DNA from: a virus
Taxonomy: Duplodnaviria > Heunggongvirae > Uroviricota > Caudoviricetes
Length of the DNA stretch: 64,000 nucleotides
Reading direction: 5' to 3' (one strand)
IMG/VR virus record: IMGVR_UViG_2524614843_000001
Span: 39,279-103,278 of that record
Shown here: in pieces, positions 1-64,000 of the stretch
How the letters are laid out: each line of letters begins with the position of its first letter
How positions within the stretch are numbered: the stretch's first letter is position 1
Program-made: the position numbers and the translations under genes
Notes under the pieces: model-generated
Seen by the model: the letters and a program-made list of their open reading frames with translations, nothing else
Databases searched by the model: none
Told to the model about the DNA's origin: nothing

Positions 1-320
1 ATTTGCAACGCTTTCTGGTCGTTGGTGTCGGACTTGGTGGCTTCGGAGAATTTATCCACGTCCACGTCACCGATCAGAGTTTTCAGGGTCACGGTTACGT
101 CAGTAACGGTGCTGGCCTCTTCCGGTACGGTGTCATTGTACGGGTCGATGAACGCACCTTCCGACAGCACGCCTTCACGGTTGTAAACCCAGGCTTTGCC
201 CTCGATGCGATGGAACGGCAGCAGGGCAAACAGCGCGTCGCGGTCGATTACTTCTTCAACCACACCACGCTCAACAGAAGTTGCCGACAGACGATCGGCA
301 ACGGCTTGCAGCAACGGCAT
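1..320 (-). CDS. Major capsid protein, N-terminal fragment; gene continues beyond window start
   Basis: ATG at 320 (minus) preceded by GGAGTG RBS; translation MPLLQAVADRLS... Lies directly downstream of the scaffold gene in portal-scaffold-capsid order. The listed + ORF 3..362 is its antisense. Confidence 0.5.
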   Translation of the reverse strand, partial: MPLLQAVADRLSATSVERGVVEEVIDRDALFALLPFHRIEGKAWVYNREGVLSEGAFIDPYNDTVPEEASTVTDVTVTLKTLIGDVDVDKFSEATKSDTNDQKALQ

Positions 321-411
321 ATTTCTTCACTCCTTGAATCAAATTCGGTAAGTCCTCGCTGATATAAGTCAGCGGTGACTTACCATAATACCATGAGAAA
401 TGTAGGGCAAA

Positions 412-1275
412 TCAATCGGCAGATTGAGACAAGGCAGCGCTAATGCGAGCCATGCCTTTACCTACCTCGGGTTGTTTGTTGCCTTTATTCAGCTGGCCAT
501 CCGAATTAGAGCCGGCGCCTGGCTTGATTTTCGAGCGCAGCAGAGTGTCCTTATCGGCATCACCCTCGACGATTTTCTTGAGGGCAACGTCAAACGCCAG
601 CGAACTACCGGTGGCGTCAACCAGCGGAGCACGGCCTGCAGCGCCGCGAGGCTTGTCATAGGCAACAATGCTGCCGCTTTCATCCAGATCGAAATGAGCG
701 CCATACAGCGCGCGGGTTTTAGCCGGCGTCAGCACCAATTCGTCACGGATGAAGGCGGAATTGGAGAACGCAGCGCCTACGGTTAGCTCGTTAATCGTGG
801 CTTGAGCGCTCTGCAGCTGCTCAGTCAAGCTGGTGATCTGCTGATCACGCTTGCCGAGCTCTTCCTGATGCGCTTTCACCATGTTGCCCTTGAGCTTGTC
901 GAACTCGCCTGCGGCAGCAAGACGTTCATCTTCGGCTTTGCGCTGATCTTCGAGCATTTTGCGTACCGCTGCGGGGTCAATGCCCTCGAACGCCTTGAGT
1001 TGCTCTTTCAGACCAGAAATTTCGTCCTGAGCCTTTTTCAAGTCGCCCTTCTTCTGCATCACCTCTTGCAGCAGCTTCGCTTCGCTGTCGGTCGGCTTTT
1101 TATCGCTCTTACCGGAAGCATCATCGTTTTTGCCGTCATCAGTCTTGCCACCAGTGTTGTCGTTGGCGTTGCCACCATTGCCACCACCGGAGCCACCGCC
1201 CAAGTCATTCCCGTTACCATCGTTTGCGTCCAGCAGGCGATGCAGACGGAATTGAGCCAACAGTCGTTTATTCAT
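412..1275 (-). CDS. Head scaffolding protein (coiled-coil, G/N/D-rich low-complexity segment)
   Basis: 287 aa, long K/E-rich coiled-coil stretch and Gly/Asn/Asp low-complexity run; sits between portal and capsid genes. Confidence 0.5.
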   Translation of the reverse strand: MNKRLLAQFRLHRLLDANDGNGNDLGGGSGGGNGGNANDNTGGKTDDGKNDDASGKSDKKPTDSEAKLLQEVMQKKGDLKKAQDEISGLKEQLKAFEGIDPAAVRKMLEDQRKAEDERLAAAGEFDKLKGNMVKAHQEELGKRDQQITSLTEQLQSAQATINELTVGAAFSNSAFIRDELVLTPAKTRALYGAHFDLDESGSIVAYDKPRGAAGRAPLVDATGSSLAFDVALKKIVEGDADKDTLLRSKIKPGAGSNSDGQLNKGNKQPEVGKGMARISAALSQSAD

Positions 1276-1341
1276 TGCGTTTTCCTTTGGCCAGTCTCTC
1301 GGCCGATTAAAAGCCAGCAGTTCTCTTAGCTGGGTTGAAGG

Positions 1342-2904
1342 TTAAGAGCCGTTGTTTTCAACGGTCGAACTACCCTGCTGATTCGAGCCCTGACCCAGCG
1401 GGCGAGGGTCAAGGCCGTCAGCAGGCCCACTTTTGCCACCGAAGCCCGGCAGGCTAACCAAGCTTTTTGGCCAGTCCTTTTCGATGGCATCAATGATCTT
1501 TTTGCGCTTCACAACCGATAGCTGCGGATAGAGCTTATCTACCAGGCGCTCCAGTTGATGCCGGCGCAATTCGTCCGGCGCGTCCAGATCTTGCAGGCGA
1601 GTCGCAATATCGAGCTCATCCACCAGACCGCGCGTATCGAAGGTTTCCGGATAGGTCACAAGGTTCTCGCTCACTTCTTTGCTGTGATAAGCGGATACCA
1701 AGCGACAAATTTGGTTTTCAGCCAGCTCAAGCGCATCTGCCTTGGAGACCAGCAGTGCATTCACACGCTCGAAGTCGAAGGCCTTGGCCACGCCCGAGCT
1801 GTTGTCGATGCCCATTGAGTTATCAGATTTGGTGCGCTCACCCGCCAATCCGACAGAGTGGTAGATCTCGTTGATGATCTTGGAGATCACATCGAGAATC
1901 ACATTTGCCTGTTTGGCATCAGGGCTGATGTATTTAGGCTCGCCGCCGTGCTCGCCGTCGTAGGTAAACACGCGCTTGGTGCCGGCATCTACCAGCTTGC
2001 TGTAACCCTCATCACCAGGCAGCAGGCCTTGAGCTGGCATTACCAGCTGGCTAAAGGTCTGGTCCTGAATGATGGCGTCCAGATTCGACAGATAGTTCGC
2101 AACGGCACGGTCGAGATAGGCAATGTCATCAATCAGGCCTGGCGATGAGTACGAGCGCACATGCGAAATCATGTGGTCGAGGAATACCACCGGCACTTTG
2201 CCAATTGAAACTTCACCGCCATCGACAGTGAAGTTGCCAGTTGGCGCCCCTTTGCTATCCAGCTCGGGCTTAATCAGATACCAGTTGTTCTTTGTCCAGA
2301 GGCGGAATCGCTCATGGACGAGGCCGGACGACGTGAAGGGGTCAGCATCATCACGCCCATGCTCACGGAGCAGCACCCAGCTAAGCTCGCCGGCCTCGTC
2401 CCAAGCGAAATCGAGAATATCCTCGACACTCACAAAGTAGGCATACACTGTGTTGCCAAGCTGCTTTTCCTCGGCCAAATTGGCGGGCTTTGGTGTTTCG
2501 GCACCCACTCGGCTATCCACCACAATGGCGACGCGACCACCAATCGAGCTCAGCAGCGAGCCTTGGCGCATAAATTCGTCGATACCCAGGCCTGAGCCAT
2601 TTACGCTCTTCCAAAAGGCCTTCACAAACTCCGGCGCATCAGTAGCGCGCTCAGGTAATTTCTTGAAGAGGTACTTGTTGACCAGATCAGAAACTTCCTT
2701 GGTGTGATTGAAGCGATAGGCACGCGCAATACGCTGCCGAAATTCGTGCTTACCCTCTTTGTGGTAAGTGAAAATGTGCTTCTTAAACCACTCGCGGCCA
2801 CCCTCATAGGTTTCGCGCAGAAAACCCCAATGCTTAATCAGCTTGGCGTATTCCGGATGGCGTCTTTTACTGATGGTTGAAATTTGTTCTTGTGAGTACG
2901 ACAT
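1342..2904 (-). CDS. Portal protein (putative)
   Basis: 520 aa, immediately downstream of large terminase and upstream of scaffold; size and position typical of portal. Confidence 0.55.
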   Translation of the reverse strand: MSYSQEQISTISKRRHPEYAKLIKHWGFLRETYEGGREWFKKHIFTYHKEGKHEFRQRIARAYRFNHTKEVSDLVNKYLFKKLPERATDAPEFVKAFWKSVNGSGLGIDEFMRQGSLLSSIGGRVAIVVDSRVGAETPKPANLAEEKQLGNTVYAYFVSVEDILDFAWDEAGELSWVLLREHGRDDADPFTSSGLVHERFRLWTKNNWYLIKPELDSKGAPTGNFTVDGGEVSIGKVPVVFLDHMISHVRSYSSPGLIDDIAYLDRAVANYLSNLDAIIQDQTFSQLVMPAQGLLPGDEGYSKLVDAGTKRVFTYDGEHGGEPKYISPDAKQANVILDVISKIINEIYHSVGLAGERTKSDNSMGIDNSSGVAKAFDFERVNALLVSKADALELAENQICRLVSAYHSKEVSENLVTYPETFDTRGLVDELDIATRLQDLDAPDELRRHQLERLVDKLYPQLSVVKRKKIIDAIEKDWPKSLVSLPGFGGKSGPADGLDPRPLGQGSNQQGSSTVENNGS

Positions 2905-2932
2905 ATCTGCACCTAAACCTTAACAATATTAA

Positions 2933-2951
2933 ATCACCTGTGACTTATTTA
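2933..2951 (-). promoter_or_regulatory. Class-A intergenic motif copy (aTCAcctgTGACTTATTTA on plus)
   Basis: Between terL stop and portal start; matches consensus GTCA-N4-TGACTTACTTA. Confidence 0.5.
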
Positions 2952-2956
2952 TGCAA

Positions 2957-4213
2957 TCACAAAGAAACGCCCAAAATTTGAACACGGCGCATCGGAAATT
3001 CGAGCTCAATTGGATAGCCAATCGCGTCAGCAATGTGCTCGATACCGGCGCTCTTATCCACTTCGCGCGAACCTTTCTTGTAGAGCACCTGCTCAAATGC
3101 CTTAATCAGATGCTTGCAGCGCTCATCGATGCGCAGAATGACCCGACCGGATGCCGACATAAGCAGTCGATTGACCGCATTGACCCGATCTGCCACTGGA
3201 GGGTGCTTCTTGCGGTACTTAATACGCTTGAAGCCGATCTCTCGCATGATGTCGAGGTCAGACTCACCACGACCATGCTGCCGGCTGGCACCGGCTGGGT
3301 CGGGGTAAAGCGTGATCTGGTTCTTGCCCAGGTAGCGCCAGTAGCGCCGCTCTAACTCGGCGCCCATATCTTCGGTGTTAGAGCTGAACCGCACGCACTC
3401 ATCGACCGCCCACACCTCGCCGTTTGGTTGCGGCTGCAGGATGATTGCGCTCATTGGGTCAATGTTGAAGTCCTGACCAATCCAAATGGGCAAGGCCGGA
3501 TTGAAGTCGTACTTCCCGACATGCACGTTCCGGTCGAAGGTGTAGTACACCCGTCCGCTCATGGTCTCGAACGCCGCGTTGAACTCCTGGTTGAACGTCT
3601 TTTCATCCATATCCGCCTTCGCCGCTTCAATTTCCTCGGGCGGAATAAAGGGCGACATGAGCGTAGGGAACTGCCAGCTCATCCAAGTGCGGCCGTCGCG
3701 CTGCCCCATCATGAAAAGCTTGTGCAAATGGTTGTAGGCCTTTGGCGTTCCGATGATCAGCGCATGACCCAACGTAGAGGCAAGGGTTGGGCGAAGCACC
3801 GTTTCCCACACCTCGGGCTTAATGTCCTGAAACTCGTCCAGCACCACAAAATGCAGACCAACGCCTCGCAAGGTGTCTGGTTTATCCGCACCTTTGAGCT
3901 CGATAATCGTCCCATTGACCAGATGAATGATCATCATGGTTTCATTCATACGTCTGATCAATTTGCGGGGTATAGCGTCGGTAAGCTCGCGCCACATGAT
4001 CTGGCGAGCCATACGGTAGGTAGGCGCCACGTACCAGATCAGCTGCTTAGGCTTAGCCGCATACTTGATGATCGAGATTTTTGAGAGCTGTGTTTTGCCC
4101 CAGCGCCGACCTGCAACCACGACCTTGTAGCGCGCTGGATGCCGATAAACGAGCATCTGGCCGCGATGAAGCTTGAGCGATTGCCGCTTTTTGGCCGTCG
4201 GAACAGTGATCAT
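2957..4213 (-). CDS. terL: Terminase large subunit
   Basis: 418 aa; Walker A VVAGRRWGKT, Walker B-like VVLDEF; C-terminal nuclease-like region; overlaps terS stop. Confidence 0.8.
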   Translation of the reverse strand: MITVPTAKKRQSLKLHRGQMLVYRHPARYKVVVAGRRWGKTQLSKISIIKYAAKPKQLIWYVAPTYRMARQIMWRELTDAIPRKLIRRMNETMMIIHLVNGTIIELKGADKPDTLRGVGLHFVVLDEFQDIKPEVWETVLRPTLASTLGHALIIGTPKAYNHLHKLFMMGQRDGRTWMSWQFPTLMSPFIPPEEIEAAKADMDEKTFNQEFNAAFETMSGRVYYTFDRNVHVGKYDFNPALPIWIGQDFNIDPMSAIILQPQPNGEVWAVDECVRFSSNTEDMGAELERRYWRYLGKNQITLYPDPAGASRQHGRGESDLDIMREIGFKRIKYRKKHPPVADRVNAVNRLLMSASGRVILRIDERCKHLIKAFEQVLYKKGSREVDKSAGIEHIADAIGYPIELEFPMRRVQILGVSL

Positions 4214-4866
4214 TCCGGCACCTCGCTCTCGTCCACCTCGCTCTCGTCATCGACCTCTTCGACTACGCCAGGCTCAAGACCAAACTCTTCCAAATCTTGA
4301 ATTTCCGGCATCGACATGGCTGCGCGCTGCTGGTTGCGGATTTCCTCAACCTCATTGGCCGACAGCTCGGAAATCTCAAAGCCAGGCAACTCCTCTGCGC
4401 CACCCTCTTCTTCTTTGATGCCCAGCAAGATGTACTCTTCGGTGCGCAACTTGCTCATTGCCTCGACACCTAGCTTGATGGTCATCATGGTGTCTTTGAG
4501 GCTATCCATCGAAAAGCCGGCAGGGTTCTCGACGAAGCTCTTTGCAGACAGAGCAGAAATGCTATTGAGCAAGTAGGACAGGCGCTGAGCGGTCTGGATA
4601 TGGCGCTTTTTGGCGTCCTCTTGCAGCTTGAGCTTTTCGTCACGCAGAGCTAGCTCCCGAGCCATGCGCTCTTCGCGCTCTTTCTCTGCCAGCTCGCGGG
4701 CTGCGCGCCCTTTAACCGCACCCAACTCTTTGATCACCCGGGCGATGGTGCCGCGATGCCGATCAAATGCCTTGGCAATCTGCTCGATGCTGGCGTCCAT
4801 CTCGTACATCTCGGCGATTTTCTGTTTTTCCGCCTCGGTCAGACGTGTTTTCGTTTCGCTAGTCAT
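4210..4866 (-). CDS. terS: Terminase small subunit (HTH DNA-binding, acidic C-terminus), putative
   Basis: 218 aa; N-terminal HTH-like segment (IEQIAKAFDRHRGTIARVIKE), coiled-coil, acidic tail; immediately upstream of terL with 4-nt overlap. Confidence 0.5.
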   Translation of the reverse strand: MTSETKTRLTEAEKQKIAEMYEMDASIEQIAKAFDRHRGTIARVIKELGAVKGRAARELAEKEREERMARELALRDEKLKLQEDAKKRHIQTAQRLSYLLNSISALSAKSFVENPAGFSMDSLKDTMMTIKLGVEAMSKLRTEEYILLGIKEEEGGAEELPGFEISELSANEVEEIRNQQRAAMSMPEIQDLEEFGLEPGVVEEVDDESEVDESEVPE

Positions 4867-4879
4867 ACCAATTCAAGTC

Positions 4880-4913
4880 AATAAAAAAAGGGGCAGCGTT
4901 TTACCGCCGCCCC
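4880..4913 (-). terminator. Hairpin plus U-tract (minus-strand sense) 14 nt upstream of terS ATG
   Basis: GGGGCAGCG-ttttac-CGCCGCCCC stem preceded on plus by A8 (U-run on minus transcript). Confidence 0.45.
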
Positions 4914-4988
4914 TTGCACAAACAGGAACCGAACAAGTCTCGCTAAACGCACGACTTGGTTTCATATTACGGCGTTTTAATAACATAA

Positions 4989-5006
4989 GTCAACAGTGAC
5001 TTACTA
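4989..5006 (-). promoter_or_regulatory. Class-A motif copy; its TTGACT half-site plus TAATAT 18 bp downstream form a sigma70-like promoter reading toward terS
   Basis: Minus strand reads TAGTAAGTCACTGTTGACTtatgttattaaaacgccgTAATAT. Confidence 0.45.
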
Positions 5007-5008
5007 TC

Positions 5009-5141
5009 TAATCCGGAGTAGATCGTGGATAGGTAGAAGTTGGGAATTTTTATGCTTTCCAATATTTATTAACTACAGATAGATAGAAAGATAATATCTA
5101 TTGGAGCGTCAAGATTTTCCCAACTCAACCTCTCCGGATTA
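5009..5141. repeat. Nested inverted-repeat element, copy 1 (TAATCCGGAG...GTTGGGAA...CCAATA-[AT-rich core TTAACTACAG + GATAGATAGAAAG]-TATTGG...TTCCCAAC...CTCCGGATTA)
   Basis: Three concentric inverted-repeat pairs around an AT-rich core; second copy at 17699-17860. Confidence 0.7.
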
Positions 5142-5453
5142 CTTCTCCGCGGTAGGCTTTGCAACGAAATTAAGCGCCCCTCGCCGGCTCGCAGCCAAGA
5201 TGCGGAAGGCTTCAAGCGTTGGCTTCCAGAGGTGTCGCTCCTTACCCTCTTCGACGATCACTTCACAGGCGGCAAGACCGTACTGCTGCAGATATGTCAG
5301 AGTGCAGCGCAGCGCACGCGGTGTCGGCGCGTAGCTGAGCATCAAGCGCAGCTCATTCGTCCGGATGGCCTTGCACGCCTCATTCTCATGACAGAGCCTT
5401 GCCAACACCTCCATCTGCTTTACGGTACCGGCGAACTGTTTGACCTTCTTCAT
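5139..5453 (-). CDS. Hypothetical protein (104 aa), last gene of ParB/ABC/GNAT operon
   Basis: GGAGGGA RBS; start overlaps stop of upstream GNAT-like gene. Confidence 0.5.
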   Translation of the reverse strand: MKKVKQFAGTVKQMEVLARLCHENEACKAIRTNELRLMLSYAPTPRALRCTLTYLQQYGLAACEVIVEEGKERHLWKPTLEAFRILAASRRGALNFVAKPTAEK

Positions 5454-6343
5454 GCCAGTCCCTCCAGATTGAGCGGCTCATGCACGCCCTGCCGGTCGAA
5501 TGCGGTCAGCGGAAGCCGGTCGGGCAGTACAAGCCCCACATCGGGGTTGAAGTAGAAGCCCCAGGCTGGCGCCCCGAAAATCAACTGCTGCATTTCCTTG
5601 AGCAAGTGAGCGGCCTCCATCGCCTCAACGCGCGAAGTACCGTTCTTCAAGTTTCCGCCCGTCTTTTCTTTGGCGCTCTCCTTGTAGTACCACTGCTTCA
5701 TGCGGCGCAGCACGCTCTGACGCATCACTTCCGGCATGGCATTGAGCTCGTTCATGATCGCTTCGTGGTCAACAGGGTCGGACTCGAACAGCCCGCGCAG
5801 GAACTTGAGCCCGATCTCGTACTTGGTGCTGGGCTCCGGCTTGGCGAAGCGAAAGCCTGCCCGCTCGGCGAACGGGTTGACCTTGCTCATCGAGCTGCTG
5901 ATCTCGTACAGGCGCAGGCCTTCCAGACGCATCGACAGGTTCAGCATCCGGTACGCCAGCCCGACGCCGCGGAACTGCGTGTCGTTGACCACGCGGGCGG
6001 CAAGCGCGAACTCCCGATTGATGACCTTGCCGCGCATGGTGTTGAGCAACGTGCTGTCTGCGCCTGGCTTGATGCCTGGCAGAACGCGGTGGCGGTTCTT
6101 GTCGAGCAGACGCGGGCGAGTGAACACCACAACACCGATGGTTTTGCCGGCCAGCACGCAGCGCCAGTAGTGGGCGCCGAACATGCTGTTGCTTTCGGTC
6201 TTGTAGTGCAGGGCGTGTAGCTGATGCCAGTCATCAATCGTTCCACGCTCCACGTACATATCGCGCAGCAATGAGAACGTGCGGGAAGCGGGCTGCAAGC
6301 GCATCAGACGCGCGTTTGCAGTGTCGGATAGGATAAGACTCAT
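5450..6343 (-). CDS. GNAT-fold acetyltransferase-like protein with about 120-aa C-terminal extension
   Basis: 297 aa; GNAT motif A-like RVVNDTQFRGVGLAYRML; translationally coupled to the upstream ABC ATPase gene. Confidence 0.5.
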   Translation of the reverse strand: MSLILSDTANARLMRLQPASRTFSLLRDMYVERGTIDDWHQLHALHYKTESNSMFGAHYWRCVLAGKTIGVVVFTRPRLLDKNRHRVLPGIKPGADSTLLNTMRGKVINREFALAARVVNDTQFRGVGLAYRMLNLSMRLEGLRLYEISSSMSKVNPFAERAGFRFAKPEPSTKYEIGLKFLRGLFESDPVDHEAIMNELNAMPEVMRQSVLRRMKQWYYKESAKEKTGGNLKNGTSRVEAMEAAHLLKEMQQLIFGAPAWGFYFNPDVGLVLPDRLPLTAFDRQGVHEPLNLEGLA

Positions 6344-6346
6344 CCT

Positions 6347-7054
6347 TCACTCTCCCGCGCGTTCTGAGCGCGTTTCTGCGTCATTCCGGACGATCTCGAC
6401 TTTCTCCCCGTAATACTTCTCCAGAATCAGGGACGGGTTGAGATCTTCGACCAGATCGCCGTGCGTGGTGGCGACGATCAGAGTCTTGCCGGCGCGGCGT
6501 GCAGCCTGCTGCAGTTGGTACGAGATTGCCTTTGCGGTGTTCCGGTCGAGCACGGCGCCGAACTCGTCGGCAACCCATACATCGGCATCGCTGCTCAGCA
6601 TATAGGCAAGCAATAGACGGTATTTCTGGCCATCCGACAGTTCGCCCGGGCGCCGGATGACGAGGTTTGCGTCATTGATACCGCCAAGAGACAGCAGCCG
6701 GATGGCTTCTTGCATGTCACCATTGGGCGCCAGCTGGTCCACCAGCGGCAGATTCGGGTCGAAAAGCTGACTCAAAACGCCATCTGAGGCCAACCCAATC
6801 GAGCCGACTTTCAAGCCGGCCGTTGCCAGCTGGCGAGCAGTTTCTCGCAGCGCGATGGATTTGCCGGAGCCGGATTCGCCTGTGATGTAGAAAACGTCGC
6901 CCTGCTCGATCTCGAACTGCAGGTTGTCGTAGATGGTGAACTGCTTGTCGTCCAAACCAACGCCAAACATTTCTGCGACCTGGCGCACGCGCTCAGTGCG
7001 CATAACTGACATGGCAAAGGCGACGTTCAGAGTGATGGTGTGTTTCCAGCTCAT
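6347..7054 (-). CDS. Stand-alone ABC-type ATPase (235 aa)
   Basis: Walker A GESGSGKS, ABC signature LSDGQKYRL, Walker B VWVADEF, H-loop TTHGD; ATGA overlap with upstream ParB-like gene. Confidence 0.7.
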   Translation of the reverse strand: MSWKHTITLNVAFAMSVMRTERVRQVAEMFGVGLDDKQFTIYDNLQFEIEQGDVFYITGESGSGKSIALRETARQLATAGLKVGSIGLASDGVLSQLFDPNLPLVDQLAPNGDMQEAIRLLSLGGINDANLVIRRPGELSDGQKYRLLLAYMLSSDADVWVADEFGAVLDRNTAKAISYQLQQAARRAGKTLIVATTHGDLVEDLNPSLILEKYYGEKVEIVRNDAETRSERAGE

Positions 7055-7737
7055 GCCGCGGCTCCTTCAAGATAGCGGCCGGCGAAGTCCATGAATGCGT
7101 CCTTGCCTTCCTTGCCGGTAGCGCCCTCAATCATGGCCATGAAGCGAGTCAGCCGACGTTGCTCTTCCACGGTGACGTGCTTGAAGCCCAGCACCTTGTC
7201 GATATTCACCTTCTCGGCATCGACGGTCTCGATTTTTTCCGCCGTCGAGGTGGCAATCGAGGTGCTTGCAGCAAGTAAGTTATCCACCGTTTCATTGAGG
7301 TCGATTTCATCGATCTTGAAGTCGCGCAGCAGCTTATCGAGCTCGCCGGTGTCGATTGCGGTCAGCTCGGCCAGCTCGGAAACATCGAAAGACAGATCAC
7401 GCAGCTCGGCGGTCAGGAAGTCGAAGTTGGTTTCGCCCAGCTCGCCCATGCGGTTGTCGTTGATGCGGAACAGGCGCTTGTCCTCTTCCGACATGCCGGT
7501 GACAACCAGTACCGGTACCGATTTGAGCTCTAGTTCCAGCGCAGCCAGTCGGCGACCATGACCGGCCATGATGACGAAGTTTTCATCGACGATGATGGGC
7601 GGTCCGGCCCAGCCTCGCTTCATGTTGGCCGCGAGCGCCTTGATCTGGCTCGGTGGGTGATTCTTGGGGTTCCGATCATAGGGAACCAGCTTCTCGATTG
7701 GGAAGTTGTTATGAAGTTCGCGCTTGATGTGTTCCAT
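7051..7737 (-). CDS. ParB N-terminal (ParB/Srx nuclease-like) domain protein 2
   Basis: 228 aa; ParB-box-like GHGRRLAALE; acidic C-terminal half. Confidence 0.6.
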   Translation of the reverse strand: MEHIKRELHNNFPIEKLVPYDRNPKNHPPSQIKALAANMKRGWAGPPIIVDENFVIMAGHGRRLAALELELKSVPVLVVTGMSEEDKRLFRINDNRMGELGETNFDFLTAELRDLSFDVSELAELTAIDTGELDKLLRDFKIDEIDLNETVDNLLAASTSIATSTAEKIETVDAEKVNIDKVLGFKHVTVEEQRRLTRFMAMIEGATGKEGKDAFMDFAGRYLEGAAA

Positions 7738-7740
7738 TAT

Positions 7741-7759
7741 GTCACCTGTGACTTACTTA
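7741..7759 (-). promoter_or_regulatory. Class-A motif copy (GTCAcctgTGACTTACTTA); includes stop codon of ParB-1 and ends 3 nt before ParB-2 ATG
   Basis: Minus reads gcTAAGTAAGTCAcagGTGACataATG. Confidence 0.55.
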
Positions 7760-8427
7760 GCGGTGAAGAGAATGTGAGCGAGAGCGTAGCCGGCATTAGT
7801 CAGCGCATCCTCTTCGGTAAAGCCTTGTTGCTCGCGGACGTTTTCAATCAGCTCGCGGATACGGATGGCGTCTGCCACCGGCACTTTGAAGCGGAGGATT
7901 TCGTGGGTTTTGACCTTTTCGCTCAGCGGCTCAACCACCGGTGCTTCTGGCGTCAGCTCTTCTGGCGCTGAAAAATCAGGAATTTCCAAGGCATCCAGAT
8001 CAATGCTGGTCGCTGCAAACAGATCATTGAGTTCGCGGTCACTAATCGGCATGAAGCTGGTGAGCTCTGGAAGATCAATATTCAGACTGGCAATGACCGC
8101 ATTCAGCGCGTCAATATCGTCGGCGCCGTAGCGCGCGTTATCCAGCAGGCCAATTTCTTTGGCCTCTTCATCGCTAATTGGGCCCAAGTTGAAAATCGGC
8201 ACTTCTGCCAGGCCAATTCGGATGGCTGATTCACATCGATGTTGGCCACCCAAAATTTCCAGAGTTAAACCTTCATTTGAGGGTATTTCGCGCACGATAA
8301 TTGGCTTAAACATGCCTCGGCGCTGAATACTCGCATCCAGTTTTGCCTCGTTATCCGGTGAAACTCGATTCGAGTTCCAAGGGTTAGGTTTTAGAGATCG
8401 CGGGTCAGCTTTTGATTGTCCAGTCAT
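7753..8427 (-). CDS. ParB N-terminal (ParB/Srx nuclease-like) domain protein 1
   Basis: 224 aa; GGQHR motif (EILGGQHRCESA) typical of ParB/DUF262-type domains. Confidence 0.6.
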   Translation of the reverse strand: MTGQSKADPRSLKPNPWNSNRVSPDNEAKLDASIQRRGMFKPIIVREIPSNEGLTLEILGGQHRCESAIRIGLAEVPIFNLGPISDEEAKEIGLLDNARYGADDIDALNAVIASLNIDLPELTSFMPISDRELNDLFAATSIDLDALEIPDFSAPEELTPEAPVVEPLSEKVKTHEILRFKVPVADAIRIRELIENVREQQGFTEEDALTNAGYALAHILFTAK

Positions 8428-8454
8428 TCCCTTATCCGTCCTGCTAAAATGTTA

Positions 8455-8474
8455 GTCATCGATGACTTATCATA
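8455..8474 (-). promoter_or_regulatory. Class-A motif copy (perfect palindrome AGTCATCGATGACT + TATCATA) in divergent region between ParB operon and helicase
   Basis: GTCAtcgaTGACTTATCATA; oriented toward ParB-1. Confidence 0.5.
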
Positions 8475-8489
8475 AGCGCCAAAGGCAAT

Positions 8490-10187
8490 ATGAATCAACC
8501 AACTGTCCAAATCGTACACAACGCAATCACCGCAAAGTTGCTGTGTGAAAACCGAGAGGTTCAGCTGTACGTCGCCAAGCTCATGAGCTACGCGGTTTCG
8601 GGCGCCGAGCACAGCAAGGCGGTCAAAAGCCACGCCTGGGACGGCCGCAGCTCGTTTTTCTCTATGCGCGATCAGACGTTTCCTGCCGGATTCGTCAATA
8701 TGGTGCGCGATTCGCTGACCAAGCTGGGCATCAACTGCGCCGTTCGCGCGAAGCCACTTCCTGAGCCGCTCGGGCCGGAGGACTTTTGGAACGCCGACGG
8801 CATCGGTAACAGCGACGAGCGCTACGACTACCAGCCAGAGACCATCCACCGCCTGCTCAAGCACGGTCGGGGCATTGCGCAGATCGCAACCGGTGGCGGT
8901 AAATCACGCATCTGCCGGCTGGCCTACGCCCGCATCAATCGCCCCACCCTCTTCCTGACAACTCGTTCGGTGCTGATGTACCAGATGAAGAAGAACTTTG
9001 AGGATACCTTTAAAGAGGAAGTCGCTGTTCTGGGCGATGGCGAGTTTGGCATCGAGTACGCCAAGACTGACGGTACCAAAGGGCGCCGGCTGACCAAGTT
9101 CACTGTTGCCATGATTCAAACGCTCGCTTCCAGACTGGAAATGCCGGCTGAGATTGGCGCGCGTGAGCGTCGGCGCGCAAACGAAGTGCTGAACAAGGCC
9201 GCGGAGAAGGCGCGGAAAATGACCGCGGAAGCTGCCGCCAAGTACATTGAGCAAGCAAAGCGCCAGTCCGAAGAAATCATCGCCAGCATTCCAGCCAAGG
9301 AAGAAGCACAGCGCCGTCGGCGTGAGGCAACCATCCAGATTCTCTCGCGCTTCGAGTTCGTGGTGCTGGAGGAAGCGCACGAAGCGTCCGGCAACAGCTA
9401 CTACGAGATCTGCCAGCACTGCACCAATGCGCACTACCGGCTCGCGCTGACCGCCACCCCGTTCATGAAGGGCGACGAGGAAGCGAACATGCGCCTGATG
9501 GCTGTGTCCGGTCAGGTGTTTATCAAGGTCTCCGAGAAGCTGCTGATCGATCGTGGCATCCTTGCCCGCCCCTACTTCAAGTTTATCCGGTTGCTAGAAA
9601 AGCCAAAGGGGCTCAATCGCACGACGGCCTGGCAGAAGGCCTACAAGATGGGCGTGACTGAAAATCCTCACCGGAACAAGGCCATCATCCGTGAGGCGTA
9701 CAAGGCTGCATCAATCGGACTGCCGGTGATGATTCTGGTACAGGCAAAGGTGCATGGCGCGCTGCTCGATGACACCCTGAAAAAGCTCGGTATCCGGTCG
9801 AGCTACATTTTCGGCGACAGCTCGCAGGAAGAGCGCGAGCGTGAGCTCGGCAAGCTCAAGTCGGGCGAAACCCAAGTGCTGATCGGCTCAACGATTCTGG
9901 ATGTGGGTGTGGACGTGCCGGCCGTCGGGATGGTGATTCTGGCTGGTGGCGGGAAGGCGGAAGTTGCCCTTCGCCAGCGTATCGGGCGCGGACTGCGAGC
10001 GAAGAAGGACATGCCAAACGTGTGTCTGGTCGTGGATTTCGACGATCATCACAACAACCATCTGTACGACCATGCGATGACTCGCCAGTACCACATCCGG
10101 AATACGCCAGGCTTCGCGGAAGGGGTGCTGGCGGCAGGGGGCGAATTTGACTATCTCGGTCTTGGGCTCATAAAATCAGCAGCGTAA
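8490..10187 (+). CDS. Superfamily-2 DNA helicase (DEAD/DEAH-box, UvsW/type III res-like) with coiled-coil insertion
   Basis: 565 aa; Walker A IATGGGKS, motif II VLEEAH, motif VI QRIGRGLR; only large plus-strand core gene. Confidence 0.8.
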   Translation: MNQPTVQIVHNAITAKLLCENREVQLYVAKLMSYAVSGAEHSKAVKSHAWDGRSSFFSMRDQTFPAGFVNMVRDSLTKLGINCAVRAKPLPEPLGPEDFWNADGIGNSDERYDYQPETIHRLLKHGRGIAQIATGGGKSRICRLAYARINRPTLFLTTRSVLMYQMKKNFEDTFKEEVAVLGDGEFGIEYAKTDGTKGRRLTKFTVAMIQTLASRLEMPAEIGARERRRANEVLNKAAEKARKMTAEAAAKYIEQAKRQSEEIIASIPAKEEAQRRRREATIQILSRFEFVVLEEAHEASGNSYYEICQHCTNAHYRLALTATPFMKGDEEANMRLMAVSGQVFIKVSEKLLIDRGILARPYFKFIRLLEKPKGLNRTTAWQKAYKMGVTENPHRNKAIIREAYKAASIGLPVMILVQAKVHGALLDDTLKKLGIRSSYIFGDSSQEERERELGKLKSGETQVLIGSTILDVGVDVPAVGMVILAGGGKAEVALRQRIGRGLRAKKDMPNVCLVVDFDDHHNNHLYDHAMTRQYHIRNTPGFAEGVLAAGGEFDYLGLGLIKSAA

Positions 10188-10236
10188 GCCGTTTACTAGA
10201 CATTTTCGGCTTCCTTTTGATATGAGATTCTCTCGT

Positions 10237-10264
10237 TACCCGCTGCAAGGCGGGTATTTTTTTT
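10237..10264 (+). terminator. Rho-independent terminator after helicase
   Basis: CCCGCtgcaagGCGGG followed by T8. Confidence 0.7.
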
Positions 10265-10310
10265 GCCCGCCGATTTTTACAGCTTGCGCTGATCAGATAG
10301 ACAAATGCCC

Positions 10311-10340
10311 GCGGTTAAAGCGGGCATTTTGACTACGAGC
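10311..10340. terminator. Second hairpin (ATGCCCGC-ggttaaa-GCGGGCAT + TTTT) between convergent genes
   Basis: Perfect 8-bp stem, T-run on plus; may serve both strands. Confidence 0.55.
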
Positions 10341-10725
10341 ACTGATCTAGCTTTTTCTCAAGCATCTGAGACCAACGCTCCCGATAATTGTTAGGCCGAT
10401 CATGAACCTTATGAGCTTTCACGTCCGCGGTCGTCTCGTTTTCCGAACCTCGCAGCTCGATAATGCCAATAACCCAATGGCTAGGCCCGCCACCAAAAGC
10501 GGGAGCGTAAATATCGCATGTGGCCTTCTGACCACGCTGAAAACATTGGGCAACGCCAGCTTCACACTTGCGTCCGTTTTGGTAGAAGTTTTCGAGAACC
10601 TCATCGATTGGCGCTTTAATCGTGACGGTTTTGATGTTGAAGTCGCTGTCTTTGAAATCGGCCGGCTTTGAAGCGCAGCCGGCGATCAGAATAGCAGTTA
10701 GGGCAATGGGCAATGCTCTCAGCAT
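10333..10725 (-). CDS. Lipoprotein (signal peptide, lipobox LIAGC)
   Basis: Start taken at internal ATG 10725 (MLRALPIALTAILIAGCAS) with GAGGT RBS; the listed ORF start at 10836 is probably too long. Confidence 0.55.
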   Translation of the reverse strand: MLRALPIALTAILIAGCASKPADFKDSDFNIKTVTIKAPIDEVLENFYQNGRKCEAGVAQCFQRGQKATCDIYAPAFGGGPSHWVIGIIELRGSENETTADVKAHKVHDRPNNYRERWSQMLEKKLDQCS

Positions 10726-10774
10726 CGAATCTAACCTCAGAAGGGATGATGATGCCGGAATGATAACGCCCCGG

Positions 10775-11419
10775 TTAATCCCCGTCTCGCTCAAGTGCCT
10801 CGCGCCAGGTCTTTTTTGCGAGCTCCGGATTGTCATGCGCTAGCTGCAGCATATCCGCCGATGCCTCGGGGCCGAATTTCGCCTTGAGCCCCGCTGACCA
10901 GTCGTGCTGCAGCGCCTCGCGCATCGTCGCGCGCCCGAGCTCCGCCAGATCTTCCGAAACGCCACTGGCCAGCGCAACGATTTGCCACCACTCCCACACG
11001 TACTTCTTCTGGTTATGAGCCGGAATAGCGACGCCAGCCTCTTGCGCCTTTTGCACCGCGGCCTCCATCACGGACACGGCCACCCCGAAGATCTCACTGG
11101 TCTGCGGCTCAGAAGGAGCGCCGAGCAAGCGCACTTTCAGATCTTGGGTCCACTCGACCACGCCTTCGAGCAGACGAACGACCAAGCCGGCATCGATTGG
11201 ATTGATACCCCAGCACTTGCCAATCTTGTCGTCGTAGAGCTCGAACGCCCAGCGCAGCTCGTTGTGGCGCATGAGGTATTCAGTTTCCTCGCGCGCTTCG
11301 GCTTTTTGCTCTTTGGATGCCTGGCCAATCGACACGATACGCACTGTCGGCATCACGCCGTAAATCCCCATTGTGACGATGACTGATTCGGGCAAGGTTG
11401 GTTTAACGTCGGTTGTCAT
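10775..11419 (-). CDS. Hypothetical protein (about 214 aa)
   Basis: Start placed at MTTDVKPT (11419); coding-like codon usage. Confidence 0.45.
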   Translation of the reverse strand: MTTDVKPTLPESVIVTMGIYGVMPTVRIVSIGQASKEQKAEAREETEYLMRHNELRWAFELYDDKIGKCWGINPIDAGLVVRLLEGVVEWTQDLKVRLLGAPSEPQTSEIFGVAVSVMEAAVQKAQEAGVAIPAHNQKKYVWEWWQIVALASGVSEDLAELGRATMREALQHDWSAGLKAKFGPEASADMLQLAHDNPELAKKTWREALERDGD

Positions 11420-11639
11420 GATCGCTTCCGTTTGTGTTGATTTCGACGTACCCGCGCTTGAGGCGCTTTTTCGAGTACGTGTTGGCGAGCGCAGTTGCTT
11501 CTGCCAAGGAGGATACAACTTGGCTTCGCTCTCCGTGAATTTTATTTTTGCGCCCGCCCCAACGACGAATGACCACTAGATCAAATAGGTCACGGTCGAT
11601 CTCAATTCGATACCAACGATCTTCGCTTTGGAAAAGCAT
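11403..11639 (-). CDS. Small protein, possible WGR-domain protein
   Basis: 78 aa; W..Y......D.....RRWGGR...... pattern reminiscent of WGR domain; weak. Confidence 0.35.
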   Translation of the reverse strand: MLFQSEDRWYRIEIDRDLFDLVVIRRWGGRKNKIHGERSQVVSSLAEATALANTYSKKRLKRGYVEINTNGSDHDNRR

Positions 11640-11661
11640 GGCGTTTCTCCGTAGAGGTGAA

Positions 11662-12144
11662 TCAGCCTTTCAAATTTTCAATTTCGTGTGGGTCGAGGTA
11701 TTCAACATCGTCCCAAGTTTCAAAGTTTGAGCGGTATGCTCTGCAGCACGCTGTTTCGATGCCATTTATTAACTCTGCAATGGCAATTTCTGCCATTCCT
11801 GTCCCTCGATCATTAAGAGAGTGTTGATACTTCAACACCGTAGCTACTATCGAGTTGGGTAACACCTCTCTTGCATATGGCAAGTCGAGTGTGGTGTTGA
11901 TAAACAGGTATTTAGAAAGCGGAATCCCACAGACTTTATCTTGCCAACTGAGCAATCGAATCATGTGTTTTATACAAGCCTTGACCCCTTCGTTGTATTC
12001 ATGGCCCGCGCCACACCTTACGCTGCCTACGGCAACTAAAGCGATTTGCGAAGCGAATCGCTTGCCTGCTGGCATCTGTTTATTGGCATGTCCGAAACTG
12101 ATTAAGTCAATGAGTTTTTCTTGTTCCACGGCTTCTTTACTCAT
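11662..12144 (-). CDS. Hypothetical protein
   Basis: About 160 aa; ORF with phage-like codon usage; no recognisable motif. Confidence 0.45.
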   Translation of the reverse strand: MSKEAVEQEKLIDLISFGHANKQMPAGKRFASQIALVAVGSVRCGAGHEYNEGVKACIKHMIRLLSWQDKVCGIPLSKYLFINTTLDLPYAREVLPNSIVATVLKYQHSLNDRGTGMAEIAIAELINGIETACCRAYRSNFETWDDVEYLDPHEIENLKG

Positions 12145-12250
12145 GATAATTTTTAGCTGCAATTATTGGACAATTTTCAAAATTAGACCGTCAATTAAAC
12201 CAAGACTGTTGATAAAAAACATATCGCCAGTCTTGATCTAGGATGCGAAT

Positions 12251-12781
12251 TTAAAAGGCCGTTGTTGTTCGATTGCATCTTTCAACAGCCACCTCATATG
12301 CTGATCGACCAGCGTTAGGTTCTGTTTTTAGCACTGGATATGAACCATTCTCTTTGAAATACTCAATGCCGCGACTCACGCAATCTCCGACGCTAGGCTC
12401 TGATCTTTGCTCTTGCTGATGCTCTCGCTTGTAGTTCTCGCTCTTCACGCTTGCTATGCCGTCGGCCGTGATTTTTTTGTCCTCATCTTTGCAGGCATAA
12501 ATTTGGTACTGCTCTTCTTGCCATTCTTTGATCGGTCTATCGCCGATTACTTTTGACAGGTACTCAGAAAGATCTTTGCTGATGCCTGGCTCTCCGGCCA
12601 ACATTGCACGCTGGCAATCATTGAGATCAAACACATCGATCTGCTCAAGTTTCACCCCGGTGTAATACTTGGCATTCGGGCTAACCGGCTTTGGCGGCTC
12701 TTTCGTTGTCTCGCCGCATCCAGTCATCAGAGTCAAAAGAGTGGCTGCGCAAGCAGCCACGATGTTGGCTTTATGTTTCAT
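12251..12781 (-). CDS. Lipoprotein (signal peptide, lipobox LMTGC)
   Basis: 176 aa; MKHKANIVAACAATLLTLMTGCGE. Confidence 0.6.
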   Translation of the reverse strand: MKHKANIVAACAATLLTLMTGCGETTKEPPKPVSPNAKYYTGVKLEQIDVFDLNDCQRAMLAGEPGISKDLSEYLSKVIGDRPIKEWQEEQYQIYACKDEDKKITADGIASVKSENYKREHQQEQRSEPSVGDCVSRGIEYFKENGSYPVLKTEPNAGRSAYEVAVERCNRTTTAF

Positions 12782-13225
12782 GGTTTCCTTCCTGTCTTAT
12801 CGCTGGTTTTTTATGACGAGCACTGTAACACCGGAGAGGCGCGCGAGGCCATCTTGCGAGGATTTTGTCTACGCATGAACGAAACATTTGCTCGAGGGGA
12901 GGGCGACCTCATGGCGTCGTCCGTGGGTATAGGGGAGGGAAGAGTGCTCGGGGCGTGGGGTTGTGCCGGCAATGGATTCCAGCACTCCGCGTTTTTCTAG
13001 GGCTTCGATTCTGATTTGCTCGCTTTCTCGCTTTTGCTCTCTCGCTTGCTCGCTTGCTTGAATATCGCGCTATTTGACGCACAATCGCGCGCTATTGCGT
13101 TTTCTCTGTCGTGCTAGTATCTGACGCTATTCAATCCGCAAAACGCGCTAGAATCGCTTAAAAACGCTATTGCCTCGCTTGCTTGTTTCGCTTGCTGCTA
13201 CGCTAGCGCACAAAAAGAAAAAGCG

Positions 13226-13256
13226 CGGAATTATCCGCGCTTTCTATTTAATTACT
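13226..13256 (-). terminator. Rho-independent terminator after foreign gene (GCGCGG-ataatt-CCGCGC + TTTTTCTTTTT on minus)
   Basis: Seen on minus strand just 3' of stop at 13260. Confidence 0.6.
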
Positions 13257-13259
13257 TAA

Positions 13260-13889
13260 TTATTCCGCTTTTGCTGCTAATTCAATTCCATACGCTGCGC
13301 ACAATTTTTGTGTTGCTTTGCTTTCTACATTTAGCGCAATTGTCCAGTTTTCCGCGTTTTCTTTTTCCTTGATTGTTGCGATTCCGCATTTAGTTAAAAC
13401 GCTGCGAATTCCATTAGCTTGTCTAAATGTAGCGTGCTGCAATTCGCGTTTGATTGTTACGCTTTGGATTGATTGCATTGATTTTGCTTTCATCCATTCA
13501 AAAACGATGCTTGTGTTAGCGTCAGTCAATGACTTTTTAGAATCGCTTACTGCGACAATTTGCGTATTGTCCAGCAATGCGCGGAAAATCCGTTCCGCTT
13601 TGTCAATTTCATAAACTCCGATTGTTGCGACTTGCTCTAAATCAATTCCAAGCGCAACAAGTTTGCGCAGCTCTTGCTCGCTGAATTTTGCGAGTAATTC
13701 GCAACGATGAGCGCGTGCAATCAGCTTTTGCTCAGCGCGTTTTAATGTGCTGTCTGCTTCTGCTTTGTTTTCTACGTCTTGATTTTCCAATTCCGCGCGC
13801 TGCGCTGCGATTGCTGCGCTTTGTACGCGATTAGTTTCAGCAGCAGACAGAATGTTATTCAGAAATTCTTTAGCGTTAAATTTAGACAT
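13260..13889 (-). CDS. Hypothetical protein encoded in a compositionally foreign (low-GC, A-ending codons) segment
   Basis: 209 aa; codon usage (gca/gaa/caa/aaa/tta) unlike the rest of the window; has own terminator; class-A motif copy immediately upstream. Confidence 0.6.
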   Translation of the reverse strand: MSKFNAKEFLNNILSAAETNRVQSAAIAAQRAELENQDVENKAEADSTLKRAEQKLIARAHRCELLAKFSEQELRKLVALGIDLEQVATIGVYEIDKAERIFRALLDNTQIVAVSDSKKSLTDANTSIVFEWMKAKSMQSIQSVTIKRELQHATFRQANGIRSVLTKCGIATIKEKENAENWTIALNVESKATQKLCAAYGIELAAKAE

Positions 13890-13923
13890 TTTTCGATTCC
13901 TTGTGATTTGATTTAGTTAAACA

Positions 13924-13942
13924 GTCATTGCTGACTTATCTA
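13924..13942 (-). promoter_or_regulatory. Class-A motif copy (GTCAttgcTGACTTATCTA) upstream of foreign gene
   Basis: Motif match. Confidence 0.5.
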
Positions 13943-14518
13943 TCGTTGCGCTTTGTTTTGTGTGTTGCGCTTCGATGAGTTGCATTCTACGCGATACGTT
14001 ATGAACGTCAAGTAATAACGTGCAAGAAAAAGCAAAAAAGTTGATAACTCACTGAAAAACAAAGGAAAAAAATTGATTGTTCCGTCGTTTTTCGCGTGCT
14101 AGTCCAGCGCGTAGCGTTTTGCGTATATAACGCGCGTCAATCCGGCGCGCGCTTGGGCAAATCGCGCTTGCATCTTGTCGCGTCGTGTCGCGTGTTGCAT
14201 CATGCGCAGCAAGCGAAACGCTATGCAAAACGATATATTGTATTTTAATAACCTATTGAAAAATATAATGTTTCCGGACAATCTATCATCCGATAGGTTG
14301 TTCTGCGGCACGTCAATGAGTGCGCCGGCACGCCTTTGAGGCACTCGCCTTATCCCTACGCCACGGCACGACCCTCTCCCATATCCCTAAACCTTGGGCG
14401 CCCGAGTCCGGCAATCCGGAGACTCGCCACTTTACCCGCCCTGCTCTTCCCACGGTTGCCCGCGGCACGCTCGTCCAGCAGAAAAAGCGGCACACCTGCC
14501 GCTCTTCCCTACCTCTGG

Positions 14519-14890
14519 TTACTGCTGGGCAAAGAACTTGCTGTAAAGCTCGATGGGCGCGACGAGCCCTTGTCTGTACTGCTCGACTGTCTCACACAGC
14601 TCGCGCAGCGTTTCGCGCATGGCAAGCGTGCGCTCGACGACGACCCGCGCTTCCCTGTACGGACTTGTCTCTTTGCTTGCGTGCATGAAGTCCTCCAGCG
14701 GTAATGCGCGGTTCTCTTCCGGCTTGTCACCGTAGCGCAGGATGACTTCGGTTTGCGTGCAATACACGTCATGCAGGTGTCCGCGCTGGCAGACGACGTG
14801 GCCCACGAAGTAATACCCGTCATCGTCATGCTGGTAGTGCGGACGGGCGAAGGTGAAAGCGGACGTGGTGGCGTATTGCAGATCGCTCAT
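14519..14890 (-). CDS. Hypothetical protein (123 aa)
   Basis: High-GC3 codon usage typical of this phage; weak RBS. Confidence 0.45.
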   Translation of the reverse strand: MSDLQYATTSAFTFARPHYQHDDDGYYFVGHVVCQRGHLHDVYCTQTEVILRYGDKPEENRALPLEDFMHASKETSPYREARVVVERTLAMRETLRELCETVEQYRQGLVAPIELYSKFFAQQ

Positions 14891-15111
14891 GGTGCTGACT
14901 CGCGTGTGTTGTTGATCGAGTCGTCAGTGTGTGTGCGTAGGCGTGGTGGAGATTGGCGTGGAACTGGAGTGCCGGAGAGTACCGTGGCCAGGCCGAGGGA
15001 AAGTGAAGGCCATGAGCCAGAAAAGGCCAAAGGCCAAGAGACCGTAAAGGCCATGCCGCGGGATACCGTGGCTTTACGTGGAACAAGGCCGGAGCCTTGC
15101 GTGTGCAGTCC

Positions 15112-15375
15112 TTACGCTGCCGGTTCGATTTCAGGTTTGACGATGGTGCGCGCTGCGGTGTCGAACACTTGCTTTGCTTTGGCCAGTGATTTGAATTTCA
15201 GCTCGCGTTTTTGGGTGCTGCTGCGGCCGTCGATGTGTTTAACGACTGCGCTGTGGGTGATGCGGATAAAGTCGTCATCGAATGCTTGCATGGTTAATGA
15301 GTGGATGATCTCGCCAAAGCGAGTTTTGAAGGTGTGATTTTTGTGGTCGATGAAGTCGATAGCGGTTGCAGTCAT
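15112..15375 (-). CDS. Hypothetical protein (87 aa)
   Basis: GGAGTG RBS. Confidence 0.5.
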   Translation of the reverse strand: MTATAIDFIDHKNHTFKTRFGEIIHSLTMQAFDDDFIRITHSAVVKHIDGRSSTQKRELKFKSLAKAKQVFDTAARTIVKPEIEPAA

Positions 15376-15522
15376 TTGATTTCACTCCAGTTTTGCGCTG
15401 TTGCGCTGTTGTCGATGGAGTGATTTTCAGCTGACACCTATGGCGCAGGAGCGGGGCTAATTCGACGCCCTCCAGCGTGCCGTGGCCTGTGAGGCAACGC
15501 CGGCAAATCCGGCGAGATACGC

Positions 15523-15780
15523 CTAGTCCTGAGCGAACCGGCGTGCGAGCAAGCTGATCAGGCCGAACTTGGCCTGGTGCATGGTGTTGTGGACCGAAAT
15601 GACGGCCGCATCAGGTTCGTTTTCCGGCAGGTAAGGCTCTTCGATCACCACGCAAAATCCGTCGGCGGTGACGTAGATGAAAGCGCGCGTCAGGCCGGTA
15701 TCTGCCTCGAGGTATGCGTTATTGAAATCGCTGCGCGCTAATGCCGGATTGTGCTTGATCTGCTCGAGTGAGGCTCGCAT
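15523..15780 (-). CDS. Hypothetical protein (85 aa)
   Basis: AGGAG RBS. Confidence 0.5.
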   Translation of the reverse strand: MRASLEQIKHNPALARSDFNNAYLEADTGLTRAFIYVTADGFCVVIEEPYLPENEPDAAVISVHNTMHQAKFGLISLLARRFAQD

Positions 15781-15842
15781 GTTCTGAACTCCTGATTGCG
15801 TTGTTTGGAGTCCTTATTGTGCAAAGTGCCTTGTGGTGGAGA

Positions 15843-16115
15843 TCAGGCGCTTAAAGCGAGTTGCAGCTCGTCCCGCAGTGCGGTCAGACCGGTGAAGGTA
15901 CGCAGTTTGACGCCGGCTTCGCGTGCCACATGGATGGCGTTGTGATCGATGAAGCGGGTGGCCAGCACGAGGTCAGAGCCGCGGATTTTACGGGCGATCA
16001 TCTTGTCCCCGCCGTCATCCGAGGGGCAACAGTCGATTTTGTGGGGTTTGATTTCAAGGCCTTTGAGGACAATGCTCGCTTGCGCCTTTAACAAGCCTAA
16101 TAACAGGATTTTCAT
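15843..16115 (-). CDS. Hypothetical protein (90 aa)
   Basis: AGGAAA RBS. Confidence 0.5.
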   Translation of the reverse strand: MKILLLGLLKAQASIVLKGLEIKPHKIDCCPSDDGGDKMIARKIRGSDLVLATRFIDHNAIHVAREAGVKLRTFTGLTALRDELQLALSA

Positions 16116-16252
16116 GGTTGGATTTCCTTCGCGTGTTGTTGATGAAGCGAAGTGTTCCAGAGCCCTTTTGGGACATACACGGGGTGTTTAATCCGTCCCT
16201 TGGTGTGCCGTGGCCTGATGATGATTGGCCAGCAAAGCACTGGCCATTGAAC

Positions 16253-16597
16253 TCAAGCGATCAGCATTTTGACGCGGCGGGAGATCTCATTGAATACAGA
16301 ATTGCCAAGCGTGGCCACTTTCACGCCATTGCGCGCCACAATATCAATCGTGCGGATTTGCAGCGGGTCGATGTAGCCGGAAACTGGCATACCGACAGGG
16401 AGTGGAATATCTGTTTTTTGCGGACCATTATTGCGTGTCGTGATGGGAATAACGATCGCATAGTTGGTCGCTTTGAATTCAGGTATGGAAATAATCAGGA
16501 CTTTGCGCGCGTTCTTGTAGTCCATTTCGCGGCCTAATGAACCAGCATCAGGATGTTGCAGCTCGACAATATCGCCAGGATTGAATGAATGGGACAT
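16253..16597 (-). CDS. mazF: MazF/PemK-family endoribonuclease toxin
   Basis: 114 aa; GDIV...PITTR...I.IVAR pattern of MazF/PemK/CcdB fold. Confidence 0.7.
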   Translation of the reverse strand: MSHSFNPGDIVELQHPDAGSLGREMDYKNARKVLIISIPEFKATNYAIVIPITTRNNGPQKTDIPLPVGMPVSGYIDPLQIRTIDIVARNGVKVATLGNSVFNEISRRVKMLIA

Positions 16598-16664
16598 TCC
16601 GGTATTCCTCGTCTTGATGACGATGTTATTATGCGCGCTCCATTGCGGGGCGCGCAGGGGTTGA

Positions 16665-17048
16665 TCAAATCACCACTTCCTCGCCTACAGGTCCGCCAAA
16701 GTCAGCGAGCGTGTAGTCAGCCGAGAGTTGGGACAGGCCGGCGAGAAAATCGTCTTGCGCGATACTGGGCAGATTAAAGTTGATGATCGGCGTATTGTCG
16801 GCGCCTTGCAGTACCCGAGCCTCACCTTGATCGACCTGCTTGCGGACCAGGAAGAAGGTTTCGCCTTCGATTTCAACCTCATGCCACTCGACCGCATCAC
16901 CGCGCTCCAGATGCAGGCGTTTACGCACCGGCGCACTGACGATGGCCGAGAGTGAGTTGCCGACGGCGGCGATTTTAGTGGTAGCGAAGGCTGCGGCTTC
17001 GCCGCTCACGATTTGGTGGCCGAGCTCTTCGAGTGTGGCGGTTTGCAT
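16665..17048 (-). CDS. mazE: MazE/AbrB-family antitoxin (swapped-hairpin domain) with C-terminal extension
   Basis: 127 aa; VGNSLSAIVSAPVRKRLHLERGDAVEWHEV matches MazE/AbrB looped-hinge helix; 67 nt upstream of toxin. Confidence 0.6.
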   Translation of the reverse strand: MQTATLEELGHQIVSGEAAAFATTKIAAVGNSLSAIVSAPVRKRLHLERGDAVEWHEVEIEGETFFLVRKQVDQGEARVLQGADNTPIINFNLPSIAQDDFLAGLSQLSADYTLADFGGPVGEEVVI

Positions 17049-17090
17049 GTTCGTGTCCTCAGTACGTTATAACGTGATGTTATCACATAA
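17049..17090 (-). promoter_or_regulatory. Putative autoregulated TA promoter/operator (palindromes ACGTTATAACGT and GTGATgttATCAC)
   Basis: Palindromes immediately upstream of antitoxin start. Confidence 0.4.
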
Positions 17091-17524
17091 ATTTACGCAC
17101 GCAAGATGGCACTCTGATACAGCCCTGCACCCGCGGCCAGCAGCACGCTAACCGATTATGCTGCCCCGAGCTGAAAAGACAATAGCGATTCCCGACGCAG
17201 AAACCCATCAAATTTCGATTTTCTACCCCTCGGGTATATCACGACTCATCTGAGACGGGAAAATCGCTTAAATCGGGTTTATGCGGATTTCTCGGGCAGG
17301 CGGTCCAAATTGAGCACCACGGCACCCCTACACAACCACCTCTGCCCTCTCCCTCGACCAGTGACCCGCGCGGCGCATCCCACGGCCAAGCCAACCTCCT
17401 GCCTGGGAGTGGACTGCGCGCGCCGGTACCCTATATTGGCCGCCCGCCCCGAAATTTCCGGACAGCCTGGGCGCTGATATTGGCCACCCCGAGCCACCCG
17501 CAGTCAGCCTTGGTCAACCACGGC

Positions 17525-17552
17525 GAGACTGATCTGCCGAGAGTGAGGATGA
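17525..17552 (+). repeat. 28-bp direct repeat (iteron-like) copy 1: GAGACTGatcTGCCgAGAGTGAGGATGa
   Basis: One of 4 same-orientation copies. Confidence 0.7.
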
Positions 17553-17594
17553 CCAGGCTGCGGGACAGGCCGGATACCCGAGGGCGAGTACCGG

Positions 17595-17622
17595 AGAGAC
17601 TGGCGTGCCTAGAGTGGGGATG
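17595..17622 (+). repeat. Iteron-like repeat copy 2
   Basis: GAGACTGGCGTGCCTAGAGTGGGGATGG. Confidence 0.7.
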
Positions 17623-17698
17623 GCTCGTTCCTGAGCCGTGGGTGGCCGCGGCCAGGCTTTCACTCCCAATCCGGAAGTGGCGGACTGCCTGCGGCTCG

Positions 17699-17860
17699 TA
17701 ATCCGGAGGGTGGAGCAACTCGTCTGCTGAGTGGTTGGGAAGTTGGGAAGGTCAGAGTTGGGAAAAAGTGCTCGTCCCAATAGTTTTTATATTAACTACA
17801 GTGGATATATTAAATATTGGTGTGAGGAAAAATTCCCAACTTTTAGGCTCTCTCCGGATT
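17699..17860. repeat. Nested inverted-repeat element, copy 2 (TAATCCGGAG...GTTGGGAA x3...CCAATA-[AT core TTAACTACAG]-TATTGG...TTCCCAAC...CTCCGGATTA)
   Basis: Same architecture and orientation as copy 1 at 5009-5141; flanked by iteron-like repeats. Confidence 0.7.
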
Positions 17861-17881
17861 ACTCAAGAAAATCAATGGTTT

Positions 17882-17909
17882 GAGACTGGTTTGCCTAGAG
17901 TGAGGATGA
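17882..17909 (+). repeat. Iteron-like repeat copy 3
   Basis: GAGACTGGTTTGCCTAGAGTGAGGATGA. Confidence 0.7.
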
Positions 17910-18030
17910 GGCACTCCGGAAGTGCGTCAAACTGCCATTTTCCCAACTCCAAGGCGCCTCATTCCCAACTGCCTCTGTCATACCCTTCCGACCCATACAC
18001 GCGCACAGGCCGGGACTCGGGAAAGGCCTT

Positions 18031-18363
18031 TTAGTGGATGCTGTACTGCCACTGCAGCACGCGCGTCTGGTCCATCAGATCGCCAATCAGTCCGCGCGAC
18101 GCATTCTTCGCCGGAGACTTCCAAGACGCTGCCTTCCACAAGGTCAGGTCAGACAAACGCACAAACCCCCAAGCGGAACGCGAGTAGATATTGCCGGTCT
18201 CACGATCACGACGCACCATCACCAGGCGGGCATAGACCTTGCCATACTCCGCTTCGATGGTCAGCTCTTCATGCTTGTGCAGGCTCGGGTATTCCTTGGC
18301 CATGCGCTCACGCAAGATCTCAGTGGCACGAGTGATGGCATTCTGGATGGCTGTTGATGACAT
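18031..18363 (-). CDS. Hypothetical protein (110 aa)
   Basis: Start at MSSTAIQN with GGAGGA RBS; lies inside the non-coding repeat region. Confidence 0.45.
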   Translation of the reverse strand: MSSTAIQNAITRATEILRERMAKEYPSLHKHEELTIEAEYGKVYARLVMVRRDRETGNIYSRSAWGFVRLSDLTLWKAASWKSPAKNASRGLIGDLMDQTRVLQWQYSIH

Positions 18364-18448
18364 GAGGCATTCCTCCGTGTTGTTGACGGACTCATGTTCA
18401 TGTCTGCCTAGTGGCGCGTGCGCGGTAATCCGGAGTAGCCCGCGGCGA

Positions 18449-18476
18449 GAGACTGGTGTGACCAGAGTGAGGATGG
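18449..18476 (+). repeat. Iteron-like repeat copy 4 (preceded by TAATCCGGAGTAG half-site)
   Basis: GAGACTGGTGTGACCAGAGTGAGGATGG. Confidence 0.7.
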
Positions 18477-18526
18477 GCAGGACGTGCCAAGGTAGGGAGA
18501 GGAAAGGCACAGCCGAGGGAGCCGGC

Positions 18527-18715
18527 CCCACTCCCCGCCTCCTGTCCTTCGCCTCTGCGTCCTGTCGCTTGATCTATCTTCCTTACCTGTGTCCTACCCT
18601 TAGCCCCTACGTGTCCTACTACTTGCGCCCCTATACCCTACCTGCGCGTCTACTTACCCCTCTCTACCTAACCCTACTCTCTCTCGTACCTGTCTGATCT
18701 GTCTCTACCCTATCC
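18527..18715 (+). repeat. About 190-bp polypyrimidine (C/T >85%) tract
   Basis: Strongly strand-asymmetric composition, non-coding. Confidence 0.6.
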
Positions 18716-18728
18716 GGAGTGTCTGTGT

Positions 18729-18965
18729 TTACGGGCGATGCTTGTTAGATGAGGTGGTTGCTAGAGGTGTGTATTTGCCTTGTCGTAAATCCATTTTAGA
18801 GAGCAGTTCGAGTAGCTCTGGTGTGACTTGGATGACGTACCACACTCCCCCGATGAGCAGATAGCAATTAGGGTATTGCAGATCGTAGGCATCAATCTGT
18901 GTGTCGGAAGTGATGGTGATTTCTTCTGTTGAGTTTGGGTCTGTTGATTTGGCGATGAGGGGCAT
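18729..18965 (-). CDS. Hypothetical small protein (78 aa)
   Basis: ORF only; low support. Confidence 0.3.
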   Translation of the reverse strand: MPLIAKSTDPNSTEEITITSDTQIDAYDLQYPNCYLLIGGVWYVIQVTPELLELLSKMDLRQGKYTPLATTSSNKHRP

Positions 18966-19548
18966 GGATAGGTTCTCTTTGTGAAAATGGATGGCGTACC
19001 TCAGTCTGGATGAGGCCTGTCTGTGTGGAAGTATTCTGCCTGAATTGGATGGCGTTTTCTGGTTTGGCCTGTCTCTCTGTCTGTTTCTCTTCCTATCTAT
19101 CTATCGCTCTATCTCTCTGTCTAGCGGGAATGACGTTTCCCTGCGCTCTGCTGCGTTTTCGTGTGTCCGGATGAGTCGTGATATGTCCGGAGCTTGCCCG
19201 CGCGCTCTGTGTGCGATTGTGCGGATTTGTCTGGATGGATGACGAATGTGAGGGAGGATGAATTACCGGAGCAGGCTGATCATGTGTTTTTTGCTGCATT
19301 GATGCTGCATTTCTTCGCGAAGGCTTGAAATTATTGGCATTTTGAATAGGCGGAAATCGAAAGCCTATTTGCATTAAACCATTGTGAATACGACATACGA
19401 GCGTTGATTTGCGGCAGGATTGCGTCACTTTTACAGCAAACAGCGCTGGTTGAATCTTGGAATGCAGATATATTTGGAGGCATGAATAATTAGGTCTTAC
19501 CATATTGCCCATATACACACTTAATCATCTACCATTTGGGAGAATCTC

Positions 19549-20190
19549 ATGCGTGGTTTATTGGCAACCCTGGTATTTACGCTCCTGACCGGCTGCGGCA
19601 CTTTTGTCCGCACTAATGTATCGGTGTTTCACGAGCTGGACTCATCGCTATCTGGTGTCACTTACACGATTGTCCCTTCCAATGAGCAAAAAGAAAGCCT
19701 CGAGTTCCGGTCATACGCCAAGCTGATTAAAAACCAGCTGCAAACACGCGGCATGTCGGAGGTTCCATACAAAGAGGCCAAATACGCCATCTTGATGCAG
19801 TATGGAATCGATAATGGCCAAGAGGTTGTATCGACCTATCCTATTTTTGGCCAGACAGGGGTTAGCAGCACCTACACAACCGGTTCCGTGAACGTGTACG
19901 GCAATACTGCCACCTATAACGAGAGCACCTATGTCACTCCGACCTTCGGAGTTGTTGGTACCGGAACCTCATCAGACACGGTGTTTACCCGCTACTTGAA
20001 CCTAGACATTGTGGACATTGCGAATTCTGGCGATGGAAAGGTGAGAAAGGTCTACGAAGGCAAGGCGATCAGTAAAGGCTCTAGCAGCCAGCTCGCTCCA
20101 GTGATGCCATATATGGTGAAGAGCGTCTTTGAGGACTTCCCTGGCACTAGCGGTTCAACCAAGACGATTGAGTTGCCATTGCAAAAATAA
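19549..20190 (+). CDS. Lipoprotein (plus-strand moron; signal peptide, lipobox LLTGC)
   Basis: 213 aa; GGGAGA RBS; AT-rich promoter-like upstream region and own terminator. Confidence 0.65.
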   Translation: MRGLLATLVFTLLTGCGTFVRTNVSVFHELDSSLSGVTYTIVPSNEQKESLEFRSYAKLIKNQLQTRGMSEVPYKEAKYAILMQYGIDNGQEVVSTYPIFGQTGVSSTYTTGSVNVYGNTATYNESTYVTPTFGVVGTGTSSDTVFTRYLNLDIVDIANSGDGKVRKVYEGKAISKGSSSQLAPVMPYMVKSVFEDFPGTSGSTKTIELPLQK

Positions 20191-20195
20191 GCTGA

Positions 20196-20237
20196 CGTAA
20201 AATTTAGCCAAATAATAAAGGGTGGATTTTCCACCCT
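20196..20237. terminator. Rho-independent terminator (GGGTGG-atttt-CCACCC + TTTATTTT), A-rich on 5' side so potentially bidirectional
   Basis: Hairpin plus T-run after lipoprotein gene. Confidence 0.7.
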
Positions 20238-20250
20238 TTTATTTTGAGGT

Positions 20251-21591
20251 TTAGCAGTAGGCAAGCAGCTCGATGAGTGAGTTTGCGATTGCCTCATCTT
20301 CAAGCTGCCAACATTCTTTGGCGAGATTAGTGACGATACTTGCCAACTTGAAGTTATCAGGCGATCGCTCCTTGAGCAGTTGAGGCTGTGTGTAAAAGAG
20401 CACCAACGCCCAGCGATACAATCCTGCGCTCTTGAGCAAGTGGTTAATCTTGCGCTCTTCTTGAGGCACAGCTGCTGCAGAACAGACGATTTCCTTATAG
20501 GGCGCCGTCAGAGGATTAGGCCATGCGCGCTCTTCCGCCACTTTCCACTTGCAAGCATTACCCCAATAGAGCGCGGTAAACACATGATTCGCGCAGCTCA
20601 GCGGTCGGCTTTTTGAGTAGGGCTGATAAGGCACTTTGGTCAGCAAGGCAACAATTGCATCACGGTTGACGAGTCCTGCCTCAAATGCACTCACTAGCCT
20701 GGCCGTATGATCATCATTTGCTTGATCGGGGAAGAGCGAGCTGATCGTATCGCCGGTCTCTATGAGATAACCCATGTCACACATGCCAAGCTCAGCGAGC
20801 TTTTGCATTACATACATGCCGTTTTCGGCGTAATTGCACAGGTAGATACCCATAGCTCGCTTGAGAGAATAGCGAGTTTTTTGGCATCGATAGTCAAACA
20901 GCGCAGCCTGCTCTGCCGATAGTTGATACCGGCAATCCTCAAAGAAAACCTCCATGTAATGCCGGAATGCTTGGAAAAGCTGGGCATTTGTCCAATTGGA
21001 TTGGACAGCGCCGCTGGCCATGAAATCAACCATCTTGGCGTCAAAGACGTAATCAATGCAGCCATAGTCGAGCTCTTCGGCAGACAGCACATTGCCTTTG
21101 AGCAGGTTCTCACGCATCGAGTTATGAGTGGTTTCAATGTAATGCCAGGCACTCCCCGGCGATTGCTTAATTGGCCATTCGGTTTCGCCTGCAAACCCTT
21201 CCATCTTCATCTGCTGAGCAAAGTCAGTCATGCCATCAGGTGAAAAGAGTCCCGCATTCAGATAGTCAAAAATGATGCGTAGCTTTCCGAGCCTTCTGTA
21301 ATGGCTGGGGTAAAAAGGGGCGACCGAGTGCGGATTATTGAAAGGGCTGGAGCCATTTTTGATACTGGCGCTCAAGTGCTGCACGATGGCTTTTCCGTTG
21401 GGCGCCACTTTCCAAAGATACTCGTTAGCAAGGGTCGTGAATTGTTTTTCTAGCTTTTGAGCTCTCCCCTTTGTCGTACCCAAAAGCTTAGCGATTTCTT
21501 CGATGCTAATTTCAGAGTCTTTCGCCGCGACAGCGCGAGCCGCGTCAAAGTAGGATTTGAAGGTGATGTGATCGTTTGTAGAAGCGGCCAT
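20251..21591 (-). CDS. Large hypothetical protein, paralog A (N-terminal HTH resembling sigma-70 region 4)
   Basis: 446 aa; about 40-45% identical over long stretches to 21932..23356 (e.g. EYLWKVAPNGK, GSAWHY, FMASG.VQS.W). Confidence 0.6.
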   Translation of the reverse strand: MAASTNDHITFKSYFDAARAVAAKDSEISIEEIAKLLGTTKGRAQKLEKQFTTLANEYLWKVAPNGKAIVQHLSASIKNGSSPFNNPHSVAPFYPSHYRRLGKLRIIFDYLNAGLFSPDGMTDFAQQMKMEGFAGETEWPIKQSPGSAWHYIETTHNSMRENLLKGNVLSAEELDYGCIDYVFDAKMVDFMASGAVQSNWTNAQLFQAFRHYMEVFFEDCRYQLSAEQAALFDYRCQKTRYSLKRAMGIYLCNYAENGMYVMQKLAELGMCDMGYLIETGDTISSLFPDQANDDHTARLVSAFEAGLVNRDAIVALLTKVPYQPYSKSRPLSCANHVFTALYWGNACKWKVAEERAWPNPLTAPYKEIVCSAAAVPQEERKINHLLKSAGLYRWALVLFYTQPQLLKERSPDNFKLASIVTNLAKECWQLEDEAIANSLIELLAYC

Positions 21592-21624
21592 ATCGGTCTA
21601 CCTAAAGTCATACGAGATTTAAGG

Positions 21625-21921
21625 TTATTCAGCTAGCTGCAGATCTTCGGCAAAAGCCGTCATCGAGTCGATGATGTCGCCATTGGCATCAACCAGGTCG
21701 GTGATCACGCCTTCACTGGTGTAATTCACGCAGGTTGAGCCCCAATCTTTCCGGCCGACTACAACACGGTCGTCGTGATTGGGCGCGATCTCGATGTTGA
21801 CATTCTCGCCGTAGCGAATGGCGACCGGTTCGATGATGCGCTGGCGCAGGATTTCGATGATCATCTCGACCTTTTCGGCCAGTTTTTCGTTTTGCTCTTG
21901 TATGAGTGTTTCGCGGTTCAT
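21625..21921 (-). CDS. Hypothetical protein (98 aa) between the two paralogs
   Basis: ORF with plausible codon usage. Confidence 0.45.
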   Translation of the reverse strand: MNRETLIQEQNEKLAEKVEMIIEILRQRIIEPVAIRYGENVNIEIAPNHDDRVVVGRKDWGSTCVNYTSEGVITDLVDANGDIIDSMTAFAEDLQLAE

Positions 21922-21931
21922 TGTTGAATCC

Positions 21932-23356
21932 TTATCGGTAGTACATCAGTGCTGCCAGCTTGTCGGCGATTTCACAGTCATCCATTTTCCAATGCTCGCT
22001 CAGGATTTCCTTGACCAAAGCAGCCAGCTTAAAGTTTTCCGGTGATTGCTTTTCGAGGAACTCGGGCTCGGCGCAGTAAAGCGTCAGCGCCCACTGATGC
22101 AATCCGGTGCGAGATAGCAGCTCGGAAATGGTGCGATCTTCTCCTTCCAACTCGAGGGCGAGCTTGATCATTTCCGACTTAGGTGTATTGAGCGGCTCAG
22201 GCCAGTTCAGCGGCTTCTGAATCTCCCAGTCGCTATAGTTCGCCCAGTAATGCGCTCTAAAAACAAGTGCGGCGCAATCCAGAGGTCGCTCGATACTCAC
22301 ATGCTCACTGCATTCTTCGGCGATGGCCATTTTGATCATGTTTTCGCGGTCAATGAGTCCGGCTGTGAAAACATCGGCGAGTCGTGCGAGTGCGCCTTCT
22401 TTTTTCAAATTGGTAAACAGAGACGTTTGCGGATTGCCATATCGCGGCAGCAAATCAGCGTCGCATAGACCAAGTTCAATCAGCGTTTCCATAACCTTCG
22501 TGCCACCGGCTTTGTAATGGCAAAGGAATCTAGCCATTCGCTCTTTGAGGTCGATCAGGGTGGCGTAGCAGCGTTGAGATAGGGCTCGGAGCTCCTCTTC
22601 TGGCAGCTCATATTGGCATTTTTCATAAAAATCGATCATGTACTGGCGGAAGCTCTCAGTCAGCTTGTCATCGTGCCAAGAGCTTTGAACGAGACCGCTC
22701 GCCATAAAGTCGATGACCTTTGCCTCAAAGGTATAGCGATTGTGAGCAAAGGCGGCTTCATCGGCAGAAAGAACAGCACCTTTGAGCAGATGATCGCGTA
22801 TCGAGCTGTTCATGCTATCCAAGTAATGCCAGGCGCTCCCTTCATGTTTCTCGATTGGCCATTCTTCTTCACCATCAAAACCGTCACACCTTATTTGTTC
22901 CGCGAAATCGAGCATCAGGTCGTGCGAAAACAGACCGGCATCCAGATATTCAAAAATCGTCCGTAACTTAGTCAGCCGATTATTTTTGGGGTAGGGCAAC
23001 GAAGAAATCCAATGCCTTTTGAAAAAATCAGCTCGAGGCTTTTTGAGGATGCTCAGCAGATGTTCAATAATCTCTTTGCCATTTGGTGCCACTTTCCACA
23101 GGTACTCGCCAGCTAGGAAGATGAATTGCTTTTCTTTCTTTTTGGCGCGTCTGACTGTGGTACCCATGATCGCGGCAATTTCATCGATGCTGATATTCTG
23201 GTCTTTGGCCGCGACAGTTCGAGCGGCATCAAAGTAGTCTTGGTAGCTCAAACCTTTGCTGCCGATACCGATTCGATTTAGTGCATGTATCGCCTTCTCT
23301 TCATTCAAACCAGATTCGATAAGGATTTTCAAAGATTGCTCGTATCGAGTTCCCAT
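21932..23356 (-). CDS. Large hypothetical protein, paralog B
   Basis: 474 aa; paralogous to 20251..21591. Confidence 0.6.
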   Translation of the reverse strand: MGTRYEQSLKILIESGLNEEKAIHALNRIGIGSKGLSYQDYFDAARTVAAKDQNISIDEIAAIMGTTVRRAKKKEKQFIFLAGEYLWKVAPNGKEIIEHLLSILKKPRADFFKRHWISSLPYPKNNRLTKLRTIFEYLDAGLFSHDLMLDFAEQIRCDGFDGEEEWPIEKHEGSAWHYLDSMNSSIRDHLLKGAVLSADEAAFAHNRYTFEAKVIDFMASGLVQSSWHDDKLTESFRQYMIDFYEKCQYELPEEELRALSQRCYATLIDLKERMARFLCHYKAGGTKVMETLIELGLCDADLLPRYGNPQTSLFTNLKKEGALARLADVFTAGLIDRENMIKMAIAEECSEHVSIERPLDCAALVFRAHYWANYSDWEIQKPLNWPEPLNTPKSEMIKLALELEGEDRTISELLSRTGLHQWALTLYCAEPEFLEKQSPENFKLAALVKEILSEHWKMDDCEIADKLAALMYYR

Positions 23357-23369
23357 TTTTCTCTCCTAT

Positions 23370-23894
23370 TCAACGCATTTGAGGCTTTCTAGCGCTCTCG
23401 ACAGAATTATTTTGCTGCACTTGATCTGGCATATTCAGGCGCTCTTGCTCGATCTGCTGGATTCCCGCATCGACCAGGCCGATCAGCTCTTCCTCAGTGG
23501 CGCCACACTCAAATCCATCCAGAAGCCGGCAGATTAGGCTGGCCAGCTTTGGACTGCGGGCGGTACCGGTGGTGTGACCAATTAGCGCTCGCCAGCGCAT
23601 TGCATCGGCAGCAAGGTCGCTCACCTTCGGGTCACGCTCTACCTGTAAATGCCAGTCCAGCAATTGAGACACGGCCTCACGCGGCGAGCTGAACGAGTCG
23701 GCTGTTGCACCAATTGTCACCAGCTGCTCGTCAACCGCATTGCGCCAGGCGTCCTCTTGGCAGTGTGCGCATTGGAATGGCTCGTACCAGCGCTTGATTG
23801 ACGGCGACTGCGCCTCGTATTGCTGCTGGGTCATGAATCGCTTGAGGCCTGTCACGCCGATGGTGCGCCAGGCTATTTTGTTTTCAGATGCCAT
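23370..23894 (-). CDS. Hypothetical protein (174 aa)
   Basis: ORF. Confidence 0.45.
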   Translation of the reverse strand: MASENKIAWRTIGVTGLKRFMTQQQYEAQSPSIKRWYEPFQCAHCQEDAWRNAVDEQLVTIGATADSFSSPREAVSQLLDWHLQVERDPKVSDLAADAMRWRALIGHTTGTARSPKLASLICRLLDGFECGATEEELIGLVDAGIQQIEQERLNMPDQVQQNNSVESARKPQMR

Positions 23895-24128
23895 ATTTCG
23901 CTTTCGCCCTCATCATGCTTGAGAAATCGACGTAGCTTTGCCAGCTGTCGTACCAGAATCGCCACCGGTTATAAGCGTGTGAGGTGTAGGTCCAAGGTTG
24001 AACTTCTGGATTTTCCACCTCGATGTAGCGCTTGCTTGGAGGCAGAAAGTCACCGCCAAACTCATTCAGTGGTTTCCTTCTGCGCTCCATTTCAGCAGGG
24101 TCTCGGCCAGTCAGATGCAACCCCATAC

Positions 24129-24536
24129 TCACACCTCCCGGGCGATGACCTGATATGCCTGCCAGCACTGCTCGCGCATATCCGGCGTAACCAACATCCG
24201 GTCGAGGGTCTGCAGGTATTCTTCCTGTGTTGCGAACTTCGCCGGTCGGAGATCTTCGCGGCCACTGCAGAAGCCCAGCCAGTCGAGCACATGAGCCTTC
24301 AAATTGGGCTTATGGACACGCCAGTTTTTCAGGTCGTACCGACCAACATAGGGCTCGGCCTCTGTGAAGCCAGCCTGCTCATGCACGATCTTAAAATCGC
24401 ACTTGTCGTAGCCGCCGTGCTCGGGTGCGGTACGGCTCCAGCTGGAAAGTAGCTCATCGGCGTGGCCAAAAGTATTGAACTCAGCCGGCTTGGTTGGGGC
24501 GCCCTGCCCTTCTGCTCTGATTAAGGTGATTTTCAT
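24129..24536 (-). CDS. Hypothetical protein (135 aa)
   Basis: Start at MKITLIRAEG with AAGGAG RBS. Confidence 0.5.
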   Translation of the reverse strand: MKITLIRAEGQGAPTKPAEFNTFGHADELLSSWSRTAPEHGGYDKCDFKIVHEQAGFTEAEPYVGRYDLKNWRVHKPNLKAHVLDWLGFCSGREDLRPAKFATQEEYLQTLDRMLVTPDMREQCWQAYQVIAREV

Positions 24537-24671
24537 GGCGTCACTCCTTCGTTTCGATGGAGTAATTGTCACGCTCGCCTACTGGTGCGTGATTGGTGAG
24601 TTTGAGCTGGCCTTGGGATTTTCTGGCGCTAAAAATACCCACATTGCTGCGGGTATCTCTGGCGCTATCGC

Positions 24672-25514
24672 TTATGCTTCGGACGCGGATTTACTCACGC
24701 GATTAAGCAGATCTTCGGCAATACGCTCTGCCGACTCCACACCGCGCTGTTCAACGATTCCGATGCGATTTGTGTCATTCAGCAAATCAGCCACCTTTTC
24801 CGACCATTCGCGCGTTACCGCAGCCATTTGATCAACAAAGGCGTTCTTGTCAATTTTGCCTTCTGAGGTCGTCTGAGCAATGCAGGCGTCGCGGAAAGTG
24901 GCCAGATGCGCTTCAAACATATTCATCAGGCCAATGCACGGCGTCGGTGCGTCGGCATACTCAGCGCTAATACCGTACTGCTCTAGCACCTGAGTTTCAT
25001 CAGTAATGGTGATGCCGGTCATCGCGCAAGACAGGATGCTCAGTTTTGGGCCAGCAATCCATTTCTGGATTTCGCTCAAGATTTCCGCCAGCTCAGCCAA
25101 TTCATCAATTGCCTGCTTGTTTTCAGGGTCGATGTTCTTGCGGGCGTTGATTAGCAGCTTGTCACATTCAGCCTTGAATTCATCTTCGACAGCGAGGATG
25201 GGGTCGTATTCGGTGGCCAGCGAACTATTTGCAAGGGTCAGACGTGCGTACATTGTGACCGAGCCAAGCATGTCTCCATACGTGGCCTTGTTCATTGCGC
25301 CCAAGAAACCTTTGGCGATCGCTTCCGGCAGCTCATTTGCTTTCGCTTTCAAGCCTTCGATCATATCCGCCTTTTGGTTTTGCTCACGAATCGCCAGGAA
25401 TAACGAACCGAAAGCCGCACTCATATTGGCGTTCATGAGATCGGGAACGTGATGCAAGGCGCGCGATACGCTTTTTTGCTGTTTCATGATTTGATCAGGT
25501 GTGAAGGTAGACAT
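24672..25514 (-). CDS. Hypothetical protein (280 aa)
   Basis: ORF. Confidence 0.5.
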   Translation of the reverse strand: MSTFTPDQIMKQQKSVSRALHHVPDLMNANMSAAFGSLFLAIREQNQKADMIEGLKAKANELPEAIAKGFLGAMNKATYGDMLGSVTMYARLTLANSSLATEYDPILAVEDEFKAECDKLLINARKNIDPENKQAIDELAELAEILSEIQKWIAGPKLSILSCAMTGITITDETQVLEQYGISAEYADAPTPCIGLMNMFEAHLATFRDACIAQTTSEGKIDKNAFVDQMAAVTREWSEKVADLLNDTNRIGIVEQRGVESAERIAEDLLNRVSKSASEA

Positions 25515-25532
25515 TTTTATTCCTTTTGAGGT

Positions 25533-26072
25533 TTACCAGGTGGCGTAACCTGTATCGGTTACTGCCGATTGAGACGAGAAACGGAAGTTCCGAATTTCGC
25601 CAAATGACTCGGCCTCTTTTGGGCGCGGGTCAAATTCTTTTACTGAGCCGAAGTACCACTCGGAAGTCTGATACTCGTAGCGCTTCTCTTTGTGGTTCAT
25701 GAAAGGCGTGAGCTCATACAGACCGATCTCGATCTCCGGCTCTTCTCGATCACTAACCGCAGGCTTTAGCTGAATGTGCAGCTTCATGGTCATCGCCTCC
25801 GCACCGGTCGATAAGCCAACGGAGCAATCCGCTGGCAGCTCGATCTGTTTGATCAGCCAAAAGATCGCTTGGTCATCCGACTGAACGAACAAATCGTCCG
25901 GTAGGTCATTCATTTCGATCTTGCTCAGCCCGCCATCTTCGTTGCGGTACCGTGTGACAAACAAATCACTAACCGACTCGCAAATGGCAAAGAGATCGCC
26001 GGCTACTTGCAGTGTTACGGGGTGATCGCCAACTGCGATGCTGAGATCAACCAAATGCGCGTTTTCATTCAT
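25533..26072 (-). CDS. Hypothetical protein (179 aa)
   Basis: ORF. Confidence 0.5.
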   Translation of the reverse strand: MNENAHLVDLSIAVGDHPVTLQVAGDLFAICESVSDLFVTRYRNEDGGLSKIEMNDLPDDLFVQSDDQAIFWLIKQIELPADCSVGLSTGAEAMTMKLHIQLKPAVSDREEPEIEIGLYELTPFMNHKEKRYEYQTSEWYFGSVKEFDPRPKEAESFGEIRNFRFSSQSAVTDTGYATW

Positions 26073-26213
26073 GACTGGTTACTTCGCGTGAAACTCGATG
26101 CGTGTATTGTGCAACTCAATTCGCGGCAAATAATAAGTCAGCGCGGACTGATTAACAAGCCCCAATTTATGCCCTTGGCACTAGGAAAAACCTGAATAAA
26201 TAGAAAGGCAGAA

Positions 26214-26250
26214 AGAAAGATAGATAGATAAATGGATAGATAGAAAGAAG
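26214..26250. repeat. Class-B motif, tandem copies (AGAAAGATAGATAGATAAATGGATAGATAGAAAGAAG)
   Basis: GATA-repeat family. Confidence 0.6.
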
Positions 26251-26251
26251 G

Positions 26252-26286
26252 CTAAAAAGATAGGCTGGAGCTATCTATCTCCAGCC
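26252..26286 (-). terminator. Terminator hairpin GGCTGGAG-ctatctat-CTCCAGCC followed on minus by TATCTTTTT
   Basis: After stop of 26303..27100. Confidence 0.6.
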
Positions 26287-26302
26287 TTCCTTGTTTCAGG
26301 CA

Positions 26303-27100
26303 TTACGCGGTTTCTTTCTTGTATTTCGCTACGATGGTTGAGTTTTCGAGCAGACGCAAACCACTACGACCGGAACGCTCAGCGATTTTCATTGCAGGGA
26401 ATAACTGCATAATCTGACCAGTCTGAGAGTTGATTGTGCCTGACTTATAGCCTGCAGCTTCCATTGCGGAACGGATAACGCTTGAATCGCATTCGCCGGT
26501 TGCAACCAACTTATCCAGCGCAATCTTGGTATAAACCGAGATAGCCACATCGTCTTGCAGGTAAGCAAAGAGGTTCTTAGCCTTCTCTTTCACCTTGACC
26601 GCGAGTTGATCGATGATCGCTGCAGTTTCAGTTGGTCCCTCGCCAGCACTGAGCTCGACAGTGGCAGCGACTTCACGCGCAGCCCGACCCTTACCCGCTG
26701 TCGCTTTTGGCGCTTCTTCGTTTGCACTTGCCTTCTTACCGGCAGCGCGGCTGCGAGTGCTGGCTTTCTCGGATGGTGTGGCAGAGGCCTTCTCTTCATC
26801 CGGAGCGGCCGACTCTTGCTCGGCGTAGATTTTTTCCCGAGCCTCAATCGAATTGATCACCGCCTCTTCATCTTCGATGGAGACTGACGCAGCAACCGCT
26901 TCGGCTTCCGGCTCAACTTCGACTTCACGCTCGTCACTGGCGCTCAGCGCTGTTGGTTCAAGACTGCCGATCAGCGCATCGAGCTCGGCATCAGAAACGA
27001 TTTGGTTTTCGCCGGCTGCAGCGGTAACTGATGATTCATCCAGACCTTGCAGCAGAGCGTCCAGATCGGCAGAGGTAGCTTGGTTGATTTCTTGACTCAT
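26303..27100 (-). CDS. Hypothetical protein with highly acidic N-terminal half
   Basis: 265 aa; D/E-rich first about 100 aa. Confidence 0.5.
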   Translation of the reverse strand: MSQEINQATSADLDALLQGLDESSVTAAAGENQIVSDAELDALIGSLEPTALSASDEREVEVEPEAEAVAASVSIEDEEAVINSIEAREKIYAEQESAAPDEEKASATPSEKASTRSRAAGKKASANEEAPKATAGKGRAAREVAATVELSAGEGPTETAAIIDQLAVKVKEKAKNLFAYLQDDVAISVYTKIALDKLVATGECDSSVIRSAMEAAGYKSGTINSQTGQIMQLFPAMKIAERSGRSGLRLLENSTIVAKYKKETA

Positions 27101-27161
27101 GATTTCATTCCTTGTCGGTTCGTTTTGATGTGTTGTCGCTATCGACAGGACGAATCATCAG

Positions 27162-27539
27162 TCATGACCTGTGGGAGAGGTCAGGCGCTTTTTCTTGCCC
27201 CAAAGCCTCGCCCTTCGCTTCCGCCCGCGCTGCAATTTGGGCTTTTAGCTCTTCGATGTACTTTAAAACCGCGCGCTGGGTGCCCTCCATTGCTTCGGCC
27301 ATATAGGGTTTGCCAGCCTTGCGGTATGCAGCAATTCTGGCGCCGATGCGCTGGTAATCTAGCTCCACGATTTCCAGCTGGATGGCGAGCGGTCGGTTGT
27401 ACCAAATGTTGGGTACCAGGTAATACTCGCCAGTGGCAGGGTCGTGATACCGCAAATGAGGATAAAGCCGCGTGTCCGGCGTGAGCAGTACCAGATCATC
27501 TGCCGGCTTTGGCAGTGTTTGGCGGAACTCGGGGTTCAT
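27162..27539 (-). CDS. Hypothetical protein
   Basis: ORF. Confidence 0.45.
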   Translation of the reverse strand: MNPEFRQTLPKPADDLVLLTPDTRLYPHLRYHDPATGEYYLVPNIWYNRPLAIQLEIVELDYQRIGARIAAYRKAGKPYMAEAMEGTQRAVLKYIEELKAQIAARAEAKGEALGQEKAPDLSHRS

Positions 27540-27668
27540 GCACGTCACCATGTTTCATACCCCTGTTTGTTGTGGAGACTGACCATTACCTTCACGTCGC
27601 CATCAGTCTTGAATTCAACCAGCTGCGCGATCGCCTTGAGCATCGGTAGCATGGCCAGCGCGCCCGCC

Positions 27669-28079
27669 TCACCGTTGTTGCGAATGAACAGATCGAGCTG
27701 CTCTTTGGCCTGCCGCGCGACGGCTGGAAATTCTTGGTTTGTGATCATTGCGCAGTAATTCCTCTGAATCTTGTTTGGTCATGAAGATATGCTCGATGCC
27801 ACTCCAGACCATGAAGTAGCACGGCACACCCATAAACTTGCCCTTGTGATAGGTCACGCACCGGTCTTGCAGCAGGTGAAGGCCTTTTGCGTGCCGGCCG
27901 AATGCGTACCCGAGCATGGAAGAGACCATCTTTAGCGACACCTTCCGGAAGAAGGTCTTGGCCGATATGCCTCTGGCGTTGTCCGTCATGCTGTCGAGCG
28001 CCTCGATAGCCCACCACCGCGTAGGCAGATCGCAACAGCGGGTATGCAATACGAGCCTCATTTGCGCTTCTCCCGACAT
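27669..28079 (-). CDS. Hypothetical protein (Cys/Trp-rich)
   Basis: ORF; start uncertain, overlaps small ORF 27545..27748. Confidence 0.35.
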   Translation of the reverse strand: MSGEAQMRLVLHTRCCDLPTRWWAIEALDSMTDNARGISAKTFFRKVSLKMVSSMLGYAFGRHAKGLHLLQDRCVTYHKGKFMGVPCYFMVWSGIEHIFMTKQDSEELLRNDHKPRISSRRAAGQRAARSVHSQQR

Positions 28080-28357
28080 GATGTGCAGTAGCCGTCGTAC
28101 TCACTGGCGTAACCCTTGCCGCAGCGACAAATCAAGCTGCCTGTGCGTGTGCTGCGCACAATTCGACGCCGATCTGCAGGCGGCACAATTCGATCGCCAG
28201 TTCGATCTGAGTACCGCTTGGCCTGCATTTCGTCCTCGAACAGTATTGAGCTCGCCATCCGGCCAGGCTTATCCGAGACGCACTTCCACTTGTAGGGATG
28301 CGGCACCCATAAGTCATTCAGCGATGACTGATTTTGCTGTTGATGCCAAGTGCTCAT
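28058..28357 (-). CDS. Hypothetical protein with C-terminal Cys4 zinc-ribbon
   Basis: CRCG...CTSC. Confidence 0.45.
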   Translation of the reverse strand: MSTWHQQQNQSSLNDLWVPHPYKWKCVSDKPGRMASSILFEDEMQAKRYSDRTGDRIVPPADRRRIVRSTRTGSLICRCGKGYASEYDGYCTSCREKRK

Positions 28358-28743
28358 TCATGCACCCCCACTACCACCTCAGTCGCGGGCTGGCCGGTCA
28401 CTTCATAACCGTGCAGATTGCCCAGCTCGTACAGCTGATCGTCACTGCCCTCTCCCCAAATGTGAGAGCGGCCGCCGTCGCTCATGTAGACCGTCACTGG
28501 CTTGATCGGGTTGAGCATGAAGAACCAGCACGTCCAGCCTGATTCGTCACGCTGGCGCATGATCTGCCGGCCAACGTCCGAGCGCGTGAACTTGTAATCA
28601 CTGTGCCGGAAGCCTTGATAGTGAGCTCGGGTCACGCCAACGTCGGCTTCCTCGATCTCGAAAACCTGCTCGGTGCCTGGTCGCCCGTCATAGTGGGGAA
28701 CCAAGCTGCCGAGCCGAACCTTCTTCTCTCTCAGCAGCTTCAT
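28354..28743 (-). CDS. Hypothetical protein
   Basis: Start at MKLLREKK adjacent to upstream stop. Confidence 0.45.
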   Translation of the reverse strand: MKLLREKKVRLGSLVPHYDGRPGTEQVFEIEEADVGVTRAHYQGFRHSDYKFTRSDVGRQIMRQRDESGWTCWFFMLNPIKPVTVYMSDGGRSHIWGEGSDDQLYELGNLHGYEVTGQPATEVVVGVHE

Positions 28744-28745
28744 GG

Positions 28746-29171
28746 TCAGTCCTCGATCTGGCGCGATTCGGATTCTTCGGACGTGTGCGGCGAAATGTGG
28801 CGTGCGCCGCAGCTCGGGCAATCGTCATCCACCTGGCAGCTCCATTCGTCCTGCCATTTGTGGCCGCAGCTCGGGCAATGGTAGTGGTTGATGAACCACG
28901 ATTCGTCGCTGTCGTTGTGCCAGAGCACGTCCGGCGTCTCGGCGGTGTGCGGCACTTCGGTCATGACGTATTGCATCCGGTTTACCCAATGCAGACCAGG
29001 CGTGATGATCATGTTGCCGTCGTTGTCGAGCAGCGTCCAAAGCCGGTTCTCGCGCAGCGCAGCCTCATAGTCGTCAGAGGCAGGGTGAATCTCGCGGAGC
29101 GTGCCGTCGTCACGCAGCGCCGGCCGGAAGTTGGCCAAAAATTCATCATCGGTCATCATCTTTACGGTCAT
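28746..29171 (-). CDS. Hypothetical zinc-ribbon protein (CPSCG...CPSCG)
   Basis: ORF with paired CxxC. Confidence 0.5.
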   Translation of the reverse strand: MTVKMMTDDEFLANFRPALRDDGTLREIHPASDDYEAALRENRLWTLLDNDGNMIITPGLHWVNRMQYVMTEVPHTAETPDVLWHNDSDESWFINHYHCPSCGHKWQDEWSCQVDDDCPSCGARHISPHTSEESESRQIED

Positions 29172-29174
29172 GGC

Positions 29175-29627
29175 TCAATCCTCTGTGTGGTCCATAACAG
29201 TCAAAACAGGCTCGAGGTTATCGCCCGGGCCACACACCATTTTCAGCACGGTGCCGGCCAGCTTTTGCTGCTCGACCCATTCCCAGGTGCGGCCGACATG
29301 CACCTTATAATCGCCGTTCTCTTCGCGCTCGAGACGGTAATACAGCGTGGTCTCATCACCGGTTGCAGTCTTTTTCGATTCGACGATGCCGTTGCGCAAG
29401 GCGATGGCCAAGCAAATCATGTTGCGGTTCTTCTCGCTCTCGCTCAGTTGCGGGTCGTATGCGGCAAAGCCAGGCTTCACGCCGTCGATAAACTCGCTCC
29501 AAACGGATGGCGTTACAGCCAAAGGCATGTTGAAGCCGATGTAGCCAGCAATGTGAGAGAGATCTAACAAAACACCATCTTCGATCGCCTGCTTGCGGCT
29601 GTATCCATAAACTTCTTCATCGAACAT
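29175..29627 (-). CDS. Hypothetical protein (150 aa)
   Basis: ORF. Confidence 0.5.
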   Translation of the reverse strand: MFDEEVYGYSRKQAIEDGVLLDLSHIAGYIGFNMPLAVTPSVWSEFIDGVKPGFAAYDPQLSESEKNRNMICLAIALRNGIVESKKTATGDETTLYYRLEREENGDYKVHVGRTWEWVEQQKLAGTVLKMVCGPGDNLEPVLTVMDHTED

Positions 29628-29691
29628 TGCGGTTCCTCCTGTTGTGTTCGTGAGTTGATTTTGCGTGCTCGCCTACGGGGAAATCTGGCGC

Positions 29692-29955
29692 TCAGTGAAC
29701 GACCGCATAAGCTTTCCGGACGGCCATGATTTGCCCTTTGCAGGCGGATACGATCAGGTCATCACCAATCAAGACGCTCATGCCTTCGTATTCGTTGGCG
29801 ATCTCTCGCGCATAGTCTTGGTCGGCAGCCTCAAGGGTCTTGTCCGGCGAGGATTCCATCAGATCAACGATCTTGAGCCGGAACATGACTTCGCGGCTCT
29901 TAGCCGGGTCATGTGGCAGGACGTAGGTTCCATATTTCAGGGTGTCGAATTTCAT
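29692..29955 (-). CDS. Hypothetical protein (87 aa)
   Basis: ORF. Confidence 0.45.
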   Translation of the reverse strand: MKFDTLKYGTYVLPHDPAKSREVMFRLKIVDLMESSPDKTLEAADQDYAREIANEYEGMSVLIGDDLIVSACKGQIMAVRKAYAVVH

Positions 29956-30001
29956 GGTTTATTCCTTGTTCTTTTCGATGATTCAGTGTCCATCGAGCCA
30001 T

Positions 30002-30035
30002 AAGGGCGTGCATTCATTGTGAGAAGCACGCCCTT
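30002..30035. other. Strong hairpin AAGGGCGTGC-N14-GCACGCCCTT (no U-tract) followed by class-B motif at 30054-30070
   Basis: 10-bp perfect stem. Confidence 0.5.
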
Positions 30036-30092
30036 ATCTGGCTTTCTTGCTGTCTTTCTATCTATCTATCGCTCTTTCTAGTAAGCGATCTA

Positions 30093-30467
30093 TCAAGGGG
30101 TGGATTTCACCGTTACAACTGCCGCGAAGGTCACTCTCTGCTCGCAGCTATCCTCCGGAAGCACAGCGGGCAGGCCGTTGAGGTCATAGCCTTTGTGGTA
30201 GTGGTCGTTGAGATCGATGCCGGTGATCATCTGATACAGGTCTCGCACATCGTCCTCGGTGCCGTCGAAGAAGGCCTGCGCAATACCCTCTTCATCCACG
30301 CCGTACAGCGTCCAGAAGGTTGAGAGGTATCCATCCAGCAGATGCGGGTCGGCGAGCACCGTTTTGTCGTCGGCATAGAGCGCCAGCGGCTCGACAAAAG
30401 GCTCTTGGTTTTCATCGAGCAGCTCAACGCAACGGCGAATGTCATAACTGGTGAAGCGCTTAGTCAT
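30093..30467 (-). CDS. Hypothetical acidic protein (124 aa)
   Basis: Start at MTKRFTSY. Confidence 0.5.
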   Translation of the reverse strand: MTKRFTSYDIRRCVELLDENQEPFVEPLALYADDKTVLADPHLLDGYLSTFWTLYGVDEEGIAQAFFDGTEDDVRDLYQMITGIDLNDHYHKGYDLNGLPAVLPEDSCEQRVTFAAVVTVKSTP

Positions 30468-30603
30468 GATCGTTCGTCTCCGCGGGCAACCAGGCATTTG
30501 GGTTAGTGACGGTTTGCCACCAGCTGACCCACGCATAAAGTGCTAGCTGGCCATAAAGCGGGACACCCCAAGCAGAATGAGGAAATAGGAACATAGCTAT
30601 CTA

Positions 30604-30620
30604 CCTTTCTATCTATCTAT
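30604..30620. repeat. Class-B motif copy CTTTCTATCTATCTATC
   Basis: GATA-repeat family. Confidence 0.6.
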
Positions 30621-30631
30621 CAATCTGGTTA

Positions 30632-31129
30632 TCAATCGATGGTGTAGCTGGTACTAGAATCGCCAAAGCTGTACTCAACACCGCCAGCAGATCGCGTAGG
30701 CTCGTCATGCGCGCTGCTAGAACTCCAGGCGCTTGAGGCAACGGTAGGGCTGGGAGAGAGCCCGCTTAATACGTGCCGGTCTGTGGTTTCACGCTCTGAC
30801 GAGCGATCAAGGGCATCGGTCTTGTCGAGCAGATCAATTGCCGCTGCGATGGCTGTGAAAGTCACTGCCGGTTCGTCGGTATCCGGCTTGGTCTGGGCAA
30901 ACCCAAATGAGGTTGATCGACTCGAAACTGTCGGCCGCGGAGTAGGCCGATCAAGGATTTCCAGTAACGCTTTATGCTCGGCATCCGAATCGACCAGTGC
31001 TCGGGTTGTGGCTACAGCCGGTTGGCTAGGTCGAGGTGTGGTCGCACGCTTGGGCGGCTGGGTGGCGATCGGCAAATCTGCTTTACGACGGAACAGCCGC
31101 TTGAAGAACGCTTTGATTGACAGTCTCAT
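30632..31129 (-). CDS. Hypothetical low-complexity (P/T/S-rich) protein
   Basis: ATGA overlap with upstream gene. Confidence 0.4.
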   Translation of the reverse strand: MRLSIKAFFKRLFRRKADLPIATQPPKRATTPRPSQPAVATTRALVDSDAEHKALLEILDRPTPRPTVSSRSTSFGFAQTKPDTDEPAVTFTAIAAAIDLLDKTDALDRSSERETTDRHVLSGLSPSPTVASSAWSSSSAHDEPTRSAGGVEYSFGDSSTSYTID

Positions 31130-31437
31130 GCCGCCACCCCGCTCACTGAGTCAGGCACCCGCATCCAGCATTGAATCCAGACCGCATCATGGGCTTCACT
31201 CACAACGGCATCGTCATCGACGGCGATATGATCTTCTGCCATCAAACGACCGATTTTGATTTCCTTCTCGGTAGCCTGGCGCCGGCCAACTTGGGCGTTG
31301 TGTATCTTCACGATATGAATTGCATCGTCGAGGTCCATCGGGCCAGCAACAAGACAACCTTCTTCATCCAGCACAACGCCACGCTTGAAGGGCTCGCCGG
31401 TTTTGATTTCGTCATAAGACCAACGTGATTCGTTCAT
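31126..31437 (-). CDS. Hypothetical protein (103 aa)
   Basis: ORF. Confidence 0.5.
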   Translation of the reverse strand: MNESRWSYDEIKTGEPFKRGVVLDEEGCLVAGPMDLDDAIHIVKIHNAQVGRRQATEKEIKIGRLMAEDHIAVDDDAVVSEAHDAVWIQCWMRVPDSVSGVAA

Positions 31438-31488
31438 AACTCACCTATTACTAACTTTGGTTAATGGGAAATAGGGCGATATTGGCTG

Positions 31489-31566
31489 TCTATCTATCTA
31501 TCGCTCTATCTGTGATTGATATTCTCTAGCTGCTTTTCTGGCTATCGATGGGAGATAGATAGAAAG
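31489..31566. repeat. Two class-B motif arms in inverted orientation (TCTATCTATCTATC ... GAGATAGATAGAAAG) flanking a 50-bp spacer
   Basis: Palindromic arrangement. Confidence 0.6.
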
Positions 31567-31585
31567 CCATGCCTATCACCAAGCC

Positions 31586-31613
31586 AAAAAGAGAGGCTGG
31601 GGAACAGCCTCTT
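31586..31613 (-). terminator. Rho-independent terminator (AGAGGCTG-gggaa-CAGCCTCT + CTTTTTGG on minus) after membrane protein gene
   Basis: Hairpin plus T-run. Confidence 0.65.
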
Positions 31614-31644
31614 AAATCACCACAAGGAAAAATGGTTTGGGCGC

Positions 31645-31953
31645 TTAATTGCGCAGAGAAAGATGGCCAAATAGGCCGAGCACCGGCAAGAACACAGTGA
31701 CGGTGACTATGCCGAGTAAGGCACGATATATGCCGTAGCCAAGCAAAGCTGCGCCACCCAAGATTTCACGATGCTGGATAGCGAGCGCAAAGCTCAACAG
31801 GCCTGCGGCCACATTCAAAATGACCAGGCGATACAAAGACTCTGGCAAATAGACCAGGTTGAGAAAAATGCCGATGTGCAAACTGCGCGGCCAATTTGTC
31901 CGATTGCGCTCCCGATAGGACAGGAATCGGATACGAGACACAAATGGGGTCAT
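31645..31953 (-). CDS. Small membrane protein (2-3 TM helices)
   Basis: Hydrophobic stretches; ATGA coupling to dnaQ-like gene. Confidence 0.5.
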   Translation of the reverse strand: MTPFVSRIRFLSYRERNRTNWPRSLHIGIFLNLVYLPESLYRLVILNVAAGLLSFALAIQHREILGGAALLGYGIYRALLGIVTVTVFLPVLGLFGHLSLRN

Positions 31954-32507
31954 ACCTTCTTCTCCAAACGAAATGCACCAAGATCAATGCCCTTAAAGAA
32001 AGCCTGCATCATCACTTCCACGTCATAGAGCGCGGAGTGGGCCTTGCTCGGGTCATAATCCACGTTCAGGGCATAGCAGAGCTCGCCCAAGTTCGGGTTC
32101 TTGCCGGTGGGTGTCGCCCAGCGACCGTTTTCCATCGTGCAGAACACCTCAATGTCCGGCTTGATCGATTGCCCCACACGCAGCAACTCATGCGCGAGGA
32201 AGGGCGCATCGAAGTTGGCGTTGTGGATGATTAGCCAGTCGCAGGCGTTGACGATCTTCCCGATCTTTGGCGCCACATCCTCCCAAACCGGCTTGTCGCG
32301 CAGGTCATCCAGGCTGATGCCATGAACGCGCTGAGCGTCGGCATCAATGTTGCGCATCGGGTTGATGCGCTGGACGAAGTGACCGCGCGCCTTGCGAGTG
32401 TTCGCCACAGGGTCAACGTCATAGAGTAGGGCGGCCACTTCAATGATGCGGTGGCCTTTTTCGTAATCGAGACCGGTGGTTTCGGTATCCAGTCCAGCGA
32501 TGATCAT
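31950..32507 (-). CDS. dnaQ: DnaQ-like 3'-5' exonuclease (DEDDh, Pol III epsilon-like)
   Basis: Exo I GLDTETTG, Exo II HNANFDAPFL, Exo III HSALYDVEV. Confidence 0.8.
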   Translation of the reverse strand: MIIAGLDTETTGLDYEKGHRIIEVAALLYDVDPVANTRKARGHFVQRINPMRNIDADAQRVHGISLDDLRDKPVWEDVAPKIGKIVNACDWLIIHNANFDAPFLAHELLRVGQSIKPDIEVFCTMENGRWATPTGKNPNLGELCYALNVDYDPSKAHSALYDVEVMMQAFFKGIDLGAFRLEKKV

Positions 32508-32509
32508 GG

Positions 32510-32986
32510 TCAGATCTCCTTGTAACCAGACTCTTTCAGCCGATTGCAGACGCTATCGAATTTGGTTTTGGCGGCTGCGGCCGGCGCCGAGTCACTCGAG
32601 GTATCCAGCTGCTTGACGTTTGCCCATTCACCTTCTTTCAGGCCGGTGCAAACCGATACGACGGGCTCGCCGTAATTCCAGCGCACACAGACCAGCGAGT
32701 TGTCAGGCTTGGAGAAGAAGCGCACGATTTTCTCGGGCGGGCGCTTGGAGCCGGACTGATCTTGAACCGCCTTAGTCAGCTCATCGATCTTGTCGGCAAC
32801 CGACATAGGAACGATGCCGCAGATTACGCGAAAGAGCGCCTGTAATGCGGCATAGGTTTGGGCGTCACCGCGATGAGCGCTGTCATACAGCGTGGCGATT
32901 TCGATTAAGGCCTGCTCGGTCTTTTCAAGCAGCTGCTCATAAACCTCATTTACTTCCGGATTTGCGGCTTCTGATTGGGTACTCAT
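32510..32986 (-). CDS. Hypothetical protein (158 aa)
   Basis: ORF. Confidence 0.5.
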   Translation of the reverse strand: MSTQSEAANPEVNEVYEQLLEKTEQALIEIATLYDSAHRGDAQTYAALQALFRVICGIVPMSVADKIDELTKAVQDQSGSKRPPEKIVRFFSKPDNSLVCVRWNYGEPVVSVCTGLKEGEWANVKQLDTSSDSAPAAAAKTKFDSVCNRLKESGYKEI

Positions 32987-33022
32987 TGTTCGGCATCCTG
33001 TTTGTGTTGCGACAGAAAGAGC

Positions 33023-33670
33023 TTAATGAAGCTGCAGCGGGGTGCTGTCGGCGCTGTTGAGCATTGCCTGCTCATCCAGCCGGTAGATGAGGCTGCGAAC
33101 CAGCTGCACGCGCTCATTCAAATCAACCACGTCGGCAGGAATAACGACGCAACGCGGGCCATAGGAATGGGAGTGCCGCAAGGACGCCATCAAACCGTGC
33201 AGGATGAGGGTCATGTGATTCATGAACAGCGGGTTGTAGGCCGCAGAGCCTTCGGCTTCCGAATATGGAATGCCCGGCTGCACCAAAAAGCCCAGCGTGA
33301 AGTAGCGTCTGAAAACTTCCACGCACTCACTCAGGTACGCTTGTGTTTTGCTCTGCAGCTCATGGGATTGCGCTGTCTCGCGCTGAATATCTGCAATTGT
33401 GTATGCGTACAAATCCAAAGGGGTGCGATCTACCAGACAATCTGAGCGGCTCGATACCGGCAGGCTGTCATACAGTTGAATCAGATAGGCCAAGATGTGC
33501 TGCTGAACCAGTAGGCGCTGGTCAAACGTCAGCTCTTCCTTTGGAGAAACGCCGAGGTCTTTGAATACTGACGAAACATCGGTCTTGATGAATTTGAAGC
33601 CATGCCGCTCCGCAAGGGTGCTGGCCAGAGTCGTTTTGCCTACGCGCTGTGCGCCGCAAAAGCCAATCAT
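33023..33670 (-). CDS. P-loop nucleotide/deoxynucleotide kinase-like protein
   Basis: Start at MIGFCGAQRVGKTT (Walker A) with CAGGAGAG RBS; DRTPLDLYAY motif reminiscent of dNK/dNMP kinases. Confidence 0.55.
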   Translation of the reverse strand: MIGFCGAQRVGKTTLASTLAERHGFKFIKTDVSSVFKDLGVSPKEELTFDQRLLVQQHILAYLIQLYDSLPVSSRSDCLVDRTPLDLYAYTIADIQRETAQSHELQSKTQAYLSECVEVFRRYFTLGFLVQPGIPYSEAEGSAAYNPLFMNHMTLILHGLMASLRHSHSYGPRCVVIPADVVDLNERVQLVRSLIYRLDEQAMLNSADSTPLQLH

Positions 33671-33753
33671 GTTGCTCTCCTGTTTGTGAGTCTTTCGATG
33701 ATGTGAGAGGAACAAAGGGGCGACGAGCGCCCCTTCTTCATTGACGCGGGGCG

Positions 33754-34545
33754 TTACTTGGCCGGTACGTTGACCATGCCTTTAAAATCAGCCGGCAGGA
33801 TGATCACGGACGAGCCATCCTTGCGCTCGGCGAACTTATTCAGTGCCTTCACGTATTCCATCTGCAGCAGGTTCGGGGTCAGGGACTTCGCCAGCTGCTC
33901 GTTGGCCAGCGCTTGCTCGCGGGCAATATCGACGCGCTTCTGAGCCAGTTCGAGGTCTTTCTGCGCAGCTACAGCTTTGCGGTTCGCGTCCTCGATGGAT
34001 TGGTCAGTCAGCATGGTGCTGATGACGATTTCCTTGATCTGGAAGGTGTCGGGGTCGCGGGCATTCAGCTCAGCCTGCAGCTTCTCCTGAATGGCTTTGC
34101 GGATTTCGTCACGCTTTTGATGTGCGGTCAGCGAGTCGAAGCGCGAAACCACATCCATCGCAGCGGTGCTGGCCAGTCGAGCAACCAGTTTTGAGCCAGG
34201 GATGCACTCGCCATCCACGCAGTCATATTGGTTGCGGTACTTCACCTTGAGCTCGGCAATCGTCTCCGGCTTCACCGAGTAGATCACGGCAATGTCGAAG
34301 TCCTTGAAGGCCAGCTTGTCGCTACCCTGCACCTTGAGGTCAGGCAGTTCGAGGGTCACGTCCTTCGCCGTGAACTTCTCCACGTCATTGAACGGCTCGA
34401 AGTACATGCCGACCGGCATTTCAGCCATGACGACGTTACCGTTGAAGGAGTTGGTTTTTACACCGACCTCACCGGTCGAGATCTTGCCGCAGGCCGTTAA
34501 GGCAACTGCGAAGCAGATGGTGAGCAAGCTGGTGATGATGCGTTT
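33754..34545 (-). CDS. SPFH/Band-7 (prohibitin/flotillin-like) lipoprotein
   Basis: Lipobox LTACG, SPFH core followed by A/Q/E-rich coiled coil. Confidence 0.65.
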   Translation of the reverse strand, partial: KRIITSLLTICFAVALTACGKISTGEVGVKTNSFNGNVVMAEMPVGMYFEPFNDVEKFTAKDVTLELPDLKVQGSDKLAFKDFDIAVIYSVKPETIAELKVKYRNQYDCVDGECIPGSKLVARLASTAAMDVVSRFDSLTAHQKRDEIRKAIQEKLQAELNARDPDTFQIKEIVISTMLTDQSIEDANRKAVAAQKDLELAQKRVDIAREQALANEQLAKSLTPNLLQMEYVKALNKFAERKDGSSVIILPADFKGMVNVPAK

Positions 34546-34550
34546 CATAC

Positions 34551-34751
34551 TTAAAGTACCCATGTGAAGGTTTTGAACAAATCGATAGCGACAATGAGCG
34601 CTATCACTACAGCGGCAGTCGCCAGTAGAGCCAGAGCTAGGTTTTTCAGGACACTCAGGCTCTTATTGGCCACGCCTTTGCGCTTAAAGCTGCTGGCGAC
34701 AATCCAGCCCAGGCTCAAAAGCACAATGAGAACGAGGAAGCCTCTAATCAT
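34551..34751 (-). CDS. Small 2-TM membrane protein immediately upstream of SPFH gene (NfeD-like partner?)
   Basis: 66 aa, two hydrophobic helices; ATG lies inside class-A motif. Confidence 0.45.
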   Translation of the reverse strand: MIRGFLVLIVLLSLGWIVASSFKRKGVANKSLSVLKNLALALLATAAVVIALIVAIDLFKTFTWVL

Positions 34752-34760
34752 GTCATCACT
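34742..34760 (-). promoter_or_regulatory. Class-A motif copy (GTCAtcacTGACTTACTTA); contains stop of upstream gene and start ATG of downstream gene
   Basis: Minus reads gcaTAAGTAAGTCAgtgaTGACATGatt. Confidence 0.55.
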
Positions 34761-34767
34761 GACTTAC

Positions 34768-35049
34768 TTATGCGGCGATGCTTTCAGACTTCTTTTTCGG
34801 GCCGCGCGGCGCACCAAAAGTCACTTTCAGCGCTTCCTGCAGCTCGTCGCCAATGGCAGCGAGACGAGTGGCCAACACTTCCGGAGTGATTGCGCCTGTG
34901 TCAGAGTCGGCAAACACCTTTTCAGCCAGTAGGCCTTGCAGGTTTTCAGTGCGCTTCACCTTCTTGCTGTGCTTCACAGCTTCGGCATGTGATGGGTGGT
35001 GTGAGCCATCGATGGCTTTGAACATTTGAACTTTAGCGATACCGGTCAT
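34768..35049 (-). CDS. Hypothetical protein (93 aa)
   Basis: TGGAGT RBS. Confidence 0.5.
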   Translation of the reverse strand: MTGIAKVQMFKAIDGSHHPSHAEAVKHSKKVKRTENLQGLLAEKVFADSDTGAITPEVLATRLAAIGDELQEALKVTFGAPRGPKKKSESIAA

Positions 35050-35100
35050 GGTTTACTCCATAGGTTGATAAAGCCGGCCGAAGCCGGCGACAGGTTGAAA

Positions 35101-35751
35101 TCAAGCAGGCTGAGCCAGCTTGGAAAAGAAATCTGTTACTTCTGCAGGTTTGATGGCGGGCAGGTTGGATACTGCAACCACTTCTTTTGGCACGTACTTG
35201 AGAACGTCCGGCCAGAGTTCCGCGGCACGCTCGACCGTTGGCATGGCCAGTACGGAATGCAACATTTCATGTGTTTCCGCCCATAGCGTGATCAAGCCTT
35301 CCTCGCGGGCGTACAGATCGCCATAGAGCGCCAGCTCTTCGTCGCTGATTGGGTTGTCGCTGATTGCAACGCTGTGGTGCGGGATGTAGGCAGTGCTGCA
35401 CTCGCAGCGAATCAGGCTGGTACCGGCTTCAACGTGCTCGGCGTTGCGTTTGCCGCTGAATGTGTCGTAGGACGACCAGTTCTTCGGAGTGACGAAGGTT
35501 AGGCCGCAGAGGTTGGTCAGCGATTGGCCGTCGTACCCCTTGCAAAAGCCGGTGCGGTAGCAAGTCTGGAAATACTTGGCGTGACCGTTCTTGTAGAGCG
35601 ACAGAATCTCAGCCGGCAGGTGAGATTCGTGAATTTTGAGGTTCAAGGCCAATCGTTCTTCGATCAACGCATTCAGTTTCGGTAACAGCAATTGCACCAA
35701 AACATTCTTGCGAGTTTCAGCAGCGACGCCTTTAGTGAGTTTGCGAGCCAT
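35101..35751 (-). CDS. Hypothetical protein (216 aa)
   Basis: ORF. Confidence 0.5.
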   Translation of the reverse strand: MARKLTKGVAAETRKNVLVQLLLPKLNALIEERLALNLKIHESHLPAEILSLYKNGHAKYFQTCYRTGFCKGYDGQSLTNLCGLTFVTPKNWSSYDTFSGKRNAEHVEAGTSLIRCECSTAYIPHHSVAISDNPISDEELALYGDLYAREEGLITLWAETHEMLHSVLAMPTVERAAELWPDVLKYVPKEVVAVSNLPAIKPAEVTDFFSKLAQPA

Positions 35752-35813
35752 CTTTTCAGTTCCTTGTTTGAGTTAGTCAGTAATTAGATGATGCGTTTTA
35801 TTGTCCGGCGTAT

Positions 35814-35832
35814 GTCATCTATGACTTACTTA
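35814..35832 (-). promoter_or_regulatory. Class-A motif copy (GTCAtctaTGACTTACTTA)
   Basis: Motif match; preceded by 12-bp-stem hairpin 35839-35876 and another copy at 35882-35899. Confidence 0.55.
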
Positions 35833-35881
35833 TTGACGGGCTACCATGCAGCCAGCCATAACTTGATCGGCTGCATGGTAA

Positions 35882-35899
35882 TTCAGTTATGACTTACTA
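35882..35899 (-). promoter_or_regulatory. Class-A motif copy (tTCAgttaTGACTTACTA) abutting thyX stop
   Basis: Motif match. Confidence 0.45.
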
Positions 35900-36823
35900 T
35901 CAAGAGGCAAATAAAAGCGCATCGATAATTTCTTTGCGCTCGCGTTTGCCCAAGCCATTGTCGGCCAATCGAGCCTCGAGCATTTCGTAAAGGTCGTTCT
36001 CGGCCAAAATTTCGTGCAGGGTATTCCGCGCGGTACGCGACAGCTGAATCGAGTGCAGGCGGTATTCCTCGAAGGCCGCATAGGTCTCCGGTACCCACAG
36101 CTTCACGAAGTCGGCAATGGCGTTCGCATAGACGCGCACCTCGTATTGAGCGTGCGAGTGCATCCGGAGGCGCAGGAAGTGCAGCAGGTTGTGCAGATCG
36201 CACTTCCAGTACCATTCCGTGTAAATGTTGATTGGCAGAACGGTACGAGCCAATTCACGCGCCACGCCGTCGGCAAGCGTTTTCTCATAAGCCTGGTAGG
36301 CCTCGTCGCTCAGGTGCGCCGCAACTTGCAGGAACTCGTGCGCCTTTTCCAGCGGCAGGCTGTCACCGCGACCCTGCTTGTTGTCGGTGGACTGCAGGCA
36401 GATCTGCTCCGGCTCGGGCAGGTAGAACTCGTCACGCAGGACGGAGTAGCGGGCGCTGTATTCATTCAGGCTGGCAGTGCGATGCCGGATGACCTGGCGT
36501 GCAACGAAGATCGGCAGCTTCATGTGCAGCTTGATTTCGCAGCCCTCGAAAGGCGAGGTGTGGGCATGGCGCATCAGGTAGCGCAGCAAGTTCCGGTCGT
36601 CATTCACAGCTTTCGTGCCTTCACCGTAACTGGTCCGCGCCATCTGGACGACAGAGGCATCGTTACCCATGTAGTCGATCACGCGCACGAAGCCTTTATC
36701 GAGGCACCGCGTCGGCGTCAGCAGTACGTCCTCCAGCGCCGGCACGGTCGGGCGAAGCGTCGGTGATGTGGGGGCTTGGCGAGCTGCAAGGATTTGAGCA
36801 GTCTGTTCGGGAGTCATAAACAT
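35900..36823 (-). CDS. thyX: FAD-dependent thymidylate synthase ThyX
   Basis: ThyX signature RHRTASLNEYS (RHRxxxxxxxS). Confidence 0.85.
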   Translation of the reverse strand: MFMTPEQTAQILAARQAPTSPTLRPTVPALEDVLLTPTRCLDKGFVRVIDYMGNDASVVQMARTSYGEGTKAVNDDRNLLRYLMRHAHTSPFEGCEIKLHMKLPIFVARQVIRHRTASLNEYSARYSVLRDEFYLPEPEQICLQSTDNKQGRGDSLPLEKAHEFLQVAAHLSDEAYQAYEKTLADGVARELARTVLPINIYTEWYWKCDLHNLLHFLRLRMHSHAQYEVRVYANAIADFVKLWVPETYAAFEEYRLHSIQLSRTARNTLHEILAENDLYEMLEARLADNGLGKRERKEIIDALLFAS

Positions 36824-36903
36824 GATGAGGTTCTCGATGGTTGAATAAAAAGGGCGACCTAAGCCGCCCCGTATGAAAGTGCAGAAAGCACTTTGGCCAG
36901 AAA

Positions 36904-37176
36904 TTAAGCAGGCAGCTTCTTGATCGAAGGCACTGGCTTAAATTTGAAGGCGCGGTGAGCTGGAATGTTCACATTTTCACCATTCGCAGGATTGCGCTTC
37001 ACAGCTGCCGCCTTATCAACCGCTTGGAAAGTACCGAAGTCAGCGATAGTCACTTTATCGCCGGCTTTGACCTGGGCAGCGATGGTATCGAACAGGTCTT
37101 TGACGATCTGTTCTGCTAAGGCTTTGGTGATGTTATGGTCAGCTGCGATCTTTGCAGCCAGCTCTTTACGAGTCAT
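36904..37176 (-). CDS. HU/IHF-family DNA-binding protein
   Basis: 90 aa; GDKVTIADFGTF...RNP.NGE....P motif typical of HU. Confidence 0.8.
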   Translation of the reverse strand: MTRKELAAKIAADHNITKALAEQIVKDLFDTIAAQVKAGDKVTIADFGTFQAVDKAAAVKRNPANGENVNIPAHRAFKFKPVPSIKKLPA

Positions 37177-37385
37177 ACGACAAGCTCCTTTTTAGAGGTT
37201 GAATTGTGAGACGTTGGTGCTTTTGCGCCGGTCTCGGAATTGATTTCTGCAAGCACTTCGCCTGCCAGTACATGCCCAATCATCGCTACCATATCTGCTG
37301 CCCCAAGATAGCCAGCAGCACGAAGCTCTGCTGAGAATTTTGAGGCGATGCGCATGGATAACTCTTCTGCCGATAAGATGCTCAT
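37173..37385 (-). CDS. Hypothetical protein (70 aa)
   Basis: AAGGAG RBS; ATGA overlap with HU gene. Confidence 0.5.
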   Translation of the reverse strand: MSILSAEELSMRIASKFSAELRAAGYLGAADMVAMIGHVLAGEVLAEINSETGAKAPTSHNSTSKKELVV

Positions 37386-37440
37386 ATCTGCTCCTTGATT
37401 GATAACACTGACAGGATAAAGCGCATTCAGTGGGCATTAT

Positions 37441-37459
37441 GTCAGCCGTGACTTAATAA
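37441..37459 (-). promoter_or_regulatory. Class-A motif copy (GTCAgccgTGACTTAATAA)
   Basis: About 45 nt upstream of RBS of 37173..37385. Confidence 0.5.
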
Positions 37460-37486
37460 CACAATGCCCACAAAATTGCCCAATGA

Positions 37487-37825
37487 TTAGCCGATAGCGT
37501 CGAAAATGGCGTCACGTACTAGCTGCCCCAACTGAGGCGCCGCAACGATGCCCGTCCGGCGTTCGGTCTCTTGGCCGTCGGCATAAATGATCAGCGCAGG
37601 CACATTGCGCACACCGGCCATTTCAGTGATTGGCTCGGGCAGGGTATCTACCTCAACCTCGCCAAAACGCACCGAACCATCTTCGCGCGCCAGCTCTGCC
37701 GCTACTTGGTCAAAGATCGGCTTGAACTGCTTGCAGGGGCCGCAGAAGGTGGCAGAAACCTTGAGTACGGCAACGCCAGCGGTTTTTGCGAACTGATCGA
37801 AGTCCGCCTGATTCTTGATTTGCAT
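37487..37825 (-). CDS. trx: Thioredoxin
   Basis: Active site FCGPCKQF (CGPC). Confidence 0.85.
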   Translation of the reverse strand: MQIKNQADFDQFAKTAGVAVLKVSATFCGPCKQFKPIFDQVAAELAREDGSVRFGEVEVDTLPEPITEMAGVRNVPALIIYADGQETERRTGIVAAPQLGQLVRDAIFDAIG

Positions 37826-37844
37826 GGGTTTTCCTTCTTTCTCG

Positions 37845-37861
37845 CTTTCTATCTATCTATC
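37845..37861. repeat. Class-B motif copy CTTTCTATCTATCTATC in trx 5' leader
   Basis: Minus reads GATAGATAGATAGAAAG cg AGAAAGAAGGAAAAccc ATG. Confidence 0.6.
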
Positions 37862-37878
37862 TTGCTATTTAGCTAGCC

Positions 37879-38889
37879 TTAATCATCATCGCCCCAATCC
37901 AGCGCACCGCTCTTATACGAAACCACTTTGGTCTCGAAGAAGTTACGCAGGTTGCCGTTGATGGAGCTGTAATCCAAGAACCAAGGAATCGGATTGCTCA
38001 CCATATAGATTGGCTCCATACCAAGCATTACCGCACGGTCATCAACCAGCCACTTCACAAAGTCGGTAATGATGGCCGGCGTCAGGCCCATTACACCCTT
38101 CTCGACGATGTGGCAGCCCCAGGTGATTTCCAGATTGCCGGCGTTGATCAGAAGTTGGCGAGCGTCGCGCCAGAAGTCGGCATCAAAGATCTCGGGGTTC
38201 TCTTCGCGCAGTGTCCGGAACATCGACAGGAAGAGCGCCAAATGCGACTCCTCGTCCCTCTGTATGAGCTTAATTCCTTCGGCAGTACCAGGCATCTTGG
38301 AATTGCGCGCCAGCGCGTAGAAGGTGGCAAAGGCCGAGTAGAAGTAGATGCCCTCCAGCGCGATATTCGAGACCACTGCGAGCGCGAAATTGCGCGGGCT
38401 ATAGTCGTTACCCAAGATCGCGGACTGCGCCAGAATGTGCTCGTTCTTGGCTGCGAGAATGTCGTCGCGCATGAACAGGGTGTAAATGCTGCTCGGGTCG
38501 TCGGTGATCGCTTCGATGATGGTTGAGTAGGCCTTCACATGCAGCGCTTCTTCCCAAGTCTGCCGGCTGATGGCCATGCGGACTTCCGGACTGGTGATGT
38601 AGGGCGCAATGTTGTCCGCTAGGTTGTGGAACTGGATACCGTCGAGATTGGATACGAAGGCTAGTGCGCTGTCGAAAGCGTGACGCTCACCGGTGGTCAG
38701 ATCACCACCCTTGTACTGCATAACGTCGCGGCCAAGTGCCATCTCCTTGACCGTCCAGTTATTGCTTTCCATTGTTTCGATTAACTCCCAAGCCCATTTG
38801 TGCTTGAGTGGTGATACGCACATCAGACGATCGTGGGAGCCGCCGATGAGCCGGCGATTGTTGACTGATTCGATGATGGCTTGTTGCAT
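37879..38889 (-). CDS. nrdB: Ribonucleotide reductase class I small (beta) subunit
   Basis: 336 aa; di-iron ligand motifs incl. DEESHLALF. Confidence 0.85.
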   Translation of the reverse strand: MQQAIIESVNNRRLIGGSHDRLMCVSPLKHKWAWELIETMESNNWTVKEMALGRDVMQYKGGDLTTGERHAFDSALAFVSNLDGIQFHNLADNIAPYITSPEVRMAISRQTWEEALHVKAYSTIIEAITDDPSSIYTLFMRDDILAAKNEHILAQSAILGNDYSPRNFALAVVSNIALEGIYFYSAFATFYALARNSKMPGTAEGIKLIQRDEESHLALFLSMFRTLREENPEIFDADFWRDARQLLINAGNLEITWGCHIVEKGVMGLTPAIITDFVKWLVDDRAVMLGMEPIYMVSNPIPWFLDYSSINGNLRNFFETKVVSYKSGALDWGDDD

Positions 38890-38910
38890 GTTGTGTTTTC
38901 CTCTACGTTA

Positions 38911-38930
38911 GTCATCGATGACTGACTAAT
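38911..38930 (-). promoter_or_regulatory. Class-A motif copy (GTCAtcgaTGACTgACTAAT)
   Basis: Palindromic core AGTCATCGATGACT identical to copy at 8455. Confidence 0.5.
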
Positions 38931-39046
38931 GATAACGGAAACTTAATGGCGCGTCTGTCGTCTGTAGAGTGTCACCGGTAGTATTTTATTGCTGGTATGA
39001 TGCAAAATGCCGACAATAGACTGGCATTTTGCAAATGGAGGTTCTG

Positions 39047-39835
39047 ATGAATGTGAAATCGCTATTTTGGTCTCGTAGAAGGGTCAAAGAGCGCAATGCC
39101 AGGGCGCTTTCTCTACAGCCAAGCAGGAATCAGTCCGACACTTTGGTTGTGAATGTGATTGCCGATCTGTCACAGGCTGATCTTTGCGGTCAAAATATTG
39201 CTCAGCAGGATTCGACAAGTAAAGCGCCAAAAAGATTGCACATGTCTAGGGTTATTGGAAAAAGAGGCGATGGTCGTCAGCGCAGCTCAGTTGTAAATAA
39301 ATTGAGCTATGCCTCTCCCTTTGATGCTACAAGCTTTTCGGTAGAGCTGGATTCAAACGGCGAGCTGAAAATATACCATCCAAAGAAAGCGCATCCGGTA
39401 CGTCCTTCAAACGATGAACTCTTGTACTACAAGGGGCGCCCAATCTCATTAGACCATGCAGGCGACATCAAGCAGAGCATCGCTTTTGCCAAGATGATTG
39501 AAGAAGGGCTCGACACGAAAACCATAAGGGCTCTTTTGGATGTAGGATTTACGCAGACTGAGCTCGATGTGGTCATACCTGCACGCACTCTGAAACGCAG
39601 GCTTGTATCTGATCAACAGCTGACCCGTGAAGAGTCGGCAAAATTGGTGCGATACGTTCGCACCTTCTCATCGGCTCTTGAGATCTTTGGCGATAAGGAA
39701 AAAGCGCTGGCATGGTTAAGAGCCCCCAAGAAGAAGCTGGATGGCAAAACGCCGCTCGATCTTCTGTCAAACGAAATAGCGGCTCAAGTAGTTGAGGATT
39801 ACCTTGGACAAATTCAGTCAGGGTACTTCGCATGA
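39047..39835 (+). CDS. Xre/MbcA/ParS-type antitoxin (C-terminal HTH + DUF2384 domain) with unusual about 110-aa N-terminal extension
   Basis: C-terminal ...GKTPLDLLSNEIAAQVVEDYLGQIQSGYFA typical of RES-partner antitoxins; GGAGG RBS; lower GC than surroundings; start uncertain. Confidence 0.55.
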   Translation: MNVKSLFWSRRRVKERNARALSLQPSRNQSDTLVVNVIADLSQADLCGQNIAQQDSTSKAPKRLHMSRVIGKRGDGRQRSSVVNKLSYASPFDATSFSVELDSNGELKIYHPKKAHPVRPSNDELLYYKGRPISLDHAGDIKQSIAFAKMIEEGLDTKTIRALLDVGFTQTELDVVIPARTLKRRLVSDQQLTREESAKLVRYVRTFSSALEIFGDKEKALAWLRAPKKKLDGKTPLDLLSNEIAAQVVEDYLGQIQSGYFA

Positions 39836-40266
39836 AGCTATATCGCATCAGTAATTATGCCGATTTGCAAGGGGAGGGAGGCCGGCGTTTTTCTGCTCGG
39901 TGGCATCACAAAGGCGAGCCGATTGTTTATCTTGGTGAGTCTGTGACTGGCTGTATGCTTGAGGTGATGGTTCACATAGAGGCGGATGTACCGGATACCT
40001 TCAAGCTAAGTACCGTAGAAACGAACGATGCGTCCGTACAAGCGCTCGACGTTTCCTCACTGCCAACAAACTGGCGGGACGATCAGGGTGTAACCAAGCA
40101 GATTGGAACGGAGTGGCTGGCCGATCAGTCCTCGGCCTTGCTGAGAGTGCCTAGCGCTATCGCGCCTGAAACATGGAACTACCTACTCAATCCAAAGCAT
40201 CCGGATGCGGCCAAGTGTGAGATTGTGGACGTGGATGATTACCCTTGGGACAAGCGCCTATTTTAA
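39832..40266 (+). CDS. RES-domain toxin (NAD+-targeting, MbcT/ParT-like)
   Basis: 144 aa; R..E..S motifs GGRRFSARW...YLGES...EVMVH; overlaps antitoxin stop. Confidence 0.7.
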   Translation: MKLYRISNYADLQGEGGRRFSARWHHKGEPIVYLGESVTGCMLEVMVHIEADVPDTFKLSTVETNDASVQALDVSSLPTNWRDDQGVTKQIGTEWLADQSSALLRVPSAIAPETWNYLLNPKHPDAAKCEIVDVDDYPWDKRLF

Positions 40267-40296
40267 ACCCGGCTTTCGCCGGGTTTATTTTTACTA
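40267..40296 (+). terminator. Rho-independent terminator (AAACCCGGC-tttc-GCCGGGTTT + ATTTTT)
   Basis: Hairpin plus T-run after RES gene. Confidence 0.7.
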
Positions 40297-40518
40297 CTGA
40301 CTAAAGACGACCTCCGCCACCGCCTCTCGGTGCTCGCCATTAAGCCTGTACGCTACTGCACCTTTAGCCCTTCCCGCGATGTAGTAGCCTATCGCTGGAT
40401 TGTCCGACTTGCCTTCTGGAAAGACAATGAGCGGTTTGATGTGTGTGGCGCCCGATGGCAAGCCTGTGACCTTAAATGGCGTATCTGATGTTGCGTTGAT
40501 GATAATTTGAACTGGCAT
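40294..40518 (-). CDS. Hypothetical small protein (74 aa)
   Basis: Start at MPVQIIINAT with AGGAGG RBS. Confidence 0.4.
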   Translation of the reverse strand: MPVQIIINATSDTPFKVTGLPSGATHIKPLIVFPEGKSDNPAIGYYIAGRAKGAVAYRLNGEHREAVAEVVFSQ

Positions 40519-40650
40519 ATTGGAATCCTCCTGTATTGTGCCTTGTGGATAGAGCAGAGAAGCAAACCGATGCTTCAAGCTCGTCATAGTTATTTATTGC
40601 CGCAGAAAAAAAACAGCCCAAAATGGGCTGTTTTTCTGCTCTGCAAGGCC

Positions 40651-42975
40651 TTACTGGCAGGATTCGCAGTCTGGATTATCCACTGCGCACATTTTGCCAA
40701 GCTCGGGCGCTGGCGATTCGGCCTTTGCCTTCACTTCGCTAGATGGAGTGCGCAAGTAGTAGGTGGTCTTGCAGCCCAACTCCCAAGCCAGTTCGTACCA
40801 GCCGGACAGTGTTGGGCCATCGATGCCGCCGTCCTTGTCAACGAAAATGTTGAGGGACTGCGACTGGTCAATCCACTTGCCGCGGACTGCAGCCGCCTTG
40901 ATCAGCCAGGTCTGCGCAATTTCAAACGCAGTCTTGATGATCTTGCGGCCGTAGCGCAGAGTCGGGTCAATCACGCGATAGTCGCCGCCCAAGTTGGATG
41001 CGGTGTATTCGCGCTGATAAACCGGCTCGATGCAAGGCGTGGTACCGACGATATTGCTGATCGTTGCCGTTGGCGCAATGGCCATGCAGTTAGAGTTGCG
41101 CATACCGAAGGTCATCACCAGTTCACGAACACCTTCCCAATCGCACGTAGACCACTCGCCATCATGCAGTGCGGCTACTGCATCCTTATTGATCACAGTG
41201 TCGATCGGTAGAATGCCCTTCGACCACTTCGAGCCGGCAAAGCTAGGATACGCACCGCGCTCCTGCGCCAGCTCGCATGAGGCGATGATTGCGCAATAGC
41301 TGACCCATTCCATCATGCGGTCAGCGGCCTCTAAATGCTCGCGGCTATCCCATTCGTAGCCGGCAGCGGCCAGCCACTCGGTATAGCCCATGATGCCTAA
41401 ACCAACAGGGCGATGACGCAGATTGGATGCGCGCGCTCGCTCAGATGGGTAGAAGTTAATGTCGATCACGTTGTCGAGCATACGCATTGCCGTTGATACC
41501 GTGCGCTTGAGCTTGGCTGAGTCCAGCGTGATGTACTTCTCGCCGTTCTCTTCCACTTCGATCAAGTGGCGCGACAGGTTTACCGAGCCCAGGTTGCAGA
41601 CTGCCGTTTCGTCATCGCTGGTGTTCAGCGTGATCTCGGTGCAGAGGTTGGAGTTATGCACCACGCCAACGTGATCTTGCGGGCTGCGCAGATTGCAAGC
41701 GTCTTTGAAGTTCACCCAAGGATGACCGGTCTCGAACAGCATGGTCAGCATTTTGCGCCACAGCTTGCGTGCCGGCATTTGGCTGTGAATCTTCTCAGGC
41801 TCATTTTCGACGATTTCGTTGTAGCGCTTGCTGAACGCCTCGCCATACAGATCGTGCAGCTCTGGTGCCACGCTCGGGTCGATGAAGAACCACTCAGCCT
41901 TCGCCTTGACGCGCTTCATGAACTCGTCCGGAATCCAGCTGGCAGGGAAAATGTCGTGCGCGCGGCGGCGCTCGTCACCAGTGTTTTTCTTGAGCTCGCA
42001 GAAGGCAGGGAAGTCCGGATGCCAGGGCTCCATGTATGCAGCGAATGCGCCATTGCGCTTGCCGCCCTGATTAACCGCTACCGCAGTATCGTTGAACACT
42101 TTGAGATAAGGAATGGTGCCGGCCGATTTGCCTTGTGTACCCTTGATCAACGCACCTTCACCACGAACGCGAGTCCAGTCAGTACCGATACCACCGGCCC
42201 ACTTCGACAGCATGGCGCACTCTTCAATCGTGCCGTAAATAGAGGCATGGCGCGCATTGATCGGGTCGTCCGAAGTCAGCGTATCGGCTACCGTGTTCAG
42301 ATAACAGCTCGACAATTGGCTGCGCGGCGTGCCGGCGTTGAACAGGGTAGGGGTGCTGCTCATGAAGTCGAAGGTCGAGAGCACATTGTAAAATTCGATG
42401 GCGCGCAGAGTCGGGTGCGGCTCATTGATTGCCAGGCCCATCGCAACACGCATAAAGAAATGCTGCGGCATTTCGATGATCTTGCCCTTGCGCTCTTTAC
42501 CTACGGGGTCAAGACGAATCAGGTAGCGATCAGCAACCGCACTGATGCCTTGATAATCGAACAACAAGTCACGGCTTGGGTCGATGGCATCATTGAGCTG
42601 CTTGAAATTGAATAGGCCAGAATCCAACACTGGATTGAGTCGGCCAATCTTTACGCCTTTGGCGATATAGCTTTCCAATGAAGGGTATTCAACATCACCA
42701 CCGGTCACTTCCTTGATGATGCGCTGATACATCAGACGCGCAGCAAAGAAACGGTAGTCCTGTTTATCCAACGCAATAAAGCCAGCGGCCGTCCGAATCG
42801 CCGCCTCTTGGATTTCGTGTGTGCTAATGCCCTCATACAGTTGCGGAATTACTGCATCAAGAACCAGCTTAGCGTCAACATCAAGCCCCTTTCCGGCAAT
42901 AACAAGGGCATTAAGTAGTTTGTCGCTATTAAATTGAACTTGAGAACCGGAGCGTTTTTGTACGTTTTTCAGCAT
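40651..42975 (-). CDS. nrdA: Ribonucleotide reductase class I large (alpha) subunit with N-terminal ATP-cone
   Basis: 774 aa; ATP-cone, catalytic Cys motifs, C-terminal CxxC-like tail (CAVDNPDCESCQ). Confidence 0.9.
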   Translation of the reverse strand: MLKNVQKRSGSQVQFNSDKLLNALVIAGKGLDVDAKLVLDAVIPQLYEGISTHEIQEAAIRTAAGFIALDKQDYRFFAARLMYQRIIKEVTGGDVEYPSLESYIAKGVKIGRLNPVLDSGLFNFKQLNDAIDPSRDLLFDYQGISAVADRYLIRLDPVGKERKGKIIEMPQHFFMRVAMGLAINEPHPTLRAIEFYNVLSTFDFMSSTPTLFNAGTPRSQLSSCYLNTVADTLTSDDPINARHASIYGTIEECAMLSKWAGGIGTDWTRVRGEGALIKGTQGKSAGTIPYLKVFNDTAVAVNQGGKRNGAFAAYMEPWHPDFPAFCELKKNTGDERRRAHDIFPASWIPDEFMKRVKAKAEWFFIDPSVAPELHDLYGEAFSKRYNEIVENEPEKIHSQMPARKLWRKMLTMLFETGHPWVNFKDACNLRSPQDHVGVVHNSNLCTEITLNTSDDETAVCNLGSVNLSRHLIEVEENGEKYITLDSAKLKRTVSTAMRMLDNVIDINFYPSERARASNLRHRPVGLGIMGYTEWLAAAGYEWDSREHLEAADRMMEWVSYCAIIASCELAQERGAYPSFAGSKWSKGILPIDTVINKDAVAALHDGEWSTCDWEGVRELVMTFGMRNSNCMAIAPTATISNIVGTTPCIEPVYQREYTASNLGGDYRVIDPTLRYGRKIIKTAFEIAQTWLIKAAAVRGKWIDQSQSLNIFVDKDGGIDGPTLSGWYELAWELGCKTTYYLRTPSSEVKAKAESPAPELGKMCAVDNPDCESCQ

Positions 42976-43013
42976 AAATAACAGCCTTTCTTATTAAATA
43001 ACGTGTGACTTAC

Positions 43014-43598
43014 CTACTTTTTATTAAAAAAAGAGGTAGCCATCGCCGTTGCGCTCTTGAACTGTTCGGTTATAACACCTGCGTTAATAACCCCCACCGA
43101 ATCGGCCAAATGCTCGTTTTTGCCGAGCAATTCGATCTGCCCCTTGTACTTCCGCGTGAGCCAGGGAAGCGAAGGGTACCGATCAACGGCCCAATCGATG
43201 ATCTCCTTTTTCGTTGCGTTTCGTTTTCCAACCGTGACCATTTTGACCTCTTCCTCTTTCACTTCGATTAGAGGCAAATCTAGTCCGGCCAGAATGCCGA
43301 CCACAATCCCGAATGACTTGGCAGCAGACGCGCTTTGCCCTCCGGTTGGCACTTCTGCGATCAGCATTGACGCTTGGGTGTGTTGAATGTACTGACGCAC
43401 ACCCTGCACAATCTCCCGAGCGCACCGCAAATCATCGCTATTACGGCGCACCTTTTTGCTGTTATCACGCTCGGTTTCAATCAAGCGTAGATCATGTAAT
43501 GTAAGTTGCCCGTTACTTAGGTCGTAACTGGCATGACTCAATCCTACATTGCGAAAAGCTGCATCGATTCCAACGATGCTTAACTGGTGATGAAACAT
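43014..43598 (-). CDS. RuvC-like Holliday-junction resolvase
   Basis: IVGIDAAFRNVGL (RuvC motif I), IAEVP, ADSVGVINAG; start placed at MFHHQ. Confidence 0.6.
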   Translation of the reverse strand: MFHHQLSIVGIDAAFRNVGLSHASYDLSNGQLTLHDLRLIETERDNSKKVRRNSDDLRCAREIVQGVRQYIQHTQASMLIAEVPTGGQSASAAKSFGIVVGILAGLDLPLIEVKEEEVKMVTVGKRNATKKEIIDWAVDRYPSLPWLTRKYKGQIELLGKNEHLADSVGVINAGVITEQFKSATAMATSFFNKK

Positions 43599-43653
43599 GG
43601 CGATATTATTCTGTAACAATCAAATGTAAGCAAACCTGCCTGGCAAATATTAT

Positions 43654-43672
43654 GTCATTGATGACTTACTTA
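43654..43672 (-). promoter_or_regulatory. Class-A motif copy (GTCAttgaTGACTTACTTA)
   Basis: In 370-bp AT-rich gap upstream of resolvase gene. Confidence 0.55.
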
Positions 43673-43986
43673 TGCAGGCAAAGATTTGAAGTCAATAGTA
43701 AAAGTAAACAACAAAGAGCAGGCGGGCCGGTCAGGTGACGCTTCACTTCATTCATTTTTAACCTCCAGTTTAACTGCCAGCTGATGTTCTCTAAGCTGGC
43801 TTTTGATTGAAAATAAAAGAGATTTCTCTTTCATTTCATATTGTTATGTCATTGTTACGGGTCAGCAACAATCACTATTTGAGGCCAGCAGGGGATGTAA
43901 TATGGTTGCCAAAGTCATAAATTCAATCCCTAAGAAAGTGGCCTCAAGTTAAATCAAACGTATGACCAAAAGCCGACGAACGGTAG

Positions 43987-44640
43987 CTACCAAGAGCCGT
44001 ATCCTGCCTCAAAACGTTGCTCTTTGAGCACTGCCTTTTGGCGAAAACTTTCAAGTAACTTCTGGCATTCTTGATCAATTGCGTCAGCAACAATCCAATA
44101 CTCACCCTGATCGAGCCGAACAAGGCTAAGCTCGGAAGTCACGGCATAAGTCTTGTCGGCGTCGAGCTCCGGAATCACAAAGTTGAAGGTATTTGTGCAA
44201 GAGCCAAATTGGCCAATTTTCGTATCCGCATTGATCAAGCGAGCAGTGGAGCCACTCGTGACCAAGTAGCTGTTGACCTTATCAATCACTCTGTTGATCA
44301 AATTGCTAGGGTCATATTCTTTTTCGATCAATGCGCCTCTGAACTTGTCCATGATTTTCTCAGCCACACTCTCCGGCGTAATTGGCTCTGATATAAGCAT
44401 CGAATCCGCATAGCTTAGGGACAGTCTTAGGCACAATTGATGACCCTCTATGTCCGCCACAATCCTAAAAACAGATGACTCATTAGGCACATCGTCGTAA
44501 CAGTCGAGCTTGAACTCTTCCGGCTTCAAGCCATAGGTTGTCATCCGGAGAATCAAGCTGTCGTTTACCAGCTTGGTAAATTCCGATGAGCCAATTTTTG
44601 GCGCCTCTTTAGGTCTTTTCATAAACTTAAACATCACCAA
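43987..44640 (-). CDS. Hypothetical protein ending in ...AGYGSW
   Basis: 217 aa. Confidence 0.5.
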   Translation of the reverse strand: MVMFKFMKRPKEAPKIGSSEFTKLVNDSLILRMTTYGLKPEEFKLDCYDDVPNESSVFRIVADIEGHQLCLRLSLSYADSMLISEPITPESVAEKIMDKFRGALIEKEYDPSNLINRVIDKVNSYLVTSGSTARLINADTKIGQFGSCTNTFNFVIPELDADKTYAVTSELSLVRLDQGEYWIVADAIDQECQKLLESFRQKAVLKEQRFEAGYGSW

Positions 44641-45146
44641 CTCCCATACCCTAGATCGTTACGCTCTGCTTGAAGCGCGGCTTTCGCTTCTTTTTCCTTC
44701 CTTAATGCTTCCAGCTGAGCGCGCGCAGCTTGAGGGGTAACGACGGAACTGATCACCCAAGCGATCAACTCTTCCAGCGTCCTAGCGCTTCCGAATTGAT
44801 CTTTGGGGCGACCGGTCACAATCCATCGTCCGAAGTTGACCACAATGCGGCCAAGCTCCAGCTCATCAGTGGCGGTATTGCGGACGAAATTACCCTTCTC
44901 GTCGCGCATAGCCACATGAAAATGCAGATCACGGCCTGAATTGACCGCCTCAACGCTGAGCACCTCCCACTCGCTGTCAGGCTTTGCAACCCTTGATTGG
45001 ATGCCGCCAACCGAATAGATCGTTTCGCCTGGTGCGATGGGACTTAGAACGAGCCGCTCGGCGCCGCTCGTTCTTTCGCTGATGATGCCGTTGAGTGCGA
45101 TTTCAACCTGACGATTCAGGCTGGCAACGTCAGCAAGTCCAGCCAT
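44634..45146 (-). CDS. Hypothetical protein ending in ...LGYGSW
   Basis: 170 aa; shares C-terminal GYGSW tail with the adjacent gene. Confidence 0.5.
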   Translation of the reverse strand: MAGLADVASLNRQVEIALNGIISERTSGAERLVLSPIAPGETIYSVGGIQSRVAKPDSEWEVLSVEAVNSGRDLHFHVAMRDEKGNFVRNTATDELELGRIVVNFGRWIVTGRPKDQFGSARTLEELIAWVISSVVTPQAARAQLEALRKEKEAKAALQAERNDLGYGSW

Positions 45147-45149
45147 GAT

Positions 45150-47189
45150 TTAGACCTCCACTCGACTAATGCCGCCTTCTTTGACGACGGTAACGTGCTG
45201 ATCAACCCATGCGTTCAGATCGTTATGGCTAATCACGATGACTGAGCCGCGCTCGCGTGCTTTCTCTTCCAGCAGAACCATCAAACGCTCAAGACCGGAG
45301 GTGTCCAGCGCGTGATCGACCTCATCGGCAATGAAGAGATCGACCGGCTTGGTCGCACGGCTGGCAACCAGGTCTTGCAGCGCCATTGCGCACGCCAGTC
45401 GCACCTTCCGCTTCTCGCCGCCCGACAGACCGGCGAAGTTGGCCGCACCCTTCTCATTGGTGACGTGGATTGTGAATTTCTCGCGCAGCTCGCCCTTGCT
45501 GGTAGTCGAGAGCGTGCTCCATTGCGCCGTGATGTTGCCGTCAGACAAGCCGCCCAAGTAGTGCGAAGTACGGTCGTTCAGATAGGGCGTAACCGTGTCC
45601 AGAATGTGCGCCCGCACGCCAGCCGGCGAATAAACACGCTTCACTTCTTCCGCCACTTCCAACTCGACGGTCGCTTTCTCGATCTCGGCAATCACAATGG
45701 CGATTGTCTCTTCGAGCTCCCCGCGTCGCTCTTCGGCAGCAGCCATACGCGGAACAACTGGATTGGCGGCGTGACGCTCTCGGTCGAGCTCGGCTTGCAG
45801 TCGCTTGAGCTCAGCTTCTTTGTTAGCCAGGTCATTGATCAACGTGCGCAAGGTCGTGACCCCAGCATTGAGCTTGCCAAGACGCTCCAGCAGCTCGGTC
45901 GGCTTCACAACAGCCGCTTTCTCGGCCGCAATGGTCGCCTCTAGCGCTGCGCGCTTCGATTCGTGCGCAGCAATCGCATCAGCCTGTCGCTGCTTGGCTG
46001 CATTCAAATCGGTCGTCAGTACGGCCAACTCGTTCTTGATGGTCGTCGCCTCGCCTGCAGTGGCTTTGGTCTTTTCCAGCAGATGCGACTTGAGCGTTTC
46101 CAGCTCTTCCGGCGTGTGGGGCTTGCCGCATTCCGTGCAAGGCTTGGCCAACTCCGCTTCCGCATTGTCATAGCGGCTCTTGAGTGACTTAGCCTCACTC
46201 ACCTTGCGGTCCATATCGGCCTGTTTAATTGCAATCTGCCGATTCAGACGGTCGATTTCCGGCTGGTCTGCCGCGCTCGGATTGATCTTGCGCAGCTCGG
46301 CGAGCTCCGTTTCCGCTTTCACCAGTGCGGCGCCCGGGCGGCTCGCATCCTCGATAGCCTTATTGACTCGCTCGATCTCGCCATTGAGTTTGGCCAAGCT
46401 CCCATGCGCGTCCTTCGCTTTAAGCGCATCCACTTCGCCGGATAGCTCTTTCTCTCGCTCTTCCAGCCGTTTGATTGTCGCAGCGCTGTTGTCCAGCCAC
46501 AGCTTGCTTTGCTCTTCCAGTTCGCCCTCTAGCTGCTTGCAGCCGTCGAGCTCGATGCCCAGCTTGGACTGACGCACCTGCAGCGCAGAAAGCGCCTCTT
46601 TCCGATCTTGCACGCAGCCGCTCGCGCGCTTGTAGGCTTCTTCCAGACGAGTAATGCCGGCAGCTTCCTCAACCAGCAGTTTGAGCTGCTTGTCCGTCAT
46701 GCTAGGCAGATCTGGCATCGCTTCCTGTCCGGAGTACACCGCGGACTTGAACACCTCATACGGGCAGCCCAAAACACGCTCGATTTCAGCCTGAGTTTCG
46801 CGCTCTGTGCCGCGCGTTAGGTCAAGGATGACTGTTACCCCGTCCGCCTGCACTTGCTCGAAATACAGGGCGTTTTTGTGCTCTTTCGACTTGCGATAGC
46901 GGCGCACACGGTAGATCTCACCACCTGGCTCGGAAAAGTGAACAGAGCCGAAGCATTCCTTCTTGGCGCGGTTGTTGATCACATCATCACCGGTCACGCC
47001 CTTCGCAGTCGTGCCATACACGACCCATGACAAGCCTTCGAGCAGCGAGGATTTGCCGGCGCCGTTGGAATCGGTCGAGGAATCGTCGCGGTTTTCGCCC
47101 TGTACTAGCAGCAGTCCGCGATCAGCTAGCGAGATTTCTGCCTCACCCAGCGTCATGAAGTTTTGCAGGAACAGTTTGCCGAATTTCAT
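45150..47189 (-). CDS. sbcC: SbcC/Rad50-like recombination ATPase
   Basis: 679 aa; Walker A GAGKSS, long coiled coils with CxxC zinc hook (CTECGKPH), C-terminal Walker B/D-loop LFIADEVDHALD. Confidence 0.8.
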   Translation of the reverse strand: MKFGKLFLQNFMTLGEAEISLADRGLLLVQGENRDDSSTDSNGAGKSSLLEGLSWVVYGTTAKGVTGDDVINNRAKKECFGSVHFSEPGGEIYRVRRYRKSKEHKNALYFEQVQADGVTVILDLTRGTERETQAEIERVLGCPYEVFKSAVYSGQEAMPDLPSMTDKQLKLLVEEAAGITRLEEAYKRASGCVQDRKEALSALQVRQSKLGIELDGCKQLEGELEEQSKLWLDNSAATIKRLEEREKELSGEVDALKAKDAHGSLAKLNGEIERVNKAIEDASRPGAALVKAETELAELRKINPSAADQPEIDRLNRQIAIKQADMDRKVSEAKSLKSRYDNAEAELAKPCTECGKPHTPEELETLKSHLLEKTKATAGEATTIKNELAVLTTDLNAAKQRQADAIAAHESKRAALEATIAAEKAAVVKPTELLERLGKLNAGVTTLRTLINDLANKEAELKRLQAELDRERHAANPVVPRMAAAEERRGELEETIAIVIAEIEKATVELEVAEEVKRVYSPAGVRAHILDTVTPYLNDRTSHYLGGLSDGNITAQWSTLSTTSKGELREKFTIHVTNEKGAANFAGLSGGEKRKVRLACAMALQDLVASRATKPVDLFIADEVDHALDTSGLERLMVLLEEKARERGSVIVISHNDLNAWVDQHVTVVKEGGISRVEV

Positions 47190-48250
47190 TTTGCGGTCTC
47201 CACCAGCATGTCAGCTGCAAGACGCTGTACCGCCTCCTGCAGATCAGGTTTCACAGTCTTGGTCACGTAGTCGCCAATGGTCGCTTCAAGCGTGGCGCCA
47301 GTTTTGACGGTCGCTCCAGTGCGCGAGACTGCGGCGGACTTCTTGATCGGATGCACGACAACGCCAGCGGCACCGGAATCCATCAGAAAACGCCGGATTT
47401 CCTGCACTTCGGCGTCGTTCTCGAACTCGGCTTTCACGCGGACATAGTTGCCATCGACCACCAGTGGGACTTCCTCTTCGGATAGGGATACGTCCAAATC
47501 CATGAATGAAGGGGCGTTGCTTGCGCGGTAGGTAACACCGCTATCGGAGACCAGCAGAAAGCCGGCCGATGAGCCTACGTCGCTCCAGCTGTGATGCGTC
47601 AGCGCGCCCACCGAGATCACATTCCCCTCGAAGCGTTTGTGATGGTGGTAGTGGCCCGAGAACACGTACCGGAAGCCAAGCTCGGCAAGGAATTCAGGGG
47701 TGACGCCGTGATCGGGTAGCCCTTTGATTACGCCGTCGATAGGCGCGTGAATGAACAGATCGCAGTCTGGTGCAGCGTGCTTGTCAGCCAGCTCGATGAG
47801 CTTTTCTTTCAGCTCTGCAACCGACTCAAACCAGGGAATCATGACGCACTTATGGTCGCCAAAGTCATAGAAGCCTGACTCGCTGGCGATGATCACGCCA
47901 GGCATACGCAGCGCTTCGACTGCAGACCCGAGCCGGATGGCTGTCTTGAACTCCAGATCATGATTGCCAGGCAGGATGACGATTTCCATGCCGTTGCCAG
48001 CTGTCTCGTGCTCGACCGCATCACGTACCGGATTAAGTACCGATGGAGCAATCTGGCCGCGAACGTGGAACACATCGCCGGTCACATAGACGCGATTGCC
48101 ACCAATCTCGCGCAGCTCCGTGCAAAGACGGTGAAATTCTTCGATTTGATTGTGCAGTCGGCTGTTGATGCCATGCTCGTTGACCGACGAGAATGCCGAC
48201 CAGTTGTGCATGTGCATGTCAGAGCCGATGCCAAATGGCTTGAAACTCAC
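47186..48250 (-). CDS. sbcD: SbcD/Mre11-like nuclease
   Basis: Calcineurin-like phosphoesterase motifs GSDMHMH, GDVFH, GNHD. Confidence 0.8.
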   Translation of the reverse strand: MSFKPFGIGSDMHMHNWSAFSSVNEHGINSRLHNQIEEFHRLCTELREIGGNRVYVTGDVFHVRGQIAPSVLNPVRDAVEHETAGNGMEIVILPGNHDLEFKTAIRLGSAVEALRMPGVIIASESGFYDFGDHKCVMIPWFESVAELKEKLIELADKHAAPDCDLFIHAPIDGVIKGLPDHGVTPEFLAELGFRYVFSGHYHHHKRFEGNVISVGALTHHSWSDVGSSAGFLLVSDSGVTYRASNAPSFMDLDVSLSEEEVPLVVDGNYVRVKAEFENDAEVQEIRRFLMDSGAAGVVVHPIKKSAAVSRTGATVKTGATLEATIGDYVTKTVKPDLQEAVQRLAADMLVETAK

Positions 48251-48252
48251 AA

Positions 48253-48672
48253 TTAGCTCTCCTTGTTACGGGTTTCGGTTTGTGCGTAGAAGATATGTCG
48301 CCCAATGCGGGCGGTGGGTCTGAATGCGTGGCGCCATTCAGGGCTGACATACGTTGCGTGGTAGAAGCGAGCTCCACCCGTCACGTCCAGCATGTACGGA
48401 GCTAATGAAGCAACGAGTTTCGCGGTCATCCAAGCTTCTTTTTCTCGGGGGATTGGGGCGAAGAAGGCATCGCCGGAAGCGTGCTTGATTACCCCTGTCG
48501 TCCACGAAAACTGATTGGGGCGCTTCACTTCTTGGCATACAGAAGTGCCGTTGTCGCGCGCCCGATTGAGGGTAACTTGGGCAACTGCCAGCTGGCCTGC
48601 AAACGGCTCGCTGCGCGCCTCGTTGTAGACGTTCAGCGCAAGACACATGGCTAAGGTTTTTGCGATGATCAT
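48253..48672 (-). CDS. SleB-like cell-wall hydrolase (Hydrolase_2 family), candidate endolysin
   Basis: NEARSEPFAGQLAVAQVTLNRA matches SleB catalytic region. Confidence 0.65.
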   Translation of the reverse strand: MIIAKTLAMCLALNVYNEARSEPFAGQLAVAQVTLNRARDNGTSVCQEVKRPNQFSWTTGVIKHASGDAFFAPIPREKEAWMTAKLVASLAPYMLDVTGGARFYHATYVSPEWRHAFRPTARIGRHIFYAQTETRNKES

Positions 48673-48678
48673 TAGTCA

Positions 48679-48698
48679 GTCAGTCCTGAGTTAATAAC
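48679..48698 (-). promoter_or_regulatory. Degenerate class-A motif copy (GTCAgtccTGAgTTAATAAC), 7 nt upstream of hydrolase ATG
   Basis: 17/20 identical to copy at 37441. Confidence 0.35.
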
Positions 48699-48758
48699 GG
48701 AGTCAGTATCACGCTCAATGACAGGGGTGTTACTGACTCCGGAAGGGCTACCAGACGG

Positions 48759-48926
48759 TTAAGAAATGCCGAAAATCAGGCGTAGCGCGCTGGGCGCAAA
48801 GTGCTGCTCATAGAGCCAGCTGAAAACATCCACCATCAGGTAGGTGTAAAAGCCAATCCATAGACCGACCCAAGCCGTACTCGGCAAACGGCCATATTGG
48901 CGCTCAAGCTTGCTTTGCAGTTTCAT
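48759..48926 (-). CDS. Small membrane protein (1 TM)
   Basis: Start at MKLQSK with GGAGG RBS. Confidence 0.4.
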   Translation of the reverse strand: MKLQSKLERQYGRLPSTAWVGLWIGFYTYLMVDVFSWLYEQHFAPSALRLIFGIS

Positions 48927-49515
48927 GGATACCTGCCTCCAGAGTGGCGCGCTCAGCTTGGAGATTCCGCTCGATGGCGGCTTCACTGGTAAACCGGTCT
49001 GGATAGCGCTGTTTGAGCTTGTTAATTACGGTAGTGCGAATTTGCTCTTCACTCAGGCCGGTGGCATCGTGGAAGATGGCCTTGTACCAATCAATGTCGC
49101 CGATCTCTTCGGCCACATTCACCACATCAAGGGACTGCTTGCGCTCAACAACGCCAAGCACTGCATCGGCCAGCTCTCCGGCCTCCGTTGCAATCCCGAT
49201 CATGGCGTGGAACACACGCGGGTCGATGTTGATCTTCGCTTTGCGCTCAATCTGACCCTCACGATCAATGCCGTGCTCTTCTCCATCGATGACTTTCTCC
49301 GCATACATCAGATGGCCCCAGGCATCGTTCAGCTTGATGGCTAAATCGCCCGATTTCACCGGCTTACCGTAGTAGATGTTCTTCTTGATGGCGTCGAGCA
49401 GCTCAGCGCCGGCAGAGAACAAGGTTAGTGCGGCAATCAGCAGCTCCTCATTGGTGGCGGGCAAGCCCTCCAGTCGAGATTCGGTACGTACCGCATCGGT
49501 AATGAAGCTATTCAT
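48904..49515 (-). CDS. mazG: MazG-like nucleoside triphosphate pyrophosphohydrolase
   Basis: EEIGDIDWY and E.GELADA motifs. Confidence 0.7.
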   Translation of the reverse strand: MNSFITDAVRTESRLEGLPATNEELLIAALTLFSAGAELLDAIKKNIYYGKPVKSGDLAIKLNDAWGHLMYAEKVIDGEEHGIDREGQIERKAKINIDPRVFHAMIGIATEAGELADAVLGVVERKQSLDVVNVAEEIGDIDWYKAIFHDATGLSEEQIRTTVINKLKQRYPDRFTSEAAIERNLQAERATLEAGIHETAKQA

Positions 49516-49610
49516 GTGAGGCTCCTAAGTTGGTTGAGTAAGAAGTCCCAATCAAGGGAGAAGAAGAGGGCGAGCCCCAGCCCGCCCATAACTTTGAAGA
49601 GGGCGCACAT

Positions 49611-49913
49611 TTAGAAACGCGCCTTGATCAGCTTGATCTCGGTAGCAATGCGCTCAAAAGGATGAATGTCATCGGTGGCGCGATCGATCGCCTGCCAGAT
49701 CTCCACGATGACAACGGCGCCAATCAGCAGGACTGCGCTGGCCCATTCTGTTTTCAGCCAATCATTGAGGAAGGTGAGGTGTAGACCGGTACCGAGTGCC
49801 GAGACCAGTACATAGAGGGCGATGGTCGTGGCCAGCGCCGGCAAAATGCTGAACAGAATCAGTACCACTGAGATCAGCAGTAAACGGCCAATTTCGACTA
49901 AATGTGATTTCAT
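49611..49913 (-). CDS. Membrane protein, 3 TM (holin candidate)
   Basis: 100 aa hydrophobic; adjacent to lysozyme gene. Confidence 0.4.
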   Translation of the reverse strand: MKSHLVEIGRLLLISVVLILFSILPALATTIALYVLVSALGTGLHLTFLNDWLKTEWASAVLLIGAVVIVEIWQAIDRATDDIHPFERIATEIKLIKARF

Positions 49914-49930
49914 GGTTCTCTCCTTTGCTA

Positions 49931-49949
49931 ATTCACCACTTACTTACTT
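49931..49949 (-). promoter_or_regulatory. Degenerate class-A motif copy (TTCAccacTTACTTACTTA)
   Basis: Between lysozyme stop and membrane protein start. Confidence 0.4.
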
Positions 49950-50436
49950 AAACGGGCAATAAAAATAGCTGACGCTCGGCGGTACGACGGCGCACCAGTC
50001 CAGGCTGACGCTTACCCATTGCAAAAACCCACTTGTTAAACTCCTCCGCGGCCTTGTAGTAGTTACCGGAATTGAGGTGACGGAGCAGGGTGCTATCGCC
50101 CAATCCTTCCGCGATGTTGTCCTGATCAATATCCGGACCCACATTGAAGGTGAAGGATACGATGGCGTCGAACTGGTTCTGATTCAGAGGAACGCGAACC
50201 AGCTTGAGTACCGCCTTCTCAATTCTCAACAAGTCCTTGTCGAAGATTTCTTCGGCTTGAGCGGCGGTTATCCCTTTCATCATCCACTCGTCGCCAGCTT
50301 CAATCTTGTGGCCCCAGCCTATCGTCCAGTATCCGGCCGGACACTTATAAGGCTTTAAGGCCACCTGATCGGATTGCTCAAATTTCTTAATGATCGCTCG
50401 GCCGCGCTGACCGGTTCTCATCGCAGTGCTTGCCAT
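49948..50436 (-). CDS. Glycoside hydrolase family 24 lysozyme (T4/lambda-type endolysin)
   Basis: Start at MASTAM with AGGAGG RBS; FEQ...YKCPAGYWTIGWGH, GL..RR..E..LF motifs. Confidence 0.75.
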   Translation of the reverse strand: MASTAMRTGQRGRAIIKKFEQSDQVALKPYKCPAGYWTIGWGHKIEAGDEWMMKGITAAQAEEIFDKDLLRIEKAVLKLVRVPLNQNQFDAIVSFTFNVGPDIDQDNIAEGLGDSTLLRHLNSGNYYKAAEEFNKWVFAMGKRQPGLVRRRTAERQLFLLPV

Positions 50437-50458
50437 TAAATCCTCCTGCTTATCTATA

Positions 50459-50478
50459 GTCACTGATGACTTACTTTA
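50459..50478 (-). promoter_or_regulatory. Class-A motif copy (GTCActgaTGACTTACTTTA)
   Basis: Upstream of lysozyme. Confidence 0.55.
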
Positions 50479-50496
50479 ACAGGGGAATAATATCAG

Positions 50497-50931
50497 CTAT
50501 GCGGCTTTTTTGGGACGTTCCGCCTTCTGCTTTGCTCGCTCGATCATGATGTTAGTCGTCACCTGCTCGATCTGGAGCGGACTCGCCTTTGTGAAGGCCT
50601 CTTCCGCAAGAACCAGTCCGCGATGGACGTTGAACACGGTGGTTTCGGTGATGGTCACGACGCGCTCCATAGCAACAGTCATATCCATGAGCCGGACTGC
50701 TTCATCGTAAGCTTTCTTTAATGCCGGAGGCACTTTTCCTTCCCGAAGCTCAGCCAGGCGCATTCCAATGCAAAGGGTGGCGTAGAGCTGACCAAGCATC
50801 GTTGCGTTCCCTGTACCGGTACTCAGGCATTCGAGAGCAATGCGTCCCTTGATGACGCGATTGACGACCTCTGCTCGGGAGAGCGTTCTTAGGTTCTCCA
50901 TTCGTTTGATGAGTGATAGGGCGTGTTTCAT
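50497..50931 (-). CDS. Hypothetical protein (144 aa)
   Basis: ORF. Confidence 0.5.
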   Translation of the reverse strand: MKHALSLIKRMENLRTLSRAEVVNRVIKGRIALECLSTGTGNATMLGQLYATLCIGMRLAELREGKVPPALKKAYDEAVRLMDMTVAMERVVTITETTVFNVHRGLVLAEEAFTKASPLQIEQVTTNIMIERAKQKAERPKKAA

Positions 50932-51292
50932 GATTTCACCAATTTAACCTTGAGCCTGGCGCGGCGGAACTCGGAGACCGGCAGCATCCGTTGCAACTGA
51001 TAGCCGGCGTGTTTTGCTCGACGATAAATCGAGGGGTCAAGCGCCTTTGCGAGCTGAGTGAGGTGCAGTTCATTCTCGGTCTTGTCCCAGACGCCAAGTA
51101 GCGTCGCGCCTTTCCGTTCTGCCTTGTAGATGAGGTCCTGATCGAAGCCCCACATGGCGTCGCCGGACCGCAGTGCTTCACTGATCGAGCTCAGACCATT
51201 GGTGTAAATGTGCGCGGTTTTCTTGTAGGAAATGAAAGCCAGGTTCTCTCCTATGAGATAGAAGGCTCCTAATTGCTTCCTTCCCTTGCGCA
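50928..51292 (-). CDS. Hypothetical protein (GTG start, AGGAGG RBS)
   Basis: Shorter than listed ORF; class-A copy at 51342-51360 upstream. Confidence 0.4.
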
Positions 51293-51341
51293 CGACTTCA
51301 ATTTTCTCCACACATACCTCCTGCAAGGGCGCAAATAATAT

Positions 51342-51360
51342 GTCAGCGCTGACTATTAAA
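51342..51360 (-). promoter_or_regulatory. Class-A motif copy (GTCAgcgcTGACTATTAAA)
   Basis: Perfect palindrome core. Confidence 0.45.
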
Positions 51361-51641
51361 CAAGCCTCTGTTTGTATTTGCTGACAGAACATATTTTATT
51401 GAAGGAAATAAGGTGTGAAACGGTAGAAACTTGATTACAAAAACAAAACGGACATGGCTGGAAAATTTGCGTCGTTTTGTAGACACCACTCGGTAAAAAT
51501 CACTTGCTCTTGCGAAAGTCCCGTAAATGGCTCAAGATGATACATATACGCTACATAAGCGCCCCCCACTGTTACTTTTACGCCTCTATGCTCGCTCGAC
51601 ACAGGACTACCCATCCGTTCATGCTTATGAGGTGACTAATT

Positions 51642-51872
51642 ATGGCCATCACAACCCTGAAAAAAATACCTCGGCAGTTTATGTACGCCGGTGTGAATCG
51701 TTCTTGCGCTTCTGATAGAATGTTCCTCGTCTCCCGAGAGGACTTTGATCGTTTGATCGGGCCAAATCACGAGCGTCTCTCCCAAGATAGAGTTAGGGAG
51801 ATCGCTACATTCATGGTTCGTAAGATCAATAGTCGCGGCAAAATAAATGGAAGAATCAAAAAAGTCGGTTAG
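51642..51872 (+). CDS. DUF1778/TacA-like antitoxin (short; C-terminal toxin-binding region conserved)
   Basis: 76 aa; DRMFLVSREDFDRLIGPN resembles DUF1778 C-terminal segment; GAGGTGA RBS. Confidence 0.45.
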   Translation: MAITTLKKIPRQFMYAGVNRSCASDRMFLVSREDFDRLIGPNHERLSQDRVREIATFMVRKINSRGKINGRIKKVG

Positions 51873-52521
51873 TGAAGAACCAAACTTTGATGCCGACGAG
51901 ATCGGCCCATTGAAGCCTGAACATGATTGTTCGGGCTTCGTTGTTTCTGCGCCCGCAGACGCGAGCGGCGACGAGCAGATTCGCTTTGCCGATCTGCAAA
52001 ACTACCTAACCTCCGGTCAGGCACTCGCAGAGCACACTGCAGGCTATACCAAAGTCACCGTCGTCTACAACGGTAAAACGCAAGAAGTTCACGGCTACTA
52101 TACCTGCAACGTCACTACGCTCAACGTGATGGATAGCCGTAGCACCGTATGCCCCGGCGCAACCGATCACTTCGACGTTCAAGTGCCGACTTACGGAGTG
52201 CCGGCGCTCATGCTTAGCAGGCTTGCCGTTCGCTCGGATGTGCAAGGTTTCGGCTATGGTAGTGAGATGATGCAAGACCTCTTCCAGCATTTTGAAGAGG
52301 TCGCACAAGTGACGCCATTGACCGGCATTGCTCTGGACTATCTCGACGCCAAAGCCATGAGTTTTTATGGCAAATTCGGCTTCTCGGCATTCAACAACAA
52401 GAACACCAAGCACCGCATGTTCCTTTCGAGAGCAGACGTGATCGCGCTGAATGCCACCGTTGTCGATGAAATCGCCGATGCCGAAGAGGCGCTCGACGAA
52501 GCGACGGACAAGACTAGCTGA
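51847..52521 (+). CDS. GNAT-family toxin (TacT/KacT-like aminoacyl-tRNA acetyltransferase)
   Basis: 224 aa; PLKPEHD.SGF.....GYYTCNVTTL and ALMLSRLAVRSDVQGFGYGSEMM follow the TacT pattern. Confidence 0.6.
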   Translation: MEESKKSVSEEPNFDADEIGPLKPEHDCSGFVVSAPADASGDEQIRFADLQNYLTSGQALAEHTAGYTKVTVVYNGKTQEVHGYYTCNVTTLNVMDSRSTVCPGATDHFDVQVPTYGVPALMLSRLAVRSDVQGFGYGSEMMQDLFQHFEEVAQVTPLTGIALDYLDAKAMSFYGKFGFSAFNNKNTKHRMFLSRADVIALNATVVDEIADAEEALDEATDKTS

Positions 52522-53026
52522 CCCGCTTCATGTAGATGGCCGTGGCGTATTTGTTCTGCATCGCCAGGTTGCCGTAGCAGTTCCGCAGGACGCGCCAGAT
52601 CGCCTTGCCTGGCTCGTCTACTTCCTTGCCGAGCAGGGTGTGATTGTCAGCGCCAAAGTTGTCACACACATCCTGCAGCTCGCCGGCATAGACCGCATCC
52701 ACCTCGCCATACCCGAAGATCTGACCGGTCTTTGTGCTGACCAGACCAACCCGAGTACCGATCTTCACACGTTCCGCCCAGGCTTTCCCCACTCGAATCG
52801 TATTAAAGCGCGCCGTCATACCGGCATCTGACTGGAAGGCAATGACAGGCAGGAAGTCGCTACATTCCGTGATGCGCTGTGCGCTGGAGTACGGAGCAAG
52901 CACGGCACGCTCGCACGCCAGCTGATTGCCGCAGTGCGCGCAAAGTGACTTGTCCGCTTGCTTGGAAGTCGTGATGTAGCCGGCAGGAGTGAGCCGGACG
53001 TACCGATAGTTGGTGTCCAAAGTCAT
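52514..53026 (-). CDS. Hypothetical protein (PUA/ASCH-like?)
   Basis: Start at MTLDTNYRY; CxxC pair; convergent 8-nt overlap with GNAT toxin gene. Confidence 0.4.
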   Translation of the reverse strand: MTLDTNYRYVRLTPAGYITTSKQADKSLCAHCGNQLACERAVLAPYSSAQRITECSDFLPVIAFQSDAGMTARFNTIRVGKAWAERVKIGTRVGLVSTKTGQIFGYGEVDAVYAGELQDVCDNFGADNHTLLGKEVDEPGKAIWRVLRNCYGNLAMQNKYATAIYMKRVS

Positions 53027-53087
53027 GAGGTTCGGGTTCCTGTTCTTGTTTTGCTGGAATCCTAGCGCCCCTTGCTTTGGATAGCAA

Positions 53088-53108
53088 GAAAGATAGATAG
53101 ATAGAAAG
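53088..53108. repeat. Class-B motif copy AGAAAGATAGATAGATAGAAAG
   Basis: GATA-repeat family. Confidence 0.6.
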
Positions 53109-53114
53109 ACAGAG

Positions 53115-53141
53115 CAACAGAAAACCCCGCGCAGGGCGGGG
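53115..53141 (-). terminator. Terminator after recA-like gene (CCCCGC-gcagg-GCGGGG + TTTTCTGTT on minus)
   Basis: Hairpin plus T-rich tail. Confidence 0.6.
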
Positions 53142-53154
53142 TTCTTGGTTAGGC

Positions 53155-54150
53155 TTAGAGCATGGCGAAGAGCAGTTCTTCCTGCTTTTCTTCCTCGATG
53201 GTCTTGATCGCCTGGTTGAAGGTCAGCATCTTGCCTTGCCAGTTGATGCGCTTCTTGTCGGCACTGATTTCCAGCTTGCCCAGCGACTTGAGGTGTTCCA
53301 GCGTGGAGCCGATGGTGTCGAAGTAGGCGAGGCCATTGTCTGCGAACTTCAAATCCCAATCGACGGTCTGGAACGGACGAGTCACCCTGTTTTTCACGGT
53401 CTTGGCACTGATCGTCTGCCCAAGGAAAGTCTTGGTCGCTTTATCTACCAGCTTCGTGCGAGAGATCGAGAGCCGTACTGTCGCGTAGAACTCCATCGCT
53501 TGACCGCCTGGCGTGGTAGAAGCATCGCCGTAGAGAACACCTGGCTTCAATCTAATTTGATTAAGGTACAGGACGGTCAGCTTGAGCTTAGCCACCGTCT
53601 TTTCGATGGATTGCATGGTCTGTGAGATTGCTCGCGCCTGCGCCGTGTAGTCGTTCATCGTGTACTCGGTCAGCTTCTTGTCCATCTTCGACTGCGGCAT
53701 CATAGCTGCAATTGAATCGAACACCAGTACGATCGGTGGCTCGAAGCCCACAATTGAGCGCATCTTGTCCGCAATCTCGAACGCCTCATCGTGCGAGGAC
53801 TCCCACGTTTCCGGCTGCAGATAGGTCAGCAGCGGCGAATCTGTGTTTACCCCGAGCGAACGGGCGTGATTGAGGTTGAAGCTGCGCTCATGGTCCATGA
53901 ACATTGCCAAGCCGTCATTCTGCTGCGCGGCCTTCATGACTGCGGTTGCAATTGTGGTCTTGCCGCATGAGCTCGGGCCAAAGATTTCGACGATCTGGCC
54001 TTCTGGAACGCCGCCATTGTGATAGTCGCCGGACATGATGAAGTTCAGCGGCTTGAAGCCGGTGTCCAGATAGCGCCGGATTTCCAGCTGATCTTGGTTT
54101 TTTGAGACGCCCTTGAGAGCGCCTTCCAGTGCTTTGAGATCGAGAGGCAT
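53155..54150 (-). CDS. RecA/UvsX-family recombinase
   Basis: Walker A EIFGPSSCGKTT, RecA core. Confidence 0.8.
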   Translation of the reverse strand: MPLDLKALEGALKGVSKNQDQLEIRRYLDTGFKPLNFIMSGDYHNGGVPEGQIVEIFGPSSCGKTTIATAVMKAAQQNDGLAMFMDHERSFNLNHARSLGVNTDSPLLTYLQPETWESSHDEAFEIADKMRSIVGFEPPIVLVFDSIAAMMPQSKMDKKLTEYTMNDYTAQARAISQTMQSIEKTVAKLKLTVLYLNQIRLKPGVLYGDASTTPGGQAMEFYATVRLSISRTKLVDKATKTFLGQTISAKTVKNRVTRPFQTVDWDLKFADNGLAYFDTIGSTLEHLKSLGKLEISADKKRINWQGKMLTFNQAIKTIEEEKQEELLFAML

Positions 54151-54160
54151 GGTGAACTCC

Positions 54161-55075
54161 TTAGACCGCGCTCAGGCGGGCAAATGGCTGGGTGTACTCA
54201 GCCAGCTTGGAAAGAATGGACATGAAGAGGTGGTCTTGGCAGAAGCGCGCAAACTGGTCGTAGTCGTATGCGCCCTGCGTTGTAACGCGCTCGGCAAGCA
54301 GCTCGCGCGGGTACTTGCGCAAATCCATCAGCTTGAGGTTGCGGAAGTAGTCGGCGCGGTTATCCATGAGTGCCTGCAGACGCTTGCCAGGCTTCTTGAT
54401 CTCGCCGGCATCCAGTGCAGACAGCAGCGCATCGACCGAGCCGTATTCAGCAAGCAGCTTCGAGGCGGTACCGGCACCAATGCCTTCGATGCCCTCGATG
54501 TTGTCGGAGGTATCGCCGACCAGTGCCTTACCCTGCAGGAACGCGGCGGGTGACTCGTAACCGGTGAAGTCGAGGAAGTTGGTCAGGTTGCAGTGACGGT
54601 CACGGATTGGGTCGAACCATTCGACCTGTTCGCCAACCAGCTGCAGCCAGTCCTTGTCGGCACTGACCAACTGAACGTGCATACCGCGCGCAACAGCGCT
54701 CTCGGTGAGCAGTCCGGCCAGGTCGTCGGCCTCGCCATGCAGCGGCTTGATCTGGTAGACGCCCAAGTGCTGAACAACCTCTTGGATGCGCGGCAGCTGG
54801 AGCTTGAAGTCAGCCTCGTCCTTCTCCTTCTCGGGGGTCGAGTCCTTGTCGCGGTTCGCCTTGTAAAGCGGGTATTCGTCGTAGCGCCATTGCGCACGGC
54901 CGTCCCACAGAATCATTGGCTTCGAGTGCGGAAAGCGACTTACCGCCGTCGAGAGCATCTGCAGGAAGTGATAAATTGCCTGCGTCGGAAAGCCCCCGAC
55001 ACTTAATGGCGTACCGGCGTGATGTGATGCGCGGGCAAGGTTATTGCCATCAATAAACATCATGCTTTTCATCAT
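54161..55075 (-). CDS. 5'-3' exonuclease / flap endonuclease (PIN + H3TH)
   Basis: FIDGNNLA, HGEADD, GDTSDNIEGIEGIG. Confidence 0.85.
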   Translation of the reverse strand: MMKSMMFIDGNNLARASHHAGTPLSVGGFPTQAIYHFLQMLSTAVSRFPHSKPMILWDGRAQWRYDEYPLYKANRDKDSTPEKEKDEADFKLQLPRIQEVVQHLGVYQIKPLHGEADDLAGLLTESAVARGMHVQLVSADKDWLQLVGEQVEWFDPIRDRHCNLTNFLDFTGYESPAAFLQGKALVGDTSDNIEGIEGIGAGTASKLLAEYGSVDALLSALDAGEIKKPGKRLQALMDNRADYFRNLKLMDLRKYPRELLAERVTTQGAYDYDQFARFCQDHLFMSILSKLAEYTQPFARLSAV

Positions 55076-55097
55076 GGGAAAATCCTCTTGAGAGAAA

Positions 55098-55120
55098 AGT
55101 GCCGGCGCTTGGCCGGCACT
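55098..55120 (-). other. Perfect hairpin GTGCCGGC-caagc-GCCGGCAC + TTTTCTCT between class-A motif and RBS
   Basis: Either a terminator or a 5'-terminal mRNA stem-loop. Confidence 0.5.
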
Positions 55121-55122
55121 AT

Positions 55123-55146
55123 GTCACCTATGACTTACTTACTTAA
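55123..55146 (-). promoter_or_regulatory. Class-A motif copy, extended (GTCAcctaTGACTTACTTACTTAA); supplies TAA stop of SSB gene
   Basis: Best consensus match. Confidence 0.6.
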
Positions 55147-56096
55147 CCCAAAGCAGCAAGCAGGGCATCCACATCCTCATCAGAAGGAATGGCAGTTGCA
55201 GCTGGAGCTGCGGTAGCCGTTACAGCTGGAGTCGGAGTTGCCGCTGGTGCGGTCTCTACCGCAGCGGGTGCGGGTGGAGTCGCTTCAATCTCTTTCGTAC
55301 CGCCGTCTTGAAACGCCGCCTCAAGCGCTGCCAGCTCTGCGTCTTGCTCAGCATCGAGCGCATCGTTGTGCGCCAGCAGACCCGCGTTGCTAGTGCCACC
55401 CAAGCGAGCAATGCCGCCTGTTGCGCCGCCAGTGATCTGCGACAGCAGCATCATCGATTTGCTGCGGCCTTGATCGTTGGCGCCTTCCAGCTTCACCCAT
55501 TCGTCGATATTGACGACCTTCTGCATCAACTCAGCCGGCAGGGGTTTGGCAGGTACCGGAATCACCACAGCGCGATACTCGGTATTCTTGCCGGTACCCG
55601 ACTTCTCGATCTCAATCTCGAAGCCTTTATCCAGAGAGGCCAGGTCGAGCCCGTTCTCAATGTAGGTAATCATGGTCGGCAGAATGTCGTTCTCGAAGAG
55701 ACCCTTCGGCAGCTCAAACAGCTTCGGACGACGCTCACTTTCCGGTGCGTCCACCTGAATCATGTTCATCAGGACGCGACCACTGGAACGAGCTTCCTCC
55801 AGCAGCTTTTTGGTATCTTCATTGCCCGCAGCTGCAAATAGGCCAGCTGCGATTGCCTCGCAGACCTCGCAGTGCTCGCCGTAAGTCTTGGCACGGCACA
55901 GATAAGCACCGGTTTGGCCAGCGTGCTTAACGTAGTGCATACCAAAATCGTGGAAGTTCACGTCAGTCGAATCAGGACGCCAAGTAGGCAAGATGCGATA
56001 CTTGTGTTTGCCATCGGCCAGCTTTGCGGTTTTGTCGCGCTTGCTCGCGTCGGCTTGTTGTTTGCGTTGTTGCAGTTTTTCCAGAAGTGATGCCAT
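55143..56096 (-). CDS. gp32-like single-stranded DNA-binding protein with acidic C-terminal tail
   Basis: Zn-binding pattern H..(x)..C...C..C (HYVKH...YLCRAKTYGEHCEVCEA), A/P/T-rich linker, acidic end DEDVDALLAALG. Confidence 0.6.
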   Translation of the reverse strand: MASLLEKLQQRKQQADASKRDKTAKLADGKHKYRILPTWRPDSTDVNFHDFGMHYVKHAGQTGAYLCRAKTYGEHCEVCEAIAAGLFAAAGNEDTKKLLEEARSSGRVLMNMIQVDAPESERRPKLFELPKGLFENDILPTMITYIENGLDLASLDKGFEIEIEKSGTGKNTEYRAVVIPVPAKPLPAELMQKVVNIDEWVKLEGANDQGRSKSMMLLSQITGGATGGIARLGGTSNAGLLAHNDALDAEQDAELAALEAAFQDGGTKEIEATPPAPAAVETAPAATPTPAVTATAAPAATAIPSDEDVDALLAALG

Positions 56097-56171
56097 TTTC
56101 AGATTCTCCGATTTAAAAAGTGCGCTATGCGCAAAGGTTTAAAAGTGTGATTGCTCACGTTTAAATTATAA

Positions 56172-56190
56172 GTCACCTGTTACTTATTTT
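56172..56190 (-). promoter_or_regulatory. Class-A motif copy (GTCAcctgTtACTTATTTT); minus strand continues TGACTTATAAT (TATAAT)
   Basis: Motif match. Confidence 0.5.
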
Positions 56191-56758
56191 GTGCGGGCAA
56201 AAACGTATCCCCGTCGATTTCCCGCTGCGCATCTTCCCGCACCTGGGCAGCAGCCATCGCTGCGGAATACGCGCTTGCAGACCCACCCGCGCCACCGGTA
56301 AACGCTAGGTTTCTCTGCATTTCCGTGATCTTCTGGCGAGCCAGAACATCCAGAAGGCTTCGTCGTCCTTGGAAGGTAAAGGCAGACGACTTGATCATTT
56401 CCGCGGCCGTTTCCGCGTCATTGAAGAGCTTGCGCGCCAAGATGACCTTCGCATCGAGGCTCACTTCTGATTCGATGCGCTTGTCGGTCGGCTTCTCGCC
56501 CCGAGCGATGATGCCGGCGCGGATTTCGCGGTAAGCGCGCGCTTCGACCAGTTCGAGGTTGTGCTTTGCGGCTCGGGCGATCTGGTCGCCATCCCTCGCT
56601 AATGAGAAGAAGTAAATGGTGTCGGCGGTGTGTGATGTGATCACATCGTTCAGCCGCACCTCGTCAATGACGGCTCGCGCCTCCATTTCCTTGACCTTGC
56701 CGATCAGCTCGGTGAGCTTTTCGCGCAGGACGGTTTCGAGTGATTTGGGTTCAGACAT
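56180..56758 (-). CDS. Hypothetical protein (192 aa)
   Basis: ORF. Confidence 0.5.
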   Translation of the reverse strand: MSEPKSLETVLREKLTELIGKVKEMEARAVIDEVRLNDVITSHTADTIYFFSLARDGDQIARAAKHNLELVEARAYREIRAGIIARGEKPTDKRIESEVSLDAKVILARKLFNDAETAAEMIKSSAFTFQGRRSLLDVLARQKITEMQRNLAFTGGAGGSASAYSAAMAAAQVREDAQREIDGDTFLPAQNK

Positions 56759-56766
56759 GGCTCTTC

Positions 56767-58002
56767 CTAGTTCACAGCTTCCGCCACACGGCGGAATACT
56801 TCATTGAGCGTGGCTTGCTTGCTGTCATCGAACAGCACTTGACCAGGCGAAATGCCGACGATGATCGTGGCGTTGTACTTGGCCGAGAAAATGGCGGTAC
56901 CAGGCTCGGGCTTGCGCGCATCCGGCAGGAAGTAGCGGGTCGCGGCAGAGCCCAGCGTGACGATCACTGGCGGCGCCAGAATCTCGATCTCCCGCTCGAT
57001 GTACTGCGAGCAGGCGGCGATCTGTGCGTCGGCAAGGAACTTCTCGTCCTTCGGCTTGGGCGACTTCACCAGCGCAGTCCAATACCCGTTATCGAAGGTC
57101 AGATAGTTCACGCCCAGCGCGGTGCGGGTTACATCCTCCATCGAGTCGGTCAGCACCTTGCCATTGCGCTCGTCACGGAAGCTTGGCGCGTCGATCACTG
57201 CCATGAACTTCGGCTGCCGACCGATGCGGGGCGACGGATGCACACCGCCCGCCAGTGAGCAGGCGGTGCATTGCTTGGCGTCGCGCAGAGTGATCATCAG
57301 CTTTTCCTTCACGAACTTGCCGGCTTCGATGTTGCGATCAGCCTTCACCACGCCGGAGATCAGGCCAGGCAACAGCTCGATCTGATCTTTCAGGCGCTCG
57401 TTGTGAAGTGCTGGAAGCTGTGAGGGTTCGATGCCGGCAAAGGCGCCGACACGATCAAGGCAGTCGCGCACTTTGACGTTGACCTTCGACTTGTTCACGC
57501 GCGCCTCGAAGTTCTCTTTCGAGGTGAATGGGCCAGCAGGCAACGCCTCGCATACCAGATTGCCCTTCTTGTCGAACTCTTCGACCTTTGCCGAATTGCG
57601 CGCCTGCACGATCAGCTCTGCAGTGGTGGTCGAGATACCCTTCACGCGATTGAAGGGCATAACCAGCGTGACTTTGCTGCGCGCCACGTCATAGCCGATC
57701 TCGAAGCGGTCAGCGCTGGAGAGGTTCACATCGGGCGGAACCAGCAGCAGACCGGCGTTCTCAGCGTCACGCACCAGACCAGGCAGCTTGTCCTCGTCCA
57801 GAACAGACAGACAGGCAGCGTAGAACTCAGCCGGATAGTTCACTTTCAGCCACATGGACTGATAGCTGATCAGCGAGTAGGCAACGGCATGACTTTTGTT
57901 AAAACCATAGGCGCCGAAGGCCATAATCTGACTCCAGAGAGCCTCTGCGTCCGCTTTGCTCATGCCGTTTTCGAGTACGCGGCTTGATACGATCTTGGCC
58001 AT
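56767..58002 (-). CDS. dnaE: DNA polymerase III alpha (DnaE) C-terminal fragment fused to a degenerate family-4 UDG-like domain
   Basis: GAYGFNKSHAVAYSLISYQ (DnaE fingers hallmark); C-terminal about 180 aa align to family-4 uracil-DNA glycosylase (CTACSL, VIVTLGSAATRYFL) but GEGPG motif is IDAPS and catalytic His replaced. Confidence 0.75.
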   Translation of the reverse strand: MAKIVSSRVLENGMSKADAEALWSQIMAFGAYGFNKSHAVAYSLISYQSMWLKVNYPAEFYAACLSVLDEDKLPGLVRDAENAGLLLVPPDVNLSSADRFEIGYDVARSKVTLVMPFNRVKGISTTTAELIVQARNSAKVEEFDKKGNLVCEALPAGPFTSKENFEARVNKSKVNVKVRDCLDRVGAFAGIEPSQLPALHNERLKDQIELLPGLISGVVKADRNIEAGKFVKEKLMITLRDAKQCTACSLAGGVHPSPRIGRQPKFMAVIDAPSFRDERNGKVLTDSMEDVTRTALGVNYLTFDNGYWTALVKSPKPKDEKFLADAQIAACSQYIEREIEILAPPVIVTLGSAATRYFLPDARKPEPGTAIFSAKYNATIIVGISPGQVLFDDSKQATLNEVFRRVAEAVN

Positions 58003-58004
58003 AG

Positions 58005-58175
58005 TCAGTTACTCCACCAGCCCTCGCGTTCGAGCGTCTCTTTGGCAATCTTGAGTGCTTCGGTGCGGGTCATTGTTGGATTCTCGCGCTGCAGCTGATT
58101 AGCCAATCGGGCTTCTTCCTGAATGACAGCTTCGCTGCGGCGGTTCAGTTTGTTGGTAAAGGTGTCCGTGTTCAT
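58005..58175 (-). CDS. Small ORF (56 aa) lying between the two dnaE pieces
   Basis: AAGGAAA RBS; stop 2 nt before DnaE-C ATG. Confidence 0.4.
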   Translation of the reverse strand: MNTDTFTNKLNRRSEAVIQEEARLANQLQRENPTMTRTEALKIAKETLEREGWWSN

Positions 58176-58235
58176 CGTGCGTTTCCTTTGTTTTCCTGAT
58201 TCTCACTTGGAATACTCGGGTCGCTGCGGGGCGTT

Positions 58236-58254
58236 AGTATGCGCTGACTTACTT
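58236..58254 (-). promoter_or_regulatory. Class-A motif copy, half-site degenerate (GTATgcgcTGACTTACTTT) inside the dnaE split
   Basis: Motif match. Confidence 0.4.
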
Positions 58255-58289
58255 TCAAGAGCAAGACCAAACGCCCGCAGGGCGTCCAG

Positions 58290-60656
58290 TTACAGGGCGA
58301 GCTCAACCCCGCGCGCAATCGCTTCCTCGACAGTCAGCAGTTCATCGCTATCCACCGCCTTGTACCGCGTTGCACGATGGACTGTGAGCGTCCTGCCGTC
58401 ATCGAGCGTGACTTCAATCTGACCGAGTTCAGCGCCGGAAATGAATGACGCGCCAATCTTGGCCATCTTGTCCATATCCTTCTTACCTATGGCCTTGCGG
58501 AGCCCGTCTGCGCCCGCCATCGTGAAGCCGCACAGATCTCGGGCGACCTGCATGACTTCCTCTTGGTACACGATGACGCCATAGGTATCCTTGAGCGCGT
58601 CCTCGCAGAGCGGGTGCGGATAGCTGACCGGCTCCAACCCTTGCTTGCGGGCGACAAACTGATCGAGCAGACCGGAATCCAGCGGGCCAGGACGATAAAG
58701 CGCCGTCGCTGCCGCAATATCCTCGAAGGTCAGCGCCTCGTAGCTCGCCAGATCTTTGAGCAGCTTCATCATGCCGCCCGACTCGAACTGGAACACGCCG
58801 ATGGTCTTGCCTTGCCCGAAGCCCTCCAGCGTGATCGTGTCATCGAGGGGCAGATCGAGCAGATCGGGCGTTTTGCCGTGCCGCTCCTTGATGTAGTCCA
58901 GAACCAGCGAAGTCAGATCGAGCGTGGTCAGCCCGAGAATATCCATCTTCACCAAGCCCATGTCCTCGACGGTGCGCTTGTCCCAATTCGTTGTCGGTTG
59001 GCCAGAGCGCATTTCCACGACCGCGCGCTCGTTGATCGGTACGCCGGCAATCACAATGCCTGCAGCGTGACGACCCAGCGACCGGTTGTGATCTTCCAGC
59101 GCCAGGGAATGCTGCCAGAGCTCCGGATAGCGCTCGGAATAGGTCTTAATTGCCCCGACTTGCTCAGCGGCTTCTGCCATCGGGGCGACCATGCCATGCT
59201 CTTTCGGGTAGAGCTTCGTGCATTCCAGATCGCCATTTGGTACCTCGAACACGCGACCCACATCACGGATTGCAGAGGCGCCGGCCAGCGTCGTGAAGTT
59301 GGAGATGCCCGCCACGTAATCAGCACCGAATTTCTCGGTAATGTGGTTGATGACGAGCTCGCGGCGAGTGGCCTGAAAATCCAAGTCCGCGTCAGGCAAG
59401 TCCAGACGTTCTGGATTGATGAAGCGCTCGAAAATCAGACCGTGCCGGATAGGGTCAACATCCGTGATACCGAGCAGGAAAGCGACCAGAGAACCACCCA
59501 CGGAACCCCGACCTGGCCCGACAGCGACGCCGTTTTGTTTCGCCCAGCGGGTGATGTAGCGCGCCAGCAGGAAGTAGCCGCAGAAGCCCAGCTTGGACAG
59601 CACGCCAAGCTCGTATTTGAGCCGCTCCATGTAATGCGGGAGATCTGCCTTGCTCGGCTTGTAGCCGAAGGAGGAGCCCTCAACCAGACGCTCGACAAAG
59701 GCGCGCTTACATAGCTCAACCAGCGCCAACTCTTCCTTCTCGACGAGTTTGGGTAATGACACTGGCCATTTTGACCAGGTGTAATCACACATACTCTCGA
59801 CAACCGCCATGTTCCTGATTGCACCCTTGAGCCGCTCCATATCAAGCGCCTCATCGAACAGCTTGAGATAGGTCTCGCCAAAGGCTTTGCATTCCGCGGC
59901 GAACTCCGCAGGACTGAGGATGCTCAGGTTGCCGGAGATCTGCGAAGGCGCAATCCGCCAGCCATCCTTCATCTTGTTGTTGCTGCACACAGCCGCGTAC
60001 ACATCGAGGGAGTTACTTTGTGACGGGTCTGCTAGCAGCGCAGGGCGCGTCGCTACGACCGGTATACCCGTTGCGTGGGCATATCCGAGCACATCGCGGC
60101 CAATGCGCGCAAACAGCGGATTATTGACGACAGGAAGCTCAATAAAGAGCGCGTGGGGCTGCGCAGCCCGCAGTTTGTCCAGACGCTCATAAGCTGTCGC
60201 TTGATCGACTTTGTAGAGCGCGCCCAGCAGATCACCAGTCATCACGACCAGACCATCCGGTGCAGACGCGATATGCTCCAGCACCTCGTCGAAACTGAGG
60301 CGCGGGAAGTAGTAGAAGTGGCTTTCCGAGTTAGCGAGGCTCAGCAGCTTGAAGATCGCCTTGAGCCCGCTTTCGTTACGTACCAACAACCGCAAAGTGA
60401 ATGAGCGCGGACGCTTCACCTCTGCAGATTTCTCGGTCGGGTCACACAGCACGACCTCAACTGTCACGCCGATGATTGGCTTGATGCCGGCGTCCTTCGC
60501 TGCAGTCATCAGCGCCGGCATTCCTGAGACGGTCATCTTGTCCGTAATGGCAATGGCCGTCAGTCCCTTCTCGACCGCCTGCGCCACCGCTTTCTTTACT
60601 GATAGCAGTGAGCCGCCAATCGTGAAGTCACTACGCACACCAAGAGCAACTTTCAT
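58290..60656 (-). CDS. dnaE: DNA polymerase III alpha (DnaE) N-terminal fragment (PHP, palm, thumb, part of fingers)
   Basis: 788 aa; PHP domain start MKVALGVRSDF, palm motifs; homology ends about 40 aa before stop. Confidence 0.8.
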   Translation of the reverse strand: MKVALGVRSDFTIGGSLLSVKKAVAQAVEKGLTAIAITDKMTVSGMPALMTAAKDAGIKPIIGVTVEVVLCDPTEKSAEVKRPRSFTLRLLVRNESGLKAIFKLLSLANSESHFYYFPRLSFDEVLEHIASAPDGLVVMTGDLLGALYKVDQATAYERLDKLRAAQPHALFIELPVVNNPLFARIGRDVLGYAHATGIPVVATRPALLADPSQSNSLDVYAAVCSNNKMKDGWRIAPSQISGNLSILSPAEFAAECKAFGETYLKLFDEALDMERLKGAIRNMAVVESMCDYTWSKWPVSLPKLVEKEELALVELCKRAFVERLVEGSSFGYKPSKADLPHYMERLKYELGVLSKLGFCGYFLLARYITRWAKQNGVAVGPGRGSVGGSLVAFLLGITDVDPIRHGLIFERFINPERLDLPDADLDFQATRRELVINHITEKFGADYVAGISNFTTLAGASAIRDVGRVFEVPNGDLECTKLYPKEHGMVAPMAEAAEQVGAIKTYSERYPELWQHSLALEDHNRSLGRHAAGIVIAGVPINERAVVEMRSGQPTTNWDKRTVEDMGLVKMDILGLTTLDLTSLVLDYIKERHGKTPDLLDLPLDDTITLEGFGQGKTIGVFQFESGGMMKLLKDLASYEALTFEDIAAATALYRPGPLDSGLLDQFVARKQGLEPVSYPHPLCEDALKDTYGVIVYQEEVMQVARDLCGFTMAGADGLRKAIGKKDMDKMAKIGASFISGAELGQIEVTLDDGRTLTVHRATRYKAVDSDELLTVEEAIARGVELAL

Positions 60657-61255
60657 CGCAGATAAATCCCATTTTTTTGTTTGATACCGAAGAAACGCAG
60701 CAAGGCACAGGCAATACTTGCACTCGATTTCGCCGAGTTTTCTGTCATGCCCTGCTGAATGAGTGCCTGATTGAGTTCGGCCTGGCGGAAGCCGCCATTG
60801 CCGATCAGTAATGCGCAGGCGATACGCATAAATTTCGGACCTTCACCCTCAAAAGGGTTTTTTGACTGTGACAAGTCACCTATTACGTCAATACCGCGTC
60901 GCAGGATGGCTCGAGCTTCACGCTGAGCCTTGACCGGTAATGAGCTAATCAAGCGCTCTTCCTCAATGGTGAGCTTGTAGTCAAAACGAAGCGGCATCTG
61001 TCCGGCCGCACGAATTTCCGGCACATGCACCGCGCCCAGCTCTCCAGATGACTCAGGCCGCATTGGCGCAAAACCCTCTCTGCGATGCGACTTGTTGGCT
61101 CGATCAATCAACGCTTGGACAGGCGCACCTTCGAGCACAATCTTGCTACCCACCTCTAATGCAATGCCGGCGCATTCAGCCCGCAGAGCGCAGCTTTGAC
61201 AGCGAGCACCCTGCGGGTCATAGGTGACAATCGAACCAAAACAACCTGGCTTCAT
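60653..61255 (-). CDS. Hypothetical protein with N-terminal Cys4 zinc finger
   Basis: CFGS...CQSCALRAEC; ATGA overlap with dnaE. Confidence 0.5.
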   Translation of the reverse strand: MKPGCFGSIVTYDPQGARCQSCALRAECAGIALEVGSKIVLEGAPVQALIDRANKSHRREGFAPMRPESSGELGAVHVPEIRAAGQMPLRFDYKLTIEEERLISSLPVKAQREARAILRRGIDVIGDLSQSKNPFEGEGPKFMRIACALLIGNGGFRQAELNQALIQQGMTENSAKSSASIACALLRFFGIKQKNGIYLR

Positions 61256-61264
61256 TATTACTAG

Positions 61265-61284
61265 CTCACCTATGACTTACTTAC
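61265..61284 (-). promoter_or_regulatory. Class-A motif copy (cTCAcctaTGACTTACTTAC); contains stop codon of AAA+ gene
   Basis: Motif match. Confidence 0.55.
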
Positions 61285-62549
61285 TCACCGAAATAGCGCT
61301 GAGCAACAGCAGTTGCAACCTCAGAATCAACGCCACCCAAGCGGTTGATGTACGTCTGACGCGCAGCAAGCATGAATGAACCGCGCTTTTTGCCAATGTC
61401 GGCAAGCTCTTGAACTACCCGCGTTGAGATTGGGGCGCCAATTTTGCCCTTCGTGTATGAGTCACGAATATCGTTGGCGAAATCCACGATCTTGGTTGCA
61501 TCTTCTTTGGTTACGCCGATGCGTGACACCACCAGCGCAACTTCGGCCTGCTTCTCCATATACGGCACATTTTCGACGATAGCAAAGCGCTCCATACTGG
61601 CTGCGTTCTGAATCTTCGTGCCGGCATACAGACCAGACTCATCGCCAGAGCCGTTGGTGTTGCCAGTAGCAACAAAGCGGAAATTTGGATGAGGGCGAAC
61701 AACACGCCAACCGGAAGTCTCAGGCGCTTCCTTGATGATCAGAGGTTTGCCCTCGAGCACTGCCTGGTACGTGGCGATAATGTCGGACTGCGCAAAGTCA
61801 TACTCGTCGGCGCAGTAAACCCAACCGTGCTTCATCGCCAACGGCAAGAGGCCTGGCTCAAAGTAGGTTCCGCTTTCGTTAGCGAGCAGCTGACCGACAA
61901 TCGCAGCAGACTCGGTATCGCCAGCGTGCTGCACGCGAATGTAGGGGCGATTGGTGCGAGCGCAGACTTGCTCGTATAGGGATGACTTGCCGACGCCCGA
62001 GTGGCCCCACAAGTAAATGCGCTTGTTGTTTTCCAGCGCGAAGAGCACCGTTTTCAGCAGGTCAATTGAGTACACGTAGTCGTGGTCAATGAAAGGGATG
62101 TGCTCTTCATATTCGGCCTGGCGAGCCTGCACAGTCACCTTGATAGGTTCGCCCCGTCCATTCATTGCGGCCTTTACACGCCCCAACTCAAACAACTCAT
62201 GCAGATTCGCGGTAGTCTCCCGACCAAATGGCAAGACTTTCGCTGAGCTCTTTTCGACCGCTGCACCTGCCATTTCAACGCTGAGTGGCGCTGCAGCGGG
62301 TTTTGATGATTCGGTCGAGGCCGCAGCTGGAGCAGCACGACGAGCAAGCGCTTCTTTTGCCATTTCGGACAGCGTTGGCGCGTCCGGATAGGCAGAGGTA
62401 TACGCTGCTTCTGCCGCGACAGTATCGCCACCGACGATCTTGTGAGCATCCATTGCAGTTTGATCGCCAGCTTTTGCAATTTCGCGCAGGTGCAAACGGA
62501 TAGAGTGAACTTCTGCGCCGCATACGCGGCAGGTGATTTTGTCAGACAT
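61281..62549 (-). CDS. AAA+ ATPase, MoxR/CobS-like
   Basis: Walker A LWGHSGVGKSSL, Walker B YCADEYDF; N-terminal CxxC. Confidence 0.75.
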   Translation of the reverse strand: MSDKITCRVCGAEVHSIRLHLREIAKAGDQTAMDAHKIVGGDTVAAEAAYTSAYPDAPTLSEMAKEALARRAAPAAASTESSKPAAAPLSVEMAGAAVEKSSAKVLPFGRETTANLHELFELGRVKAAMNGRGEPIKVTVQARQAEYEEHIPFIDHDYVYSIDLLKTVLFALENNKRIYLWGHSGVGKSSLYEQVCARTNRPYIRVQHAGDTESAAIVGQLLANESGTYFEPGLLPLAMKHGWVYCADEYDFAQSDIIATYQAVLEGKPLIIKEAPETSGWRVVRPHPNFRFVATGNTNGSGDESGLYAGTKIQNAASMERFAIVENVPYMEKQAEVALVVSRIGVTKEDATKIVDFANDIRDSYTKGKIGAPISTRVVQELADIGKKRGSFMLAARQTYINRLGGVDSEVATAVAQRYFGE

Positions 62550-62572
62550 AGCGGTTCCTTGTGCGTGATTGA

Positions 62573-62590
62573 TAGTAAGTCATAACTGAC
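62573..62590 (+). promoter_or_regulatory. Class-A motif copy in inverted orientation (TAGTAAGTCAtaacTGAC on plus)
   Basis: Only copy whose TAAGTA flank is on the plus strand. Confidence 0.45.
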
Positions 62591-62656
62591 TTTTGCGAAT
62601 GATAAGAGATTGGAGCAGGGAAAGTCGAGGGGTCGATCGCTAACCCCTCGAAGCAT

Positions 62657-64000
62657 TTAGTCTTTCAGTAGCAGCTGGGACAGCTCGCTCACGACGCGCT
62701 CGGGCAGCTCTTCCAGCTTGTTCACAACCACGCTTCGGTTGTAGAACCGCTGCACGGCATTACTCATGATGCCGATGCCGATCACTTCCACGAATTTTTC
62801 GATTTCCTGCACCTTAGATGCCAGATGCGCATTCGCCACCGCATACTTGCAAGAAGGGATATGAAATGCTGGCGCCCCGTCAGACAGCACGATCAAGATG
62901 TGTCGGGTCGCTTTTTGCCGCACCAAACGTCGCGCGCCAATCATGACCGATTCCCCATCGATGTTATTGAGCAGCGGAATGTCATGACTGGCCGCCGCGA
63001 TCATGTTGATCTTGTGCTCACGGTTGAAGCGCTCATCAAAGGTCTTGAAGATTGGCATGTTGATCGGCTCAATCCGGTCGAAGTAATCTTTATTTGGCTC
63101 CGCATCCCAGCCTTCAACCAACTCTTTAGGCAGTTCGCTCGTTGTAAAGCCGATAACCTCATTCGGAATCCGAAGGCGATCAAGCGTCTCAGCCAATGCC
63201 CACGCGGCCTGCATTGCCAGCAAGACTTTGGAGCCACTCATTGAGCCCGACATATCAACCATGAGCTGCACAGCCACAGAGCGCGCTGTAGCCTGCACCT
63301 TCTCGCGGAATACCCGCGTATCACCGGTTTTCAGACGATGGAGTGCTGCGCCATGAATGCGCCCTTTCTTCTGTCCTCCATACCAAAACACCTGATCGCG
63401 CGCCGACACTGCCCGTTCAAGACGCTTTTGCATTTGACCGGCCATGTGCCTGATCTGCTCTTCCATGCCATGAATTTCATTTTCGGCCGACTCTGCCGCA
63501 CGACTACTGATGCGGACGGGCTCAATGCGGTCATACTCCGTACTAAACACCTGGTACGGCGAATCTTTGATTTCATCTAGCGCCATCGAGCCGATCAGAT
63601 TAGCCATTGACTCGTCGAACTCGGGAATTTCCTCTTTGCTCATGTCCAGATCGCGGGGCAGACCGACCTTTGAAGAACGATCTTCCTCTTCTTCGGTCTC
63701 TGTCGGTGTCGGCACAGTCGCGTTTTCATCTTCGGACTCTTCTGGCGCCTCGCTCGGTTCTGGAGCCGGTTCTTCTGAGCCTGTGAAATCGCCCTCTCCT
63801 GATTCTGGCGCGGACTCGTTTGGCTCAGGCTCTTCTGGCGATTCGGGCTCAAGATCTCCCTCCGATGATTCTGGCTCCTCCGGATGCGGTTCTTCGCTCT
63901 CAGGTTCCGGTTCCGCCTCTGGTTCAACCTCAGACTCCGGTTCGGAAGGCTGTTCTTCGGACTCGGGTTCGGACTCGGGTTCGGACTCGGGTTCGGACTC
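62657..64000 (-). CDS. von Willebrand factor A (CobT-like) protein with N-terminal acidic (ESEP)n repeat region; 5' end beyond window
   Basis: MIDAS motif DMSGSMSG; frame stays open upstream of the listed GTG at 63715 through a Glu/Ser/Pro tandem repeat to the window end. Confidence 0.7.
   Translation of the reverse strand, partial: ESEPESEPESEPESEEQPSEPESEVEPEAEPEPESEEPHPEEPESSEGDLEPESPEEPEPNESAPESGEGDFTGSEEPAPEPSEAPEESEDENATVPTPTETEEEEDRSSKVGLPRDLDMSKEEIPEFDESMANLIGSMALDEIKDSPYQVFSTEYDRIEPVRISSRAAESAENEIHGMEEQIRHMAGQMQKRLERAVSARDQVFWYGGQKKGRIHGAALHRLKTGDTRVFREKVQATARSVAVQLMVDMSGSMSGSKVLLAMQAAWALAETLDRLRIPNEVIGFTTSELPKELVEGWDAEPNKDYFDRIEPINMPIFKTFDERFNREHKINMIAAASHDIPLLNNIDGESVMIGARRLVRQKATRHILIVLSDGAPAFHIPSCKYAVANAHLASKVQEIEKFVEVIGIGIMSNAVQRFYNRSVVVNKLEELPERVVSELSQLLLKD

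Follow-up and report, generated by a model that had tools for sequence, protein, structure and literature searches.

A pair of nested inverted repeats, laid out on one plan around an AT-rich core, is present in a phage-plasmid-like siphovirus genome of Chitinibacter tainanensis (64 kb of DNA, hereafter the window), and comparison of the two copies with related genomes places a long inverted repeat with an AT-rich centre in the same position there. Judging from sequence comparison, the element may be a DNA-level control site for a transcription unit, in which symmetric protein-binding arms surround the AT-rich core. This reading is tentative, and such a role appears more likely than that of a packaging site. 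A complex operator or promoter was one of three functions offered by the initial annotation of this DNA, and it fits the comparative data best of the three.

Distant kin of the window include SSU5, Cyrano, Pseudomonas phage nickie and Rhizobium phage RHEph10/RHph_N1_10, and proteins of the window share only ~35-60% identity with those of relatives bearing equivalent copies. Relatives were gathered via the portal protein and an ABC-like protein; a word-indexed search with the terS-like and winged-helix proteins returned self matches only and detected no relatives. IMG/VR contains 370 relatives, and 967 records of the plasmid collection have a match, including plasmids of Klebsiella, Escherichia, Acinetobacter, Yersinia and Salmonella. 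Members of the group carry resistance and virulence cargo. In such a very large group of phages and phage-plasmids, a few-copy element at block borders is an obvious place to seek control; for this one there is a specific candidate for the binding protein, and its motifs can be tested. Were it to govern the lytic blocks as their master switch, the quiescence of these plasmids in their hosts and their induction would be easier to understand. Nothing was found in the literature on block switching, replication start or packaging of SSU5/nickie/RHEph10-type genomes, and palindromes of this kind were not found described.

Anatomy and surroundings of the two copies

Copy A (5009..5141) and copy B (17698..17862), both assigned the minus strand of the flanking genes, share the plan TAATCCGGAG ... 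GTTGGGAA-N12-CCAATA, an AT-rich core with TTAACTACAG, and TATTGG-N12-TTCCCAAC ... CTCCGGATTA. Two nested, dyad-symmetric copies of the same architecture had been reported at these positions; both are present there, and the repeat is confirmed as real. In copy A, the outer arms TAATCCGGAG (5009-5018) and CTCCGGATTA (5132-5141) are 100% complementary and enclose the inner sites GTTGGGAA (5039-5046) and TTCCCAAC (5117-5124), the hexamers CCAATA (5059-5064) and TATTGG (5099-5104), and the core 10-mer TTAACTACAG (5069-5078). Copy B has outer arms GTAATCCGGAG (17698-17708) and CTCCGGATTAC (17852-17862), three GTTGGGAA sites (17734, 17742 and 17757), one TTCCCAAC (17833), the hexamers CCAATA (17777-17782) and TATTGG (17815-17820), and the core 10-mer at 17792-17801; with two extra TTCCCAAC found just outside it by motif scan (17940-17947 and 17962-17969), it has three sites per side of the core. 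The asymmetric 10-mer lies on the plus strand in both copies, which bears out the direct orientation described earlier, and the distance from A to B, start to start, is 12,690 bp.

The spacing is more regular than first reported: without exception, 12 nt separate GTTGGGAA from CCAATA in each of the four half-sites. Across the core, the innermost arms lie 32-34 bp apart. All eight matches of GTTGGGAA in the window fall inside the two element regions (1.6 expected; none of 100 shuffles reached 8), TAATCCGGAG has five exact matches, four of which are element ends, and nine matches when one mismatch is allowed (2.3 expected), and the only exact matches of TTAACTACAG are those in the two cores. Both cores are AT-rich troughs with 22-25% GC per 60 nt in a window of 53.8% GC, and are among ~27 troughs of this type in the window. 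The copies are 73% identical (MAFFT), the identity being concentrated in the motif blocks, whereas the sequence between the blocks is neither conserved nor complementary. Discrete blocks at fixed spacing, separated by such stretches, are a signature of protein-binding sites. A recent duplication is rejected, in line with the earlier view of the pair, since the motif blocks alone have been kept and relatives hold equivalent copies at matching sites.

Copy A is flanked upstream by the gene of a 104-aa winged-helix (MarR/PadR-like) protein (5139..5453, minus strand), the stop codon of which lies within the outer arm. Downstream on the sense strand, a sigma-70-like promoter match, TTGACT-18-TAATAT (4964..4993, minus strand; a consensus match only), begins 16 nt from copy A, and the ATG of the terS-like gene (4866, minus strand) lies 143 nt away. 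Between copy A and this ATG, the terminator scan detected an intrinsic-terminator-like hairpin, AAGGGGCGGCGG-TAAAAC-GCTGCCCCTT followed by TTTTTTT (4880..4915, minus strand). The terS-like gene (4210..4866, minus strand) encodes an HTH protein (HTH_38) in the small-terminase position and opens a block with terL (2957-4213), portal (1342-2904) and scaffold (412-1275).

Repeat and motif scans revealed that copy B lies in repeat-rich surroundings (17525..18475, plus strand), which hold four copies of a 27-nt direct repeat, GAGACTGGnnTGnCnAGAGTGrGGATG (12-nt cores at 17540, 17611, 17897 and 18464), an extra TAATCCGGAG at 18426 and a TCCGGA cluster. TCCGGA occurs 39 times in the window against 14.5 expected, with nine occurrences within 17.46-19.19 kb.

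Equivalent elements in related genomes

The relatives' elements were detected by an ungapped inverted-repeat scan; a minimum-free-energy sliding window was dropped as a poor detector in high-GC relatives, in which GC-rich coding windows win. A long inverted repeat with an AT-rich centre is present in the gap between the winged-helix gene and terS in RHph_N1_10, nickie, PhiR41_1, Cyrano and SSU5, and the order winged-helix gene, element, terS, terL is kept in four annotated relatives. Among 75 syntenic IMG/VR loci, 18 distinct relatives have a clear element (a score of at least 11 plus an AT-rich loop) and several more have weaker ones. Arm sequences differ from lineage to lineage; in many relatives the arms are 20-50 bp long and nearly perfect, but unrelated in sequence across lineages.

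Several relatives have more than one copy, and these copies occupy corresponding borders of gene blocks. In Cyrano there are three: one precedes terS, another the helicase/primase block (31.2 kb), and the last follows the nucleotide-metabolism block (78.1 kb), each 0-20 nt past the upstream stop codon and 107-118 nt ahead of the next ATG. RHph_N1_10 also has three (7.45, 21.04 and 50.19 kb), of which the left half alone is exactly conserved in all three, with the right arm decayed in two; in nickie there are at least two, the second after phoH with the same TTAACTACT core. Every copy is placed between co-directional genes; in SSU5-like genomes, RHph_N1_10 and the window, the outer arm begins no more than 20 nt from the stop codon upstream. 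Gene order pairs copy B with the 78.1 kb copy of Cyrano and the 7.45 kb copy of RHph_N1_10, and synteny suggests that A and B are probably part of a set of three, the third lying outside the window. For two IMG/VR relatives, 19-20-mers from the arms gave exact matches at their own terS-proximal element only.

Some short motifs recur despite the divergence of the arms. The TCCGGA palindrome reappears in the outer arms of distant members and lies within 100 nt of the repeat centre in 10 of 33 cases from the loci of 20 relatives. In 35 cores, several motifs are biased toward the sense strand over the reverse complement (AAGAG 11 versus 2, CTTACA 7 versus 1, TAAGAG 6 versus 0, AGAAGT 6 versus 0 and ACTACT 9 versus 3), which argues for a directional signal. 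A downstream intrinsic terminator between element and terS is found in the window, nickie and SSU5-like genomes and in three of 18 other relatives, compared with 2.5% of control windows, and is thus recurrent rather than universal.

The DNA between the copies had been described as an accessory segment from 5.1 to 17.7 kb. It is indeed bracketed by the copies, but its 5.1-10.2 kb portion contains genes common to the whole group (winged-helix, two ABC-ATPase-like, two ParB-like and a UvsW-like helicase), and only ~10.3-17.0 kb, with a MazEF-like pair and unknowns, is variable. Two direct copies 12.7 kb apart, with a corresponding interval of 13.6 kb between the 7.45 kb copy and the terS copy of RHph_N1_10, might suggest the bounds of a long direct terminal repeat or a site-specific recombination pair, by which the interval would be duplicated in virions or excisable, and the dyad with an asymmetric core loosely resembles recombinase sites. 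However, relatives have three copies, the matching interval in Cyrano is 30 kb, the bracketed DNA holds conserved, essential-looking genes and no recombinase gene is adjacent. Core sites of tyrosine recombinases have crossover regions of 6-8 bp, far below the 32-34 bp between the innermost arms. This explanation is very improbable, and recombination between copies A and B, which had been raised earlier, finds no support.

The perfect 10-11 bp terminal inverted repeats and the size of 133-165 bp are also reminiscent of a miniature inverted-repeat transposable element, of which the copies would be remnants. There is no target-site duplication in the flanks, and the position is conserved in distant relatives whose element sequences differ. 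A search of IMG/VR and GTDB genomes with the half-element pattern TAATCCGGAG-N10-40-GTTGGGAA gave chance matches only among the matches listed, and none of the 141 half-element stretches among them had the second half. A mobile element, hardly credible on these grounds, was rejected, as there was no target duplication, no full copy elsewhere among the matches listed and a conserved position in relatives.

Transcription control or RNA hairpin

In the proposed model of transcription control, a set of elements, usually three per genome, would mark transcription-unit borders in SSU5/nickie/RHEph10-type siphoviruses and phage-plasmids. Each would have an AT-rich core, easily melted or bent and carrying short strand-biased motifs, flanked by nested dyad-symmetric protein-binding sites. 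In the window genome, the outer of these sites would contain TCCGGA, and the inner would be the composite half-site GTTGGGAA-N12-CCAATA. If the arms of all copies were occupied by one DNA-binding protein of the phage, a dimer or oligomer, large blocks could be switched together. With the promoter-like sequence (4993-4964) and the terminator (4915-4880), copy A would control whether RNA polymerase enters the terS-terL-portal block, and copy B may play the same part for the leftward block from 17.7 kb.

Adjacency and fold suggest, as the best candidate for binding the arms, the small winged-helix protein whose gene directly precedes copy A (5139..5453). The profile of its family matches the MarR-like PDB structure 2eb7 (E = 9e-6), family members match HTH_27, PadR or MarR_2, and a gene of this family lies immediately upstream of the terS-proximal copy across the group. 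MarR/PadR-type proteins bind palindromes as dimers, and, as would suit the operator of a winged-helix dimer, the half-site GTTGGGAA-N12-CCAATA is inverted in both copies with identical 12-nt spacing. The adjacency of the winged-helix gene, which is its one link to the element, belongs to a conserved gene order anyway.

With regard to promoters, no sigma-70 match of at least 9/12 (hexamers, 16-18 nt spacing) was found within 5009-5141 or 17698-17862; the best by-eye match inside copy A, TTAACT-17-TAATAT, reaches 8/12 and is antisense. Next to copy B there is no sigma-70 consensus match, the sole one being that outside copy A. The window shows no enrichment of TAAATATTG, which belongs to a promoter-like motif that recurs in RHph_N1_10, and a 200-aa ORF at the place of the RHph_N1_10 sigma-factor gene was tested and is not a sigma factor; hence, there is no evidence for phage-specific promoters in the window.

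Three observations sit less easily with a control site. In RHph_N1_10, exact conservation across copies is limited to the left half; the DNA after copy B is GC-rich and non-coding for 650 nt, with no gene directly next to the copy; and the shared ACTAC motif is antisense in the window, opposite to most relatives.

A second, less probable reading, also drawn from sequence features, is that the element acts at the RNA level, forming the tail of the transcript of the upstream block and folding into a long hairpin. Such a hairpin might terminate transcription or stabilise the 3' end, be processed by RNase III, or act in cis as an antitermination RNA for passage of the terS terminator. RNase III separates mRNAs in T7 early RNA, and HK022 put is a cis-acting antitermination RNA. 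Copies A and B each form one long sense-strand hairpin (-43.7 and -46.5 kcal/mol; z = -5.1 and -4.5, respectively), the start of the outer arm so close to the upstream stop codon would suit such a tail, T-runs follow SSU5-like copies 2 and 3, and the separate terminator between element and terS in the window, nickie, SSU5-like genomes and three of 18 others would suit antitermination. In addition, arms are complementary yet unrelated in sequence across lineages, and selection for base pairing would explain such long, near-perfect, lineage-specific arms more simply than co-evolution of protein sites. At one stem pair of SSU5-like genomes, U-G occurs 13 times, U-A and C-G three times each and C-A never, and the four variable pairs together give 21 G-U versus 6 A-C on the sense strand; the position without C-A hints at an RNA or single-strand hairpin. 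However, the sequences behind this G-U excess are related, and it may reflect a single state passed on by descent. In the diverse family, stem mismatches are 12 G-T, 9 A-C and 33 other (random expectation 2:2:8), and the lack of a G-U preference gives no support for an RNA-only structure. Between their motif blocks, A and B show neither complementarity nor compensatory change, and the decay of the right arm in two RHph_N1_10 copies beside an exact left arm also speaks against pairing. No U-tract follows either window copy (sense-strand bases past the 3' arm: GATAGTAAG for A and GAGCCGCAG for B), and the scan, which reports an intrinsic terminator at 4915-4888, found none at either. Against Rfam 15, nothing in the window reached the gathering score; at E <= 1, the region 16900-19100 gave no match, and 4800-5250 only a chance-level one outside the element.

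Replication and packaging

An origin, or an origin plus enhancer, would take the AT-rich core as a DNA-unwinding element and the flanking repeats as initiator-binding sites, with several origins per genome; T4 origins, the P4 ori/crr pair and baculovirus homologous regions are precedents for multiple origins. Copy B comes closest to this arrangement, as repeats lie beside an AT-rich element in an iteron origin and here the core (25% GC) is flanked by three GTTGGGAA octamers per side, within ~1.7 kb of DNA that is largely non-coding and rich in repeats, including the fourfold 27-nt repeat, and that has a purine-rich tract; the core of copy B also contains ATATCCACT on the sense strand, with 7/9 matches to the DnaA box. 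Copy A has one GTTGGGAA per side only. Long perfect palindromes with AT-rich centres extrude cruciforms readily, as might those described here, and the group encodes T4-like UvsW, UvsY, gp32 and RecA-type functions, which make origin-dependent and then recombination-dependent replication plausible. On the other hand, no recognisable initiator gene lies next to either copy, and searches of the neighbouring ORFs, several of which are unknowns, against Pfam, PHROGs and NCBIfam gave no Rep-like match. The plasmid RepA/RepC regions of Cyrano and RHph_N1_10 lie elsewhere with their own repeats, and the compact Cyrano copies have no extra iterons. Placement after stop codons, ~110 nt to the next gene and strand-biased cores fit transcription better, and an origin accounts poorly for 2-3 copies at the same block borders in every lineage examined. 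Such a function, as predicted from these features, is unlikely.

A wider proposal, which we consider equally speculative, is that the 2-3 palindromes per genome form one new architectural system of cruciform-prone loading or initiation sites at block borders in SSU5/pHCM2/pMT1-type phage-plasmids and Nickievirus/RHEph10-type phages. They might be combined origins and enhancers like baculovirus hrs, or loading sites for the ParB-like and ABC-ATPase-like proteins, whose gene cluster is always beside the terS copy; replication, transcription of three gene blocks and packaging could thereby be coupled.

Packaging was also among the functions first offered. The adjacent HTH small-terminase-like protein would then recognise copy A as a pac or cos site, with cleavage in the AT-rich core; further copies would be tolerated as secondary or non-functional sites, and extra pac sites would presumably be non-lethal under headful packaging. 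Its location directly upstream of terS is the usual place of pac/cos, and repeated motifs surround a central AT-rich region, as in P1 pac and SPP1 pacL/pacC/pacR. Moreover, both SSU5 and Cyrano have GenBank records that start within the AT-rich loop of the element, but such record starts may reflect convention, copying or assembly breaks at a palindrome, and in the linear nickie record the element lies ~7.2 kb downstream of the start. The literature yielded no end mapping for phages of the SSU5 type, and the Cyrano paper mentions neither PhageTerm nor termini and has no end mapping for Cyrano. A pac or cos site is expected to be terminase-adjacent and unique, whereas this element, although adjacent, has two copies in the window and 2-3 in relatives, at conserved borders far from terS for which packaging offers no rationale. 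A terminator and a promoter-like site also stand between element and terS. A packaging role therefore seems doubtful from what the sequences offer.

Comparison with known systems

The pac sites of P1 and SPP1 resemble the element in having short motifs in two clusters flanking a centre next to the terminase genes, but they are single per genome and overlap a terminase gene, whereas extra copies are found here at other borders. Similar to T7 RNase III sites and HK022 put, the copies are hairpin-forming intergenic elements recurring within long co-directional units; those sites are ~50-70 nt long with characteristic internal loops or a two-stem fold, while the hairpins here measure 130-170 nt, have AT-rich tops, show no tolerance of G-U across the family and match nothing in Rfam.

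Among replication loci, P4 ori and crr are also two separated loci with the same 8-bp iteron, inverted and direct, that act together, but in P4 the iterons have a binding protein encoded close by, the alpha primase-helicase, and no such initiator lies by either copy here. Baculovirus hrs, likewise AT-rich imperfect palindromes dispersed between gene blocks of a large viral genome, serve as both origins and transcription enhancers (PMC4535591, PMC6669502). They belong to a virus of eukaryotes and are built as tandem arrays, with units of 30-70 bp to which IE1 binds, compared with single units here.

With respect to transcription control, classical MarR operators have half-sites far closer than the 32-34 bp across the core. 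The late control region of lambda (pR', QBE, tR') shares a promoter-like site, a terminator within ~70 nt and a late block next to it, a layout also seen in nickie and SSU5-like genomes. In contrast to lambda, in which the site lies between -35 and -10, the palindrome is upstream of the promoter-like -35, the terminator is confined to some lineages and no Q-like protein was identified. In P1, a phage of the plasmid-prophage type, one regulator switches distant blocks together, and the late promoters have dyad symmetry with a 9-bp inverted repeat. Its operators overlap clear sigma-70 promoters and consist of one asymmetric 17-bp site or a simple pair, whereas the units described here are 130-165 bp long, with nested dyads, a 32-34 bp AT-rich centre, 2-3 copies per genome and no recognisable internal promoter; nevertheless, both the P1 sites (C1 operators and Lpa-dependent late promoters) and these elements present one recognition sequence in several copies at separate operon starts.

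Structure of the Nested Palindromic Element

The two copies of the element, copy A (5009-5141) and copy B (17698-17862), consist of outer, middle and inner inverted arms around an AT-rich core. Copy A has outer arms TAATCCGGAG and CTCCGGATTA, middle arms GTTGGGAA at 5039 and TTCCCAAC at 5117, inner arms CCAATA at 5059 and TATTGG at 5099, and a core containing TTAACTACAG at 5069. Copy B has the same outer arms, three occurrences of GTTGGGAA (17734, 17742 and 17757) with TTCCCAAC at 17833, inner arms CCAATA at 17777 and TATTGG at 17815, and a core 10-mer at 17792 identical to that of copy A; TTCCCAAC was also found nearby at 17940 and 17962. Each of the four half-sites has exactly 12 nt between GTTGGGAA and CCAATA, the inner arms are separated by 34 bp (A) and 32 bp (B), and outer-arm distances vary between the copies. 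As the asymmetric core 10-mer lies on the plus strand in both, A and B form a direct repeat with a spacing of 12,690 bp, and the common architecture and direct orientation proposed in the initial annotation are borne out by the motif positions. Its estimate of about 70% identity is close to the observed 73% overall, which is concentrated in the motif blocks; the DNA between these blocks shows no conservation and no complementarity. Against the 53.8% GC of the window, each core forms an AT-rich trough. All eight GTTGGGAA matches in the 64-kb window fall within the two element regions (1.6 expected), a number reached in none of 100 shuffles, so that chance does not account for the element; in addition, four of the five exact TAATCCGGAG matches are element ends.

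Conservation Upstream of terS

Almost all window genes are on the minus strand. Around copy A, two ParB-like genes (8427-7051) lie upstream of two ABC-ATPase-like genes (7054-5450) and a 104-aa gene (5453-5139), which directly precedes copy A in gene direction and whose TAA stop falls within the outer arm. Copy A is followed by a sigma-70-like match, TTGACT-18-TAATAT (4993-4964), an intrinsic-terminator-like hairpin with a T-run (4915-4880), a gene for a helix-turn-helix protein in the small-terminase position (terS-like, 4866-4210), and then terL, portal and scaffold genes, all on the minus strand. The segment 5450-8427, encoding two ParB_N-domain and two ABC-ATPase-like proteins, is a conserved cluster beside terS, and a divergent UvsW-like helicase gene (8490-10187) faces it. 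Plasmid partition is an unlikely role for this cluster, since it is kept in the virulent Pseudomonas phage nickie as well as in plasmid prophages.

No close DNA-level relative was found among phage or plasmid records, and the terS-like protein is on record from Chitinibacter tainanensis only. Portal proteins of the Rhizobium phages RHEph10 and RHph_N1_10, Salmonella phage SSU5 with its enterobacterial phage-plasmid kin, and nickie share about 50% identity with that of the window. The order helicase (opposite strand)-ParB-ParB-ABC-ABC-small gene-terS-like-terL-portal is kept in RHph_N1_10, nickie, Xanthomonas phage JGB6, the E. coli phage-plasmids PhiR41_1 and Cyrano, and SSU5, and in 75 of 80 IMG/VR loci retrieved via the ABC-like protein. 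The interval between the small gene and terS holds an AT-centred, nested inverted repeat in RHph_N1_10 (TTCCGGAGCCGTCTCCCTTC ... GAAGGGAGGTGGACCCGGAA), nickie (TCCGGG..TCCCTTTC..TTAACTACTTGT ... ACAAGTTGTTAA..GAGGGA..CCCGGA), and PhiR41_1, Cyrano and SSU5 (GGTCTGGGAG..CCTGCTTCTGTATATA ... TATATACAGAAGCAGG..CCCAGACC). In an ungapped scan of the IMG/VR loci, 18 distinct relatives had a strong repeat whose loop is AT-rich, and several more loci had weaker repeats; the arms, frequently perfect, extend to as much as 51 nt, loops have 15-35% GC (vs. 41-68% for the genomes), and most repeats lie some 650-850 nt before the terL start, just upstream of terS. Arm sequences show no kinship from lineage to lineage. 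The palindrome TCCGGA recurs in outer arms across lineages and, in relatives, clusters within 100 nt of the repeat centre; ACTACT occurs in 9 of 35 cores (0.5 expected), and TTAACTAC is present in nickie cores and both window cores. The element is a feature conserved throughout the group.

The location of copy A beside terS would fit a packaging site, as would the GenBank records of SSU5 (JQ965645.1) and Cyrano (OV696614.1), both of which are cut within the AT-rich loop of the palindrome next to terS. These record ends could stem from genuine virion ends, from an assembly breaking off at the palindrome, or from one record having been copied from the other; no experimental end mapping was found in the literature searched. 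A packaging role leaves the extra copies at conserved distant positions unexplained, and we consider it improbable.

Several regulatory-like motifs were also noted in relatives. In Cyrano, seven intergenic sites (59, 84, 29261, 70329, 80552, 81281 and 96288) match the 14-bp palindrome AAACAAGTTGTTT fully or partly, the one at 59 reading AAACAAGTTGGTT; two fall in the interval from the terS-proximal element to its terminator, and the palindrome type is also present in PhiR41_1 (7007-7046 of the stretch examined). These sites look like operators of a second regulator. RHph_N1_10 carries a promoter-like AGTAAATATTGAyTGA about 25-65 nt upstream of nine gene starts (e.g., 48379, 53825, 61847, 64728, 64768, 77431, 84489, 90978 and 92358), with a variant, AATAAATATTGATTGA, in front of terS, and one of its proteins has a sigma-70 region 2 domain; the window yielded no counterpart to the motif or to this protein.

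Copies at Other Block Borders

Several relatives contain more than one copy. Cyrano has three full copies: the first bridges the record junction and precedes terS, the second (31157-31213) precedes the helicase/primase block, and the third (78082-78140) follows the nucleotide-metabolism block. In each case the preceding stop codon is 0-20 nt away and the next ATG 107-118 nt away. The three copies of RHph_N1_10 lie at 7451, at 21040 by terS, and at 50188, where the 'A1 protein' gene follows immediately; all three have an exact left half, TCCGGAGCCGTCTCCCTTC, and two a weaker right half. A second nickie copy lies right after phoH, ahead of replication genes. The numbers of BLAST places per record (three each in PhiR41_1, CMS-2020a and RHEph10, five in Cyrano) agree with multiple copies. 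On a protein-level gene-order map, copy B corresponds to the 78-kb copy of Cyrano and the 7.45-kb copy of RHph_N1_10, whose interval to the terS copy is 13.6 kb, vs. 12.7 kb in the window; the third position, before the replication block, would fall beyond the window. The DNA polymerase III alpha homologue of the window appears split into two ORFs, at 56767-58002 (411 aa) and 58290-60656 (788 aa), neither product being on record with exactly these ends, whereas relatives have a single gene of about 1130 aa.

The copies had been described as bracketing a whole accessory segment (5.1-17.7 kb). Only about 10.3-17 kb of it is variable; 5.1-10.2 kb consists of core genes of the group, so that 'accessory island' is too simple a name for the DNA separating A from B. 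That the copies are terminal-repeat boundaries or recombination sites is very unlikely in view of the three copies in relatives, the matching Cyrano interval of 30 kb and the 32-34 bp centre. A mobile-element remnant is hardly credible, as there is no target duplication, no copy elsewhere among the matches listed, and the position is conserved.

Copy B is situated in about 1.7 kb of mostly non-coding DNA (17049-18728) with one 110-aa gene and extra TAATCCGGAG and TCCGGA sites. A 27-nt direct repeat, GAGACTGGnnTGnCnAGAGTGrGGATG, occurs four times on the plus strand (17525-17551, 17596-17622, 17882-17908 and 18450-18475), only in about 1 kb around copy B (12-nt core, four matches vs. 0.4 expected). 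Its sense-strand reading, CATCCyCACTCTnGGCA, has a loose resemblance to phage promoters of the T3 type, but the window showed no phage RNA polymerase. TCCGGA, which could serve as a site for a protein or for methylation, is found 39 times in the window (14.5 expected), nine of them within 17457-19186, the 1.7 kb around copy B, and two making up the ends of copy A. A non-coding tract of about 240 nt (18480-18720), flanked by the genes at 18031-18363 and 18729-18965, shows extreme strand asymmetry; the tract is pyrimidine-rich on the plus strand, and hence purine- and G-rich on the sense strand, with GGTAGG/GTAGGG-type words, and could be prone to R-loops or G-quadruplexes or specify an untranslated RNA. 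Downstream of copy B (sense), about 650 nt (17049-17698) are GC-rich without a credible ORF, and the first recognisable genes are those for a MazE/AbrB-like antitoxin (16665-17048) and a MazF-like toxin (16253-16597); this pair has its own palindromic operator-like sequence (~17060-17090). Iteron-like octamers, the AT-rich core and the repeat-rich surroundings of copy B would fit a replication origin; however, no recognisable initiator gene adjoins and the plasmid Rep regions of relatives are located elsewhere, and we consider this role improbable.

Possible Function of the Element

The copies occur at the borders of three large co-directional blocks, directly after a stop codon and shortly before the next gene, a placement suggestive of a signal linked to transcription units. 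The strand bias that some core motifs show with respect to the genes would agree with a directional signal, and within this genome only discrete, fixed-spacing blocks are conserved, resembling protein-binding sites rather than a selected stem. The small gene always preceding the terS copy encodes a winged-helix protein by family fold match: a profile of 41 members matched MarR-like PDB chains (E = 9e-6), and single members match HTH_27, PadR and MarR_2. MarR/PadR-type winged-helix proteins bind palindromes as dimers, and the adjacent protein is our best guess for the arm-binding regulator. From the observed anatomy, conservation and protein fold, we infer protein binding and a transcriptional output, and tentatively prefer a DNA-level control site, in which the phage regulator would bind the symmetric arms on either side of the AT-rich core and, by acting on all copies, might switch the gene blocks together. 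The promoter-like site and the terminator that separate copy A from terS suggest that entry into the late block is gated, in a manner recalling the lambda pR'-tR' arrangement.

Two points count against this control site: no sigma-70 promoter was recognisable inside either core or adjoining copy B, and the long, perfect, lineage-specific arms of many relatives would be most simply explained by selection for pairing alone. As to an RNA hairpin, each window copy folds as a single long hairpin (z = -5.1 for A and -4.5 for B), one stem position in the SSU5-like subgroup is T-A, T-G or C-G but never C-A (sense strand), and T-runs lie behind SSU5-like copies 2 and 3. Overall this reading appears rather unlikely; family-wide mismatch counts show no G-U preference (12:9:33 for G-T, A-C and other pairs), the window copies lack U-tracts, and no Rfam family matched.

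No description of these elements was found within the papers searched. What appears to be new is the combination of features: a nested dyad of 130-165 bp with a directional, AT-rich core, present two or three times at fixed block borders, and a winged-helix gene beside it. This combination is common to a very large group of phages and phage-plasmids. As a type, dispersed palindromic control sites of this sort have precedents in the operators and late-promoter repeats of P1, in lambda late control and in baculovirus hrs.

Follow-up and report, generated by a model that had tools for sequence, protein, structure and literature searches.

The five co-directional genes at positions 5139-8427 of the window (the whole stretch of viral DNA analysed, 64,000 nucleotides) may encode an ATP-driven, acyl-CoA-dependent acyltransferase whose target would be nucleic acid (probably the DNA of the phage) and which would work with ParB-like partners in the manner of DpdA/DpdB. 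We hold this reading tentatively and put its probability at roughly 0.4. All five genes lie on the minus strand, exactly where the original prediction had placed them: ParB1 (7753-8427, 224 aa), ParB2 (7051-7737, 228 aa), a soluble ABC-type ATPase (6347-7054, 235 aa), a GNAT-fold acyltransferase-like protein (5450-6343, 297 aa) and a small basic winged-helix-like protein (5139-5453, 104 aa). These are open reading frames for which an independent public gene call returned the same five products. Overlapping start and stop codons had been proposed throughout the operon. Such coupling was found at two of the four junctions, i.e., as an ATGA overlap of the ParB2 stop with the ABC start (7051-7054) and of the GNAT stop with the start of the small gene (5450-5453), whereas the ABC/GNAT and ParB1/ParB2 junctions have spacers of 3 nt and 15 nt, respectively, and no overlap. 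The five genes could form one transcription unit with a multi-subunit, nucleotide-powered acyltransferase as its product, although we stop short of even odds on this.

The ATPase belongs to the ABC superfamily, with Walker A (GESGSGKS), signature (LSDGQ), Walker B (VWVADE) and H-loop (TTH) motifs and a match to Pfam ABC_tran at 2.5e-12. That these full motifs come without a transmembrane partner, as had been suggested, was borne out: no hydrophobic 19-mer above KD 1.42 was detected in any of the five proteins, and hence the operon provides no membrane partner. Public annotation would nevertheless make these genes subunits of an ABC transporter, i.e., auxiliary metabolic genes, under the PHROG/RefSeq names ‘ABC transporter’ and ‘ABC transporter ATP-binding subunit’, and the ATPase finds its closest NCBIfam and PDB matches among nucleotide-binding domains of the transporter type. 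However, its NCBIfam scores all fall far under the family cut-offs, neither a membrane domain nor a binding-protein gene is present in the operon or in any relative (SSU5, nickie, RHEph10), and the supposed ‘ATP-binding subunit’, phrog_886, is the GNAT protein, which has no P-loop. For practical purposes, the transporter reading is refuted.

The 297-aa protein has the GNAT superfamily fold, with a core at approximately aa 30-170 and a helical/beta C-terminal extension at aa 175-297, in agreement with the earlier call of a GNAT-like protein with a long extension. Its sequence contains a predicted acyl-CoA motif A, R125-G-V-G128-L-A130, which conforms to the R/Q-x-x-G-x-G/A pattern, and a motif-B-like stretch, NPFAERAGF. 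Among 43 homologues, R125 is invariant and G128 is present in at least 90%. Searching the PDB with the profile of the GNAT family gave no match. The protein is basic (pI 9.7), and the family median pI of 9.47 together with a core net charge of +12 makes a polyanionic substrate plausible. The 104-aa protein is also basic, its family profile weakly matches PadR/MarR winged-helix regulators, and a counterpart recovered with an iterated profile directly follows the GNAT gene in 79 of 79 related loci.

The two remaining proteins had been read as ParB-domain proteins with GGQHR and GHGRR motifs; these domain calls were right, and the motifs lie at residue 60 of ParB1 and residue 59 of ParB2. Both proteins have the N-terminal fold of the ParB/Srx superfamily with a nucleotide-pocket motif of the G-x-x-R type, and by sequence comparison they are paralogues, sharing 24% identity and a common architecture. 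ParB1 comprises a ParB/Srx N-domain (aa 1-100), a helical region, a disordered and very acidic linker and, at the C-terminus, a segment with two predicted helices (aa 184-223); GGQHR and DNxRYGxDD are invariant in its N-domain. ParB1 matches ParB_N and the N-domains of Spo0J/ParB/Noc, its PDB matches span only aa 6-109, and its model has no central HTH domain. ParB2 has no Pfam match; it matches phrog_930 (5e-49), and its N-domain comes nearest to the ParB domain found in ParB-methyltransferase fusions of phages (phrog_498, 3e-29; PADLOC MTase_II, 1.4e-18). A methyltransferase domain is absent from ParB2. Its nickie and RHEph10 orthologues are called ‘DNA methyltransferase’ in RefSeq, which is an annotation artefact. 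An RHH-like reading of the C-termini of ParB1 and ParB2 was unsupported in the PDB profile search. The linkers of both proteins are extremely acidic (net charges -13 and -14; protein pI 4.55 and 4.97 for ParB1 and ParB2). Because the two proteins are very acidic and lack the HTH of DNA-binding ParBs, DNA loading by ParB1/ParB2 is only a proposal.

Upstream of the module, a sigma-70-like promoter candidate (TTGATT-18-TATGAT) was found on the minus strand at 8469-8498, with its -35 element falling within the beginning of the divergent helicase gene. As a consensus match, of which the 5 kb scanned gave three against 1.9 expected, it carries little weight by itself. A perfect 14-bp palindrome, AGTCATCGATGACT (8454-8467), lies within the 62-bp divergent region between helicase and ParB1 and overlaps the transcription start implied by this promoter-like site; it is a candidate operator. 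It is probably what had been described as a ‘class-A motif’ ahead of the operon, and it is a member of a clade-wide motif, TAAGTCAnnnnTGACTTA. The family GTCA-N4-TGACT has 22 strand matches in the window, where 0.28 would be expected, and the motif core is present in the helicase/ParB1 gap of 39 of 68 related loci. A second copy, AGTCAACAGTGACT (4988-5001), marks the downstream boundary of the module and shares bases with the -35 element (TTGACT) of another promoter-like site (4993-4964), which precedes the TerS-like/TerL operon. The predicted end of the module's transcription unit is an intrinsic-terminator-like hairpin on the minus strand (4888-4915; 11 pairs, 8 of them G-C, then a T run) located 22 nt ahead of the TerS-like start, where the leader fold reaches -41.5 kcal/mol (z -4.7). 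With a promoter-like site and a terminator-like hairpin of its own, the module stands apart from the TerS-like/TerL operon, and this counts against the proposed role.

These dispersed palindromes, the match of ParB1 to ParB_N and the Spo0J/ParB/Noc N-domains and the relationship of the window to SSU5-type phage-plasmids could be taken to mean that ParB1 and ParB2 are centromere-binding proteins in plasmid-type partition of a phage-plasmid. Yet the palindromes are single copies upstream of operons and form no centromere array, ParB1 is modelled without an HTH, and the operon contains neither ParA nor another partition NTPase. In SSU5, the module occupies record positions 99817-103237, whereas a ParA-like gene lies elsewhere, at 30497-31162. 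The module is also kept in Nickievirus, whose member Nican01 was predicted to be virulent by its authors. Partition, which the original prediction had already rejected, is therefore largely refuted and highly improbable.

The original prediction had named lack of conservation as a set as grounds for doubting it; the set is conserved. Relatives were drawn from 291 IMG/VR contigs with the GNAT gene, of which 80 loci were fetched, and in these the gene order is helicase / ParB1-ParB2-ABC-GNAT-small-TerS-like-TerL-portal. Order and strand are identical in 69 of the 70 relatives carrying all four genes, and the layout from helicase to portal is also annotated in SSU5, nickie and RHEph10. The clade that keeps the module consists of phages of about 100 kb and phage-plasmids. 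Median identities of the module proteins (ABC 51%, ParB1 48%, GNAT 48%, ParB2 36%) compare with 52% for portal and 49% for helicase. Judged from these sequences, the module belongs to the conserved backbone of the clade and is not a patchy accessory, and conservation at this core-gene level disfavours a typical patchy anti-defence accessory.

In Bathyarchaeia proviruses, the counterparts of the window's ABC and GNAT proteins are parts of a single polypeptide, of which the window genes are, on alignment, the split form. By BLASTP, the window ABC protein aligns with aa 17-212 of one fused protein, P0125 (48% identity, E 4e-60), and the window GNAT protein aligns colinearly, its extension included, with aa 222-473 (24% identity, E 4e-16). 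The fused relatives have HPKYRGIGLG as motif A. In a profile search, the best 150 of 994 matches included many proteins of about 440-560 aa matched in their C-terminal part, and all ten longer proteins sampled (484-1260 aa) have Pfam ABC_tran N-terminal to the matched region. Because the two are one polypeptide in other viruses, ABC and GNAT are most likely one enzyme.

The fused gene immediately follows TerL in 83 of 160 Bathyarchaeia-type loci, in some cases overlapping it, and adjoins TerS/TerL in L237 and in the L164 provirus. In other loci its neighbours encode a 1275-aa protein that by eye is Pol III alpha (L166), a Pfam-confirmed family-A polymerase (L230), or a Pfam-confirmed primase-polymerase and a 748-aa protein that by eye is PolB (L239); in P0157, ABC-GNAT is fused to a family-B polymerase. 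Another reading is packaging-linked protein acylation or packaging control. The enzyme would then modify or regulate the terminase, the portal, the capsid or an initiation complex for packaging bound to DNA, with the packaging start region marked by the ParB-like proteins; we consider this quite unlikely. The Bathyarchaeia fused genes have no ParB-like neighbour, and ParB is thus not essential to the enzyme. A candidate ParB-ABC-GNAT fusion exists as well: the N-terminus of a 673-aa ORF in L237 is about 50% identical to standalone proteins of about 190 aa, whose profile aligns with that of the ParB1 family across the NTP-pocket motifs (hhalign E 9e-5), although the ParB assignment of this N-terminus is modest (probability 59%, a single lineage). 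One such standalone gene heads a cassette of ParB-like, ABC, GNAT and 59-aa genes among cellular genes, an arrangement that fits a self-contained system and is silent on DNA.

This cassette resembles a mobile conflict island and is one of the features that bring up a host-directed or anti-defence effector, in which ABC-GNAT would acylate a host protein, aminoacyl-tRNA or small immune-signalling molecule and the acidic ParB-like proteins would be NTPases, nucleases or DNA mimics that disarm defences. GNAT toxins that acetylate aminoacyl-tRNA are known, and the strongly negative ParB1/ParB2 linkers suit such a role. ParB/Srx proteins act as effectors in conflicts of plasmids and phages (Osa and DndB discussion, PMC10853773). 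Anti-defence genes are, however, usually patchy and fast-changing, whereas the module keeps a fixed order in the related genomes examined and diverges like portal and helicase, and the fused form, abutting or overlapping TerL or joined to a DNA polymerase, points to virus DNA transactions. PADLOC gave no system-specific match, only generic ones (the MTase_II ParB domain, and the ABC part of mad3, mad8 and PtuA), and none for the GNAT or 104-aa protein. An effector is in our judgement unlikely. Of the DNA-targeting, modification or anti-defence role first suggested for the module, the anti-defence part is accordingly disfavoured, and the nucleic-acid direction is better grounded through the ABC-GNAT fusion, its placement at packaging or replication genes of unrelated viruses, the recurring ParB-like partners, the strongly basic GNAT and the published ParB-partner cases.

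Nucleic acid could also mean RNA, with the enzyme as an ABC-powered analogue of TmcA/NAT10 that marks tRNA, rRNA or phage mRNA with N4-acetylcytidine or something similar. The basic GNAT would suit this, and ASCH-domain genes adjoin ABC-GNAT in L237/L318, L245 and about 20 archaeal-type provirus loci; the ASCH family includes ac4C amidohydrolases and tRNA ac4C erasers (PMC6972931; bioRxiv 10.64898/2026.02.27.708502). Against it, ASCH occurs in just 16 of the 151 archaeal-type loci that could be assessed (pooled over three scans, with some contigs in common), and neither the SSU5-like loci nor the window contain it. The ATPase is also unlike a helicase, the genes around ABC-GNAT encode DNA polymerases, primases and terminases and do not serve translation, and the enzymes for which ParB-like partners are known to date act on DNA. 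We regard an RNA target as very doubtful.

For an acyltransferase directed at phage DNA, we infer complex formation, substrate, chemistry and biological purpose as follows. The ABC halves would dimerise with ATP, by which the GNAT halves would be closed or positioned on a polyanionic substrate, to which acyl-CoA would donate its acyl group. The acidic ParB1 and ParB2 would bind NTP and, as partner subunits, would load the enzyme, target it or switch it on, and the small winged-helix-like protein may be a DNA-binding or regulatory subunit. The likeliest substrate would be nucleic acid, probably phage DNA that has just been replicated and is awaiting or undergoing packaging, leaving an acyl mark on the genome. 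The 25 of 77 matched PHROG families listed for the window included the usual nucleotide metabolism and no other base-modification genes. A broader and unlikely proposition is that ABC-GNAT is the prototype of a class of ATP-driven nucleic-acid acyltransferases in tailed viruses that has so far gone unrecognised and would write an acyl mark, e.g., N4-acetylcytosine, on viral DNA after replication and before packaging. In proteobacterial phages and phage-plasmids, ParB-like NTP switches would load or activate the enzyme, and in some archaeal and other lineages ASCH proteins would erase or read the mark. If so, the system would span SSU5-type bacterial phage-plasmids and Bathyarchaeia proviruses. 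A literature search found neither the module nor a characterised member.

In comparison with known systems, Mom of phage Mu, a GNAT-fold DNA adenine methylcarbamoylase, appears no more similar to the window GNAT than dozens of unrelated GNATs are, lacks its C-terminal extension, and is not known to need an ATPase or ParB partner. TmcA/NAT10 couples a P-loop ATPase to a GNAT acting on a nucleic-acid base, and ASCH neighbours, of the ac4C hydrolase family, recur beside ABC-GNAT. The module is nonetheless not a member of this group, which has a helicase-type ATPase, GNAT and RNA-binding domain: the window ATPase is ABC-type, no sequence relationship was found, and the ABC-GNAT context is viral DNA replication or packaging. 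A GNAT-RHH toxin-antitoxin pair, with a small GNAT toxin beside a ribbon-helix-helix antitoxin and a patchy distribution, does not fit: the PDB profile search gave no support for RHH in the ParB C-termini, and all relatives examined have the module in fixed synteny. With ParABS and the CTP switches (ParB, Noc, KorB, PadC), ParB1 has the N-domain fold and part of the nucleotide-pocket motifs in common, but the switches carry GERRxR where ParB1 has GGQHR, ParB2 GHGRR and SSU5 ParB1 GGEHRWRAA, and without an HTH, a cognate ParA in the operon or a parS array, ParB1 and ParB2 are not canonical ParABS ParBs. The phage ParB-methyltransferase fusions resemble ParB2 in the ParB domain alone.

The best functional analogy for ParB1/ParB2 appears to be with DpdA/DpdB and the 5mYOX clade E thymine dioxygenases, in which an adjacent ParB/Srx-fold NTPase is needed for the activity of a base-modifying enzyme. 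DpdB is described as a ParB-like ATPase whose activity is needed for insertion of preQ0 into DNA by DpdA (PMC12839542), and the phage clade-E T-dioxygenases show no activity unless a ParB-like protein is co-expressed (bioRxiv 10.1101/2025.08.14.668559). The window differs in having two ParB paralogues and, as the enzyme, a predicted ABC-GNAT acyltransferase rather than a transglycosylase or dioxygenase. The closest relatives of the enzyme itself are the COG2401/MK0520-type fused proteins, annotated as ‘ABC-type ATPase with predicted acetyltransferase domain’ (a label taken from the IMG and GenBank source annotations only), for which a search of the literature by COG number and annotation phrase found nothing relevant. 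Both halves are homologous to and colinear with the window genes, and the two share the ABC motifs, GNAT motif A and a C-terminal extension ending in an NPD motif. The fused family is itself uncharacterised, and the module differs from it in that the gene is split into ABC and GNAT and joined by two ParB-like genes and a winged-helix-like gene.

The module at 5139–8427 comprises five ORFs, all on the minus strand and in the same direction, i.e., ParB1 (7753–8427), ParB2 (7051–7737), the ABC ATPase (6347–7054), the GNAT protein (5450–6343) and a small protein (5139–5453). An independent public gene call on identical DNA gives the same five products (224, 228, 235, 297 and 104 aa), which confirms the gene set of the original prediction. 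The overlapping start and stop codons from which translational coupling had been proposed were found, by direct reading of the sequence, at two of the four junctions (an ATGA overlap at both ParB2/ABC and GNAT/small gene), whereas the other two have spacers, with 15 nt between the ParB1 stop and the ParB2 ATG and 3 nt between the ABC stop and the GNAT ATG. Because of this junction spacing, the five genes are seen as tightly packed and plausibly coupled in translation.

Upstream of the module, a DEAD/ResIII helicase gene (8490–10187, plus strand) diverges from ParB1 across a region of 62 bp, which carries a sigma-70-like site (TTGATT-18-TATGAT, 8498–8469, minus strand) and a perfect palindrome, AGTCATCGATGACT (8454–8467). 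On the 3' side, an AT-rich spacer of 272 bp contains a second copy of the palindrome (4988–5001), overlapping the TTGACT –35 element of a promoter-like site (TTGACT-18-TAATAT, 4993–4964, minus strand) ahead of a TerS-like HTH gene (4210–4866, minus strand), the stop of which overlaps TerL (2957–4213, minus strand). A strong intrinsic-terminator-like hairpin with a T-run (4915–4888, minus strand) lies ~50 nt beyond this promoter-like site and immediately before the TerS-like gene, 22 nt ahead of its start; the leader folds at –41.5 kcal/mol with a z of –4.7, and an Rfam scan of window positions 4700–8600 returned no known RNA family. With a promoter-like site and palindrome upstream, and a promoter-like site and hairpin downstream, the module looks like a transcription unit of its own between the helicase gene and the packaging operon. 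The succession of promoter-like site and hairpin (window 4867–5000) resembles the lambda PR'-tR' layout, and this analogy suggests that the late packaging operon may be under antitermination control.

In the window, 16 sites (368, 4989, 8455, 13924, 35814, 37441, 38911, 43654, 50459, 55123, 62579 and others) carry the palindrome, GTCA-N4-TGAC with the extended consensus TAAGTCAnnnnTGACTTA, and GTCANNNNTGACT gives 22 strand matches there versus 0.28 expected. Intergenic DNA holds twelve of these 16 sites, mostly 4–63 nt 5' of minus-strand gene starts. The motif is kept clade-wide, with 272 sites in 1.3 Mb of relatives (the SSU5-like loci L004–L083), and is frequent in three of their gaps, i.e., helicase/ParB1, GNAT/TerL and TerL/portal. 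It probably serves a conserved phage regulator as operator or promoter element. A third copy in the 15-nt ParB1/ParB2 spacer (7741–7752) is probably a coincidence and not a regulatory site, because it coincides with AGGTGA, a perfect Shine-Dalgarno sequence, and only 1 of 73 relatives has the motif in this gap.

ParB2, a paralogue of ParB1 (24% identity) with the same architecture, carries a GHGRR motif. The best match of its N-domain is to the ParB domain found in phage ParB-methyltransferase fusions, but ParB2 has no methyltransferase domain. A ribbon-helix-helix fold had been suspected for the ParB C-termini from their sequence pattern, and a PDB profile search gave no match to it; AF2 places two helices there behind an extended stretch. 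The 104-aa protein is basic, has a counterpart directly 3' of the GNAT gene in all 79 related loci recovered with an iterated profile, and the profile of its family has a weak match (E 4e-4) to winged-helix regulators of the PadR/MarR type. Neither it nor the GNAT protein has an NCBIfam or Pfam match, PADLOC gave generic matches only for the module proteins, the GNAT family profile matched nothing in the PDB, and a BFVD structure search with the GNAT returned generic GNATs only. The parts come from known superfamilies, i.e., ParB/Srx, ABC, GNAT and, probably, wHTH.

The ABC protein carries the motifs Walker A, LSDGQ, Walker B and H-loop, and is similar to nucleotide-binding domains of the transporter type. 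As predicted, this ATPase with full ABC motifs has no transmembrane partner: a membrane segment is absent from all five proteins. An ABC transporter is hardly credible in a module with no membrane or binding component, and the protein publicly named 'ABC transporter ATP-binding subunit' is actually the GNAT, which has no P-loop. ParB2 orthologues are likewise named 'DNA methyltransferase' despite having no such domain (misleading names: NC_042091.1 gp158 and gp155; NC_034248.1 gp083 and gp078; NC_018843.1 SSU5_129). Public annotation labels the module as transporter, methyltransferase and partition system.

Chitinibacter tainanensis entries on a 103,278-bp contig match the GNAT and ParB1 proteins at 100% identity, and the element is distantly related (42–68% protein identity) to SSU5-type phage-plasmids, Nickievirus and RHEph10-type rhizobiophages. 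The window has no nucleotide-level similarity to phage records beyond 130 nt; megablast of the module region against these records gave only 67–130-nt matches, in the ABC gene of rhizobiophages. By tblastn, the GNAT gene was found in 31 phage records, among them SSU5-type phage-plasmids of Salmonella, Klebsiella and E. coli, Nickievirus, Stenotrophomonas and Xanthomonas phages, and RHEph10-type rhizobiophages. In SSU5, nickie (a Nickievirus) and RHEph10 the order is helicase (divergent), ParB, ParB, ABC, (small ORFs), GNAT, small gene, HTH, TerL and portal. In IMG/VR the GNAT gene is present on 291 contigs; each of the 80 loci fetched keeps this layout as far as its sequence reaches, the shorter ones ending at contig ends. 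Of the 70 loci that bear all four genes, 69 share order and strand. Median identity to the window is 63% for TerL, 52% for portal, 51% for ABC, 49% for helicase, 48% for both ParB1 and GNAT, and 36% for ParB2. The gaps vary among relatives (ParB2–ABC up to 1.2 kb, ABC–GNAT up to 2.2 kb), and small genes have therefore been inserted without breaking the order. The module behaves as a core module and not as a patchy accessory gene; it recurs as a set elsewhere, so that the lack of such conservation, which would have refuted the original prediction, is not seen.

A large and widespread group of ~95–120-kb siphoviruses and phage-plasmids has the module in its conserved backbone; the group includes SSU5-type elements (Salmonella, Klebsiella, E. 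coli), rhizobiophages, and Nickievirus isolates of the biocontrol target Pseudomonas syringae pv. actinidiae (Psa). ParB1 homologues were also seen on ~96–150-kb contigs of Azospirillum, Magnetospirillum, Roseospira and Inquilinus isolates; elements of the window type are therefore widespread. Plasmid-type partition is very improbable: ParA, HTH and centromere array are all lacking, the ParA-like gene of SSU5 stands apart (record 30497–31162) from its module (99817–103237), and the module is retained in Nickievirus, of which the member Nican01 is predicted to be virulent and has long direct terminal repeats. The original prediction had likewise rejected this function, on seeing no ParA-type ATPase and no obvious parS array.

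Among 1.84 billion cluster representatives, a GNAT-family profile matched 994. Many among the 150 matches listed are proteins of ~440–560 aa with a C-terminal GNAT-like region, and Pfam ABC_tran lies N-terminal to this region in 10 of the 10 longer proteins sampled (484–1260 aa); source annotations name such fused proteins 'ABC-type ATPase with (fused to a) predicted acetyltransferase domain'. The window ABC aligns to residues 17–212 of one of them, P0125 (48% identity, E 4e-60), and the window GNAT, its extension included, is colinear with residues 222–473. Judged from these alignments, the ABC and GNAT proteins most likely work as one enzyme. Unusual architectures of the family include ABC-GNAT behind a family-B DNA polymerase (P0157, 1260 aa), an ABC domain interrupted by a LAGLIDADG intein (P0141) and ABC-GNAT followed by a TFIIB repeat (P0117). 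The literature on COG2401, SSU5, phage ABC-GNAT-ParB and Bathyarchaeia proviruses yielded no description of the module, and no characterised member of the ABC-GNAT family, its split form or the five-gene module.

This catalytic core is a family of ~1000 cluster representatives, terminase- or polymerase-linked in bacterial and archaeal viruses. A survey of archaeal-type loci, with one genome per GTDB species, gave best 80 loci that are mostly from Bathyarchaeia, often with several copies per MAG. The Bathyarchaeia fused gene lies within a tailed-provirus block (tail tube, HK97-gp10-like), directly 3' of the large terminase (Terminase_6N, 3.6e-12), with stop and start often overlapping or abutting, and no ParB-like gene was found near it; examples are L136 (6337–9380) and the CAYRSV01 and CAZWDU01 contigs. 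Of 160 archaeal-type loci, 83 have TerL directly upstream of the fused gene and 3 directly downstream, and in another 22 it lies elsewhere within ±8 kb. Many IMG/VR contigs stop within a few hundred bases after the fused gene, which therefore lies close to a provirus or genome end. In two loci that we take to be putative Bacillota-type proviruses (L164, 3645–5440; L175, 9522–11344), the fused gene is followed by Amidoligase_2 (2.8e-49) and gamma-glutamyl cyclotransferase (GGACT, 1.2e-15), a possible amide-bond or glutamyl-transfer partner set; in L164 the group sits between a TerS-like gene and TerL.

The fused gene is also found beside replication genes. In L166 it is flanked on one side by a primase-like gene (by eye) and a Pfam-confirmed DHH/RecJ gene, and on the other by a gene for a 1275-aa protein, a putative Pol III alpha by eye only; in L230 it is immediately 5' of a Pfam-confirmed family-A polymerase, and in L239 it is 5' of a Pfam-confirmed primase-polymerase and a 748-aa putative PolB (by eye). 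A 107-kb viral contig, L245, has split ABC (39% identity) and GNAT (29%) genes 3.6 kb apart, with five genes between them (2655–7762), two of which encode a class I SAM methyltransferase and a protein with weak sulfotransferase similarity, and no ParB or TerL within 7 kb. A ResIII helicase gene lies nearby on the opposite strand, echoing the helicase beside the window module. What recurs around ABC-GNAT is the section of viral genomes given to DNA replication and packaging. Terminase adjacency by itself would fit an acylation of proteins linked to packaging, but we regard this as rather improbable given the replication-module and cellular contexts of ABC-GNAT and the module's separate transcription unit.

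Outside the clade, a ParB link was found at L237/L318, where a single 673-aa ORF, with TerS-like and TerL genes next, has an extra N-terminal region before ABC-GNAT. This region is ~50% identical to standalone ~190-aa proteins, the profile of which matches the ParB1 family (hhalign probability 59%, E 9e-5) across the NPN...ADGEQR...N motifs; direct hhalign of the L237 N-terminus to an 8-sequence ParB alignment was weak (probability 15%). The profile of standalone homologues thus gives modest grounds for calling the N-terminus ParB-like. One standalone protein, P0350, heads a cassette of ParB-like (190 aa), ABC_tran (227 aa), Acetyltransf_1 (145 aa) and 59-aa products, flanked by histidine kinase and Na/H exchanger genes; another, P0355, is followed by a P-loop gene, incomplete at the contig end. 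ParB-like, ABC and GNAT proteins thus appear to travel together in three arrangements, which is independent evidence of modest weight. The cassette in a cellular setting, together with the acidic ParBs, would suit an effector directed at the host or its defences, a reading that we find unlikely in view of the core-like conservation of the module and its links to terminase and polymerase genes.

ASCH-domain genes adjoin ABC-GNAT in three viral lineages, usually on the opposite strand. One is immediately upstream of ABC-GNAT at L237/L318 (L237 350–724; Pfam ASCH 4.6e-11); at L245 another lies ~450 nt downstream (8197–8652, minus strand, opposite to GNAT; Pfam 1.1e-4, exceeding the gathering score). 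About 20 archaeal-type provirus loci have ASCH ≤2.5 kb downstream, on the opposite strand in 20 of 21 (e.g., L218 9322–9711, L225 6833–7222 and L181 9690–10076, all minus), which amounts to only 16 of 151 loci with enough downstream sequence (three pooled scans, some contigs common); none was found in the SSU5-like loci examined. TmcA has an 'ATPase + GNAT' design, the ParB family is linked to CTP, and ASCH is common in phages. Because of the ASCH neighbours, the TmcA-like logic and the ParB–CTP link, N4-acylcytosine is a concrete, testable candidate product of ABC-GNAT; the ASCH association may partly reflect chance or shared ancestry. The ASCH family has among its members YqfB, the N4-acetylcytidine amidohydrolase of E. 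coli, and proteins proposed to erase ac4C from tRNA (PMC6972931; bioRxiv 10.64898/2026.02.27.708502). That the module is itself an RNA writer of the ac4C type seems distinctly improbable.

Our preferred reading, to which we give a probability of roughly 40%, is that the module is an ATP-driven, acyl-CoA-dependent acyltransferase: an ABC2-GNAT2 assembly would acylate a polyanion, most likely phage DNA, with ParB1 and ParB2 as its NTP-binding partner subunits. All steps past the folds, the fusion and the context we infer. A hypermodification pathway was sought in the window (among the 25 of 77 matched PHROG families listed) and in nickie, and only usual nucleotide metabolism was found, i.e., RNR and ThyA, plus DHFR in nickie. 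If DNA acylation is true, the module would represent a novel type of enzyme for modifying viral genomes, in chemistry and architecture, with bearing on restriction evasion, sequencing and phage engineering; if the substrate is instead protein or RNA, it would still be a conserved, testable function of the SSU5/Nickievirus/rhizobiophage group. Either way the module is conserved, widespread, mis-annotated and directly testable, with a function that we infer.

A ParB-like cofactor of a DNA-modifying enzyme is a known idea, and the module would be of this ParB-assisted, nucleic-acid-modifying type. DpdB is described as a ParB-like ATPase with an activity required for the insertion of preQ0 into DNA by DpdA (PMC12839542), and clade-E phage thymine dioxygenases, which have terminases as frequent neighbours, are inactive without a co-expressed ParB-like protein (bioRxiv 10.1101/2025.08.14.668559). 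DNA acylation by the module would add a further case to the rule now emerging, in which DNA-modifying enzymes have ParB-like proteins as cofactors. Phage DNA methyltransferases also occur with fused ParB domains, comparable to the partner role proposed here for ParB1 and ParB2.

Follow-up and report, generated by a model that had tools for sequence, protein, structure and literature searches.

The 2.5-kb stretch at positions 17,049 to 19,548 of the 64-kb window (the whole 64,000-nucleotide piece of the phage record that was analysed) may be a DNA-level regulatory or maintenance region made up of candidate binding sites for phage proteins, a tentative reading of the sequence to which we assign a probability of about 40%. 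It is supported by four direct repeats (R1 to R4) that are real and unique, together with a second copy, outside the stretch, of its nested module, with identical spacing and polarity; by the modules that lie next to terS in relatives, and by the promoter and terminator directly downstream of that second copy; and by the one-sided strand distribution of GGATG, the lack of any non-coding RNA signal, the largely non-coding character of the stretch and its dispersed intergenic motifs. The phage itself is an SSU5-type siphophage of ~100 kb, probably a plasmid prophage of Chitinibacter tainanensis, and the stretch lies in its variable early/accessory arm. The preliminary description had proposed a replication origin here, which is not demonstrable for this stretch. 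The features discussed below are listed in Table 1.

Table 1. Features in and around the stretch and at the terminase genes (positions in the 64-kb window).
Feature	Position	Strand	Remarks
Hairpin and T-run	4915-4888	-	directly ahead of the start codon of the small terminase (4866)
Sigma-70-like promoter	4993-4964	-	16 bp downstream of Element A
Element A, second nested inverted-repeat module	5009-5141	none	just upstream of the terminase genes
MazF toxin	16253-16597	-	left flank
MazE-like antitoxin	16665-17048	-	left flank
Direct repeat R1 (GAGACTGATCTGCCGAGAGTGAGGATGA)	17525-17552	+	1 of 4 copies
Direct repeat R2 (GAGACTGGCGTGCCTAGAGTGGGGATGG)	17596-17623	+	1 of 4 copies
Element B, nested inverted-repeat module	17699-17861	none	
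Exact match (AATCAATGGTTTG) to the IHF consensus WATCAANNNNTTR	17870-17882	+	abuts R3; consensus match only
Direct repeat R3 (GAGACTGGTTTGCCTAGAGTGAGGATGA)	17882-17909	+	between Element B and the two distal TTCCCAAC sites
Two more TTCCCAAC sites	17940-17947, 17962-17969	none	outside Element B, past R3
Small gene, DUF7717 / phrog_5014	18031-18363	-	Pfam E=1e-5, phrog_5014 E=2e-14, positive codon score
Solo arm, exact TAATCCGGAGTAG	18426-18438	+	same sequence as the left arm in Element A
Direct repeat R4 (GAGACTGGTGTGACCAGAGTGAGGATGG)	18449-18476	+	86 bp upstream of the DUF7717 start codon (other strand)
Pyrimidine-rich tract	18527-18715	+	44% C, 32% T, 12% G, 12% A
Possible 78-codon ORF	18729-18965	-	called by a public gene caller (Logan record); no homologues
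GGATGR array, right-hand part	18830-19260	+	18830, 18989, 19008, 19047, 19169, 19233, 19237, 19256
(CTAT)n motif CTATCTATCTATCGCTCTATCTCTCTG	19088-19123	+	motif family dispersed over intergenic gaps of the window
DUF4136 lipoprotein-like gene	19549-20190	+	right flank
Bidirectional hairpin	20217-20239		after the DUF4136 lipoprotein-like gene

R1 to R4 are 27-28 bp long, share one orientation and differ from their consensus by 1-2 mismatches each. The expected number of chance matches, estimated from dinucleotide shuffles, is 0.00, and no further copy occurs on either strand of the 64-kb window. The four same-orientation 28-bp repeats reported earlier are real and not a product of chance, with the correction that the second one starts at 17596 rather than 17595. 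The likeness among them stops sharply at ~28-30 bp, the flanks being unrelated, and the start-to-start distances (71, 286 and 567 bp) are irregular and do not form a tandem array. At 10.5 bp per turn, R1, R3 and R4 look as if they were in phase, but this has no meaning over distances of 350-900 bp. The repeat pattern has 0 matches in IMG/VR, in 185,579 species genomes and in the JGI metagenomes, and thus represents neither a host repeat nor a CRISPR repeat; together with the irregular spacing, the same result led us to discard a CRISPR repeat, a solitary unit or a host repetitive element as its source. The four sequences likewise give no support to a hairpin within the repeat or to a dyad symmetry of the Xer/dif type. 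Since R1 to R4 are real, discrete and confined to the stretch, they would be expected to behave like iteron-type binding sites. Their restriction to this one place is less typical of the operators of a global regulator and more of iterons or centromeres, an observation that speaks against a control region. The IHF consensus match that adjoins R3 is one of only 2 exact matches in the window.

Element B reads, in order, TAATCCGGAG, three copies of GTTGGGAA (17734, 17742 and 17757), N12, CCAATA (17777), a 32-bp core, TATTGG (17815), N12, a single TTCCCAAC (17833) and CTCCGGATTA, with TAATCCGGAG and CTCCGGATTA forming the outer arms. If the two distal TTCCCAAC sites are counted, the GTTGGGAA-type sites around the core number 3 + 3. 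The core has 19% G+C, includes TTAACTACAG at 17792-17801 and is the second most AT-rich 40-mer of the window; as single-stranded DNA, the element folds with z = -3.5. The three concentric inverted-repeat pairs around an AT-rich core that had been described are real, with one TTCCCAAC inside the element instead of three, and they are not unique: Element B is a second, expanded copy of the module at Element A, and the 64 kb contain 8 copies of GTTGGGAA/TTCCCAAC, all of them at these two elements. Elements A and B have equal arm spacing (N12 / N34 / N12 in A) and the same core orientation. The arrangement GTTGGGAA-N12-CCAATA-N32/34-TATTGG-N12-TTCCCAAC is kept in both copies, with the bases in between neither conserved nor complementary. 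The non-complementary N12 spacers of Element B point to protein sites rather than to a conserved hairpin.

Downstream of Element A come a sigma-70-like promoter, a short leader and, ahead of the small-terminase start, a strong hairpin with a T-run; this hairpin with its T-run is present in all relatives read. The order resembles the late-operon leader of lambda-type phages, where a promoter and a short terminated RNA are combined with antitermination, but no Q-like antiterminator is identified. No sigma-70-like promoter is predicted inside or adjoining Element B, so that a transcriptional role for it would follow by analogy only. In addition, isolated arms occur in the stretch. The half-site placed at 18427 by the preliminary description is exact, at 18426-18438, and that at 18712 proves to be the partial arm CTATCCGGAGTG (18710-18721); other partial arm-like sites are found at 17667-17679 and 17912-17924.

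In all four distant relatives examined (L006, L007, L008 and SSU5), terS is preceded by an architecturally equivalent inverted repeat around an AT-rich core, at the same place and with different arm sequences. The SSU5 module has 2-5 copies per genome across 12 SSU5-like phage records. In SSU5 itself, three copies were read and four places match; the three copies share one orientation and all lie in intergenic gaps ahead of gene blocks. Such a multi-copy, intergenic and terS-proximal pattern is unlike a single origin. The AT-rich unwinding element proposed earlier as a part of an origin does have an AT-rich core; however, the module is multi-copy and family-wide, and from these sequence comparisons it is best understood as a candidate control module dispersed over operon starts, rather than an unwinding element specific to an origin. 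Both ends of the deposited linear SSU5 record fall within the core of its terS-proximal module, as they would at a cos site upstream of terS if they were physical ends, but with several near-identical copies in a genome a pure cos function is less likely.

No DNA homology is detected in the phage collection, single-protein searches for related loci return nothing, and the nearest helicase is 58% identical, so no close relative is at hand. In IMG/VR, GTDB genomes and JGI metagenomes, the patterns of the repeat and of the module give no match or chance matches only (4 and 19, none with the rest of the module). Like the lack of a predicted promoter at Element B, the absence of a close relative counts against the control-region reading. 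The highly expressed Cyrano gene CYRAN_43 was rejected as a counterpart because it is not at the corresponding locus.

The composition of the right-hand part differs from what had been reported. The supposed 190-bp C/T-only tract contains 12% G and 12% A; at 77% pyrimidine, it is nevertheless the most pyrimidine-rich 150-bp stretch of the window, ~5 sd over the mean. No origin role is known for it. The DNA described as CT-rich up to 19140 is instead 65% G+T from 18716 to 19260 and carries the (CTAT)n motif; AATCGCTTAAA, a further intergenic motif of this phage, is also found in the stretch. A new observation is the strand bias of GGATG, which occurs 14 times on the + strand and 0 times on the - strand across 17400-19300, with ~3 expected, the strongest cluster of its kind in the window. 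Copies of GGATGR outside the right-hand array lie within R1 to R4 and at 18036 and 18345. The oriented array crosses two genes antisense, which is unusual for operators and is noted against a control region.

The view that the stretch is mostly non-coding is upheld by codon scores over its 2.5 kb. The one short gene recognised before (DUF7717) is real, and a second ORF of 78 codons has been called, with a marginal codon score (0.07, vs. 0.20-0.37 for most neighbouring genes). All other ORFs of the stretch, including every ORF on the + strand, score as non-coding. Large lytic phages that infect Pseudomonas, Klebsiella, Caulobacter and Synechococcus carry homologues of DUF7717, and the gene is therefore not a plasmid Rep. 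Searches for close relatives of the DUF7717 protein and of a 280-aa protein encoded in the window gave this phage only, i.e. both are orphans. An adjacent 446-aa protein has no phage homologue and no match in PDB, Pfam or NCBIfam, and lacks similarity to the ~400-aa SSU5_107 encoded at the same map position; it was dismissed as a Rep for want of any Rep-indicating sequence match. SSU5_107 is unannotated and is also found on IncX plasmids, away from their replicons.

In the control-region reading, the stretch would be an assembly of candidate sites for phage-encoded proteins and perhaps for host IHF as well. The module may act as an operator-type assembly site, at which a lineage-specific regulator would bind the arms across a bendable AT-rich core and switch the neighbouring transcription unit. 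R1 to R4 and the ten further one-strand GGATGR motifs could then be iteron-like sites for a second sequence-specific protein that coats or loops the stretch, with bending possibly aided by IHF beside R3. Such a complex could regulate transcription of the mazEF operon and of the small genes at the flanks, or have a part in maintaining the plasmid prophage. Multi-copy promoter modules flanked by operators are familiar from temperate phages and plasmids (P1 C1 operators, RK2 KorB operators and phi29 p4 sites). As in those systems, the same short inverted repeats occur here at several intergenic positions, with arms flanking an AT-rich core, and the SSU5-type modules keep their position in related genomes, with arms of different sequence. 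Unlike those operators, the modules here are large (130-160 bp) and have three nested arm classes, and Element B has no predicted promoter inside.

Compared with this reading, an iteron-type origin, of either a plasmid prophage or a lytic phage, is given only a modest chance. An initiator would bind the 28-bp repeats, with or without GGATGR, IHF would bend the DNA and the core of Element B would melt. Such an origin fits repeats that are unique to the stretch within the window, the AT-richness of the core, the IHF consensus at R3 and the toxin-antitoxin genes at the flank, which are typical of plasmid-maintenance regions. In addition, the corresponding map position is taken up by repeat-rich non-coding DNA in both SSU5 and pHCM2 (Rfam finds nothing in this region of SSU5). 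A pHCM2-type repA is absent from the window, a RES-Xre pair apparently occupying the place that repA has in pHCM2, and thus the replicon of the phage is unaccounted for. Iteron origins of the P1/RepFIB type, including that of pHCM2 repA from the same phage-plasmid supercommunity, share with the stretch non-coding, same-orientation repeats of ~17-28 bp, an AT-rich segment nearby and the plasmid-prophage context, and the 13-nt core of the pHCM2 RepA iteron, ACTACAGTGGATA, is also present at the centre of Element B. However, this best PWM match in the window is equalled in score by 10.5% of shuffles and was set aside, and the 28-bp repeats bear no relation to the iteron of pHCM2. Whereas pHCM2 has 19 tightly spaced iteron-like 17-mers, many of them 21 or ~40 bp apart, on both sides of its annotated repA, the stretch has four widely and irregularly spaced repeats and no recognisable Rep, and the iteron origin of pHCM2 lies elsewhere on the genome map. 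No Rep, DnaA-like or other initiator family is found among the neighbouring and window proteins examined (Pfam, PHROGs and NCBIfam; among the matches listed, 25 of 37 families), and the neighbours have no Rep-indicating Pfam, NCBIfam, PHROG or PDB sequence match. A tblastn search of the window with pHCM2 RepA returns only E = 0.07, to the 280-aa ORF 5 kb off. This weakly RepA-like ORF is an orphan with an unusable AlphaFold model (pLDDT 41) and was not accepted as a Rep; an orphan initiator too diverged for recognition may nevertheless exist. The stretch contains no DnaA box with <=1 mismatch and no enrichment of boxes with <=2 mismatches. Over the 64-kb window, the local minimum of the cumulative GC skew falls near 14 kb, ~3 kb from the stretch, as does the most AT-rich site; the skew is weak evidence only. 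The site-specific nick consensus CCTA/CTCCGG belongs to phiKMV-like phages and not to the SSU5-type family, and was discarded. There is a slim prospect that the stretch is a replicon of a new type, in which an initiator unlike known Reps would use the 28-bp repeats and GGATGR, and the modules, Element B among them, would be promoter-coupled unwinding sites. Replication fired by them at several places in the genome would resemble the multiple R-loop origins of T4; among the genes of the phage family are gp32-, RecA- and, in relatives, UvsW_N-type helicase genes.

Other functions have been weighed against the control-region reading. Plasmid centromeres can be built from direct repeats, as in parC and sopC, and are dispersed in the phage-plasmid N15. 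A partition centromere or a segregation-handcuffing site, with oriented repeats bound by a small centromere-binding or ParB-like protein, is very doubtful here. The repeats and GGATGR motifs are direct and oriented, with the repeats in non-coding DNA, and a plasmid prophage is suggested by the phage record, whose 103 kb match the typical genome size of the family. The phage has a ParB_N protein (7753-8427), and one or two such proteins occur in relatives, those of SSU5 being annotated as ParB-like partition proteins. However, nothing ties these proteins to the repeats or to GGATGR, and in the stretch, unlike in the known centromeres, the spacing is irregular, the repeats form no tandem array and no partition operon lies next to them. 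The window has no recognised ParA (among the matches listed, 25 of 37 families), and the ParA gene of SSU5 lies elsewhere. Also very unlikely is non-functional debris, with genes in decay and scars of recombination in a hyper-variable moron region and the repeats as leftovers of duplicated junctions. The accessory surroundings (mazEF, the DUF4136 lipoprotein-like gene and orphan ORFs), the solo arm half-sites and the want of relatives in which conservation could be seen would agree with such debris. The sharp ends of the repeats between unrelated flanks do not, nor does the spacing of motifs within both modules, which is identical to the base, and a complete GGATG strand bias is hard to reach by decay.

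A non-coding RNA locus is distinctly improbable. Its + strand transcripts would carry GGAUG units, as a protein sponge or as sibling sRNAs, and would be ended by a C-rich, G-poor Rho-utilisation tract. The complete strand bias of GGATG, the 189-nt tract with its composition (44% C / 12% G) on the same strand and the non-coding scores of all + strand ORFs favour this possibility. So do the RNA-based replication systems that PMC7157519 reports for plasmid prophages of mycobacteriophages. Nevertheless, no Rfam family reaches its gathering score in the window, and at E <= 5 the region 16900-19700 yields no credible match, only a spurious miRNA (E = 4.8). No tRNA or tmRNA is found. The CsrA core motif ANGGA is not enriched, and a role as a CsrA sponge was rejected accordingly. 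A possible stem in the repeat lacks covariation among the four copies, the folding energies of the pyrimidine tract are no better than those of shuffles on either strand (z = 0.1 and +1.8), and no convincing + strand promoter lies near R1 to R4.

Should the repeats and modules prove to be what they seem, they would mark the control circuits in a hardly studied branch of the SSU5-type phage-plasmids. The nested inverted-repeat module seems to be a design feature common to the whole group, with position and architecture kept and arms specific to each lineage, and could provide a handle for tracing the regulators and for locating where operons start in these elements. The comparison also calls for caution, in that repeats and an AT-rich palindrome are insufficient for calling an origin when the palindrome is multi-copy in the genome. 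Some SSU5-type phage-plasmids carry resistance genes in Enterobacteria.

The segment at 17050-19548 of the window, for which a preliminary description had proposed a replication origin, is, as judged from its sequence, a real and unusual concentration of sequence-specific sites. The best-supported interpretation is a DNA-level control or maintenance region; more specifically, we tentatively favour a regulatory nucleoprotein region without origin function, at a probability of about 0.4. Some 1.9-2.2 kb of the 2.5 kb is non-coding. The one short gene recognized earlier, a DUF7717 gene (18031-18363, - strand), is real, but it is perhaps not alone, given a second, doubtful ORF of 78 codons (18729-18965, - strand); codon scores of the remaining ORFs are all negative. 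The four same-orientation 28-bp direct repeats (R1-R4) were confirmed on the + strand, each with 1-2 mismatches to the consensus, against 0.00 matches expected by chance from dinucleotide shuffles, and no further copy is found on either strand of the whole 64 kb. Likeness among R1-R4 ends at 28-30 bp and their flanks are unalignable; thus, they are discrete sites and not what is left of some longer duplicated segment.

The window is part of the genome of a large siphophage; it carries the large terminase gene (2957-4213, - strand) and also encodes a split DnaE-type polymerase, ribonucleotide reductase, and SbcCD-like, RecA-like and gp32-like proteins. Its DnaE has its top matches, at 40-45% amino-acid identity, in Rhizobium phage RHEph10, the Salmonella phage-plasmid SSU5 and Pseudomonas phage nickie. 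The window's proteins are entered at NCBI under Chitinibacter tainanensis, on a contig of 103,278 bp; genomes of this family usually have that size, so the phage is likely a plasmid prophage. Since no DNA-level match to the window exists in the phage collection and the closest helicase homologue is 58% identical, comparisons with relatives are architectural and not base by base. A block of about 11 genes at 20251-27748 (- strand), which includes proteins of 446, 474 and 280 aa, has no recorded or detected Pfam match; NCBIfam gave no match for nine of its genes tested, and the 446-aa protein is also without a PHROG or PDB match.

The nested inverted repeat between R2 and R3 (Element B) is genuine, except that only one TTCCCAAC lies inside it and the two others are farther right (17940 and 17962); among the extra half-sites, the one at 18426 is exact and that near 18712 only partial. 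The element is not specific to the proposed origin, as a second copy (Element A) lies near the terminase genes. Elements A and B have in common the outer arms TAATCCGGAG / CTCCGGATTA, the layout GTTGGGAA-N12-CCAATA-N32/34-TATTGG-N12-TTCCCAAC with spacing that is the same to the base, and a polar centre, TTAACTACAG, in the same orientation. The window has eight GTTGGGAA/TTCCCAAC sites in total, and none falls outside these two elements. The N12 spacers show neither conservation nor mutual complementarity. The conserved parts are therefore motifs and distances only, a pattern that marks protein sites on double-stranded DNA and not a selected hairpin; both elements can nonetheless fold into cruciform arms (z = -3.5 and -4.2). 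In Element B the module is expanded, with 3 + 3 GTTGGGAA-type sites, and the stretch between the proximal and distal ones contains R3 together with an exact match to the IHF consensus, of which the 64 kb has only two. At Element B, promoter prediction gave no sigma-70-like promoter, so its putative transcriptional role rests on analogy.

In each of the four relatives examined (SSU5 and the loci L006, L007 and L008 of distant relatives), an inverted repeat around an AT-rich core precedes the small-terminase gene. Position and design of the module are kept across lineages, while the arm sequences differ. SSU5 has at least three copies, all intergenic, in a single orientation and ahead of gene blocks (terminase, DnaB/primase and a third), and one SSU5 copy used as query hits 2-5 places per genome in 12 of 12 SSU5-like phage records. 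We thus take the module to be a control site at the start of operons, present in multiple copies. Furthermore, a hairpin with a T-run directly precedes the small-terminase start codon in the window and in every relative read. The window (4866-4993, - strand) has its sigma-70-like promoter only about 50 nt ahead of this hairpin; the arrangement resembles the short terminated leader of the lambda late operon and suggests, by that likeness, that the structural operon may be controlled by antitermination. The linear SSU5 record NC_018843.1 starts (1-17) and ends (103264-103299) inside the AT-rich core of the terminase-proximal module; if the record ends are physical, the packaging cut site may lie in this copy, and if they are a convention, the coincidence is meaningless.

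Positions of repeats, module copies and associated features in the window and in related records
Feature	Record	Position	Strand	Description
R1-R4	window	17525; 17596; 17882; 18449	+	28-bp direct repeats
Element B	window	17699-17861		nested inverted-repeat/AT-rich module
Element A	window	5009-5141		second copy, between small-terminase gene and its upstream neighbour gene
Sigma-70-like promoter	window	4993-4964	-	directly downstream of Element A
Strong hairpin + T-run	window	4915-4888	-	after promoter, then terminase start codon
Module	L006			arms 38 nt; core with TTAACTAC
Module	L007			arms 19 nt
Module	L008 (Burkholderia gladioli contig)			AAAACTTGGGTAC, 70 nt, GTACCCAAGTTTT
terS-proximal module	SSU5			CCTGCTTCCGTATATAT ... 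ATATATACGGAAGCAGG; outer arms TCTGGGAG / CTCCCAGA
Leader hairpin	L006	4195-4240
Leader hairpin	L007	5177-5225
Leader hairpin	L008	4668-4715
Leader hairpin	SSU5 record	90-133
Non-coding DNA at matching map position	SSU5 record (piece L010)	~90,380-91,600 (L010 28382-29620)		510 bp to next annotated gene
Non-coding DNA at matching map position	pHCM2 NZ_CP029951.1 (piece L011)	41117-42554 (L011 10191-11628)		~1.4 kb unannotated
GATAGATAG(AAAG) / CTATCTATC motif	window	5078; 19088-19123; 26219-26247; 30058-30070; 30609; 31490-31511; 31554; 37849; 53092		mostly intergenic; also in Element A core

The segment gathers several short intergenic motifs of the phage together with one family, the 28-mers, seen nowhere else. 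The pentamer GGATG occurs 14 times on the + strand of 17400-19300 and never on the - strand (about 3 expected), and no other cluster of this kind in the window is as strong; a purine follows 13 of the 14, four lie within the 28-mers and seven are packed into 18966-19300. TCCGGA-type sites are enriched too, a (CTAT)n/GATAGATAG motif has one copy here and recurs in other intergenic gaps of the window, and AATCGCTTAAA is present here and again at 13152. The tract at 18527-18715, previously taken to be C/T-only, is 77% pyrimidine (44% C, 32% T), though no other stretch of the window is richer in pyrimidines, and the DNA to its right turned out to be G+T-rich instead of C+T-rich. The regulatory nucleoprotein region that we favour would thus combine a family-wide operon-start module (Element B) with private, iteron-like, strand-oriented sites for a putative binding protein. 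The GATAGATAG(AAAG) / CTATCTATC motif, of which two copies form an inverted pair at 31490-31577, probably also has a regulatory role in this phage.

The restriction of GGATG to one strand in 17400-19300, and the presence on that strand of a 189-nt tract rich in C and poor in G, might instead point to a non-coding RNA locus; on a + strand transcript, the tract would plausibly act as a Rho-loading site. However, neither strand of the pyrimidine tract and its neighbourhood folds better than shuffled sequence, a candidate stem within the 28-mer has zero compensatory changes across the four copies, and ANGGA, the core motif of CsrA, shows no enrichment. Rfam gave no family match to the segment, even at E <= 5, and no tRNAs were found. 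We regard an RNA locus as improbable, and give similarly little credence to a centromere or to non-functional debris.

A replication origin is unlikely, if somewhat less so. In its favour, the 28-mers are confined to this segment, the AT-rich core is the second most AT-rich 40-mer of the window, an IHF consensus is present, a toxin-antitoxin pair borders the segment, and non-coding DNA of 0.5-1.4 kb that contains direct repeats occupies the matching map position in SSU5 and pHCM2. Against this, the AT-rich element exists in several copies, there are only a few repeats and their spacing is irregular, no initiator is recognizable nearby or among the window proteins examined, no DnaA box with up to one mismatch occurs in the segment and looser ones are not enriched, and the local minimum of cumulative GC skew is at about 14 kb. 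The minimum falls in a non-coding gap (13890-14518) that also holds the window's most AT-rich 40-mer (14233, 12% G+C) and that is, on these crude criteria, at least as good an origin candidate.

The phage-plasmid pHCM2 provides a yardstick. The annotated repA of pHCM2 (record 11054-12109) is flanked by 19 iteron-like 17-mers (consensus CTCTCTACAGTGGATAG), many spaced 21 or about 40 bp, which is very different from four scattered 28-mers. The centre of Element B (17795-17807, ACTACAGTGGATA) is the same as the pHCM2 RepA iteron core at 13 of 13 nt and is the window's best match to a 17-nt weight matrix built from these iterons, but 10.5% of shuffled windows equal it, and the match is not statistically secure. 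The sole RepA-like protein match (E = 0.07) is in an orphan 280-aa ORF that has no homologue among 1.8 billion representative proteins and whose structure model is unusable; together with the iteron-core match it is an unconfirmed lead. Among the window proteins are a RES-domain toxin and an Xre-type antitoxin, probably encoded by the two + strand ORFs at 51847-52831, where pHCM2 has repA and iterons; given this assignment, the element probably has two addiction modules, RES-Xre and mazEF (16253-17048). The matching-position DNA of SSU5 and pHCM2 contains five GCCATTACCCAATACACGGAGAAGAAC-like direct repeats (28-31 bp) and three tandem 30-mers, all unannotated, without an Rfam match and unrelated in sequence to the window repeats.

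Several further sites were observed. In SSU5, six copies of a unit of about 31-45 bp, GATAATAACNCCAANAAGAAAACAANNTGTTTA, occur in L010 (26346, 28509, 30145, 30735, 31689 and 32501), most of those read lying just ahead of small early genes; they resemble a recurring promoter set between palindromic operator halves. On the - strand, the pyrimidine tract reads as 44% G and is rich in GGG/GGGG runs (e.g. GGGTATAGGGG ... GGGGCTAAGGG); G-quadruplexes could form there, either in the DNA or in a transcript of - strand sequence. In the gap at 13890-14518, CAATCCGGAGACT at 14412 fuses a module-arm motif with the start of the 28-mer, and another non-coding gap, at 12782-13259, has four CGCTATT repeats (13068, 13090, 13125 and 13165); both gaps lie in the same genome arm as the segment.
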